Positions 1 to 64,000 of a stretch of DNA of 64,000 nt are shown piece after piece. Location of the stretch: NCBI GenBank assembly GCA_046563655.1, contig CM102285.1, forward strand, positions 868,001-932,000, given 5' to 3'. The stretch comes from Yuukianura sp. NJ FZ-2021. Lineage: Eukaryota. The stretch's first letter is position 1. Every line of letters starts with the position of its first letter. A program made the position numbers and the translations under genes. Below the pieces are notes generated by a model. That model was given only the letters and a program-made list of their open reading frames with translations. It ran no database searches and was not told where the DNA came from.

Positions 1-620
1 CGAAGATTTGAAATTCCTCTTGAAAGATAAGTTAGGTTTTATTTTAGAAGTTTTATTTTAGTTTCAATAATAAAATTAATATAATATAATATTTTTTTCT
101 GTAAAATGGTAAACCTTCATAATTTGGAGTGGGACAAATTTAAAATTAAACTTGTCATTGACATTAAAATAATCTTTTGGAGTATACACACAAAGCAGGT
201 AAAAATATTCAAAAACGTAAATGTTGAAAATACACGATTGTTTGTATAGTCAGAACGGAATGTCTTATGATGATTTGTGTATACATCGGTAGAGATACAT
301 CTCCCGCCTTGGAAATGATAGATTTCAGTTGGGATAGCGACACAGTTCATAGAATATTCGTAGTGTATGAAATATACAAACCTTGGCCTTGTGTGGGCGT
401 GGTGACCGTTTTTAATTAGCAACTTGAAGTATTTGTACATTTTGCTCCAGCGGAGCCTGTTCCTTTGGTGCTCTTGACAGCTGAAAACATATGTACCGTA
501 AAACGGGGTAATAAGGGACGCTTTTTGGTTATAGACTTCAATTTTGATCGGAAGAATATTTTTTCTTAAAAAAATTTTTGAGCAGATTTATGTCCATCAG
601 TATGACCTATTTTTCAGTAG

Positions 621-1719
621 CAGGCCATTTTCGATTACACAAAAAAAGTAATCGATTACAGATTACTTGATTACATCTGAAATTCTGTAATCGATTACTG
701 TCTTCGAATACGATTACTTAAGGCTGTAATCGTATTCGAAAATTAGTAATCTGTAATCTGTAATCGTAATCTAACAGTTAATTCGATTACATTTTTCGAT
801 TACAACCAAACTCAAAAGTTGAACAAATTTTCCTTATTTCCTAAGCCAAAAGTTGAATTTTGTTAATTTTGTACTCTTACACTATTTTATTGAGCTTTTG
901 GATCTGATATTGTCGGCACAAACTTGTCTGTCTGGCTCTCTTATTATGATAGGCCGGATAAGAAAGATCCAAAAAACGCTGTTTTAAGATCTTAAAAATT
1001 TCTTAAAAATGGTCCAAAAAAGCTCTAAAAAAGTTCTCATAAAAGTCAAAATAAGCCCTATTTAACCACTTTTGGTAAATGAAGTAAGCTCAAAAAGAGT
1101 ACTTAAATCAGCCGTCATTTAGTAAGTTTAGGTAAGGATTAACGACCGTCATTGTAGCCGTATAGTGTAGTCACTTCAGCCGTATTTTGTGGCTACAATG
1201 GACGGCCACACTTCAGTGGCAAGTTTTGGGTGCTAAATAATAAGCTAAACACACATATATTAAAGGAAAACTTTGATTTTTGTTGCGAAAATGGGGGTTT
1301 TCATTGAATTTAGCAAGAAAAAGTTCCCAAAAAGTTCCAAAAAATTTTTATAGCAAAAAAAGAATTTATAAGATTTTAAAGTTTTTAAAAGTTTTTAAAG
1401 ACGGGAAAGTTCTAAAAAAGATCTATCTTTCTTATCCGGCCTCTGCTTATTACATGGAATGTACCAAGGAATGGACATGAGGGGTTTTTCATGGAGCAAT
1501 ATCCAGGGTTGGGCTTATTTTGGAAAAAATGCCAGTAATCGAAATATTTTGATGAAGAGTTCGATTACGATTACCATTACTCAGTCGAAAATTTTGTAAT
1601 CGATTACACTGTCGATTACGATTACAGTACCCCTTTCGATTACAGATTACAGATTAGTAATCTGTAATCGTATTCTGTGTAATCGTGTAATCGAACCCCC
1701 TGTAATCGAAAATGGCCTG
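621..1719. mobile_element. hAT-type MITE nested in the 496-2548 element
   Basis: TIR CAGGCCATTTTCGATTACA / TGTAATCGAAAATGGCCTG. Exact 8-bp TSD TTCAGTAG (613-620 and 1720-1727). Many subterminal GTAATCGATTAC motifs. Confidence 0.9.
948..1445. mobile_element. Second hAT-like MITE nested inside 621-1719
   Basis: Inverted repeat AGGCCGGATAAGAAAGAT (951) / ATCTTTCTTATCCGGCCT (ends 1442). Near-identical 8-bp flanks CTTATTAT (940-947) and CTTATTAC (1446-1453). Confidence 0.7.
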
Positions 1720-4000
1720 TTCAGTAGTATGACGCGTAACTTCCGGTTAACTATACCAAAGTTATTATTTTTAAACCAGTGTGTCCCTTATTACCCCAAG
1801 GTGGGGTTATAAGGGACACCACCTTTTCTTGGATTGATGTTCCGTTTTAGCAGTTCTATGGGGTTAAAAGGGACACCGAATAAATTTTTAAAAAATTATA
1901 GATTGTTTTAACAATAAGTTTAGTTAAAAAAATCAATGGATTTCGTCACAAAACGGTAAAGTTTACCTTAAATTCTGAAATTCGCCTCTGAGTTAGAAAA
2001 GAACACCGTTCTTCGACTTTAATCGAAGATGGAGGCCAAACTTGTTTTAATATTTTGTCAACGTCGTCGCGACTCTTCCAAAACACTAATTAGCCCAGTA
2101 ATCCTCCGGAAGGTTGTCTTCTATCTGCTTAAAACTCGTGTCCCTTATAACCCCGTAACTCGAAAATTTTTGAAAAAAAAATCACTACCGAGTTTGTCTC
2201 ATGTCGTAAAATTTTGGTTGTACATCTAGACGATTCGTAACTGTTCATATGACTAATCATGGGTGCTACCTCGTCTCTATGTTGAATTGATTAGTAGACA
2301 CAGACCAAAGTTTGACCAACATTATTCTGGTAGTTAAATTTGTAAAAGCGTAAACGCCATACTTAGGCTAGTGTCGCTGTTATTATCCAGCAACAAAATC
2401 AACATCCGAATACTAAGGTCGCTAGTCTATCGAACCATACTTGTTTCAAACTAAAATAGGCAATGGTATCTCTACCACAGTGGTGGTTTTAGACTTCTGG
2501 TTTTGTGTCCCTTATTACCCCGCCGTCCCTTATTACCCCGTTTTACGGTATCTCTTTCATCGTTGAATATACGTTTACAAAAGTTATAAAAAAAGTTAAA
2601 GCACAGTGTTTCATCATGAACTTTAATTAAGATTACGTCGTTTGGGATATGAGGTCCGCAAGGAATTTTTGGATTTGCACATATAGAGCTGTCTGTTAAG
2701 TCGTATATATCCATGAAAGCCGAAAAATACTTGTGCTCATAGCTTTCAATAAGCGTTTCAATTTGCCCGATAAACTCTTCTTCTTCAATGCTACCTGAAA
2801 TCAGCGACCTAAAATTCTCTCTGAATTGATTCTCTGTTTGAATAATTGCTTGAACAGTTGCTGGCTTAAAACGATGGTCAGTGTTCATAGTCTCGTTCAG
2901 ATATTCATGTAGCAATTGCTTCGAAACATGTATATATTCAAAGAGTTGGGCTGCACGCTTGAGCAAAAGTGTCGGCAACATCGGAACTTTATAGGTTTTG
3001 ATTTTCTCACCATAATGACGTTTGAAAAACGTTAAAGGAATAAGGGCATACATAATTGGTTTTTCGTGTTCCGCTGTACATTGTAGGGCCTGGAATTGTA
3101 CATGTGCTTAGAGAGTACGGCAAGCTCCGCTATAATTCTGTGGAACCCCGATTGCCGAGCTGAGATCACTCTCGAAGCTTAGTGATACCTTACGAGCTAT
3201 TTCAGGGTCACAAGGTTTCAGCCCAGTCCATTTGTAGCTTCCCGCTTCCGCAGCAAGACGAAGCAAGAAATATTTCAAATTTTGCTCCATGGCAGTTGTA
3301 CGTTGCTCTTCCTCATTTCGGCATTTAGCAGTTACGAAATGATTTGCTCCCCATTTTATTTCTGCTACGAAATGAGTTGCCTCACATTCTTCAAGAGCCT
3401 TAAACAGAATGGTTTTGTAAAAAGCTTTATCGTCGAAGTTGGCTTTTTCATGTTTAGTGATGACTTGTGAGATCATAGAACAAGTGATGTCCAGCGCGTG
3501 AGACTCTGGATTTTGCAAATATTTTCCTGACCCTTCCAGTTGAACTGTTCCGCTAAGAATATGCAAGCTTAAGTCATCATTTACGCCCAATTGGTACAAA
3601 CGGTCTGAAATTTTGCTTGACCGGACAATATCTTCAGAGGCTGTTCGCTCGTAGGAAACAGTACGTACTCCATCTAGTAAATGATCTTCCGTAAAAATAG
3701 TTTTGTCTTTGAAGGTATGCTGGCGACAGTCGTATAAATCTCCCAATCTAGCAACCGCTCCAAGTGCAGGGCGTGTGAGTATTTCTGATTCCATCTTCAA
3801 CAATGCTAGTAAAAAAAAAACACTCTGTACTGTATATGTTAGTCAAATGATGCAAATTATTGATTCTAAATTTTGCCTTACCCTTGTTTTTGTGCTGTGT
3901 GGTTGTTTCTGCTTTTATTTCTGATCGATTGGAGTTGTTTTGGTAGTTTCAGAGAAAGAGGACAAATGAAATGCAAAGTGCATACTCTATATAACACAAT

Positions 4001-4607
4001 CGTATCAGGCCATTACCGACAATCCAACAGCCGACAATGCAAAAGCCGACATTACAAACGGCGACAATATTGAAAACCCAGTATTCTAAACGCCGACGTC
4101 ATTAACCGACAACGGTTAAAGCCGACAAAACTAAATACCGGCTATACTATAATAAGAACAGGATATTTTACGTGCATTATGTAAGGTTCGTAAACAAAAT
4201 CAAAACTTTTTGTACTCCAATAACTCGGGTTTTCCATTATTTTGACAAAATTTTGAAACATGAAGCCGGTTGAGCTACGCGTCCATTTCTGTTGACAATT
4301 TTTCACTTTTTACCAGCTTTCTTTTTATTCATATGCAACCTAAATTGTTTAATGTTGGAGAAAAAAATTAGAGAAAAGAAATAAACAAAATTGGTGCTAC
4401 TTTGGTGCTACAAGTTGTTTGAGGCATGATTTTTGCAAACTCAGGTTTATTGGATTATCTGTTGCTGGAATTACAATTATTGTGACCTAGGTTAGGTTAA
4501 TTTGAATTACCACGAAGCTATTTGATGCGATAAAAGCAAAACTAGTTTTTAATTTTGTTGGATTTAGGGTTGGCGGCTTTTGGATTGTCGGCTATGTCCT
4601 GTAACCC
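4001..4607. mobile_element. Foldback-like non-autonomous DNA element with ~15-bp subterminal repeats
   Basis: Left arm has tandem AAAGCCGACAA-type units. Right end TTGGCGGCTTTTGGATTGTCGGCTATGTCCTG is an imperfect inverted copy. Internal TAGGTTAGGTT. Confidence 0.55.
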
Positions 4608-4847
4608 ACTATGATTTTACTTAATTACTTCATAGGCACTAGACTTATCAAACAACCAGAAACTCATCATGAGTCATAGAACTTTTGTGGCAGTGACTAA
4701 TGCAGAAGCTCTGTTGGGCATGACGTTACTATGCAATAAGCCACTTTCTTCTTTTTCGTCTTCCAAAGGCACGTAGATGTCGGGATTGCAGTAAATAAAA
4801 AGTAGAAGAGAATATTTGTATATTTCCATTTTCCTCTTATTTTTTTA

Positions 4848-5352
4848 TTATGCTGTTCGCTGCTTTTTCACTTGGGAAATCATATTCTCGTTGTAAAACA
4901 TACAATTCCGTCGCTCATTTTCATTTTCATTGTGTGGGTTCCGAGGTCCCATTGCATGTGGAAAATGAAAATTCTGTCTGTCTGTCTGTTTACCCCCAAT
5001 TGTCTCGAAAACCGCTAAACTTTTCCGGAATCTGTTTTTACTACTGAATAATGTGTGTCCAGGTGAAGTTCACTATTGAATATCATCTCCATGAGTCAAC
5101 TCCTTCCAGGCCAAAGGTCAAGGTCAACCCGTTTCATCCTTGGTAACATCAAAAAATGAAGTATTCAAACGTTGTTCTACTCATCGAGGTGTAACAAATT
5201 TTGCGTATATCACGTGACCCTACGTGACTTCCTTCCGGGGTCAAAAGTCAATTTTTTCGTTTTGCCGTTAATAACTATAGTTGCTTATTGTCCACCAGTA
5301 TACGCCGGTGAACGTCCGTTTGTGAAAGCAGCGCCATCTTTCGCTACTTTTG
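4848..5352 (+). mobile_element. Helentron/DINE-1-like (HINE) non-autonomous element
   Basis: Short inverted CGCTGCTTT...AAAGCAGCG, (CTGT)n microsatellite, AAGGTCAAGGTCAA motifs. The 3' end AGCAGCG...CTTTCGCTACTT is shared with the element near 39045-39330. Confidence 0.5.
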
Positions 5353-5594
5353 TACACCCCGTTTTACGACCTACTTATTTTATTCCCACAGGGAAGCTTA
5401 AGTTCAAACGGAACAAAAGTAATCTCTTTATTTCATAAAACAAATAACAATTTTGAAAATTTCGCCGTACCACAAACTGTACCTAAAGAAAGTTTGTGAG
5501 ATTTTTTTTTCAAATGTACACCCAGAGGTTTACCAACAGTTGTAGGTTAGAGGGACAAAAACCTACACATAAACTAAAGACAATTAAAACAGAA

Positions 5595-8206
5595 ATGGCG
5601 GCAAAATTTGTACTTTTACTAAATTTAGTGGCTTCAGCGACCAACGCAATTCGAGCTAAGATTATTGATTTCAACCCATACTTGGCCCCGTTTGACCCCG
5701 AATGTCACTCTGTCGTTGTTTTACTAAACTCAAAGGTCATTGACCTTGCACCGTTGACCTCTCCGGTGGAACTGCTCACACCAGAATGCCTCAAACCAAC
5801 AACAATCCCTGAAGATTGTCCAGTAACAAATACGACAATCCAGAATCTCATAAATCAGAGAATTGGTTTCCTCTGGCGGATTCTGACAAAGCGTACTTGT
5901 CTTGCGTTGTTTCTAAACTACGAATCAGGTCTACATAGACTCTACTGGCAGCGGTTGTTGATGTACTTGCATAACTTCTGGAGTTTTCTCAACCTAAGTT
6001 CATTAACACCTACTGACTCAAACACAAGAAGACAAATTCTGGATGCGGCAGATTCAAAATATTTAGTAACTTTTAGTGGCTCGGCTTATTTGAACGTAGT
6101 CGGAAGTTCCCGGAAGTCTGGTCAGTTTCCAGAAAAATTTTATACGCATGCGTACACCAGGGTTTGCTACGTAGCCTGCCCAGGAATCAGAACCTTCTGC
6201 GCATCCCTGTTCACGCAGGTTTTTTTCCACGACGTTGACATTCCACATCAAATGAAAAGCGTCTCGTGCATTTTCGTATTAGACCAAGAAAATCCGTTAC
6301 TGTCTTCTGGCCAATGGGAAAAAGCTTTGTCTGTTACAAACAAGCCGATTGGTTCTTTAACACTTCAAAAATTGGCGGGAATTTCTTCCGCCGGTAGAAA
6401 AAAGTGCGGAAATTTGAAATTTCATGTCTTCAGTACTGCAGCGTTTTACCGCAACAACAAATTCAAACTGGCTGAAACCAAAAATGAGGTTGAAGTGATT
6501 GGCGACATCGAAAAAACGGGCGCTGAAATAGAAGAAACCGCTGAACTGCGCATGCTCATGATTGGAAAACTTTTATTTAGCGATATTTCAAACATAACGG
6601 TAAACATATTTCACTTTAGGTATACCAAAACCGAAAGATACAATTTGCAACACACTAAGATTGCCGCGCGTTACTATAAACAAAAAATATTTTCAACGTA
6701 CATCAGAATTCAAGGTCATGCGTATCAGTCGTATGGGTCAACACAACATTACGTTCCAACGGAATTTGTTGGCTACACTTTCGTAGCATGCGACTACGCA
6801 GTTCATGGTTTATCATTTGATTCTTACACTAAGCCGTTTGACCCCAAAGTTTGGATTGCTCTGACTTTGACCTTGACCTTAGTCATCCCGCTCTCATTTT
6901 ACTTTTTACTCAAAAGAGACATCCAACTACCGTTCTTCATCTACGCATACATTATGGAACAAGGTCCAAGTCTACGTGCAGCCACTCAGGATCTGCGCAT
7001 GTTCAAACTCCTCATCATGTCACTGTCAATCATCACGATTATTCTGGGCAATGGCTACAGGAGTGTCGTCACAACGGAACTTTTGGCGCCAAAACTCGTT
7101 TCGCGCTTGGAGACTTTTGATGACATTCGAGGTTCGATTGGGAAAGCGTACAAAATTTACTTATACTACAATGTTGTAAATTCGTATCTCAGCGCCTGTT
7201 TCGAAGCAATCAATCCAGTAAAGTGCTTTGTATCAAACTCTATGATTGGCCAAGATCAACCGCACATGAGGCTTGCTATGTCTGACGAGTTTTTAGCGAC
7301 GAAGCTGAACAAAACTCTCGGCGCAGACGCATTTAAGGATGAGTCGGTGAAAAAGTTGTATTGGGCATACTGGGGCGAATGGGTTCCTGAAATGAGACGA
7401 CTTTGGAACAAAAGCATATGTGAAAAGTACGTTTACTTTAATACAGGTACGCACAAGCTGACACAATACACATAGATATAATAAAATAGTAATATATAAT
7501 ACAAAACTAATAATACTATTATATAGTATAATATTAATACTCTAATTCATCACATTAATTAACCAACGTAACTATACCAAATATGAGATGTGTAGTGTAA
7601 ATTTGTCAAACTTAAAAAAAAATTACCAACGTACTTTAGACAAACATTAGCCAACACTTGATAATATATCCCAACTATAGCATTGCATTACTAACAACAT
7701 AGAACAAGCTAGCCTAATAACTCATTTCTTGTTTTTAACATGCAGAGGAAGACGGAAAAAGGCGAATACTTGAATTTCGTGCGGAAGAGAAACAAAAAGG
7801 CGGGAATTCTGAACTTGAATTTTACCTGGGAAAGGAGAAGATATTCCCACTTAATCAAGGAATTTACATTGAAAATTTACACTTCCTCGGAGAACCAGGA
7901 TTCAGAAGACTCAGAGGAACTTTACAGTCTGGAATTTTGGAATATTTGAATTCTCGCTTTAGGCGGGAAAATGAGCGGGTTTTGGCTGTCAGGTTGAATC
8001 AAACACGCCACTCTTCAAAACCAAAAAAGCTTGGAATGAACATCAACATTCAAACTCTATTTGTCTCAAATTTCGCTTTGCTAGCAGGGGCCGTTTCGTT
8101 CTTTTTGTTCGAAATTCGCTCATACCTTGTCGCAAGATTTAAAAAATTACTTTATTGGTTACGTAATTTAGAAGTGCACGAATATTTGAGAAAAATGTTC
8201 TATTAA
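5595..8206 (+). CDS. Divergent ionotropic receptor (variant iGluR chemoreceptor) copy 1; exons 5595-7446, 7746-8206
   Basis: Signal peptide, long ectodomain, YTKPFDPKVW-TM1, pore remnant IMEQG, TM2 ending NGYRSVVTTEL (SYTANLAAF-equivalent), QSGILEY, C-terminal TM ending FEI. A phase-1 GT-AG intron restores the frame (NT-E-EDGKRR). Confidence 0.85.
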
Positions 8207-9050
8207 AGTTAAAACTGGAGAGTAAGTACTCTTCAATTTTTGCACTACTGAGAGTATGAATTTGAAATGACACTATTTTAAGTAGTAGGTATTCAAAAAT
8301 TTGTGCAAGGCTTATTTTCTTAAGTATTTTTAGCTATAAGAAACATACATTTTTAGTGTAACAACATCTCAAATTGTAACTCTTTTTTTTCTAGGCGTAA
8401 AACCGCAAACCAAAATGTTTAGAAGGCTCCGAAAAAAACCTTACTTACTAATTCATCATTTAAATTACTATTAAAAATTTGTATTAGAATCGTGTTGTTG
8501 GACACGATAGCCTGGAATTGTGCTAAAACGGCTCCATTGCATGTTGAAAGTGTTCGAACTTATGTGTCGTACGCAACAACTAATTCAAAAAAAACTATGA
8601 GTTTTCATCACAATAAATATATTTTATCAATATTATTACGTTGACAAATTATACAAAACAAAAAGCTTCTTGTTAAATTTACAACGCTATGAACACATCT
8701 ACTTTCATAACTTCTTCAGCGTTCTATTGAAGAGATTCTCAAGGTTTGTTGATTCTTTAGCAGGTTGGGTACTACCTCATGTTTTTTCGATTTTGCAAAA
8801 AAAATTTCCATTTTCATTTCACGGCCTCGTAGTCATAACAACAAAGCAACTTTTTTTTAACTTTGCTTACGAATTGGTACCAATTTTTTTGTTTTGTTTT
8901 TTTTGTCAAGAAGCGACTTAGTACCCAACCTGTTAACGGAAAACAAAACAACAACTTTTCGTTTTCAAGAAACCGTGGACATATTCGTCAGTGGTGGACC
9001 TTACTTTTCACCTTACTTTACGTTACTTCGGAAAATTTTATATTTCAAAA

Positions 9051-12000
9051 ATGATGTCAAAATTATTATTTTTCGCAAATTTGTTAGCATTTACGTGTAG
9101 CCTTGAAACTGTCACTGTCGACTACAACCAATACCTTGCTCCATACGAGGCCAACTGTCACTCAGTTGTTATTGTAATGACATTTGACTATGTTGACCTC
9201 GTACCATTGACCTCTCCAGTGCAACTAATGACATTAGGCTACATTGGAACTTTCTTTTCTTACGCATGCCCAATAACAAGTTCCTCAACTCAGGATCTGA
9301 TTAATCAGCGGATTGGGTATCTCTGGCAAACGTTGACAAAACGTTCTTGTCTTGCAGTATTTGTCAACTACCAATCACAAATGCATGACTACTACTGGAA
9401 AATATTGATGTACCATTTACATTACTTCTGGAGTGTATTCAACTTAAATTCATATCTATTTGAACTTACAGATGAGTCGATTGAAAAAATCACAATGTAC
9501 CCCGGTTCAAAATATTCTATCACCTTTTCAAAATTTGCATACTTGAATGTAGTCGGCAGTTCTCGGGTTTCTGGTAAATTTCAACAGAGTTTCTACGTAC
9601 ATGCATATAGGAGGTATTGCCTATCAAGCTGCGTAGAATGGATGAGGCTGTGTCCACCCGCCTTTACGCAAGTTTTTTTCCATGATGTTGATATACCAAA
9701 TCAATTCACAAGTGCATCATGTATGTTTATAGGCCAGGTTGACTTTGGGCTAACGCCAAGCCAATGGGAACAAGCTTTGGCTGTTACCAAGAAACCAATA
9801 GGAGCATTTTCACTCCAAGAATTGGCGCAAATTTCACTCGGCAATAGAGCGAATTGCGGAAATTTCAAATTCCAGATTGTTAGCTTCGCACCGGTAGGCG
9901 CCAAACTCAATTTCTTTTTGAGTGAAGCCAAGCACGAAGTGAACATGATTGGCGACATAGGAGAGAGTGGAACTGACGCAGAAAAAACGTCGGAGCTACA
10001 CAATCTCATGTTAGGAAAATTGTTGTTTGGCGCCATTCCAAATATAACGCTAAACATGTTTCACTTTGGTTTTGACTTGTACTTTGGAAACGCCTACTTG
10101 CGAGATAAATACTTCACCGCTTGCTTCAAAATCGAAACTCAAATACCTCAATCGTATGGGTCAACTCAATATTACGTTGCCACGGAGACGGTGGCATACA
10201 CTTTTTTAGCATGTCATCTAGCAATATATGGCAGGTCATTTGAGTCATACGTTAAGCCTCTTGACCCCGAAGTTTGGATTGCCCTGACCTTGACCTTGAC
10301 CTTGGCCATCCCACTCTCATTTTACTTTTTACTTAAAAGAGACATCAGAGTACCGTTCTTCATCTATGCATACATTATGGAACAGGGTCCGAACCTAAGA
10401 GCAGCCACTCAGGATCTGCGCATGTTCAAACTCCTCATCATGTCACTGTCAATCATCACGATCATTCTGGGCAATGGCTACAGGAGTGTCGTCACAACGG
10501 AACTTTTGGCGCCAAAACTTTTTTCGCGCCTGGAGACATTTGACGATATCAAAAGCTCAGGAGAGAAAAGATATAAAATTTATATCGCCAACACAGATGA
10601 TAACGCCTACCATAGCTTCTGTTTTGACGCCACTAATAGCACAATGTGTATTTTGAATCAACTCGGTACTGCTCAAGACCAACCTCAAACAAGACTCATG
10701 GCGCATGACCAATTTTTGGTACAACTTGGTCGTAACTCCACAAAAAACTCGACAAACTGGTTCCTTTGGGAAATAGAACGGCTGTCAATGGTAGGACTGT
10801 CGGAATTCCGATGGACAAAAGAAAAATGCGAAGATAACGTTTACTTTAACACAGGTAACCAACTAACATATTATGTACATATCTCAAACTAATGATATTA
10901 ATATAATACAGATATATATGTATATCTGTATATCGGTATTGATATAACATTTGTTACATCGGAATTGTGAGGTCCATCTAAAAAAGTACGCCCAAAATCA
11001 GTAATTTGTTTAATTTTGAAACTATGGAGGGAAAACGAGCGGAATATCGCGATTTGTAAAAATTCCATCATAGCAGTTTAGCTAAAGTTTCAAATTTTGA
11101 GTTAACTTTCCCCTCGTGTTTACATAAGTTTCAATTAGTCTCTATGGAAACAAAATAGGGGTGTACTCTTTTAGCTGCACCTCACTGTATATATCGGTAT
11201 TGATATAATATATATCGGTATAGCTGTAATAATATTGATATGTGCATAACAGGTACATATCGATTTTATTATTTCCCTACTATGTATAATGATATATAGT
11301 GTCGTTCACGTAAACATATATACCGAAAAAAACTCTAAAGTTTGCCTATTTTCAAAATTGTACGTGGAGGTGTGAACACCAAATCCAAACCAAATAATTT
11401 GCGCAATGCATTTTTTTTGGTACGTTGTGAATTTTCCGGAAAATGTAAATAAGATTGTTTTCTGGATCTGCCCTTCAGAAATGTCTAATTTCGAAAAAGA
11501 AACGCCATGTGGGAACGATTTTGGAGTGCATAGTTTTACGTGAACAATATTGCATACACATACACACATCAACATACACTAACGTGTTGGTTTGAAATGT
11601 AGAGGAAACTGTGAAGAAGCATATCCTCATGTTTCGAGCTCGAGAACAAAATGGCGAGAATCCTGATCTTGAATTTTACATGGCCAAAGAAAAGAAATTT
11701 CAAATCGACAGAGGAATTTACGTTGAAAATTTGCACTACCTCGGTGAATACGGATTCAGAAGAGTTGGCGGAACTTTGCAGTCTGGAATTTTGGAATATT
11801 TGAATTCTCGATTTGAGCGGGAAAAAGAGCGCCTTTTTGCCGCCAGATTAAACCAAACACGTCAATCTACAAAAAAACCAACAAAACTTGGCCTCAACAT
11901 AAACATCCAAACGCTGTTCGTCTCAAATTTGACTTTGCTCACGGCTGCTTGCTTTCTCTTTTTCCTCGAAATTTCGAAATCAAAAGTAGCCTCTATTTTT

Positions 12001-12054
12001 CAAAATTCGTTTCAAAGGTTGAACTTTGGAACAAAGGTCACAAAAATTCATTGA
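9051..12054 (+). CDS. Divergent ionotropic receptor copy 2; exons 9051-10854, 11603-12054
   Basis: Paralogue of copy 1 with the same motifs and the same intron position (ACAG|GTAACC ... TGTAG|AGGAA). Confidence 0.85.
10964..11187. mobile_element. Tc1/mariner-type MITE in the IR2 intron
   Basis: GTGAGGTCCATCTAAAAAAGTACGCCC and the imperfect inverted GGGTGTACTCTTTTAGCTGCACCTCACTG, followed by TA. Confidence 0.6.
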
Positions 12055-12670
12055 AATTTGTATTAAAATTGGTGATTAGATTTGTTTATTAGCAGTTTTA
12101 GGTTTGGTGTTCTTTTGAAATTCCCGCTACGACATGAAACTGTTTATTCATACCGTATATGCAAACAGCAATCGTGCCGACATGCTAGTGTTACATCAAA
12201 AATAAAATAAATAGTTAACCTCTTTAAAAAATTTTGAAGTTTGGAAAATTGTAGTTCTTAAAGGTATCACGAAATGTAAAGTAACTGGCACGACAGTGTT
12301 ATGAATGTACAGAAGTTTATTCAATAAATTACTCCTATCAATTACTACACAGTATAGAAAAATTTTTATACAGAATCATTTGTTTTTGTCAAAACGGTAT
12401 GGAATTTTGTCCAGCAGCTTAAAGCGTATTTGAATTGCTCGGATGTACTTAATTTTCCGCTAAATAATACATAATATAATATAATATCATTTCATTAATT
12501 TAATCAATATCACCTATCACGTTGGAAATTTATACAAAGCAAAAAGGTTCCAGCTTTAAATATACATGAACCTAACTACGCCACATAACTCTTTCCCTAT
12601 TCTACGCTTGAGTTATTCGTCCGTGGTGAATGTTATTTTTCAAATTTTTGAAAAATCCAAAATTTCAAAA

Positions 12671-15237
12671 ATGATACCAGAATTTGTATCTCTCGCAAAT
12701 TTGATAACCTTTACCTTGAGTACTGAAAGTGTTACTATCGACTACAACAAATACCTCGCTCCGTACAAAGCCAATTGTCACTCAGTTGCTATTGTAATCC
12801 ACTTTGACTATGTTGACCTCGTACCGTTCACTTCTCCTGTTGAACTACGGACACTAGGCTACATTGGTCCACGAACTTTAGTTTCTGACGCATGTCCAAT
12901 ATCAAATTTAACAACTCAACATCAGATTAATCAGCGTATTGGGTACCTCTGGCAAACGTTGACAAAACGTTCTTGTCTTGCGCTATTTGTCAACTACCAA
13001 TCTCAATTGCATGACTACTACTGGAACGTGCTAATGTACCAATTACATTACTTCTGGAGTGTATTCAACTTAAATTCAAATCCATTTAAATTCACAATAG
13101 AGGCTTTTGACAAAATCTTCATGAATCCGTATTCAAAATATTTCATCACTTTTGGAAGATTTGCATACTTGAACGTCGTCGGAAGTTCTCGAATTTCTGG
13201 TAATTTTCAAGAAAGTTTCTATGGAAATGCGTATATTAGGAGGCATTGTATTTGGTCGTGCGCAGATATACGTCTCCTCTGCGCACCCGTCTTTACGCAA
13301 GTTCTTTTCCTTGACGTTGATAGTCCAAATCAATTCAAAAGTGTATCATGCGTTTTTCTACTACACATTGGCATTGGTATGACGAACAACCAATGGAAAA
13401 AAGCCATGGTTGTTACAAATAAACCCATTGGAGCATTTTCACTCCAAGAATTGGCGCGAATTTCACTCGTCAATAGAAATGAGTGCGGAAATTTCAAATT
13501 CCGAATTATAACTGCCCGAGAGGTTCCCCCCAAAAACAATTTCTTTTTGAGTGAAACCAAGAATGAAGTGGACATGATTGGCGACATAGCGGAGACCGGA
13601 AAAGAAGCTGACTTAGAAAAAAATTTGGAGTTACACAATCTCCTGCTTGGAAAATTATTTTTTGGCGCCATTCCAAATATAACTGTGCACATTCTTTACG
13701 TTAATCATAGTAACTCGGACTTTCAGAAAATCTACTTGGAATATAAATACTTCACTACCTACTTTAGAATTCAAGGTAATGCGTATCAACCTTACGGGTC
13801 AACTGAACATTACGTTTCCATGAAAACGGTGGCATACACTTTCTTAGCATGTCATCAAGTAGTGCATGGGAGGTCATTTGATTCATACGTTAAGCCTCTT
13901 GACCCCGAAGTTTGGATTGCTCTGACCTTGACCTTGACCTTGGTCATTCCACTCTCATTTTACTTTTTACTCAAGAGGGACAATAACGTACCGTTCTTCA
14001 TCTACGCATACATTATGGAACAAGGACCAAGTCTACGCGCAGCCACGCAGGGTCTGCGCATGTTCAAACTCCTCATCATGTCACTGTCAATCATCACGAT
14101 CATTCTGGGCAATGGCTACCGGAGTGTCGTCACAACGGAACTTTTGGCACCAAAACTCGCTTCGCGTGTGGAGACATTTGAGGATATCAAAGGTTCAGGA
14201 GGAAAAACATATAAACTGTATTACTGCCCCCAAGACCACAATCACTACTTTAACCTCTGTCTTGACGCATCTAATTACTGGGACTGTTTTGTTAATCGAA
14301 TCAGTAGCGATCCATACCAACCTCACCAAAGAATCATGATCTATGACGACTATTCAATAGCAAAAGTTAGAAAAAGTGGCGGTAACATCACAGAAAAATT
14401 GTCAAAGCTATTCTACTGGCGTAACATAATGGAAATTATGGTACATCCCGCGAAATTCAACTGGACAAAAAAACAATGTGCTGCCAGCGTTTACTTTAGT
14501 ACAGGTAACCAAATAACATGTTGTGTATATTTTTAGGTACCTTGACAACGAGAAGTTGTTGTTTTGTTTGTTTTTCGGTAACGAAAAACAGACAAAACCA
14601 CAACTTTTCGTTGTCAAGGAACCTTGTTCTTAAATATTGATTTATGCATATAATATTTTCATATTATGTACGCAGCTAATTATGTACATACCAATAAGTT
14701 GTTTACATAGCATATCACGCGTTATTTACATAACATATTATGTACATACTATGCACATGATAATATATTCACACATAAACGGTATTGGTTTAAAATGTAG
14801 AGGAAGACGTGAAGAAGCACATCCTTATCTTTCGAGCTCGAGAAAAACAAAATGGCGAGAATTCTGATCTTGAATTTTACCTGGGAAAAGAAAAGAAATT
14901 TCAACTCGACAGAGGAATTTTTGTTGAAAATTTGCACTACCTCGGTGAATACGGGTTCAAACGAGTAGGCGGAAGTTTGCAGTCTGGAATTTTGGAATAT
15001 TTGAATTCACGATTTGAGCGGGAAAAGGAGCGCCTTTTTTCCGCCAGATTAAATCAAACACGCCAATCAACCAAAAAACCAACAAAACTTGGACTCAACA
15101 TAAACATCCAAACGCTGTTCGTCTCGAATTTGACTTTGCTTGCAGTCGCTGTTGTCATCTTTTTTGTCGAACTAAGATCACAGATTGCATCTGTCTTAAA
15201 ATCCCGTCTAAGCTCAGTTGAGCAATTCACACATTGA
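12671..15237 (+). CDS. Divergent ionotropic receptor copy 3; exons 12671-14504, 14801-15237
   Basis: Paralogous sequence, same TM motifs and intron position. Confidence 0.85.
14535..14624. repeat. ~90-bp near-perfect palindrome (tiny foldback element) in the IR3 intron
   Basis: AGGTACCTTGACAACGAGAAGTTGTTGTTTTGTTTGTTTTTCG...CGAAAAACAGACAAAACCACAACTTTTCGTTGTCAAGGAACCT. One arm resembles ~8935-8975. Confidence 0.8.
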
Positions 15238-15847
15238 CACAATTAGACACGGTTGACCAGTTGATGCAATTCTAGTTGAAATAATTCTGTTGATGTAATG
15301 GGAGTTGATGTAATTTAATTGACACAATGGCGTGTAACGTAGGATGTAGGAGAACTACAGACTTCAGATCCTGACGGAATTGGAAATCGTGTTGACATGC
15401 AACAGAAAGGCACATCAAAAAAAAGTTAGGTGTTTATACAATTTTGAAAGACGTTTGGAGTTGAAAGCTTATGGAAAATTATAGTTTTTTTTATCATTTC
15501 ATGAAATGTATACCCATGACGTGTCAAAAGTGGTGAACGGAGAAAAATTTAAAAATTTGGCACAATGGTATGTCAAGCAGCTTTTTGCATATTTTAAATT
15601 GTTTGGATTGACCTTATCTTTTTCGCCCCATAATAAAACTTAATTTTATTTATTACTTATTATACAATTTTATTAGTATAATCAATATCACCTGGGAGAA
15701 CTATGCAAAACAAAGAGGTTCTAATTTATAAATATTAAGTGCAAAACAACCGAACTACACAAAATATCACTCTTTCTGTTTTATGTGAAAGGTATTTGTC
15801 AGTGGTGGAGATTAGTTTTGAAATTTTTGGAAAACCTATTTCAAAAA

Positions 15848-18574
15848 ATGATTCCAAAATTTGTATTTCTCTCAAATTTGATAGCCTTTACATTGAGTAT
15901 TGAAACAATCTCTATCGACTACAACAAATATCTCGTTCCGTACGAGGACAACTGCCACTCAGTTGTTATTGTAATCCACTTTTACTTTGTTGACCTCGCA
16001 CCGTTCACTTCTCCAGTGGAACTACGTACGCTTGGCTACATTGGTCCACGAACTAAGGTTTCAGACTTATGCCCAATATCAAATTGGACAACTCAAGATC
16101 TGATTAATCAGCGAATTGGGTATTTCTGGCAGATTTTGACAAAACGTAGTTGTCTTGCGCTGTTTGTCAACTACCAATCACACTTGCATGACTACTACTG
16201 GAAAGTTTTAATGTACCAATTGCATTACTTCTGGAGTGTATTCAATTCAAATTCATATTCAATTGATGTCACGGGCGAGGGGATTGAAAAAATCTATACT
16301 TATCCCGGCGCAAAGTATTTTATGACATTTGGAGTCTCTGCGTACTTGAACGTAGTCGGAAGTTCTCGCATTTCTGGTAAATTTGAAGAGCGGTTCTATG
16401 GACATGCGTACATGAGGTATTGTGCACGATTGTGTGTAGAATGGACTCGCCTCTGCCCACCCGTCTTCACTCAACTTTTTTTCCATGACGTTGATGCCCC
16501 AAATCAATTCAAAAGTGTATCATGCATTTTTCTCAGGCACAGTCGTAGATTGGCTGGTCTGACGCACAGCCAATGGCAAAAAACCCTGGTTGTTACCAAC
16601 AAACCTATTGGAGTATTTTCACTTCAAGAATTGGCACAAAATTCACTCGTCAACAGAAGAAATTGCGGAAATTTCAAATTCCTAATTCTTAGCTTCACTC
16701 AGCCACACCCCAAAACCAATTTCCTTCTGAGTGAAACGAAGCATGAATTGGACATAATTGGCGACATAGCAGATACTGGAACTGACGCTGAAAAAACTTC
16801 GGAGTTGCACAATCTCCTGCTCGGAAAGCTGCTGTTTGGCGCCATTCCAAATATAACGGTAAACGTGTTTCGCTACAGTTTTAATAACAAATCGCAAAAT
16901 AGACCTAGACTTCTAAGTCTCTACGTGCACTCTAAATACAATACTTCTTGCTTCAGAATCGAGGATCATGCACATCAATCGTATGGGCCAGCTCAACATT
17001 ACGTTCCCACGGAAACGCTATCATACACTTTCTTAGCATGTCATCAAGCAGTGCATGGCAGGTCCTTTGATTCATATGTTAAGCCTCTTGACCCCGAAGC
17101 TTGGATTGCAGTGACCTTGACCTTGACCTTGGTCATTCCACTCTCATTTTACTTTTTACTCAAAAGAGACAACCAACTACCGTTCTTCATCTACGCTTAC
17201 ATTATGGAACAAGGTCCAAGTCTACGCGCAGCCACGCAGGATCTGCGCGTGTTCAAACTCCTCATCATGTCACTGTCACTCATCACAATCATTTTGGGTA
17301 ATGGCTACAGGAGTGTCGTTACAACAGAACTTTTGGCGCCAAAACTCAGTTCGCGCGTGGAGACATTTGAGGATATCAAAGGCTCAGGAGGGAAGGCATA
17401 TAAAATGTATTATAGTATCACAGCCAAGAATGCCTACGCTAGCCTCTGTGTTGAGTCAACTAACGACACAAGATGTCGTTTTAATCAACTCATTACTAGC
17501 CAAGAACAACCTTTCACAAGAATCCTAACATACGACCAAGTTCTTCTACAAAGGCTTAGAAACAGTGGTGGTAACTCCACCAAAAAATTGTCAAAGCTAT
17601 TCCTTTGGCAAGATATTCTGGAACAGCTAGCATTGGATTCCGATAATCCGATGCAACCATTCCGATGGACAAGAGAAAAATGCGAAGCTAACGTCTACTT
17701 TAACACAGGTAACCAAATGACATACTATCTACATATTTGGAAATATTGATATATTTATATCGATATGTATATAATATGTTCATAGCATATGATTTACCTA
17801 CTGTGTATCATGGACATAATATGCAGTGTTGTTCACGTTTCACGTAGTGGTTGTTGTTCACCCACAAATATTGTTACGGGAATATTCAATATTTTCAAAA
17901 GTTATTTACAAAATTGTGGGAAGATTCCCACGCAAGTTCTTTTCTAAATAAGTTTTTCTGGATCTGCTCTTCAGAATGTTTAATTTTAAATAGATATGCC
18001 ATATGGGAATGACTTGGCGTTTATACTTTTACGTGAACAACATTGTATATTCACATAAACACACTAAAAGGTATTGGCTTCAAATGTAGAGGAAAACGTG
18101 AAGAAGCGTATCCTCATGTTTCGAGCACAAGAACAACAACATGGCGATAATTCTGACGTGGAGTTTTACCTTGGAAACGAAAAGAAATTTCAAATCGACA
18201 GAGGAATTTACATTGAAAATTTATACTACCTTGGTGAATACGGATACCGAAGAGTTGGCGGAACTTTGCAGGCTGGAATTTTGGAATATTTGAATTCTCG
18301 ATTTGAGCGGGAAAAAGCGCGCCTTTTTGCCGCCAGATTGAACCAAACATACTATTGGCCAAAACCTAAAAAACTTGGTCTCAACATAAACATCCAGACT
18401 CTGTTTCTGTCAGCAATCACTCTACTCGCAGTCGCTCTTTTTCTCTTTTTCTTTGAAATTCGTTCCTATCTTGTGTCCGTTGTGAAAAGTTCGTGTTGTT
18501 TTTTTCGTAATCTAAAAAATTTCGTCAAAAACCATTTCAATTTCAGGAACTTATTTCAAAAAACGCTTCAATGA
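15848..18574 (+). CDS. Divergent ionotropic receptor copy 4; exons 15848-17708, 18090-18574
   Basis: Paralogous sequence, same TM motifs and intron position. Confidence 0.85.
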
Positions 18575-19156
18575 ATTTAATCACCACATATAACAGCCAT
18601 TGCATGTTTTAAATATTCCACTGCATCGTCTTCTTAATCCAACCAATCAAAATTGAAATACATTATGAATGAATGAATGAATATAATACATACTGAATCA
18701 ATAAAACCATAGAAATGTATACAAAACAAAATGGCTACAATTTGAATCTTTAATATTTCTACCATCAAATAGCATAACAGTTTAATAGAGACATTTCAAA
18801 CTTATTCATCTACCGGGCAAGAAAATTTGGTTTGAAATTAGTTTTTTGTTGTTGTTACGATGTCACAAAAGTTTATATTTTTAGTAAGTATGATTCCTTC
18901 CTTGCAGTTGATACTATATAGCGAAAGCTACTTATTGGTTTTTCATTGTTTGTTTGTCTGTCTGTATGCAAAGGTCAACCTTTTTTCCTTTTCTGTTTCT
19001 TTTTATATTATAATTAAATTAAATTAAATTATAACTTTCACCATTGCATAAAAGCATTACATACTACATACTACTACATATTTGCATAAAACGTAATGTA
19101 ATATAAGACAATACAAATTAAAATACTTTTAGTCATATTTTAATATGTGTTAAAGT

Positions 19157-19867
19157 TCAAGAAATGAGAGCAGGTACAATGTCAGTCAATAAATTAGATG
19201 GAATAAATATGATTGGCAGTGCAAGTAGTAGAAGTGGAATAATAAATATTGGAATTATAAACCAACCGTAGGCGACACTCACTTCTTTTAAAAATACCAA
19301 CCCAATACCAAAAACTACTGTTGCTTGTGGAATTGACATTTTAAAGTTAAACTCCGGTTGAGGATGTATTTGCCTTCGAAAAATAGATTCTTCATCGTGA
19401 TCTAAAAAAAATCAGAAATACTAATTACTAATTAGTATTGAATTCCAACTAATTCACGTTCCTCTTCAAAACATCTTCTCCAAACAAAAACTTTGTGTCA
19501 TCTATTTTTAAAAAATCGGCGAAACAAAGACGAATTTGCGTTGTATATAAAATGTTTTCATGTTTGTAAGAAGCGTTTTGTACTTTACGAAAAACGTTTT
19601 AGGTTACGTTTGGTTGTTATTTAAAAAAAACGTTTTGAAACAAACTAGAAGAAAAGAAAACGTTTTAAATCTAAACCGTACTAACCTCAACACAGACACC
19701 AAGACATAAGAATTTATAGAAAATACTAAAAAGTTTGAGTAGAATTTTGAGCTATATTGAAAAAAACAAATTTAGTCTTCAAATTTACCTCCAACTTGTC
19801 GGTGCTGGTGGTTGTCAAACATTTCTAAATTTTGGAAATTTGCAACGGCAAGCAAAACACAGTCCAT
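19157..19867 (-). CDS. Small orphan membrane protein, 107 aa; exons 19867-19789, 19401-19157
   Basis: ACCATGG start. A phase-1 GTAAAT...TTTTTTTAG intron joins MDCVLLAV...RQVG in frame to DHDEESIF...KMSIPQ.... The C-terminal half is strongly hydrophobic. Confidence 0.45.
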
Positions 19868-22569
19868 GGTTAATACGAAAACGAAAATTAAAACAAACCG
19901 CAGCATTTTGAACGTAAATCAAAAAAGTTGCACTGAGTTTGGCCTTCTAGGCTTACTTCGTTTTGATGTCATTGAAAACATGAAATTGCAGCTTCTTCGT
20001 GACATCCCGGTTTCATGATTTTTGCAGAACGAAGACTCTAGTGTATTAACCCAATTGTTGACATAAGATCAACTTAGTAAGTTTAGTGCAAATTATTGTG
20101 AAGCAATTGCAAAGTATTGGACAACAATGTCAAATAGTGACCACAAGCAAGTCAGTAATGATAGGGACTCCACCTTTGCCGTCACTCGTGTGAAACTTGA
20201 TGACATGACATCAGGTACAGGGTAGTACTTTTGTTTTAAACGGACGTTTTAAGCAGGTTGCTTTGAGCGTTTTAAACGCTTTTTTAAAACTAATGGTAAA
20301 TTTTGTTTTTAAACAAAACGCAGAAAACTGGCAAAATTACGCAAAAAATTAGCAGAATTTAGTTGAAACTGCTAAATGCTAAATCTTCAGTAGAGATGTG
20401 ACAATTGCTCCTCAAATTTGAAATCTGTCATGATAACAAAAATCTGGCTTTTGAGTTTTTTAGACTAAGGTACTTATCCTAACCCCAACGATACAAAAAT
20501 CACAACGCGTCGAAAAAACTAAAAAAAAACAGCTTCCTAAATTTTGTAAAAGTTTTAACATTTCTTTAAATGCGGCCTTTGGATTATAGGATTTTTTTGT
20601 CAAAATTTGGACGTGAACAGCATTTCAGAAGTTTTTCGTCTCGTGTAAATTGTTTTATGGTTTTTGTGATTGTTGATTGTTAAGATAAAGATTGCTGTAT
20701 TTCTTGTTTTTTTTTCAAAAGCCAGTTTACTACTTTAATTTGAAAAGGCGGAAATTTTAAAAGAATTTTGAACCGTAATTAAATTGTTGCTGCAAGAAAA
20801 CAGCATCATCATCAACGGGATTATCTTAATGTGACTGTTGGTTTGAATTTGACACACAAAGTAAAAGAAAAGCTTTGAAGTTAGAAACAAAAAATTTAAT
20901 TTTTTTTTTTCAAAAATTGAAATTGTTAAAATTGTGAACATTTTTGTCGGAGGGTTAGTATAAGTAACGTTAAGCTCGTAGAGATTTTTGAACGACGTAA
21001 ATCCCACTTGCTTCCCGTCGTATCGAACTCTTCGATCTGAAAAATTCCATTAGCAAAGGTATGTTTTCAATTTCAATTTTTTTCAGATGTCTAAGCTCGT
21101 TACAGTTTCGGTTTTCAACATTTCGAAATTGGGCAATTTTCTGCTCCAAATTTTGAAAATCGTTTCAACACCAAAAAACTATGAAAAATCATGATATACA
21201 AAAACCAAATCAGCAACAATTGAAGGAAAGTCTCATTTTCTTTTTTTTAAAAAACTTTTTAAGATTTTCAAAATTTACATTTTCAAAATACTTTCATTTT
21301 TTGTCACAAAGATATTCCCAAGGTTTTCGTCGAGTTTGAAAAAAAAAGTGTCGTCTGCCTAAGTGTTTATGGTGACACTAAGACTTTTAGGTGTGAAAAT
21401 TTGGTTTATTGGAACAATTGAATTTTGGAGCCTGTTCGCCCGAGGTGTTAGAAAAAATTTGTTCTTTTAAAAACATAGTTGAAACTTTTATAATCCGAAT
21501 TTTAAAAAGTAGCGGGATTTCATGTCTGCCGCCCAAAACCTTTGGAGTCCCAAACTAAAAAGTGGTTAGACTCATTTGTTACTTTCTAACGTCGCCAGAA
21601 CTAAACTGTCTTCAGGTAACTAACAACTCTGCTCTGCTTCCGAAAAGTTTTTGAAAAAAAAAGTTTTTGCTTCTGAAAAGTTTATGAAAATTTTGTTGAC
21701 CTTTGACCTCAATTGACTTGCAGACAGATATTTATGTGCATAGGTAAACATTGTCTAAGAAAAGAACAAGTGGATGTTCCAAGAAAAACATCTTTGATGA
21801 ACAGGGAGTTGATGAACAACACTTTCAAGAAGAAAAAACTAACTAAAAAGAAGCGCTTCTTTAGCACATAAAAATTTAGTGAAAAAAAAATTGCATTTTT
21901 TCAACAAATTTTTGTTCCCAAAAAAGCTGTGTGAAATTCACAGAAATTTCAGGAAAGTTCGTTCGTAGCCAAAACAAAAATTTTGTTAGGAAAATTTGTA
22001 AGCAAATTTCCAGCAGTTTCATTTTTTTTAGTTGCATTGACCTTTCGCAGGTTTTAATTATTTTTACGATGTGAGTTTTAGTGGAGGTGTGATTTTTATT
22101 GTAAGAGTGGTGAAATTGTTGTATAATTATTTGTATTAATTGTTTTTGTGTTGATTATATTTAATTTTATTGTGTAAACTTAACATGTTTGGTTCTTAAA
22201 AGCTTTTTGATGTAAAACTGCACCAGGATTCAGAAGATCCAGGATACTCATTGGATTTTCCTAGAATTCACACGGATCTTTCCATGTTGTTTGACGTTGT
22301 GTGATGCACAGAAGAAGTAAAACTTTTGTGATTCACAGTTCATTTCCATGAGAGTTCAAATCCAAACCAAGTCATAGGAAACAAAAATTGATTTTCAGGA
22401 AACTTTTAGGGTTGAAGTGAACCAACAACGCTTTAATTGTAACCATCAAATTGAAACTCGTAACCACGTGATGTAAGGATGTAACTATCACAATAGTCAG
22501 AATTGTAACCTTTGCAACACTGACATGCTTACAGTCCCTTCCCTGTACATACTATATTTTGTTGTAAAA

Positions 22570-22690
22570 GCCGACCACCTACCACTTGCTCTACCACCGA
22601 CCACTTCACGACTACCCAACAATTACTCTACCACCGACCACCCACCACTTGATCGAGCACCTACCACTTCCCTTCCACCGACCACTTCCT
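22570..22690. repeat. Degenerate minisatellite (ACCACCGACCACTTC-like units)
   Basis: Repeated CCGACCAC/CTACCAC motifs are visible. Confidence 0.6.
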
Positions 22691-22743
22691 TAGAGTGATT
22701 TCTTCCTTTGAGTACAAGCAGCTGAGCTCGGCTTTCCTTCAAC

Positions 22744-23001
22744 GGAAGCAGGCCATAATCTAAGCAACAAAAATCTAAGCACGCCAAAATCTAAGCAAGC
22801 CAAAATCTAAGCATGATCTTACAGTTGATTTGGATTAGGTTTTAATGGTTAGGTTAGTTAGGTTAGGTTCTAATTAACGTTAGGTTAGGTTTGGTTAGCA
22901 TAATTTCATTGCTAACTACGTAATTTAGCATGCTTAGATTTTTGGTTGCTTAGATTTTGGCTTGCTTAGATTTTTGTCGCTTAGATTATGGCATGGACTC
23001 C
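22744..23001. mobile_element. Foldback-like MITE with 15-bp AAAATCTAAGC subterminal repeats
   Basis: Four AATCTAAGC units on the left and four GCTTAGATT units on the right, with a (GGTTA)n core. Exact 7-bp TSD CTTCAAC (22737-22743 and 23002-23008). Confidence 0.85.
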
Positions 23002-24947
23002 CTTCAACCACCTTTTTAAACCTGCATGCATGCATATTTGGCCGTAGTTGATGCTCTCGATCATCGAAATGTGCAAGACACCTCTGCAGTAATTAGTTCC
23101 ATCCACACCAAGAAAACAAACTGTTCTTTCCTATTACTCCTCGTAAATGTAATGAATTTGGTGCTCAGAGGAATTTCATGTTTGCAACGAACAAGTCAAG
23201 TGCCAACTTCTGGTTTTGCACCCACTTTCAAGGTGAGGCACAAGGCTAAAACCTTGCTCAACTGGTTGAACTCCGGTGAACCACAAAACGAACTTCTTCC
23301 TCAACAGTTACGCGGAATTTCTCAAAAACTGTGGCAAAAAACAAAATTTTTCGGTTTTTGAAAACAACGAATTTCAAATTTCTAAAAAAAAAAAATTGTG
23401 AATTTTAGTACCTGGAAACAAAACAGAAGAGTGGGATGCAAAAAAAAAAATCTATTTTACTTTTCTTGAATTCATGCAAAATTTATGATTCCAAACGAAT
23501 ACAAAAATTCTGCGGAGTTTAAAATTCCAAAAGAAAAAACAAGAGGAAAAACAACAATTTTTAGATTTTAGGTAAAATTTATGTTTCTAAAAGGTTTTTA
23601 AGTTTTATTGGTCATAACATTTTGACCAATGAATTTTTTTTTGTTGAACTTAAAGATGCGCACTTTTTGAAAGTTTTAAAACTTCAAAATTTTATTGGCC
23701 TGCTGTACGTTACTTACTGAATTTTTACAACCTGGTTTTATCATGCGGCTCTGTGATGCTCCTTTGCAAATATTCCGCATTCCGCTAAAACTTTTGCTAT
23801 TAATTTTACAAGGTAAAGATGACTTGATTTATGTCAGTAGCTAGCCAGCAACTGCTCCATAAGTCAATGTCAAAGCACATGAAAAAACCACAACAATTTC
23901 AAACTTTAAATTCAGCGCCAAGTCCGCTTTTTTTGAAAATTCCGCGCCGTGACGATACAGACGACAAACAACAACTCGCTACCTGTATTTTCTCAACAAT
24001 CTTATCTTTTTTGCAAAAAAAAAAGCAAGAATTAAACTTTTGTCAACAATTTCTTCAATCTTCAGCAAAAAAATTCAATATTTTGTTAAAATACTTCATA
24101 TTTTCAGAAACTGAAATAAACAGACAACAATTTTTTCTGAAAAACAAGTGCAAAGTGAATTTTAAACAAACACAGTTTTCTCAAAACTTTCAATTTTTCA
24201 AAGTCCGTAAAAAATTTACCTTATTTTTTAAAAAAATTTCACAAAATGCTCGGTTTTTAAACAAAAAATTTTTTTGTCTATATCTTAAGAGTTTTCCGTT
24301 TTCAAAGAACTTGTCGCAATTAGGATTTTTGGATTTGGAAGACTTTTGGTCCGTTTCGTGGAATTTGCGGCAGGTTGGGGACATGGAAGGATTGAAAGGG
24401 CGTCGGCTTTTGGTAAACTTTTTGAAAAAGTGTTTGTTCTAAAAATGTTTTGTTCAAACAAGGTAACTTTTCTAAAGTAGAACAGAGACGTTTTAAGCCA
24501 CCCAGTTGATGGAGACAAGAAAACTGCTGTGGGTAAAGTGGGATAATCGCTGGGAACAAAAGCCTTTTCAATTCTGCTCAACCACTTCCAAAGAATCTCT
24601 TGGCCTCTCAACACGTTTGGCACACACCAAGTGCAGCACTAACAGTTTTAAGTTCAATAGTGATTCAAAATTTTGAAAAAGTTTCAAAAAAGAAAATTTT
24701 GAACAAACTTTACTTTGAACAAGATTTACGTCGTACCAATACCAAATTAGACCCAAAATTTAACAAATTTTACAAAAGGAAGAAAAATTTCATGTCTGTA
24801 AATGAAGTTTGTTTTTCCGAAAGTGAAAGTTTGCATGCCGTTTGAAAATTTAGTAGTGAAACGCCGCAGTTTCAAAAAGTGAGACTCCAGTGACTTTTTC
24901 AAAAATTTCCAAGCAATTTTTTTTTTCGAAATTTGCACTAACTGGAT

Positions 24948-27900
24948 ATGGAGTTCTCCGTTCATTCATCAGTCTCTGACGTGAAGAAGAACAAAGCAGA
25001 TGTGTGCAAATTATCAGCAGAAGCTCCTGCTGAAGATTACGTGAATCTCTGTCGTTGTTCTCATCCAGCCTTCACCCCACCCAGGGTGGCGGATGCTCCC
25101 CACCTCCCCCGCCCCCTGCCCCACCGCCCCCACCACCCTCGCCCCTCCTCCTTCTGCTGGACAAATGACTTTGATAGTGAAGTGGTGGCACATTCAAAAA
25201 GACAATCCTCATATACAGCACCTCACAACAACAGGTAAAGCCTTTGAAAGAAAAAAAAAGCAAATATTTGATCAACTAATCATCAATCGACATTCGATGT
25301 CATTTCGCACTTTCAGTTTTCAATTTGTGCAAAAAAAATTGTTTGCAAAAAACTGCGTACTTGAGTCAAAGTGAAGAACGAGACGGCGTGGCGTCCTCCT
25401 TCCTTTTTCTTTCTCACTTGCAAATTTTTTGCAACTTTTTTTTTGATTCCGCTAACTGAAAAACTCATTTTTTTAACTCTGCTTTGTTAAACTGTTCAAC
25501 TTGGTTCAAAATTTGAAACATCTTAAAAACAAATTTTTCGAAACTGTGTCAATTTGAATCAAGTTTCAAAATATTTTGACTCGTCTTTTCCGGAATATGT
25601 TTCGGGTAAAACTTTTTTTTTGCAAAAAAGAAAACAGTGGGGAAAAAAACGCTTTTGATAAAATTTTGTTTAGTGGTTCATGAAAAACCGCAGGGAAATT
25701 TCCATCGGAAGTCCGATGGCGCTTGACTTTTGTTTTTCAAATTTTTCTTTTACAGTTTTTGGAATTCGCGGTTTTGAAAAAGGAAGTAAACAAGAATCAG
25801 GTTTTGGTTCAAGTCGACTTGGACTTTAATTCTGATTAATGTTAAACTTAACATCTAAATTTAACTCATAATTAAGTTTATGGTAACCATACTTACGTGC
25901 TTGCAAACATGTGTAAGCATACATGTGTTTTTGGAGTGAAAGGCTTGACCTTTTAGGTGATTAGATTGTGTTGCTCTTTTCATTTTTTGCAAAATCTTTG
26001 AGCTCACAAAGTCAATTGCCTTGCAAATCCTAAAATTTGTCTTGTTTGTCTTTCCAAGCTAAATGGTTTCTGCTTCTTTAGAAAAAGCGTTATCGATACT
26101 ACAAAAAAAATCAAAAACCGTTGCAATTGATTTACAAGATTTAAAAAAAATTGTTGTTTTGTTTTGGAGCGTGCTCAAATGCGAATTCAGCAGAAACCAA
26201 TAAGTTAGTAGCTGCTGGTCACTTTTTGGCAACACAAATTTTTTCCAACGTCAGCGTAAATTGTGAACAACATGACTAAACTGCTTTCAAGTTCCCGCCT
26301 CAATCAATATCCAAAATTTTAAACTTCGGAAGCACTTTTAACAATACTTTGATGTGTTGACAGCACAACGCGTTCTGCTTTTTATGTACAGAGTTGTACT
26401 TGAGCGGAAGGTCAAAGGTCGGCGTTTGTCGTGCTGCTCAAAAAAGTATTTTTGAGTAACATAAACAAAGAAAACGAAATTCAGTAAGTGACTTTGACAG
26501 CAGAGATTCTAGAGTCATCAATTTCGGCTTCGAGTGTCAGCGAAGTTTGAATCTTGACAGATTTAGAATTATTGTATTGATTTACTTATTATTTTACTTG
26601 TTTCATTATATTTTGTACTCAAAACTCTCAACGTACTTGATATTTTGAAAGATTTACGTTTTTGTAACTTGATATGACAGCTTCGTCAACTGCGTAACGT
26701 TCAAAATTCGTTGTAAATGAAAACGTTTTGACAATTTTATAACGTTTTGGTTCAAATCAAAAATGTTTTGGAAGATTCGTTTAAGTTTCTTAAAAATGTT
26801 AATCTTGACGGTTGCTATTTTGAAAAAAGTTTGAAACAAAATAAAATATTTTTAGACTTAAAAATGATTAATAGAGTAAAAAAATGTTTTTAGAGCGGGA
26901 GGATTTGAATTTGGATTTAAATCTTGTTAGAGTGAAAGATTCTAAATAAAAATCAGTATTAAATTTAAGCTCTGGATTGAAGTCGGCATTTACTAAACTG
27001 ACTCCACCATCAATCATTTTGTTTTTTCAACATAAATCTTCTAAAAGTCGCAATAAAGTGCAAACTCACTTCAAATTTCGCGCGTTTATTTACTTAACCC
27101 CTTCGTTTTTTTTCACCGCCTCCATTTTCGAAAACAAAGACGCAGTCGGTTGCTTTGCATTTTCTGAAAACAATTTTTTTCAAAACTTTTTACAACTTTT
27201 AAAATTCAACAATATTTATTTTATTATGCTTAATAATATAAACAACATGGAATCGGTATGTGAAAAAAAAAGTTGCAAAAAATCCACCTACATGAAAGTT
27301 TAGTTTTGTATTCACGCTCTGCAGATTATTTATTTATAGAGATTAAAATCACAAGAATGTACTCTACTTTCTCGTTACTCCGCTGCTACTATATACTCAA
27401 TATGCTAGCATTTTGAAAAAAAAACTAATTTTAGAAATTTTGAAAATCTAAATTTAGATGCAGTACAAATCATTGCTGTGGAGAGTCATAAGGAAATGTT
27501 ATTTTTGGAAAATTTTGTTCATAACCTCCAAATTTTTCAAATTTTTCCGAATCACCATCTCCCTCCTTTTCTCTTCAATGCTCATTTTTCATATAAACTG
27601 CTTGTGAATGTGATAAAACTATGCTACATACTTTTTCAAAATTTTGAAAGTTGCAAAAATTGGCAAACCTTTTGGCAACGTTGTAGGAAGAAAAGATGAA
27701 GAGTCGAAACTTAATCCAGAACAGATGCTAAGTAGATCACAACGAACGTTCGTGTAACTAGTACAAGGAAGTAAACACTCGTTTTTGCACATGCGGACGC
27801 TGATTCACTATTTTTTTGCTCTTATGAAGTGCGGAACTGGATTTGCAAAAAAATGAATGACTAATTTTTTGCAAACTTTGCATTAAAAAAATGAAGGGAT

Positions 27901-30900
27901 TCCCTTTTTTATTCCAAAAAAAAATATTTTTTTACGTCACACAAAGAAGATCTGGAATCGTTTGAGAAGCAGATGCGTGACAAAAACGGAAGTGAATCAT
28001 TTTTGCAATTTATTTTTTCCAATTTACACTGAATCACATGCATTTGCAAATTTGTAATTTTAAAAATTTGCAAATTGATGAACATGAAATAAAGTAATGA
28101 TTTTTTTTTTCAAATTTTTCAGATTATGTCAAAGTAAGGACACGTTTTCACACCTCAAAAGAGAAAGGTCAAACTCCAGAACTGAATGCCTATATGGGTC
28201 AGACAGGTCACGAGGTCATCAGAGGTCACGGGGTCATCAAAGGTCAAGTTCATTTTGGCGGCAATTTTCAAATCAAAGAAAACTTGGTGACTTCTTCAGC
28301 AGTTTTATAACTCTAATTTTGATCCATCTCCTTGCCATGTCATTTCAAATTTCAATTGTGGCGGGAGCTTCAGAAACGCCTGCAGGTAACTTAAAAAACT
28401 AAAATTTTGAAAAAAATCTTTATCTTGTTTTTGTTTTTGAAAAACTGGTAATTGATTGTCACGCATGTCACACTCTGGCGATTACTTTTGCATAATCAAA
28501 AGTTCATGTTTATGACAAAATCTGGTTTTTGAGAGGCGACGTGCGACCTTCAACTTTTTCTTGTTTTCACTTCACTGTTAACTTCAACCATAAAAAAAAA
28601 GTTTTTGGCACGCATCAACATCATTAAAAATTCAATTTTCAAATTCTCCCGCTAAATTTTTTTTTGAATTCGATACTTCCTTACCGCGTTTTTATGGTTC
28701 TTAAGGTCTATCCGGCACAATTCAACAGTGCGATGACGAGGGCAGCGTCTGGTCGCTTCCGGGTGTTCTGCACGATCCCTGCTACTCATGCCTTTGTCGG
28801 GTAAGCAACAAGGCGCCAAAATTCAAAATTTTGAGTTTCAAATTTCCCACCAAAATTCAAATTTCAAAAACACTAGGTATGCAATGATCCTGAATGAATC
28901 CTGATCTTTAATATTCCATAATATAATCATTGCCATAATTCGAAGTTGCCGTAAATACGGAATCGCTTTTTAGCGGCATTTTCAAAAAGGTTTACAATTA
29001 TAGAACATTTGACTCGATTTTTTTCAAAAAGTGAAATTTTTGCTCTATTTCTTGCAAAATGAGACACCATATGGAGTGGCTTAGTGTTCTGGAGATTGGT
29101 TTTTCGCTGTTTTGTTTACATTTGATTTCTAATATCACATGATGAGTGTCATTCATAAGTAGAAAAGTTATTACTAACTGTACGTCGTTGTCTCTGTTTG
29201 TCGTTGTGATGAGTGATTGATTGTTGAACATTTTATAGAAAAATGGGCTATTAGGTTTTTGCACAAAAGTCTGTTTTTGTTGTAAATCCGCTTTTCCAAA
29301 AATAGATTTCGAAAAAAGAAACAAAAAATTTGTTGGAGTAAAATATACAATTTGATGTAAAAACTATATAAAGGGCTTAAAAAAGTTGCCAATATGCAGT
29401 ATAGTCATTGAAATTTTAAAAATTTCACTAAATGTGACTCGAGAAACTTCTTCTTCTTCTTTTTTTTTTTTTTGAAAAGTTGGTTTTTGTTGAATTCAAG
29501 TTGTAAAATTTTGAAATATAGTACACGTAGGTTTTGTTTGGAGTTGAACCATGAATGTTGTTGGTCTTCGGAATGTTTGAAATCGTAAGGCTGAAGATGT
29601 TCATTTCGTGCAGAGTGGTCGTTACTTGCTAGATAATGACTCATATTCTTGTTTCTTTTTTGTTCTTGTTCAAAAAAAAACCTTTACTTGAGTTGTTCAA
29701 ACACGTTCATCTTCTAAATCCTGTTTGAAATGTAAGGATTGGAGTGGAGGACCATAAATATACGCTGGGAAGGAGACAAGGGAGAGACCCTTAAGTGACT
29801 CTACCTTAATTAGACCCTCCATTTCCAAATTCCTCACTTGATAATAGTAATGATCTCTCTCACAAATGGAACAATTCACAACCAAAACTCAAAAAAAATC
29901 TGTAGAAAAGGACACCGACGCTTTTTTACCACTCAATTTTTAAATTTTCCGACTTTTTTTTCTTATATTTTATTAGTAGAAGCAAAAAACACTTTATGAT
30001 TTTTATTGTATTGTCGGTCTGTCTTTCTAGTTTAAAACACCGCAAAGAAACGACGAATTACTGCTCAATTTTTAAAAAATTGAGGCACTCCATTAATAAA
30101 TTTTGCTTCAATTGAAAGAAACAACTTTATACTTTTACTTGGGTTTGTCTCTCTGTCCGCCTGTTTTTTTTTTTTTTTTGTAAAAATTGATTATTTAAAA
30201 AAATAGTTTTTTAAAGATCAATACTGATTACATATGGTAACTGTTTTGTATTGTTTTCTAATCGATTTTGGTTTAGTCATACTCCTTTTTGTAAAATGAT
30301 AAAAATCGGTGAAAACTCGATGAAATGTTGATTAAAACTTCTTTGACACTTTGTACAAAACTCACCATGAAAATTGTTTGTGGTGCGACAGTGACCATGA
30401 AAAATGTTGTTCAATTGTCACCGTGATGATTTTACATTAACTATTTTATGCTTCGTCAGTGTGGCCGCCAACTACTTTCCAACATGAAATATTTTTTTAC
30501 CATAGTTTAAATTTTTTTCACTACTTTTTTCAACATGAAAACGGAGGAAGTGATTTCATTATCAAACACCATGGCCCACTTTTTTCTTTAATTCCTCTAC
30601 CAGCTAACGTCTCCAAAACTTTAGTCAGCACAGTTAGTTAAAGACATCAATTAAAGTTAAGTTGGAGTTGGAGGAAGATGTTTTTGGCAACTGATGGTTT
30701 GGTCAGTTTAATCCAGATTGATTTCCACAATGTTGCTATCGACTGGACTTTGTGGAAAACAGTCCTAGAGCCATAGTAGTTGAGGTCATGTGCTGGCGGT
30801 TGACCAGATGAGGGTCATTATCATCAATGTCTCAATTTCTGTGTCTCAATTGTGATTAACCTTGTGGTAAAAGTGTAACTTTAGTACGCATGGAAAACAA

Positions 30901-33900
30901 AACTATTAACTGAACCGTAAGTTTATCACATAGCTTCTTTTCTAGCGGTTTCCTTCAATGTGACTCAACTGACCAGATTTTGGCAGCACGCGGTCCTCCC
31001 TTGATTGCAATCACAAGAATTTCTGACAAATACTAGTTTTTTTCTTACGGATCAATCCCACCACTGCTTGTCAAATTTGTCAATCCAATTGTGTCTAAAT
31101 CAAAATGGTCAACACATTTTTTGAGTTCATCTGCTACAATGTTTGTCGTTAAAAATTATGCGGAATCTCTTAAGTTTTTAGAATTTGACAACACTTTTGT
31201 CAAATCTGTCAACTCAAATGTGTCAATTTGAAAACGGTTAACACATTGATCGCGGACGGTGGTTTAACGTCTTTAAGTGATTAAGAGTGATTTCGTTATC
31301 ATATCAAATTTTTGTCGGAATTTTTTTTATTGCAATGTTGCAGTTGACACATTTGCTGTCGGTGCGGAACTCTAAAGTTCCTTGTCGGTCTTTTTTAGTG
31401 AAAAATGTATCGTTTCGGTGCATCGTCACCATGTTTGTTTTGTTCGACCTACTTTTTTGAAACTATTTTGAAAAAAAAATTTTTTAAACAAAAATCGGTA
31501 CTTTCAAAAATTGTTTTTGCAAATTTTGAATTTTTCCAAGAAGTCTTGAAGTGCTTCTGTTGCAGTTTCTGAGCAGGATGTTTACTTAAACCTTTGTATC
31601 CAACTCAAAGAAAAACTGACAGATTTACAACACGTTTAGAGACTCATCAAGTACCCTCCTCAGACATTGTCCAGGTGAAAAGGGACTCAGGTCATGACAC
31701 TCTTGGACGGAATTTCATGGACGGAAGGACGGCCATTCATGGACGACCTATTATTCTTACCACATAGACGATAACATAAGAATAGGTCTTGTAACAGGCT
31801 GTAGCATTACGGTTCTTAGTTTTCCGTCCACGACTGTCCAAGAATCCAAAGACTTTGGAATTTGTCATTAAGGGTTCCCTTGAAATGGCCCTTGAGACGT
31901 CAACAATTGGAAGAGACATTGTTGACTCTGTTCTAACTTTTTTTTTTCAAAAATTTCGAAAAGAAAAAGAAAAAAACAAGAGGATGACTTAATAAGGGCC
32001 CCCTTTGTGGTTTTACCTCCAATAAATGAACTAAACCTTAACAAGACGGGACCTCACAAAAGTCCACTTTGGAAAATCATGAATCTCCCAAACCTGTCAG
32101 AGCCTCTTGTCTCTAACAATGGAAAATTATGACCAAGACTAACTTTTCAAAGTTACCGCGTACATTTTTTCAAAAAAGAAAACTAGGCGGGAGTTTTATT
32201 TTTTGAAAATCGTGATCTGTTGGTGGTCATCAAAACTGTTGTTGGTGCACAGTTATGTTGGTTCTAAAGCATAATCAAAGTTTTTTTAAGGTTGAGAATC
32301 AATTTAAGACTGAAACAAAAGAAACCAAGGTCTTCATTATCTTCTGCGTTGTGAGGAGCACGAGATTTCAAATTCTTTTGAAAAAATTTTTTTTACCGCG
32401 CGCCCACCGACGACGTCGGAACTTTCGCTTTTCGGTTTTTTAATGACGGAAACTTAATTTTATTCGAAGAATTCCTTATACATGGTGGTAGAAAAAAACT
32501 GTAATGTTCAGAAGTTATTCAATTTTTTTTAAAGTGAGCTCAACTTTTCAAAATTTTAATTTTTTTTTAAATTTGAAATTTCAGGATGGCGAGGTCCAGT
32601 GTGAGCGTCAGTCGTGTCCAAGTCTTCAAGGCTGCTTTCTGATCATCCCCGGTCTCAAGGAGGGATGTTGTGACGTCTGCAAAGGTAACCAAAAAACGCG
32701 CTTTTCTAAAAAAAATATTTCGAAATTTTTGAAAAAAAAAATGCCCTCAATTTACAACGTCAAAAACAGTGTTGCTGGATATCCACTTTTTTTTTACCTT
32801 TCGTCCACTGGGTGTTCAGTAGATGAAATATTTCAGCCGGAAGAAATGGGCGGATGAAATAGATGCTTCCACCTCATTTGATTAGGTGGACAAAATATTT
32901 TATCCTTCCGACAACACTGGCCAAAAGTGATGTTATAAACAGTGTTGCTGGGTATCCACGTTTTTAGCATTTCTTCCAGATTATATCCACTGGCTAAATG
33001 AATACAATCCAGTTTCCGATGAATAAAATTGAGTTTCGTTTTTAAAAAACTAATAAAATCCGGATATATTATATAAGTGGTCCGAGAAGAGTGGAAGAAA
33101 TATTTTATCCATCTAAATATAATTAATTCTATAATTCTAAATATAATTTTACAGAAATTTTAGAGAAATTTTTAGAAATTATAGAAAAATATTAGAAATT
33201 TTAGAGAACCTAATCTATTTTTATTGTGTTTTTTTTAGGATGCACTGTGGGTAACACGACAATTCCGAGCGGAAAAGAAGTCACCGAGAATTGCATGACC
33301 TCTACATGTATCGCCGGTGTCCTGACGCACTCTGCCGTCCAATGTCACGTTCCGTGCACCAATCCCGTCCCACCACAACCCGGTAACTGCTGTCCCACTT
33401 GCGATTCTTGCAGTATCAACGGTCGAGAGTACCGGCACGGCGAGGAGGCCATTTTACACGGTGATCCATGCGTCCGCTGCAAGTGTGACCGCGGGACAAT
33501 CTCGTGCACGAAAAAGGCGTGTCCCGTTTTAGCCTGTCCACCGTCAGCTACTTACATTGAAAAAGGAGATTGTTGTCCAAAGTGCAACGGAAGCAGTGCC
33601 AGGTACATTCCACGCACAGTGTGTCTCCTTGGCGACAAGGTCTACCCCACAGGAACTACTTTTCGGTTAGACACTTGCACCAACTGTACTTGCAGCGGCA
33701 CAACCGCAATTTGTGACCGAACTTCATGTCCGGCACTGGAGTGTGACCCGGCTGACCAGGTCATGACCCCGGGTCAATGTTGTCCCAAATGCTCCGAACC
33801 GGAAAACAACAGCCTCAACCGATCTCAGTGTCAGTGGAAAGAGATGCTCTACAAGGTCAGTAGGTCAAAGGTCGTTGACCCCAGCAAGAGTTTTTAAAAG

Positions 33901-35451
33901 GTCATTGACCCCGAGAAATTTTTGAAAGCTCATTTACCTCAATAAATGTTTTGAAAGGTCAATGACCCTAAGAAATTTTTGATGTCATTGACCCCAATAA
34001 AATTTTTTGAAAGGTCATTGACCCTAGTAATTTTTTAAAAGGTCATTGACCCTTTGTGTTTGACTTGATTTGCAGACTGGTGACCGATGGAATGTGGACA
34101 GTTGCCGAAGTTGCATTTGCGATTCCGGTAAAATCCGGTGTACCGAGCAACTCTGTCCGAAGAACGTCATTTGTCCATGGGGACACAAGTTGCGCTACAA
34201 ACCGGGACAGTGCTGTCCAGAATGTGTCGGAGAAGACGGAGTTTGTACCGTATTTGGTGATCCGCATTACAGTAGCTTCGACGGCCGAGTTTTCAATTTC
34301 CAAGTAAGTCAGCAGCGGATTTGCAGGGTTTATGGGGATCCAAAAAAATAAAAAACCGAGTGGGACTCGAACCCACGTCTCTTCAATTCGCTAGGAGCGC
34401 TAACCATTGGGCTGTCAGGCGCATATCGCAAAATTTTATGTTTTGATTTTTTTGTTCCAGGGTGCTTGCAAGTACATGTTGACATCGGATTGTAAAGGCA
34501 AGACATTTTCAGTTCGTGTTCGAAATGATGCCCGGGAATCTCGCGCCTTCTCTTGGACGCGTACGGTAACGCTTAAAGTGAGAGAAGGGCGGGTCACTTT
34601 GGGTCAAAAGCTGAGGATAAAATTCAATGGAAAACGGGTTTCAGTACCGTTCAGTTCCGAAACACTCCGAATCGAACAAGATGGCTATACCGTATCAGTA
34701 TCAACCGGAGTAGGAATCAAACTACTATGGGATGGAGACAGCTTTCTAGAAGTGGGTTTTCAAAATTCAAAAAAATGTTTAAAAAAATTTTTTTTTCGAT
34801 TTTGATAACTTATTTTTGTCTCATAGGTAGCAGTTCCATTCCGGTTACAAGGTAGACTGTGTGGCCTTTGTGGAAATTTTAATGGAAATCAATCTGATGA
34901 TTTTGTGACACGCCGTGGAGGGCCTGTTGTGCATCCAATGGCATTTGGACAGTCTTGGAGAGTTGGCGGGAAAAAAGCATGTAGTCGACCAGAGGAGGGT
35001 AAATTCAAAATTTTGAAAAAAAAAACAAAAAAGTTAAGCATTATTTAAAAAAAAACTGAAAACCTGAATTCTTTCAAAACAGTAAAAGGGCCGGATCCTC
35101 TGTGCAAGAAAAGTTGGCGCCTGAGGCAAAAAGCGGAAAAATACTGTAACGCCATTCGCTCTCATGTATTTTCTCCATGTGCAAAATCAGTATCCCCTGA
35201 ACGGTTTTTCAAGTAAGGCGGCTATGTTAAGTTGCGTTACTCCATTATGTTAACATGTATGTTGACATTATGTTTTCAACACTTACTTTATGTATTTTAG
35301 GTCATGTAAACTGGACATGTGTGAATGTCCACCGGAACGTCAGTGTCACTGTGAAGTATTAACTGCCTATGCAAGAGCATGTCAACGCGCGGGAATAGAA
35401 ATTTTGGATTGGCGGGAGCAAACGGGGTGTACTGCTAAGCGAAAATTATAA
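24948..35451 (+). CDS. cv-2: Crossveinless-2 / BMPER (5 vWC + vWD + C8, no TIL). Exons approx. 24948-25234 (uncertain), 28123-28385, 28706-28800, 32585-32684, 33239-33855, 34076-34303, 34461-34751, 34827-34998, 35083-35212, 35301-35451
   Basis: Five CxxCxC...CCxxC vWC modules; CTVFGDPHY autocatalytic site; vWD ([27 protein letters not shown]); C8 (SCKLDMCEC...[10 protein letters not shown]). Splice phases are consistent. The first exon and start codon are uncertain. Confidence 0.93.
33869..34052. repeat. Intronic minisatellite, ~7 units of ~28-30 bp, each centred on AGGTCANTGACCC
   Basis: Units near 33869, 33899, 33928, 33956, 33982, 34012 and 34040. Confidence 0.85.
34356..34420 (-). other. 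tRNA-derived SINE head / pseudo-tRNA in a cv-2 intron
   Basis: The minus strand has an A-box-like AGCCCAATGG, a perfect T-arm GTGGG-TTCGAGT-CCCAC (B box) and a following T-run. Anticodon and acceptor stems are not well formed. Confidence 0.65.
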
Positions 35452-36097
35452 ACAGTTTGGTATCAAACTTGCAATTTTTTTAAGGTTCCCAACTTGTAAT
35501 TTAAAAATACACAAGCCAAAAGATTCTCAAACTAACTTTAGTTATGTTTTCGTTTAGTTTAGGTTTTACGTTTACACATTACGCTGACCTTGTTTGACCT
35601 TAGTTTTGGTTTAGCACACTCAGTACTAGCATTGATAGAAAAATTATTACTCATTTTATTTTCAATCCTTCGTTATGTCCAAATTTAAATTTCTTTCATG
35701 GTAGAGTCCATCTTTGAAAATTCCCGGTTGGTTAGACAGAAACTGACTGTTATTGGAGAAAACGCCAATTTATAAACCTAATTAAGTTAAAAAGGCTTAA
35801 ATAAAGTTTCAGATCATACTTTTCTTCATACATGAGATCATCGAAAAATTCCTATGATTTTGAGATCGGCTTGTACTAAGGTTTCCTTCACGAAACTCGT
35901 TTCTCATTTTGTTTGTTTTCCCTCCTGGCGGTTCTTAAAACAAAAAACGCTCACAATAGTTTTGGGACACAAAGCTCTTCGTTTCAAAACTCCATTTTCA
36001 GCTCTAGAAAAAACCAGGTTCCAAACTACACTACGAAGACATAGCGCTACTGCACCTCAAATTCTTGATTTCAAAATTTGTTGTACTCTGCAGTGAC

Positions 36098-39000
36098 ATG
36101 AGCCGTCTTCCACAATTGGTAATATTACTTTTTCCATATTTTTGACTAACAATTGCTATTATAATAAACTTCTTGCAAAGACGATGTAAATAAGTATCGT
36201 CAGATCAATTATAGAAAGTTCCCGCGCAGGATATTGTTGACCTAGACTTCTGATATTGTTAGACGTCACTTGAGGTCAAACAACGTTCGGCATATTAATC
36301 CTCGCGCCATCAAACATCCATCCTCGGAAACCACTTCCGAATCGGTCCATCCGTTTCCGAATTGTAGAGAAAAGGATGACCTTTAGCTTTGACCCTGTTA
36401 GAGGTCACTCGCGCGCGTAGCATGAGCGACGCCATTTTGCAACTTGCAGCGTCTATATCTCTAGAACCGTAGGTCAAAGGTCAACATCGCCGACAGAAAA
36501 GTTGTTCCTCTCATTGAGATGAACAACTTTTGTAGGGGCCATTTTTCCAAATTCCGTCGAAAATTACTTGACCTTGGCCTTTGACCCGGAAGTTGGCCAC
36601 TTCCGGTCAAACCGGAAACCACTTGTTCACCCCTGGACCATGTGTAGTTCATCTGTGAAGACAGATTGAAAATCGGTCCAGCGGTTCCAGAGATGTTGTG
36701 GCTAGTATACAGACGGATGGACAGACAGACGGACGGACTGACGGACGGACATTACGATCCCTATAAGTATCTGATGATACTTAAGTTAATAAATAGTAAC
36801 AAGGGTTAGGTAAGGTTAGGTTAAATTATAAATATGGAAAATATTTTAAACTTGAACTTAAGTCATTACGGTAAACAATTTTTAACTTGTTTATAATTTT
36901 TATAACACTACAGGTTTTAGAACAGATTTTCCAAAATCTAAATGTCCAAGACTTGTGTTCCACTCGACTCGTTTGCTCCCAATGGAATCAACTTTTTCTG
37001 TGGAAAATGAAATTTTCAAATTCAAATTTCATAAAGTCCCTCCACTATGTTCCCCTTCAAACAAACGAGCAAATGGAGCTGTTCTTGTCCACATTCAGCA
37101 GAGCTAAAATTCCAATTCCATTCCCACGATTTCTGTGGAATATCCATGTTGGCACTGATGCTCAGCTCAATGCCTTTGGAACTCTATACGAAAACTGCAT
37201 CAAGGAGCTTTACATCAACCATTTCAATAGCGATGACATCATGATTTATGACGACAATCCACTAACGCCCTATATTGGAAAGAATAAAGGAGTGGAACGA
37301 ATCAGCGCTCTTCTACACAAAGTGGGCCAGTCGCTGGAAGTACTCCAAATTAGAATATGGCCCTGGCTCATCTCGCGTGAAGAACTTTTGTCGGAAGGAA
37401 TTTCAGTTCCCGTGCTTCCGAGGCTGTCCATTCTGGATGTGAACTGCGGCGCGTAAGCTGAAAGTTTTATGATTTTAAAATTAGACTTAGAACGTCAATA
37501 GGGAGTTTGCGTTTCAAATCATTTATTAGAATTTATAAAAAGTATAGAATTTAGCAAGTCCCGCCCCTTCTAACACCCCTCCACTCGTTTTGTTACGGCT
37601 CTCGCGATTGGTCGATTTCAAATCCTTGACGTCACTTTCCAAACTTTTTTTCATTTATGGCACTTATAGAACGTGTTTATAAATTTTGGAGAACGGAAAA
37701 GTATAAAAATGACGTCACTTTTCACCGTAAATTCTCTACTTTCTATAAATTCTATAAATAATTTATAACGCAAACTCCTTAATATACGAATAGGAATATT
37801 CGATTATTCGAATATTGATCATAGTGTTCGAATATTGCAGCTCTATTGGACTACATATCTGGTTTTTGGTTTTTATATTTTAGGTTAGTTAATGCCGTCG
37901 TGAGGAATTCTCCTGTATTGGAATTTCTTTCAGCACAATATCGTCGTTTTCTTTGGCATAGCCGTGACGAAGTGGTGCGTGACCGTGGGGCGAATCTGCA
38001 AGACCTTGATTACGATCCAGAGAGAAGCCAAATTCAAGAATATTCCCAAAAGTGGTTCGACGCAAACGCACGGAAGCTCGAACTTCAGCTGAACGCTTGG
38101 CACTTCATGAAACTCGGTAAAGAGATTCTGTTATGCAATGTTGCCATTCAATTCAAGTCATGTGATTTTATCATATTCCTCTACGTTGTCTTTAGATACT
38201 AACGTACGTCACCGCGTATGTGAGGATCAGATAAAAAATATAGTAGCCATCAACTCACCACCCCACGATGTATTGGATGTGTTTGGCGTCTTTCCGCGCG
38301 TTCACTCACTGAAGACTACCTCAGTCACGTGGTTGGAAAATCCGTTAAAGGTTTTTAGTCCAACGAAACTCCCGCAACTCAAACACGTGATAGTAGATGA
38401 AAATCCAGCTGAATTCTTTGCGCTGGATTTTCCAGCTGAACTGTCCTATGTCTACCCAAATGTTGTAGAATTCCGCCTCGGAGTAACAACAAACCCTGAA
38501 CGGACATACACACCTCTGCCCTACTACAAACTCTTCCCAAATGTCACTAAACTCCAGTTAGACAACGAAGTTACGCGCAATCTGATTGGTCTGTTGAACC
38601 ACTTCGCACATGTCCGTTGTCTCGTAATTTCTTATGCACGTTTGTACGACTACAATATCGAAGAACATGACTTTGAGCTAGAGTGTGGAGCTAAGCCGCA
38701 CGTCGCATCATTCCAGAGTGAGTTGGGTTACGTCTTACTTACTGTTCTGTGACATGATAATATATTATAATATGGCATTATACATCAATGCATTTAATTT
38801 TTTTGTAGAGTTGGAACGACTCGACTACATCAATATGAATGGAAGTGAATAAGTTTTGTCCAAATTAGTTTCCATCGCAGAAGCATGTTTGTTGACAAGT
38901 TTGAAGGACGTTTTCTTTTGGCATGTGATACGTCCAGACTTTGAAATCTCTAGTAAGCGAGTATATTATATTATCACACAAAATATAATGTAAGATATCA

Positions 39001-39624
39001 TAAATTAGACACAAGATAAAAAAAAACGGTCGGAAACCGATGTAAGTAAGTAGCGAAAGAGGGTTTTAGCGAAACGCTGCTCATGATGAAACATAATATA
39101 CCGTGGTGAACATAATTTTGAAGGTAAATGAAAAGTTGACCTTTGACCCGTAGTGAGATTACTTGTGGTAGGTAACCTCATGTACACAAAAGTTGTTATC
39201 CTCGATGAGACGATGATCGACTCGACTTTTAGATGTCATTTGTGATGCTGCCGGATATAACACCGGTATTGACCTTTGACTCGGAAGGAGGGGAACCATA
39301 AAGTAGCTTTCGCTGCTTAAACAGCGTATTATTAAATATCTTTCTTTTTTAGATCTATACTTTTCAACAATTTCAACTTCGACGATTTTAGATCCACAAC
39401 TTAAGGCTGAAGAATTTCGGAACCACTTGAAGGTGAGTTTATTATATCAAATATTTTATATAAAATTTTTCATCATTTAGTCAATTGTTTTAAACTGCCT
39501 GAGTTTTATCCTCTACATAAAAATTTAAATTCAGAAACGTGAAATTCTAAATGTTCAAGAACTTCAACACTACTTCAAAGTCCAATGGTGGATTAGCGTG
39601 GTTGACGATGAAAAAGTAGTATAG
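36098..39624 (+). CDS. F-box protein (divergent LRR-like C-terminus) copy 1; exons approx. 36098-36118, 36914-37452, 37883-38116, 38195-38718, then short exons ending at 39624
   Basis: The spliced N-terminus MSRLPQL|VLEQIFQNLNVQDLCSTRLVCSQWNQL is an F-box motif. LRR-like segments (LPRLSILDV, FPNVTKLQL). The C-terminus ...QWWISVVDDEKVV* matches the paralogue. Confidence 0.8.
36167..36787 (-). mobile_element. Helentron/DINE-1-like element in F-box intron 1
   Basis: Inverted TAAGTATCGTCAGAT ends and (GGAC/AGAC)n microsatellite. A close reverse-complement copy is at 51696-52484. The element is absent from the paralogous intron (40875-41028). Confidence 0.8.
37500..37780. mobile_element. MITE with ~55-bp imperfect TIRs
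   Basis: GGAGTTTGCGTT...ATTTAT.AGAATTTATA.AAAGTA.AGAATTTA at the left and its reverse complement ending AACGCAAACTCC at the right. Confidence 0.7.
39045..39330 (-). mobile_element. Helentron/DINE-1-like fragment (AGCAGCGAAAGCTACTTTATGG family)
   Basis: Shares terminal motifs with 4848-5352. The GAAAGCTACTT/AGCTACTTTATG motif recurs near 18920, 49055, 58615 and 62640, each followed by (CTGT)n. Confidence 0.5.
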
Positions 39625-40853
39625 TTCAAGCAACAGTTAAAAATTAGTTGCGTACGTAAGTTAAACGTAGTTTTAGAAGTCATGGTTTTTACTAATCGTA
39701 GATTGACTTATAGTCCAACGTGTCCAAAATTTATGTATGACAGTTGGATTTTTGAAAGTAGGGGTTTTGATAATTCAGTTTTGACAAACTTTAACAAAAT
39801 TTCAGTTTGTCAATTTCACTAAACCGCAATTTCCTTTTTTGAACATTAAGTTAGTAGTTGTTATAAATTTTGAAACAGTTTAAGTCGTACAAATTTTGGA
39901 CAAATTTTGCCAAAACTCAGCTTGTTTTCGACAAACGTTGCCGCATCAAATATTTCAGAAATGAAAAGGCAAGTTTTAGGTTACAAATTTATATGAATTA
40001 TCTCATTAGCTTTTTAGTCACATACTTCAACACCATTTGACGACGTTTTTCCAAATGGCAAATCTTTGAATTTCAACTTTTGCCAAGCTTTCTAAAATCC
40101 AAATTTTTTAAAACTGTTCTCTTATCAATCACATATTCTTATTTGTGAAAGCAGAAACTGGTGCATGTGCATGCGTATGTTTGAAAATGGGATAAACTGA
40201 ATCCAAAAAGTATTTTGTTACATTTTTTACCCTTTGTTTGTTTAAAATTTACGATTGCAAAGAAAAAACTACAAAACGCAAGAAGTTTATTGTCTCCTTC
40301 TTTATCACTTCCTTGAAAATTTTAAGTGTTAACTTAAACTAGTGGTTTAGAGTGGTTCTTTGTTGCTTATTCTCTTCAACGTTTAACAATCATTTTACAT
40401 TATGTTTGATTAGTTAAAATAAACTAAAACTTATATAGTTTTACATGATTGTCAACAATAAATTTGTTACAATTTTGGTCACAATGTTTGTCCAATGTCA
40501 GTTAAGGTTAAATTTAAATTTCTGGGGAATAATTCTGCAATAATTTATTAATTTAAAGTAAACTTCGTTCTTTTCTTTTAATAAAATCAGATTTGGAAAA
40601 ATTTCCATAATTTTTGAAATGTATTGTATGGTCTGTATCACCGAGTTCCTCATTTCGTTTTTCATGTTGTGTTTTCCCTTCCGGCGGTTCTTAAAATAAA
40701 AATCACTTACAATAGTTTTGAGACACAAAACTCTTCGTTTTATAATTCCATTTTCAGCTTCAGAAAAAAACAGTTTCCAAATTGTACTGCGAAGACACAG
40801 TGCTACTGCACCTTAAATTCTTGATTTTAAAATTCGTCCAACTCTGTACTGAC

Positions 40854-43800
40854 ATGAACCGCCTTCCGCACTTTGTAATTTGATCTTTCCTTATTTTTCA
40901 CCAACAATTGCTGCTGTAATACACAGTAGCAAGGATTAAATAATAAATATACAAAACATTTTAAACTTGAGCTTAGGTTATTACGGTAAACAATTTTTGT
41001 TTAATTTTTTATAATTTTCATAATACAGGTATTAGAACAGATTTTTGAAAATCTCAATGTCCAAGACTTGTGTTCTACCCGACTGGTTTGCTACCAATGG
41101 AACCAAATGTTTCTGAGGAAAATGAAATTTTCAAATTCAAATTTCCCAAAGTCTCTCCATTACGTTTCCCTTCAAACAGACGAGCAAATGGAACTGTTCT
41201 TGTCCACATTCGGCAGAGCTGAAGTTCCAGTTCCATTCCAGCGATTTCTGTGGAATGTCCATGCTGGAACTGATGCCCAGGTCAATGCCTTTGGAACTCT
41301 GTACGCAAACTGCATCGTGGAATTGTGCATTAACGATTCCCCTACTGACGACTTCCTGGTGGATACAAGAAGCTACGATCCGGTAAAACACCGTAGTACT
41401 CAAGAGGAAAGAGTGAAACGAATGAGCCCTCTTCTACACAAAGTGAGCCAGTCGCTGGAAGTACTCCAAATTGAAATACTGGCCTATTGGGCTGATCAGG
41501 TGCCGGAAGGGATTCCAGTTCCCTTGCTTCCGAGACTGTCCGTCCTTGACGTTAACTGTGGCAGGTAAGTACAAAGTTAAAGTTCGGCTACAGCTCCTTG
41601 TTAAATTTGGGTGAAAATCCTGCTAAAATTTTGTTCAACCCAAGGTGGATAAACAAAGAAATATTTTTCTTTAACAGGTTAGGCAATAACTCGACTTTTA
41701 AGTTTTTAATGGAAAAATTTTCAATACTGAATTCACCTAGTTTGAATCGCGGTTGGTATGGTAAACGGAGTTAAAAAATTCGGAGAGATGGCTTTTGAAT
41801 TGGCAAATTCAAAGTCGAAAAAGAGTAAAAGGTAGAAAAAACAAAAAAGGTAGAAAACATTGTTTGGGGCGAGATTTTTTTCCAAAACAGGACTTACTAG
41901 CAAACCTCTTAAAGGAAGAGTATTTTGTTGTTATAGCAACCATGGTTCAACCTAACCTTCATGTTTAATGTACGATACCATTATCCACATTTTTACAGAA
42001 TGTCACATGTAGGGAACTACCAAAACTAAAAACATTCAATTTCTATACATTTCAAATCCTTCCATTAATTTTAAGTTATACGGTATCTGTCGAGAAAAAA
42101 ATTTTTGCAGAAAGAAAACACTATTTTACGAATAATTTGGCATTTATCATCTTTTGAGCAATGCTCCTGCGTTGGAATTCTATGCACAAAACCTCATTAG
42201 TTTATTTCTATTTATTTATATATTTTCAGAATGTACCACTGGGTTAAGGCCATGGTGAGGAATGCTCCTGTATTGGAATTCTTTACACCAAGACATTTCG
42301 TCCTCTGGCATCCTACGGCCTACGGCATCTTAAAGGACTTTGGAAGACATCTCCAAGACATAGACTACGATCCAGAGGAGAGCAAAATTCAAGAATATTC
42401 CAAAAGATGGTTCGACGCAAATGCACGGAGGCTCAAACTTAAACTTGAAGCAGAAGATATGATGGAAATTGGTAACTGGATCCAATGTTGCCATGTTGTC
42501 TGATGTGGTCATGTGCTATTTTGTCATGTTACGCTATGTTGTATCAGATGCCGAGCTACGTCACCGCGTATGGAAGGACCAGGTCAAAAATATACTAGCC
42601 ATCGACTCACCACCCAACGATGAATTGGATTTGTTTGGCGTCTTTCCGCGCGTTCACGCACTGAAGACTACGGCAGTCACGTGGTTGGAAAATCCGTTGA
42701 AGGTTTTTAGTCCAACAAAACTTCCACAACTCAAACGGGTCGTTGTGGATGAAAATCGAACTGAATTCACTAAGCTGGATTTTCCAGTTGAGCTTTCCAA
42801 TGTCTACCCAAATGTTGTAGAATTCCGCCTTGGAGTAAGAACAAACCCTGAACGGACATACACACCTCTGCCATACTACAAACTCTTCCCAAATGTCACT
42901 AAACTCCAGTTGGACAACGAAGTTACGCGCAATCTCATTGGTTTGCTCAACAACTTCGAGCATGTCCGTTGTCTCGTAATTTGCTACGCACGTTCATGTA
43001 GAAACTACAATATGGAACAGCATGACTTTGACCTAGAATGTGGAGCTAAGCCGCACGTCGTGTCATTCAAGAGTAAGTTGGTTTCCATGCGAAATATATG
43101 ATACTATTTATTTAAATTTGATATAGTATGTATTATAAAAATGTGTTGTTCAGCGAAAAGTAGACACCAACAAACACAAAAGTTTGTTTATTTTCAAAAT
43201 TCTGGGGGGCTATGAGTACCAAATTCAAAAAAATACCCTGTGCATTATAAATTCGTTTAAAACGTATTTCGTTTGTTGGTCTGAATCTCCCCCAGAAATT
43301 GCAAATTTTACAAAAAATGTCATGGAAACAATTTTGGGGTGTCTACTTTTCGCTGAACAACACTGTATATATAATATAACAGATTTTCTATATAAATCAT
43401 AAACAAACTTATGTTTCTCTGCAGAGTTGGAGCGTCTTGAGTACTACGGTATGAACGCAAGTGAAGACGTTTTTTCTCGATTGGTTTGCAGTGCAAAATC
43501 CTCTCTGTTGCCGAGTTTAAAGGGAGTTCGCTGTTTGCACGAGATGAGTCCAGGACCTTTCTTATATTGTAAGCGAATTATATATTACATGTTATAAAAT
43601 ATGATATTTCTGTTATATAGGTATAATATAAATAATATGTATTATACGTATTTTATTCAATTTTGATACAGTTTATAACCTTGAAGAATGTCTGAGTGAC
43701 TTGAAGGTGAGTTGTTTGTCTCAAATATTTTTAAAGAATTTGACAACGTTAAACCAAATTTTTTCAAGTGAAATTTTGGCTTCCACTTGGAAATTTGAAT

Positions 43801-43894
43801 TTAGAAACGTGAATCACAAAATATGCAACAACTTCAACGTTACTTCCAAGTCCAATGGTGGATTTACGGAAATGGCTATGAAAAAGTAGTATAG
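40854..43894 (+). CDS. F-box protein copy 2; exons approx. 40854-40874, 41029-41564, 42230-42471, 42548-43072, then short exons ending at 43894
   Basis: MNRLPHF|VLEQIFENLNVQDLCSTRLVCYQWNQM F-box. Collinear with copy 1, including the upstream flank. Confidence 0.8.
41642..41991. mobile_element. Interspersed repeat, probably a non-autonomous DNA element; second copy at ~55720-56012
   Basis: AAGGTGGATAAACAAAGAAATA... about 300 bp is shared with 55720-56012. A short inverted end TTATCCACATT lies at ~41981-41991. Confidence 0.65.
43141..43365. mobile_element. Tc1/mariner-type MITE in an F-box 2 intron
   Basis: 26-bp perfect inverted GTGTTGTTCAGCGAAAAGTAGACACC. The right end CACTG is followed by TA. 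Confidence 0.85.
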
Positions 43895-44755
43895 TTGAAA
43901 CAAGAGCTAAAATTATTATCTACTTAAGTTAAACGTAGTTTTAGAAGTTAGTGTTACTAATATCAAACTGAAGCATGTTGAAACATTTCAAAAACGAAAC
44001 TTACAATTTCCTTCATTCACTTTCGACAAACTTTGACAGTTGCTGACTTTCACCAAATTATATTTTCCTTTTTTCAACTTTAAACTGATGTTGACACAGT
44101 TTTTTTTGTCACAAATTTAAAACAAACACATTGCCAGACCTCAAATTGTTTCAATTATAAATTTTTGACAAACGTTGTGGAATTAAATATTTTAGAAATT
44201 AAACAGTAAATTTTCAATCACATTTGTAAATTTTTTTATCAGCTTTTTGAGATCCAATTTTGAGTTTCACGAATTTTTCGAAATTACAAATTTTTAAATT
44301 CCGTTTTTTGCCAAACTTTGTAGAATCAAGACTTACAAAAATACTGCTTTCACATTTCACAAATTCAAAATTTAGATTAGCAGAATTATAATTTTTCAAC
44401 AAAATTTTAAAAACTGTTTCGCATGTGCCGTCAATAAATGGTAAAACTCAATCCAGAAGGAAATTTTTCAATAAAAATATAAATAACCCCTGTGTTTAAA
44501 ATTGAGGATCGCAAAAAGCTGCAGCACTAGTGCAGTTTATTTGTCGTTTTTTATGCCACTGTCCGAGTCCAAGGTTTTCTTCTCAGAATTTTGGTGTTAA
44601 GTTAGGGTAGTGTAGAATTTAAGCGTCTATCAAACTATGAAATCATCTCTTCAAACTAGTGGCAACTTAAAATCAGCTGCTCAGTATCTAATTTAGAAGT
44701 CACTGAAATTAACATTTCAAATAAAATTTTATTTAACGTAATTTGGATTTATATA

Positions 44756-46517
44756 ATGATCAACAAAAAGTTCGTGACAATTGTTGTCATTTTGGCTGTC
44801 CAAAGTCACATTTCCTTTGGAATCAAATTTGCTACGCAGTCTGTCCATGCTTACAACGACGATTGGACCTTGGTTGCTAAGATACCAGTACAAGGAATTA
44901 TTGACAAAAAACTTCCCACGAAAGTTCAAAAAATTGACAACGTAAGTTCTCTTCTTCTTTTCTTTTTCTTAATTAAAACTTTTTAAAAGTTTTTTTGTGA
45001 GTTTTTTGCTTAATTTTGAAATTCGCATTTTTCGGATGGGCAGGCTGTGCTTTTTGCGCCCACTGATGGACATGGGTGTGACTTGGAGAATTTGGGCCAT
45101 CCAAAAATAAAAATGGAACTGGGGTGGGAAAAAAGTGAAAATTTTGAAAAACCTGATGGACGAAAAATTGAAAATTTGGACTTTATTTTACTTTTGAACC
45201 CTCTACATTGTGATTTACCAACGAAAATTCAAAATGCTCATTTGGCGGGCTACACTGCGGTGATTCTGCACAACACAGTTGCAAATGATAACCCAAGTTC
45301 AGTCGTTCTGGAAGCCTCGGATGTCCGTTCAAATTCTCGCGCCATCAAGATTTATTTCGTGGGACAAAAGTATGGCAGGCTGCTCGTGGACTTGTTTACT
45401 TTCCCCAAGAGGTAACAATACACAAAAGTTAGTGTATGAAAGTTAACAACAATTTCAAAATAGGCGCCAATTGTAAAATTTTCAAAATTTGAAAACAGAT
45501 TTTCCGTCCGAGTTTGTGCCGATCCGGAAGACTTTTACTTGACACGATTTGCGGATGATTTGGAAGGAAATGTTCCGAAAAAACCAAAACCGACGATACG
45601 ACTCCCGCATTTGCTCAAAGCCACTTCCAAAAAAACTCAGGACACTAGTTTGTTAGGGCAAGTTCAAAATTTAAAAAATTGTCATGATTCAAGACAAAAA
45701 TTTTCGTTTTTTTAGTTTGAATCTTATGTCACATGACGATTTCGAACACTTCCTGGAAGATGCATGCAACTTTCCTCGCCTTTTAGCATTTTTTGGTGCC
45801 ATGATCCTATGGATTCTTCAAAACGGAATTGTTTGGGCAGTTATTTTGACGAGTGGCTTTTTCGGTTGCGTTGTTCTCCTAAGTCTAACGAGTCCCATTT
45901 TTGAATTTTTTGAAAAATACGCTCCGAGGGCGCGAAGAGTTCCAATCGACGCCCATGAGCTTCTAAACGCAAATCCTCCTCTCGCGCCGCGTGAAAATTT
46001 CGTCGTTAACGACGCCCTGATGCAGGAAATCCTTCGTCTGTTTCAAAGAATTCAGGAATTGGAAGGCCAGCAGAACCACCAGGCGGTTCCCGCCTTGGCT
46101 CCACAGGTCATTGACTCCTTGGTGGAATTTGAACTGGACAACGAAGGTTTAACTTAATTAAAATAAATTAAGTATTTTTAAAATATTTTATTAATGTTTT
46201 ATTATAATATAATATTAATTTATTTTCAACAGAAGCAACACTCCTGGGCATTTGCGCCATTTGCCAGGAACAATTTGCAGCCCAAGAAATGGCGATCAGA
46301 CTGGAACCGTCCTGCTCTCACGTTTTCCACGCAGAATGTGTTCAACACTGGCTCAGAGTGGTATGAACCAGGCTTAAATATAATATAATAATAAAATATA
46401 AATATTCAAGATATTATTAATTATATCATAATGTATATATATATTATTCAAATTTTGAAGGGCTGAAACTGCCCTACTTGCCGAAGACCAGTTAAAGGAA
46501 ACTTGGAAATTGACTGA
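44756..46517 (+). pseudogene. PA-TM-RING-H2 E3 ligase (RNF13/RNF167/Godzilla-like) copy 1, with a premature TGA at 46464-46466
   Basis: Signal peptide; PA domain (CDLPTKIQNAHLAGYTAVILHN); hydrophobic segment; RING CAICQEQF...CSHVFHAECVQHWL. The last exon reads GGC TGA AAC TGC CCT ACT TGC, so the stop precedes the final CxxC. One donor site is GC. Confidence 0.75.
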
Positions 46518-47130
46518 AAATTTCAACCGGAAGGCTGCTTGATCCTGTGTTACCACAAATGTATAATTATCACAGATAGTTTTTTTTTGGTTTATGCTTT
46601 TGTATGTAATATTATATAATATAAAAATAATATTCTAATATTTATTTTAACAAAGTGCAATAAAACCTCTTATCACGCAACACTATTTTCTGGCTCATTT
46701 TAGAGCCTGAAAGCCGGAAAACTCAAATTTGTTGCGAGATTTTGAATTTTATTAAGTTTATAGAATTTCCGAAAATTAAATTTGTGATTTTTGTTTTACT
46801 TTGGTGCAATTAGAAACTTTACGGTAACAACGCAGGATTTTTTATGGAGCAATGAGGGGTTTTAATGTATCCTCCAACATTGCATTCATTGATACGCAAC
46901 TACTAATTAAAAATGTGAGATGAATTACACCGCTGACGTCAATCACAGCATGACTGTACCTTCATACTTTCTTGAGTCACTCAAGCGCACAGCAAAATTA
47001 AATCTTCACTTTAAATACACATCAAATTGTTTCAAAAACTATTATTTAAAATAATTCGGAAATTTTGTGAACATTCGCGCTGGTTATTTTAAACTGGCTT
47101 CTTTCAAGCAAACAAAAAAGGTCGTAGAAA

Positions 47131-47220
47131 TTGTATAAATACGAAGCTAAAAAAACTTTCTGTTTGTAGATTTAGTTTTAAATGGAATAAAATGGTCAGG
47201 CGCGGATTTCTTGGAGTTTA
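47131..47220 (+). promoter_or_regulatory. Orphan duplicated lipase promoter (TATA box) plus the first ~9 codons
   Basis: TTGTATAAATA at 47131 followed by GATTTAGTTTTAA and ATG GTC AGG CGC GGA TTT CTT GGA (MVRRGFLG), matching lipase starts. Repeated at 53412-53500. Confidence 0.6.
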
Positions 47221-47530
47221 AATTATATACTCTTTTAATATAATATAATTAAATGCATTCTAATACTTGTTTTGTCAAACTCAAATATAGTTGATACGTA
47301 ATTATCAATTAAAAGTGGATATTAAAATATACGACGAAGAATCTTCACACTTTCTTGAGTCCCACAAGCACAGGAATTGCATTGCATTTTCAATTTAGAT
47401 GCAAAATTTAGATATCAAATTGCTTTACAAACTGCTATAAAAAATAATTTGCATTTGTTTTTGAAAAGTTAGGCTGCGTTTACTTGGCACAAGATTCTTT
47501 CAAACAAACAAAAAACGCAGTACTAAAAAT

Positions 47531-47540
47531 TGTATAAATA
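47531..47540 (+). promoter_or_regulatory. TATA box of lipase copy 1 (conserved before every copy: ~49653, 53863, 56568, 61902)
   Basis: TGTATAAATA lies about 56-59 nt upstream of each lipase ATG. Confidence 0.7.
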
Positions 47541-47590
47541 CCAACCTCAAAAAGCTTTTCGTTTGCAGATTTAGTTTTAAAAGCAGAAAA

Positions 47591-48993
47591 ATGCTCGGCA
47601 ACGGATTTTTCGGAATTCAAATTTCCCTCATTTTTTTCTCGATACTCATTTTAGAAAATTGTGCAACTTTGAAAAAGTATGATGCTGCCAAAAAAGTTGT
47701 AAAATTTCTGGAAACTGTTCCCGCCATAACAGACGATCCATTCACCGAAGTGTTTCGGTTGATAGACAAAGTCTATGATAAAATAGGCATAAGTCAAGCA
47801 TTCAACGGGAATGCTGAAACGACTCAAGCCAAAGTGAGCAGTCCAGTACGCGTGACGAGACCACCAATTGAGTCTGCCGTTTACTACTACAACTACGCAA
47901 TGGCAGCTACATGTGAAAGTAGTTTGGAGAAATGGGACTGCTGCTACTGTAAAGTACTCGGAACACACATTCGACTGATTACACTCTATGTCAATCCTTA
48001 CTTCCACCACAAATGGTTTGTAACTGTGGATGACAAACGACAAGAAATTGTGTTGACCTTTCAATCTGCGTTGAACCTCGGAACAGCTTTTACAGCCGCG
48101 ATGTACATTTTGACCAAATTTGAAGAATCGCCTGACATCATGATTCACACAGGATTTTTAAAAGCACTTTCAGCCGATTATGACAAAATTGTGGCTGTTC
48201 TGAAACGTATAACAGAGTGGCATCCAAAGTACAAGTTGATTCTAACAGGTAAAACTTAATGCTTAATCTTTTAAACTTGTCTCACTTTTGTTAAATTGTG
48301 TGTAAATTTTGCACCATTTATGTTATTTCGTTATTCAAGTGACCTTGACCTTGACTTTGTTTTTTGTTAGGTTTGAGCTACGGCGCTAATATGTCTTCAC
48401 TCATGACTTTTTTGCTGAAGTATCGAAATACTTTGCCGAACACTGCAATTGAACTCTTCACTTACGGAGGGTTGCGTAACGGAAACAAAGCTTATGCCGA
48501 TTTTATGAACAACTTGACAATTCCAGTTGCACGCGTAGTTCAAACAGACGATTTGGCTGTAAGATTTCCTCCAGCATCTCTAGGCTACTACCACCATCAC
48601 AACGAACTTTTTATTTTGGATGATGGCGGTGGGAATCGAACTGTTGGCTACTGCTCAACAGAGTTCTACGAGGCTCCTGAGTGTGCACAGTCTCGTGGTT
48701 CTAGTTTACTCACCGTTCAGCCAAGCAAACTAGCCATTGATCATCTCTCGTACTTTGGGATTGAACCCAGCAAATGTTTACTGAATGCACCAATTGAATT
48801 TTTGTTACAAGCATTTTGGCCACTGCGCAGCCTCATTCCGGTTGACCTGTTGGACCAAATTCCAAAATTTTCTTTTGACTCAAACATTGTTGAAGACTGG
48901 CGCTACTTTGTTAATGCTGGAATTCGAAATTTGTATAAAGCTGCAAGCAAATCATCAACTTACTATAAGGCTAATGGATGGAAACCACAGTGA
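47591..48993 (+). CDS. Secreted class-3 (fungal-type) lipase copy 1; exons 47591-48248, 48371-48993
   Basis: Signal peptide, WDCxxC, IHTGF, spliced nucleophile elbow TG|LSYG, RVVQTDD (Asp) and DHLSYFG (His). Confidence 0.9.
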
Positions 48994-49709
48994 AGCGAGG
49001 ACAAGAAAACAATTTTTTTCGAGTTACAACGGCTAATAATTTATAAAGTAAGGAAAGCTACTTTATGAATTGATTGTCTGTCTTCCTGTAGTTGTAGTGT
49101 AGTTGGCGGCAATTATATATATATATATATACATATATTATATAATATGTTATTTTGATGTAGAGGAGTGATTGTCCTATTAAAAGTCTTCGATTCATCC
49201 TTGAAGTATTGCTTTTGCAAAAAAAAAATTCGTTCGTTTCTTAAGTTATACGGTATGATTTAGGTATTACATAGTATAATTGAGTATACGATACTTAAAT
49301 ATAATGTATATGCAATTACTAATTAAAAGTGAGTGTCAAAAGTGAAAAAGCAATTCTCCGTATGCATGAGCGAGTCAAGAAGTTTTGCAGGTTCAGTCGG
49401 ATCTTCAATCACGCTTTGATTGTCTTGTGATACGAATGACGACAATCAAAGCATGACTGAACAACCGACACAACCTTCAAAGTTAGTCACTAGTCACTTC
49501 AGCACGGAAAAAAAAATTAAATTTTCACTCTAAAATCATATCAATTTGTTTCAAAAACAATTATTTTAAATTATTTGGAAATTTTTACAGCATTCGCGCC
49601 AATTATTTGACAGGCATTCCTTTCAAACAAACAAAAAGCTTGGTAGAAATTGTATAAATACTAACATCATAAAACTTTTTGTTGTAGATTTCGTTTTAAA
49701 AGCAATAAA

Positions 49710-49915
49710 ATGCTCAGGCGCGGTTTTTTTTTTGGAATTCAAATTTTCCAAATTTTTTGTCGCTACTTATTTTCCAAGAATGTACAAACTTTGAACAAGT
49801 ACGATGCTGCAAAAGACGTGATGAAATTTCTGGAGAGTGTTCCAGCCATAACAGACGATCCATTCACCGAACTGTATCAGATGATAGACAAAGTGTTTCA
49901 TAAAATAGGCATAGG
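49710..49915 (+). pseudogene. 5'-only lipase fragment truncated at a duplication breakpoint
   Basis: Encodes the lipase N-terminus up to KIGIG, then switches to sequence matching the flank upstream of PA-RING copy 1 (AAACTCAATCC.GAA.G, ~44445). Confidence 0.85.
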
Positions 49916-50227
49916 CTGTGAGAAACTCAATCCCGAAAGGAAGTTTATAACTTAAAATTAGCACCTTGTTTATTGAAAATTGACGAGTGCAAAAAACTGC
50001 AACACTGCACTGGTGCAGTTCGCTTTTTTAATGTCCGAGTCCAAGGTTTTCTTCTCAGAATTTTAGTGTAAACTTTATGGTAGCCTAGACTGTAAGCTTC
50101 TGTCAAGCTATGAAATCATCTCTTCAAACTAGTGTCAACTAAACATCAGCTGCTTAGTCTCTAATAAAAGTCTGAATGCAATTAACAGTTCAAATAAATT
50201 TTACTTAACGTAATTTGGATTTACATA

Positions 50228-52798
50228 ATGATCGACAGAAAGTACGTGACAATTATTGTCATTTTGTTTATCCAAAGTCACGTTTCATTTGGAATAAAAT
50301 TTGCTGAGCAATCTGTCCATGTTTACAACGACGATTGGACTCTGGTTGCTAAGATACCAGTTCAAAGAGTTTTTGACAAAAAACTTCCCACAAAAGTTCA
50401 AAAAATTGAAAACGTAAGGATTTTTTTCTGCTTTTTTCATTTTTGAAATTTGGTTGCTTTTTTTTTTGAGAGTTTTTTGGTTTGTTTTGTGAAATTTTTG
50501 CATGCGTTAGGCTGTGCTGTTTGTGCCGAGTGATGGACATGGGTGTGACTTGGAAAATTTGGGCCATCCAAAAATTAAAATGCAATTGGAGTGGGAGAAA
50601 AGTGAAAATTTTGAAAAACCTGATGGGCGAAAATTTGAAAATTTGGACTATATTTTACTTTTGAACGCTCTACATTGTGATTTACCTACGAAAATTCAAA
50701 ATGCTTATTTGGCGGGCTACACTGCCATGATTTTGCACAATACAGTTGCAAATGATAACCCGAGTTCAGTTGTTCTGGAAGCCTCGGATGTCCGTTCAAA
50801 TTCTCGCGCCATCAAAATCTATTTTGTGGGACAAAAGTATGGTAGGCTACTCGTTGACTTGTTTACTTTCCCCAAGAGGTAACAACAATCAAGTTAGTGT
50901 ATGAAAGTTAACAACAATTTCAAAATGGGTGCCAATTTTAAAATTTTCAAAATTATGAAAAACAGATTTTTCATCCGAGTTTGTGCCGATGTGGAAGACT
51001 TTTATTTGACACGATTTGCGGATGATTTAGAAGGAAATGTTCCGAAAAAAATGAAACCAAAACCGGCAGTACGACTCCCACCGCTACGCAAAGCCACGAC
51101 TTTCAAAAAAACGCGGGACACTAGTTTGTTAGGGTAAGTTCAAAATTTGCAAAATTTTCATAATTCAAAAAAAACAACAACTTTCGTTTGTTTTAGTTTG
51201 AATCTTATGTCACATGACGATTTCGAGCACTTCCTTGAAGATACATGCTACTTTCCTCGCGTTTTAGCATTTTTTGGTGCAATGATCCTTTGGATTCTTC
51301 AAAATGGAATTGTTTGGGCAGTTATTTTGACGTGTGGCTTCTTCGGTTGCGTTGTTCTCCTAAGTCTAACGAGTCCCGTTTTGGAATTTTTTGAAAAATA
51401 CGCACCGAGGGCGCGAAGAGTTTCCGTTCACGCACCTGACCATCCTAACGCAAATCCCCCACCGGCGCGTGAAAATTTCGTCGTTAACGACGCCCTGATG
51501 CAGGAAATCCTTCGTTTGTTTGAAAGAATTCAGGAATTGGAAGGCCAGCAGAACCAGCAGGCGGTTCCCGCTTTGGCTCCAGAGGTCATTGACTCATTGC
51601 TGGAATTTGAACTGAACAACGAAGGTTAAACTTAATGAAAATAAATAAACTAAATAAGTTTAAAATATTTTATTGACGTTTCATTATAATATTATTAAGT
51701 ATCGTCAGATACTTATAGGGATCGTAATGTCCGTCCGTCCGTCCGTCTGTCCGTCTGTCCGTCTGTCCGTCCGTCCGTCTGTATACTAGCCACAATATCT
51801 CTGGAACCGCTGGACCGATTTTCAATGTGTCTTCACAGATGAACTACACATGGTCCAGGGGTGGACCAGTGGTTTTCGGTTTGACCGGAAGTGGCCAACT
51901 TCCGGGTCAAAGGCCAAGGTCAAGTACATTTTCGACGAAATTTGGAAAAATGCCTTTACAAAAGTTGTTCATCTCAATAAGAGGAACAACTTTTCTGTCG
52001 GCGATGTTGACCTTTGACCTACGGTTCTAGAGATATAGACGCTGCAAGTTGCAAAATGGCGTCGCTCATGCTACGCGCGTCTATAACTTTGGAACCACTG
52101 AACCGATTTTTAACCTGTCTGCGCAGATGACCTTCACATGGTACAGGGGTGACTAATCGGTTTCTGGTTTGACCGGAAGTGGCCAAATTCCGGCCAATCC
52201 TAAAGCGGCCAATTTCAAAAGCCGCCAATTTCTAAAGCCGCCAAACCTAAAGTGGCCAATTTGAAAAGCCGCCAATTTCTAAAGCCACCAATACCTTAGC
52301 CGCCAATCCTAAAAGGGCCAATTTCAAAAGCCGCCAATTTCTAAAGCCACCAATTCCTTAGCCGCCAATCCTAAAACAGCCAATTTCAAAAGCCGCCAAT
52401 TTCTAAAGGTCAACAATATCCGGCGCGGGAACTCTCTATAATTGATCTGACGATACTTATTTACATCGTCTTTGCAAGAAGTTTATTTTATTTTATTTGA
52501 AACAGAAGCAACACTCTTGGGTATTTGCGCCATTTGTCGGGAACAATTTGCAGCTCAAGAAATGGCCATCAGACTGGAACCGTCCTGCTCTCATGTCTTC
52601 CATGCTGAGTGTATTCAGCACTGGCTCAGAGTGGTATGAACCATATAATAGTACAATACACAAGTATTAAACATATTGCTAATTATGTTATATTATAATA
52701 TAATATATAATATATTATAATATATTATTCAAATTTTGAAGGGCGGGAACTGCCCCAATTGCCGAAGACCAGTTAGAGGAAACTTGGAAATCGACTAA
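50228..52798 (+). CDS. PA-TM-RING-H2 E3 ligase (RNF13/RNF167/Godzilla-like) copy 2, intact; six exons
   Basis: Same architecture as copy 1. The RING is complete: CAICREQF...CSHVFHAECIQHWLRV|GGNCPNCRRPV. GT-AG donors. Confidence 0.85.
51696..52484 (+). mobile_element. Helentron/DINE-1-like element in a PA-RING copy 2 intron, with an internal AAAGCCGCCAA array
   Basis: Homologous to 36167-36787 in the opposite orientation; (CCGT/CTGT)n. Inserted in a T-rich site and absent from the copy-1 intron. A ~15-bp-period array spans 52200-52405. Confidence 0.8.
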
Positions 52799-53918
52799 AA
52801 ATTTTCAACCGAAAGGCTGCTCGATCCTGTGTTACCACAAATATATAATTATCGCAGATAATTTTCTTTTGGTTTATGCTTTTGGATATAATATTATATA
52901 ATATAAAACTAATATTCTAATATTTATTTTAACAAAGTGCAGTAAAACCTCTCATCACGCAATACTATTTTCTGGCTCATTTTAGAGCCAGAAAGCCGGA
53001 AAACTCAAATTTGTTGCGAGATTTTGAATTTTATTAAGTTGAAAGACTTTCCGAAAATTAAATTTGTGATTTATGTTTTACTTTGGTGCACTTAGAAACT
53101 TTACGGTAACAACGCACGATTTTTTTGTGGAGCAATGAGGGGTTTTAATGTAACTCAAACATTGTATTTACTGATACGCAACGACTAACTACAAGTGTGA
53201 GTTAAATTATACCACTGACGACAATCACAGCATGTCTGAACCTTCAAACTTTCTTGAGTCACTCAAGGGCACAGGAAAATTAAATCTTCACTTTAAATAC
53301 ACATCAAATTGTTTAAAAACTATTATTTAAAATAATTCGGAAATTTTTTGAACTTTCGCGCCGGTTATTTAACGCTGGTTTCTTTCAAGTAAACAAAAAA
53401 CTTCGTAGAAATTGTATAAATACGAAGCTAAAAAACTGTCTGTTTGTAGATTTAGTTTTAAATGGAATAAAATGGTCAGGCGCGGATTTCTTTGAATTTA
53501 AATGATCAATTTAATACCATAGTTTATCACTAGTTTATCACTTTTTACTCTTACTCTTGTAATATAATATGATTAAATATATTCTAATACTTGTTTTGTC
53601 GAACTCAAATATAGTTGATCCGTAATTATCAATTAAGAGTGCATATTAAAATATACGACAATCAAAGCATGCTGAAGAATCTCCGCACTATCTTGAGTCA
53701 CGCAAGCACAGGGAACATTACATTTTCAATTTAGATGCATATCAAATTGCATTAAAAACTGCAATAAAAAATAATTTGCATTTGTTTTTGAAAAGTTAGG
53801 GTGCGTTTACTTCCCACAAGATTCTTTCAAACAAACAAAAAACGCAGTACTACTAGAAACTGTATAAATACGAAGCTCAGTAAACTTTCTTTTCACAAAT
53901 TTAGTTTTCAGCAGAAAA

Positions 53919-55325
53919 ATGCTCAGCAGCGGATTTTTCGGAATTCAAATTTCCCTCATTTTTTTTTCGCTACTCATTTTAGAAAATTGTGCAACTTTGA
54001 AAAAGTATGATGCTGCCAAAAAAGTTGTGAAATTTCTGGAAACTGTTCCAGCCATAACAGACGATCCATTCACTGAAGTGTTTCGGTTGATAGACAAAGT
54101 GTTTGATAAAATAGGCATAAGTCAAGCATTCAACGGGAATGCTGAAACGACTCAAGCCAAAGTGAGCAGTCCAGTGCGCGTGACGAGACCACCAATTGAG
54201 TCTGCCGTTTACTACTTCAACTACGCAATGGCAGCTACATGTGAAAGTAGTTTGGAGAAATGGGAATGCTACTACTGCAAAGTACTCGGAACTCACATTC
54301 GATTGATTACACTCTATGTCAATCCATACCACCACCACAAATGGTTTATAACTGTGGATGACAAACGAAAGGAAATTGTATTGACCTTTCGACCTGGGAT
54401 GAACCTCGGAACATATTTGACAGTCGGGATGAGCATTTTGACCAAATTTGAAGAATCGCCTGACATCATGATTCACACGGGATTTTTAAAAGCAATTTCA
54501 GCCGATTATGACAAAATTGTGGCTGTTCTGAAGCGCTTAACAGAGTGGCATCCAAAGTACAAGTTGATTCTAACAGGTAAAACTTAATGCTTAATCTTTT
54601 AAACTTTTCTCACTTTTGTTAAATTGTTGGCGAATTTTGCACAATTTATGTTATTTTGTTATTCACGTGACCTTGACCTTGACCTTGTTTTTCTGTTAGG
54701 TTATAGCTACGGCGCTAATATGTCTTCACTCATGACTTTTTTGCTGAAATATCGAAATACTTTGCCGAACACTGCAATTGAACTCTTCACTTACGCAGGG
54801 TTGCGTAGCGGAAACAAAGCTTATGCCGATTTTATGAACAACTTGACAATTCCAGTTGCACGCGTAGTTCAAACAGACGATGTCGCTGTAAGATTTCCTC
54901 CAGCAGCTCTAGGCTACTACCATCACCACAATGAACTTTTTATTTTGGATGACGGCGGTGGGAATCGAACTGTTCGCTACTGCTCAACAGAGTTCTACGA
55001 GGCTCCTGAGTGTGCGCAGTCACGTGGTTCTGGTTTTCTCACCGTTCAGCCAAGCAAACTATTCATTGATCATGTGTCGTACTTTGGGATTGAACCCAGC
55101 AAATGTGTACTGAATGCTCCAATTGAATTTTTTCTACAAATACTTTGGCCACTGCACAGCCTCTTTCCGGTTGACCTGCGGGACCAAATTCCAAAATTTT
55201 CTTTTGACTCAAACATTGCTAAAGACTGGCGCTACTTTGTTAATGCTGGAATTCGGAATTTGTACAAAGTTGCAAGCAAATCATCAACGTACTACAAGGC
55301 TAATCGATGGAAAACTACGGTATAG
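53919..55325 (+). CDS. Class-3 lipase copy 2; exons 53919-54576, 54700-55325
   Basis: Paralogue; elbow G-Y-S-Y-G, DHVSYFG. Confidence 0.9.
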
Positions 55326-56625
55326 CGAGAACAAATAATTTTTTTTTGAATTTCTTTTGCTATTAATTTAATATTACTTTACAGAACCCAAAGTTTCATT
55401 TGACGTTCAATAAATATAGTATTGTTGTATAACTAAATATATAATTCACTCTTTGGGTCCTTAATTAGTTAACTTACGTTATTTAACAAGTTCAGCAAGC
55501 ATGAAAGTTCTCTTGTTTAGTGTTTGTAACTTATTGTCCAGCATTTGGTTTGCGATGTCCTGCATTTGCACTTGATTCATCAATTTTGTGTGAAAACTAA
55601 AAGAAAAATGTGTTTTAGAAAAAGCGGTTTTTTCATAAGCGTCGCAATGGAAGCGGAAAGACGACTAAAACAAAAGCATCTTCAAGAAGAAGACAATTTA
55701 CTGCAAAAAAAAATACGTGTAAGGTGGATAAACAAAGAAATACTTTTTCCTTAACAGGTTAAGCAATAACTCGAGTTTTAAGTTTTTTGCAAAAAAAGAA
55801 TTCAATATGAATTCACCCAGTTTCTATCGCGGTTGAATTGGACAACGGCATTATAAAATTCAGTGAGCTGGCTTTTGAATTCGCAAATTCAAGGTAGAAA
55901 AGGATCAAAATGTAGAAAAAAGATATAAAAAATTGTGTGGGGCGAGATATTTCGAAAACAGGACTGACTGCCAAACCTCTTAAAGCAAACGTATTTCGTT
56001 GCTATAGAAACCTTCGTGAATACTGTTAAAAGCTAGAAGAACTTATTCAAGAGGAATTTTTATTTACTTGGGTACTTAATTTTGCATTTGTTTAAACATA
56101 ATTCAGGATGTTGAAAAATTCCAACGCTTTGATGGATTGGAATTGAATATATTTTTAATCACCTCCCGAGTACAAGTCCAATTACCTGGTCAGTGAAATC
56201 ATATTTTCAAGCTATAGTATTAATTCAAAATCTGTTGATTATTTTCAAATTAACTTTCAACTTTTCCGTTTTACTCTTACAGTATAATAATTTTAAACAT
56301 GTCCTAAGATTTATTTTAATATTGTGTAATTAAATATAAGTAATGTGGAATTATTAATTAAAAGTGGGTGGTAAATTATATGACTATCAAAGCACTAATC
56401 AAAGCACGACTGAAACGTCGACTGAATCTTTGAACTATATTTTCACTCCAGCGCAGGAAAAATTACAATTTCACTTTAAATACACATTAAAGCGTTTCAA
56501 AACTATAATTTAAAATAATTTCAAATTTTGTTTTTTGAACAACACTACACAAAAAATGAAGAAATTGTATAAATAGGAAAGCTCAAAAACTTTCTGTGTG
56601 CAGATTTAGTTTTAAAACTAGCAAA

Positions 56626-58566
56626 ATGCTCAGGCGCGTATTTTTTGGAATTCAAATTTCACTTATTTTTTTCTCTCTGCTCATTTCAGAAAATTGTGCA
56701 ACTTTGAACAAGTACGACGCTGCCAAGAACGTTGTGAAATTTCTGGAAACTGTTCCCGCCATAACAGACGACCCATTCACCGAAGTGTATCGTTTAATAG
56801 ACAAAGTGTTTGATAAAATAGGCATAAGTCAAGCACTCAACGGGAATGCTGAAACAACTCAAGCGAAAGTGAGGAGTCCAGTGCGCGTGACGAGACCTCC
56901 AATTGAGTCTGCCGTTTACTACTTCAACTACGCAATTGCATCTACATGTGAAAGTAGTTTGGAGAAATGGAACTGCTACTACTGCAAAATACTCGGAACA
57001 CACATTCGACTGATTACACTTTATGTCAATCCATACCACCAAACCAAGTGGTTTGTAACTGTGGATGACAAAAGACAAGAAATTGTGTTGACCTTTGGAC
57101 CTTCGTTGAACCTCGCAACAGCTTTTACCGCCGCGATGGCCATTTTGACCAAATTTGAAGAATCGCCTGACATCATGGTTTCTTCGGGATTTTTAAAAGC
57201 AATTTCAGCCGATTACGACAAAATTGTGGCTGTTCTGAAGCGCGTAACAGAGTGGCGTCCAAGGTACAAGTTGATCCTAACAGGTATAACTTGATGTCAA
57301 TCTTTTAAACTTGTCTCACTTTTGTTAAATTGATTGTGCAAAGGGTAGGGCAGCTTTATTTAGCCAATTTGGAATCTTAAATTACATAAGTTAAGCACTA
57401 ACGTTAAGTTAATTTCGGGACAAGCACCAAAATGAAGCCCTTGAATTTTTGTATGAATTCCACATCTTAGGTTAAGCGCTGCTAAAATTGAAGTGACCTT
57501 TAGCGTAGTCACCTGGCGTAAGCCCCTGGTTTAAAGTTTCCACTCCCTTTAAAATCCTATAGGAATTTAACCCACTTAATCTCAAACTTTTTTTTTCTCT
57601 CACTGATTTTTGGAAAAGGATATTAACGCTTCAATACTGGTTTGTTCAGTCCGATTTTTCATTTTTCATTGAACTTGATTATATTGGAGATTGTTTGATA
57701 CCAAACACGGTAACCTTTGACCTCCAATCGTTACCGAAAAAATTATGAAACCTAGTTATGAAATTCGCGGCAAAGTATCTTAGTAGTGTGTAGAGCACTA
57801 GGATGAGTTCAGATTTCTAAACCATTAAACCAATTCGGAGTAATTCAAACCCGCGTTTGGCTAAATAAAGCTGCCCTACCCTCTGTAAATTGTAGCGCCA
57901 TTTACGTTATTTCGTTATTCAAGTAACCTTGACCTTGACTCAGGTTTGAGCTACGGCGCCACTATGTCTTCACTCATGACTTTTTTGCTGAAGTATCGAA
58001 ATACTCTGCCAGTAACCGAAATTGAACTTTTCACTTACGGAGGTGGGCGTTGCGGCAACAAAGCTTTTGCCGATTTTATGAACAACTTGACAATTCCAGT
58101 TGCACGCGTTGTTCAAACAGATGATCTCGTTGCTAGAGTTCCTCCAGCATCTCTAGGCTACTACCATCACCACAACGAACTTTTTATTTTGGATGACGGC
58201 GGTGGGAATCGAACTGTTCGCTACTGCTCAACAGAGTTCTACGAGGCTCCTGAGTGTGCACAGTCTCGTGGTTCTAGTTTACTCACCGTTCAGCCAACCA
58301 AACTATTCATTGATCATGTGTCGTACTTTGGGATTGAACCAAGCAAATGTGTCCTGGAAGCTCCACTTGAATTGTTTCTACAAACATTTTGGCCACTGCG
58401 CAGTCTCATTCCGGTAGACCTGTTGGACCAAATTCCAAAATTTTCATTCGATTCAAACATTGTGGAAGACTGGCGCTACTTTGTTAATGCTGGAATTCGA
58501 AATTTGTACAAAGTTGCTAGCAAATCATCAACTTACTCCAAGTCTAATGGATGGAAACCTCAGTAA
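56626..58566 (+). CDS. Class-3 lipase copy 3; exons 56626-57283, 57944-58566
   Basis: Paralogue; elbow G-L-S-Y-G. The intron is enlarged by a MITE. Confidence 0.9.
57339..57885. mobile_element. MITE in the lipase 3 intron
   Basis: 26-bp perfect inverted AGGGTAGGGCAGCTTTATTTAGCCAA. Absent from paralogous introns. The right end CTG is followed by TA. Confidence 0.85.
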
Positions 58567-58740
58567 AACGAGAACAAAGAAATTTGAGCGGCTAATACTT
58601 ATCAAGTAGTGAGAGCTACTTTATGTCTGTCTGTCTATCTGTGTCTGGCCTGTCGTAAGCGGCAAGTATTTCCAAAACGGCTCAACATTTCCATGATTTG
58701 CTTTCAATAATCAAAACTGGGCGACTTGCAAGTGCAAGAC

Positions 58741-59172
58741 GTAGCAGGTCATGAGAGCTAAACCAAAAAGAGCCACTCCAACAAGGATTACTCAATAAGA
58801 GCTAAAATATAAAAACTACTCCAAAACAAGCTAATTCGATGAGGGCTACGTTAGATATAATAAATTCACTTATCTTCCCGCGCCGAAGCCGCGACGTTAG
58901 CTCATTTAATTGACATTAGCGACTAGTGCTTTCAATACCAAACGTTTACTGTATCTTTGATGCCTTTATGCAAATTACAAAGCTGTCTTATTGATTTTAA
59001 CGTAACCGGTTAGGTTTAAAACTCGGGAAGACATCAACCTTAAATTAAATTAGCCGTTATTGAAAATGGCCCGTATTGAATTATTGCTTTTTGGAGCAAT
59101 GCATACTTTTTAAGCTGTTATAAGTAGCTCTTATTGGAGTAGCTCGTTTTGGTTTAGCCCGTATATCCTGGA
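58741..59172. mobile_element. Foldback-like element with subterminal GAGCTAC/TCCAA repeats
   Basis: CAGG...GCTAAACCAAAAAGAGCCACTCCAA at the left and the inverted TTGGAGTAGCTCGTTTTGGTTTAGC...CCTG at the right. Internal GGTTAGGTT. Confidence 0.6.
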
Positions 59173-59354
59173 AAAGTTCTAATTCTACACCTAGAGCAAG
59201 TTTTAGCCTCCACAACTAACTGATTTTGAGGTTCTACACAAAGTCAGTTCTCATATAAAACTGTAAATAAAAGAGAAGTTAGAGTAACAAAGATTTTAAA
59301 ATGGTACATTTTTTTATACTTAGTTTTGGCGCCAATTACACAAAATTCAAATCC

Positions 59355-60798
59355 TCAATTTTTGTTTAATTTGGCGGAAAATACCAAATTAAAACTGATC
59401 ATTGCATCTGCCATTGCATTGCCACCACGACGGCAAATGCAATTCGATCCACGTAAATGGTTGCCCTTTTGCAGCACAATAGTATGATCCTTTTTTTCCT
59501 TTTGTTTTGCAAAATGCATCGCATTTTGATACATCGCATTTACAAAAGCACTTGACTGCATTCTTATTTGAATCTTTTTGATGTCTACACAGGATTTCAC
59601 CAAAGAAATTTGCATAATCTTTGTAGGCTTGTATAACCGTGCAATAGCGTCCATCTTGTTCATCACATTTTTGGGCAGGGTATGAACATACACATAGGTT
59701 TCCATAAGTTGCATCCGTTGTGCAACGACCTGTTGCATTTTTGTATGGAGAATTCGTAGCACAATTGCTGTTTCATTTGTCCTTGTCGCAAGTGCAACCG
59801 CAGATGCCGTTTTGTACAAGGCATGTGGGGTCGTCTCCATGGCTTTTGCATTCCAGCGGATCTCCTTGGAAACCAAAAAATAATGTTTGGATTGCAGTAG
59901 ATTGCTTAAGGTATAGATTAGGTTGAACTTGCGCTAGTTTTTTAGGAAATGGAAGTTCGCTAACCTTGACCACAACGTGTCTTCGCGGTAGAACATTTAG
60001 GTCCTTTGCAAGCACAGTAAGATGGAAGATTTCCCATATTTACGAATTTGTTTGGATCGTCGTCTAAATTTGCAAGCTGGTGACAATCGAGGAATTTCAA
60101 GCCTTCTTTGTCGCACTTCGCCTCGCAACCATCGCAAGAGGACACTCTATAATACAGAAAATTCTTTTACATAGTTAGATATGGTTAGATAGATTATAAA
60201 ATGTATCTAATTTTTGTATAAAATTTCTTATATATAAGAGATTTTCTATACTATAGAGTGTCTTCTTGAGACACTCTATAGTATAGAGACGGAGATATGG
60301 ACAGATACAGATAGAGGTAGTATAGTATTTATATATACCATATACTATACTATCTCTATCTGTATCTATCTATATCTATATCTACCTATTTATATCTATA
60401 TCTATCTATCTATATATATACAATATACAGGGTGTGCCAGCAGAAAGTAAACACTGGAAAAACAATCTGTTTGGTTATATGAGTAAATATGAGGTGGAAA
60501 TCGTAGCAAATGTTAGAAAAATTAACAATCGTTGTCATAAAAACTTCACCAAATTTAATTCTCTTTTTTCTATACATGTTTTCCCCTCCATGGTTCTAGT
60601 TTTTCCTTAAGTTGCTCGCAGCAACAAATTCTAGGCGTTTACTTTCTAGTGGCACACCCAATATCTAATGTAAAAACGTTATGAATGTATTACAAAATTT
60701 TAGAATTGTTGTAAATTATAAAATTACTTGTAAGTATACGTATCTCCTTTTAACATTTTTAGCCAAAGGTGCATCAGAACGAACAATAGTAACTTCAT
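59355..60798 (-). pseudogene. Secreted Cys-rich multi-domain defensin-like (CS-alpha-beta-like) gene with an in-frame TGA (59775-59773) and a probable late frameshift; exons 60798-60728, 60146-59965, 59864-~59355
   Basis: Signal-like MKLLLFVLMHLWLKMLKG splices in frame to VSSCDGCEAKC...YCACKGPKC..., then G|DPLEC...ICGCTCDKDK*NSNC...GRC...LCVC...CFCKCDVSKCDAFC...YYC. The frame stays open and Cys-patterned for more than 120 codons after the TGA. Confidence 0.65.
60428..60661. mobile_element. Mariner-type MITE in intron 1 of the Cys-rich gene
   Basis: TA-CAGGGTGTGCCAGCAGAAAGTAAAC and the imperfect inverted GTTTACTTTCTAGTGGCACACCC. Confidence 0.7.
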
Positions 60799-60943
60799 GG
60801 TGCTGTTGTGTTCCTCAAAAACAAACTGAAAAATAAAGTCAAAATGAAAATGCTTAACCATGAGGACCTCTGTAGCAAAACGATTCTTTCCAGAAAGAAA
60901 CGTAAATAATAAAAAATTTAAAAGTTGATTAAAATAAGTTATA

Positions 60944-61157
60944 CAGTGAGTGCCACGAAAACCTGCACACCTCAAAAGCAGCTTTTTGTTTATTTTGCTA
61001 AATTGTGGGGGGAAAAAGGTTTCATGAAAACAGCTGAAATGATTGTTTTGCAACAGAATCAAGTTTTTAAGCTCAAAAGTTACGTTTTCGCCTCCATGAT
61101 TTTAGTTGTTGCCAGGGAAACAAATTTGGGGTGTGCAGGTTTTCGTGGCACTCACTG
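60944..61157. mobile_element. Young Tc1/mariner-type MITE (214 bp)
   Basis: Perfect 28-bp TIR CAGTGAGTGCCACGAAAACCTGCACACC, with TA on both sides (60942-60943 and 61158-61159). Confidence 0.92.
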
Positions 61158-61960
61158 TATAAAAAATTCATCAGTTTGACGTATATTACATATGGAGTTG
61201 AGAATTGCTTTATCACGGTAATGAGCAACTTATCCTTGCTGAAAATTAAGTTTAAACTAAACTGCTTTGTAACCGTTGACTTTTGGTGATATGGAACATG
61301 GAAGTGTAAAAAATAGAAAAACAACTTTGTTCCAATTTCAGTTCACAATCCTTCGACACAAGAAAAATTTTAGCAAGGCAAATACAATGGCGGTTTATTA
61401 AATCTATTTTGATGTAGAGGAGTGATTGCCCTATTAAAAGTCTTCGATTCATCCTAAATTTATAGCTTTTGCAAAAACAAAAAACTTTGGTTTCTACCGT
61501 TGTAGGCCAGGATTTAGGTATTACATACTATAATTGAGTATACGATGCAAATGTAATTGATATGCAATCACTAATTAAAAGTGCGTGTTAAAAGTGAAAA
61601 TGCAATTTTCCGTAAGCATGAGTGAATCAAGAAAGTTTGCAGGTTCTGTCGGATCTTCAGTCATGCTTTGATTGTCGTGTGATACGACTGACGACAATCA
61701 AAGCGTGACTGAAGAACCGACATAACCTTTAAACTTTCTTGAGTCACTTAAGCACAGAAAAAAAACTAAATTTTCATTTTAAAATTACATCAGATTGTTT
61801 CAAACACAATTATATTAAACGATTTGGAAATCTTTGAGCATTCGCGTCAATTATTTGATACACATTTCTTTCAGACAAGAAAAAAAACATTATAGAAATT
61901 GTATAAATACCAACATCAAAAAACTTTTCGTCTGCTGATTTAGTTTTAAAAGCACTTAAA

Positions 61961-64000: not shown

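Follow-up and report, generated by a model that had tools for sequence, protein, structure and literature searches.

The DNA analysed here (the window) is a stretch of 64,000 nucleotides, positions 868001-932000 of contig C3 in a 98.7-Mb genome assembly of 22 contigs. A sequence-only reading of its minus strand between 59355 and 60798 had proposed a gene that is spliced into a secreted protein of concatenated defensin-like modules, which raised the question of whether such a gene is present, whether it still encodes a protein and whether it belongs to a family. On re-reading the sequence we found all three of the proposed exon pieces on the minus strand where they had been placed, including the AAG acceptor of the third, with the splicing between them putative. 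Exon 1 (60728..60798) carries the ATG, a signal-peptide-like stretch with a best 9-residue hydropathy value of 2.74 and a putative cleavage site judged by eye, and the first mature residues; its donor, GTAAT, is in phase 2. Intron 1 (60147..60727; 581 nt, GT..AG) leads to exon 2 (59965..60146), which has a TAG acceptor, encodes module 1 together with the start of module 2, and ends at a GT donor in phase 1. Beyond a putative intron 2 (59865..59964; 100 nt, GTTAG..AAG, phase 1), exon 3 (59355..59864) encodes the rest of module 2, the broken modules 3-5 and a tail, with an in-frame stop at 59391-59389 and a shifted-frame stop at 59357-59355. The six-cysteine CS-alpha-beta pattern occurs once in the six frames of the window and in none of 60 third-order Markov simulations, and is therefore not due to chance.

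The modules also read as had been described: three with CxxxC and a terminal CxC, two others between them, a stop just before NSNC and a shifted frame for NCIC. Module 1 (type A, 60008..60136) is intact and acidic, with a net charge of -4 and six cysteines spaced 2-3-9-22-1. Module 2 (type B, 59794..59995) has six cysteines and a CxC end, and is split by intron 2. Module 3 (type A, 59686..59790) has five cysteines and a premature stop, module 4 (type B, 59542..59667) has five where its paralogues have six, the third being gone, and module 5 (type A, 59433..59538) has four in frame and the last two in another frame. The count along the chain is thus 6, 6, 5, 5 and 4 (+2 in another frame), giving 28 cysteines against the 30 of the family described below.

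To the other places in the genome that matched an exon 2 query (three, E 3.5e-7 to 1.2e-5, 36-41% identity), exon 3 is also related, at 31-33% identity (E 1.5e-4 to 0.005). Three paralogues are intact, at C3:852889-853539 and C3:856631-857293, which lie some 70-75 kb away from the window copy, and at C3:4409762-4410406. In each, the open frame spans 215-221 residues, contains exactly 30 cysteines and ends one residue past the last of them, and upstream lies a signal exon with a similar G/A-D-x-x-T end and a phase-2 donor, as in the window. All five modules of the intact copies lie in one exon after this phase-2 intron. In a second broken copy, at C3:3950304-3951096 (L018:1443-2248), the ATG is gone, and there are frameshifts, a 50-nt insertion and an insertion of TA repeats; its sequence stands much nearer to those of the intact copies than that of the window copy does. 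The family thus numbers at least five copies, all on one contig, of which three are intact and two broken; the count comes from single-protein genome searches and is a lower bound, and local tblastn gave no more in the 114 kb surrounding the window or the 30 kb surrounding the distant copy. The search for intact paralogues therefore points to a real multi-module, defensin-like gene family, with secretion read from the signal exons.

Among the intact copies dN/dS was 0.47 (0.32-0.66), 0.75 (0.48-1.22) and 0.93 (0.65-1.53). Gain and loss of genes by birth and death is a pattern familiar from host-defence peptides. The ratios, together with two dead copies of five, would fit such turnover, but also relaxed selection.

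The phase and position of intron 1 in the window copy match those of the paralogue introns. It contains a MITE-like element (60425-60664; terminal inverted repeats 28 nt, 86%), along with simple repeats and further copies of its acceptor region. A second MITE-like element (60939-61162; terminal inverted repeats 38 nt, 97%; very high contig depth) lies 140 nt upstream of the ATG. The acceptor region and its copies (60132-60162, 60241-60271, 60270-60287) include an inverted copy (31 nt, 87%), which could form a hairpin over the true acceptor, and a direct one 129 nt upstream on the gene strand, which gives a decoy AG from which the frame stops after about 8 codons. Rfam matches to miRNA families in this intron were all under their cut-offs, on simple-repeat hairpins, and were set aside. 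The 100 nt of intron 2 are absent from the three intact paralogues and from the other broken copy. They begin with GT and end with AG, with CAAGG repeated at both ends, and exact skipping of them makes module 2 collinear with paralogue module 2 and restores the 7-residue gap between Cys 2 and Cys 3 seen in two paralogues. No DNA contig skips them, and a genome search matched only the segment itself, so that we rejected a repeated mobile element. The 100 nt are either a private putative intron or a further disabling insertion.

The 30 cysteines of the intact copies fall into five groups of six, each with a CxC end. CxxxC combined with the C-terminal CxC marks the six-cysteine set of all 9 type A modules in the three copies, with spacings of 2/3-3-9-22-1, 4-3-10-9-1 and 4-3-8/9-17-1 in modules 1, 3 and 5. 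The type B modules are without CxxxC, and have a gap of 7-9 residues between Cys 2 and Cys 3 in 6 of 6. An alignment of modules 2-3 to modules 4-5 gives 26-32%, so the chain reads A-(B-A)-(B-A), and it probably arose by internal duplication. Comparing the A and B profiles gave no alignment beyond CxC (probability 1.2%).

What fold might the modules adopt? The AlphaFold model (pLDDT 74.6) has a helix and a hairpin in modules 1, 3 and 5 (H4-13/E17-23/E42-47, H88-97/E104-109/E113-118 and H178-186/E192-196/E208-214, with block pLDDT of about 58-72, 72-79 and 87-94), in each case a CxxxC-bearing helix followed by a two-stranded hairpin that bears the CxC. The best 12 of 44 structure-comparison matches were defensins, a LURE peptide, mytilin, termicin, nasonin and a scorpion peptide. 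Paralogue module 3 superposed most closely on termicin and nasonin-1M, tied in Z with others, and the fits reached 1.1 A over 33 residues for termicin and 1.2 A over 31 for BmBKTx1. All seven matches of the A profile to PDB sequences were scorpion toxins, nasonin-1M or defensin-1, none of them significant; in Pfam one of 14 queries passed its cut-off (SLR1-BP, 23.3 vs 22.7 bits), and Toxin_3 and Gamma-thionin reached only E 0.06-0.17. The cysteine pattern, predicted helix-hairpin, superpositions and profile matches together suggest, as the sequence-only reading had it, a CS-alpha-beta-type architecture for the odd modules, and we consider it very probable that the A modules are of this fold, with the helix tied to the beta-hairpin. 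The B modules are predicted to consist of two helices and a hairpin, each fused by a one-residue linker to the next A module. A fold search with module 4 alone, for which the model is weak, gave nothing clear. When plant defensins are superposed, residues from part of module 2 are aligned as well, ahead of those of module 3 (model range 67-123), which would fit the packing of a B module on the A module that follows it.

Sequence searches gave no homologue outside the genome. None was found among 13 candidates at near lengths and 35 at shorter lengths, nor did a three-sequence profile match any of 1.84 billion representatives, in collections that cover eukaryotic intron-containing genes thinly. 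The Atlas gave no usable match, the full profile matched no PDB sequence, the one PDB match of the B profile was by chance, and none of nine B modules matched Pfam. A PF07333 profile search of the genome returned no match, controls included, and is uninformative. In the literature searched, mostly outside the subscription journals, X-tox proteins, nasonins and single-domain Collembola defensins were found and a description of this family was not.

The design itself has precedents. The accessible part of PMC2728511 describes the X-tox proteins, called restricted to Lepidoptera, in which a secreted chain such as Spod-11-tox or Gall-6-tox carries 3-11 CS-alpha-beta motifs, has no conserved cleavage sites, is not processed into active defensins and has lost antimicrobial function. 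Our family resembles them in its signal peptide, in having several such motifs per chain (three here) and in spacers without conserved cleavage sites. The X-tox motif, C-x4-C-x3-C-x7-G-x-C-x3-K/R-C-x-C, is however one type repeated, with four residues between Cys 4 and Cys 5, whereas this gap is 22, 9 or 17 here and the A modules alternate with B modules that have no CxxxC; a profile search gave no sequence match between X-tox and the family. Nasonin-2 and nasonin-6 of Nasonia vitripennis, according to the part of PMC2853521 available to us, have 4-5 units without processing signals, and the same source notes repeats in fungal defensin-like peptides. The five modules and the linkers free of KR/RR are a likeness to these nasonins, but nasonin-6 has one exon per unit and phase-1 introns, unlike the single five-module exon after a phase-2 intron and the two alternating module types found here. 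Given the other spacing, the other exon structure, the second module type and the lack of a sequence match, the family is like X-tox and the nasonins in design, as far as those portions describe them, yet a member of neither.

Termicin, mytilin, plant defensins and short scorpion toxins share the cysteine pattern and the predicted helix-hairpin of modules 1, 3 and 5, but are single domains, have a hairpin loop much shorter than that of modules 1 and 5 and give no significant sequence match. In Collembola, three defensins of Sminthurus viridis share the six-cysteine CxxxC/CxC motif, but come from single-domain precursors of 63-72 residues, and the accessible text of PMC10051947 mentions no multi-module form; that survey of springtail antimicrobial peptides reports defensins in one of five species and suspects hidden novel ones. 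The proposal that the family may be undescribed thus stands for the sequence family and its alternating second module, which are unmatched in the databases searched, and falls for the tandem CS-alpha-beta chain, of which single-chain examples are already described in the portions cited (PMC2728511, PMC2853521).

The gene had also been placed antisense in a lipase array. The strand is indeed opposite, but the copy occupies the intergenic spacer 58566-61907 and overlaps no lipase coding exon; its neighbours are two plus-strand, two-exon class-3 lipase genes (Pfam Lipase_3), one tail-to-tail (56560..58566) and one head-to-head (61907..63491). These are part of a tandem series (window 47465-63491 and L010:225-1740) of two-exon class-3 lipase genes that look secreted, at least five in number; their only homologues found were five metagenome proteins at 48-61%. 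Near two of the intact paralogues there are three genes for MACPF/SNTX-like pore-forming proteins, which pass the cut-off of Pfam PF24674, at window 2472-3842 (minus strand), L007:7589-9157 and L009:7754-9268 (minus strand); the one in the window is split into two ORFs by a TAA at 3108-3110. There is also an array of single-ORF proteins of 620-675 residues with several hydrophobic segments (window 5487-17749, L007:2500-7432, L009:289-2151), which had no Pfam match in the four scanned and which by eye look like divergent ionotropic chemoreceptors. A reverse transcriptase ORF (RVT_1; L009:3769-5370, minus strand) sits between the intact paralogues and the window.

What might an intact copy do? 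We suggest that it would be secreted uncut, as a single chain of about 215-220 residues that could hold up to 15 disulfides, and that its three defensin-type surfaces and two B modules could bind microbial, probably fungal, surfaces or enzymes multivalently. The net charge of each intact chain is +8 to +13, and module 5, at +3 to +8, would be the likeliest part to contact a membrane. A defence role seems to us somewhat probable. The main competitor is a secreted, disulfide-rich protein that is not antimicrobial, such as an immune modulator, an enzyme inhibitor, an anti-predator ion-channel ligand or a reproductive or recognition signal. The CS-alpha-beta matches include LURE, brazzein, Art v 1 and scorpion channel toxins beside the defensins, most modules are low in charge, and the loss of antimicrobial function in X-tox, as the part of PMC2728511 cited above reports it, points the same way. 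The overall positive charge and the closeness of module 3 to termicin and nasonin-1M, even if tied in Z, argue for defence instead, and the MACPF/SNTX-like genes are a weak hint of a defence-rich region; we regard a non-antimicrobial role as the less likely one, but as a serious contender.

The window copy is a different matter. A premature TGA at codon 115 (59775-59773) falls in the column of the conserved second cysteine of module 3, module 4 has lost its third cysteine, and a frameshift in module 5 falls between the fourth and fifth cysteines. Against the three paralogue tails the shifted frame of module 5 gave BLOSUM62 local scores of 31, 22 and 22, compared with 11, 19 and 16 for the in-frame tail; the latter, with its chance CxxxC, was therefore rejected as the true end, and a variant contig turns one of its cysteine codons into a stop. 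With these three lesions the copy is most likely a pseudogene, and the earlier statement that splicing gives a secreted protein is not supported for it: a full-length product is almost certainly not made, and the copy is likely to be non-functional. It is 31-33% identical to the paralogues over 188 codons, with pS of 0.69-0.74 (dS near saturation) and dN/dS of 0.27-0.47, values unreliable at such saturation. Since 28 of 30 cysteines are kept despite this divergence, we infer that it was functional through most of its history and that the damage would therefore be recent.

It is possible that the copy survives in a shortened form, a 114-residue precursor of signal, modules 1 and 2 and one extra cysteine, while the rest decays. 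None of the three lesions precedes the stop, which is in the last exon, and modules 1 and 2 keep 12 of 12 cysteines. Two of the DNA runs, X2 and X3, also give variant contigs at similar depth, which we infer are probably a second haplotype because the genome holds one copy of this DNA, no close copy of 59300-60200 being found elsewhere in it. Of the 40 variants listed, 24 are in intron 1 and the 16 in or just past the exons were examined. Exon 2 has four synonymous and four non-synonymous variants against an expected synonymous share of 0.21, whereas none of the three just past the stop is synonymous, and there are deletions in the tail. The exon 2 signal reaches only p = 0.07, however, and one cysteine would stay unpaired. 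The sites of intron 2 are weak, and its retention stops the frame inside module 2; the acceptor of intron 1 could be masked by its inverted copy, and the decoy runs into a stop. One contig (depth 7, 28 letters on its short side, and so weak) skips 60747-60841, ATG included. We consider a living short form unlikely, and a pseudogene remains our reading of this copy.

The family had further been called a polyprotein, to be cut into separate defensins after secretion. The modular design would suit this, as would the linker between modules 3 and 4, which is Gly/Pro-rich and 8-11 residues long. The four linkers measure 4, 1, 8-11 and 1 residues in order, so that 6 of 12 are a single residue; KR or RR occurs in none of the 12, and the four KR pairs in the chains are all inside modules and not conserved. 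X-tox and nasonin-2/-6 are likewise unprocessed or without processing signals in the portions of PMC2728511 and PMC2853521 cited. Cleavage into single defensins is therefore very unlikely, the term polyprotein is not supported, and the protein probably stays a single, uncut chain.

Could the stop and frameshift be assembly errors in an intact gene? A contig from run X1 spans 59100-60346 and one from X3 spans 59696-59862, both with 0 differences, and one from X2 (59696-59838) has three other letters and leaves the stop unchanged, so that the TGA is kept in contigs covering it from all three runs; no gap was listed at the frameshift in this comparison. The runs come from one sample and X1 may be the assembly source, which leaves some room for shared error, but we think such errors highly improbable. 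Reading the TGA as selenocysteine, to give a seleno-defensin, is scarcely credible: the codon sits in a cysteine column, persists in the variant contig that differs at three nearby sites, and the genome has a tRNA-Sec (C1:1875741-1875826, L034; 71.1 bits vs the Rfam cut-off of 47), but the 16 matches that Rfam gave for 58300-61900, with E up to 10, include no SECIS family, a simple SECIS pattern has 0 matches downstream, the paralogues have cysteine there, and the lost cysteine and the frameshift would remain.

Taken as a whole, our explanation makes the locus a paralogue that lost its function recently, within a small, lineage-specific family of single-chain defence proteins, and we hold it to be reasonably probable. 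The family would turn over by birth and death, and the window copy would be an old branch, constrained for most of its history, that then acquired the stop, the cysteine loss and the frameshift. More tentatively, and with considerable doubt, the B module may be a six-cysteine domain that has so far gone undescribed; it could derive from CS-alpha-beta by the gain of an extra helical turn, and would pack against the next defensin module through the one-residue CxCxC junction. On this view the duplicated B-A unit would amount to a new 12-cysteine compound domain, and a soil invertebrate would have evolved, independently, a multivalent protein for defence.

Little importance attaches to the window copy, which is probably dead, though it records a private 100-nt putative intron. 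Interest lies instead with the B module, for which no match was found, and with the three paralogues that are intact. Among the defensin chains described from moths and a wasp, X-tox has lost its killing activity, and three intact, testable copies with an unmatched module type offer a further case of the multi-defensin design and possibly a new small disulfide fold.
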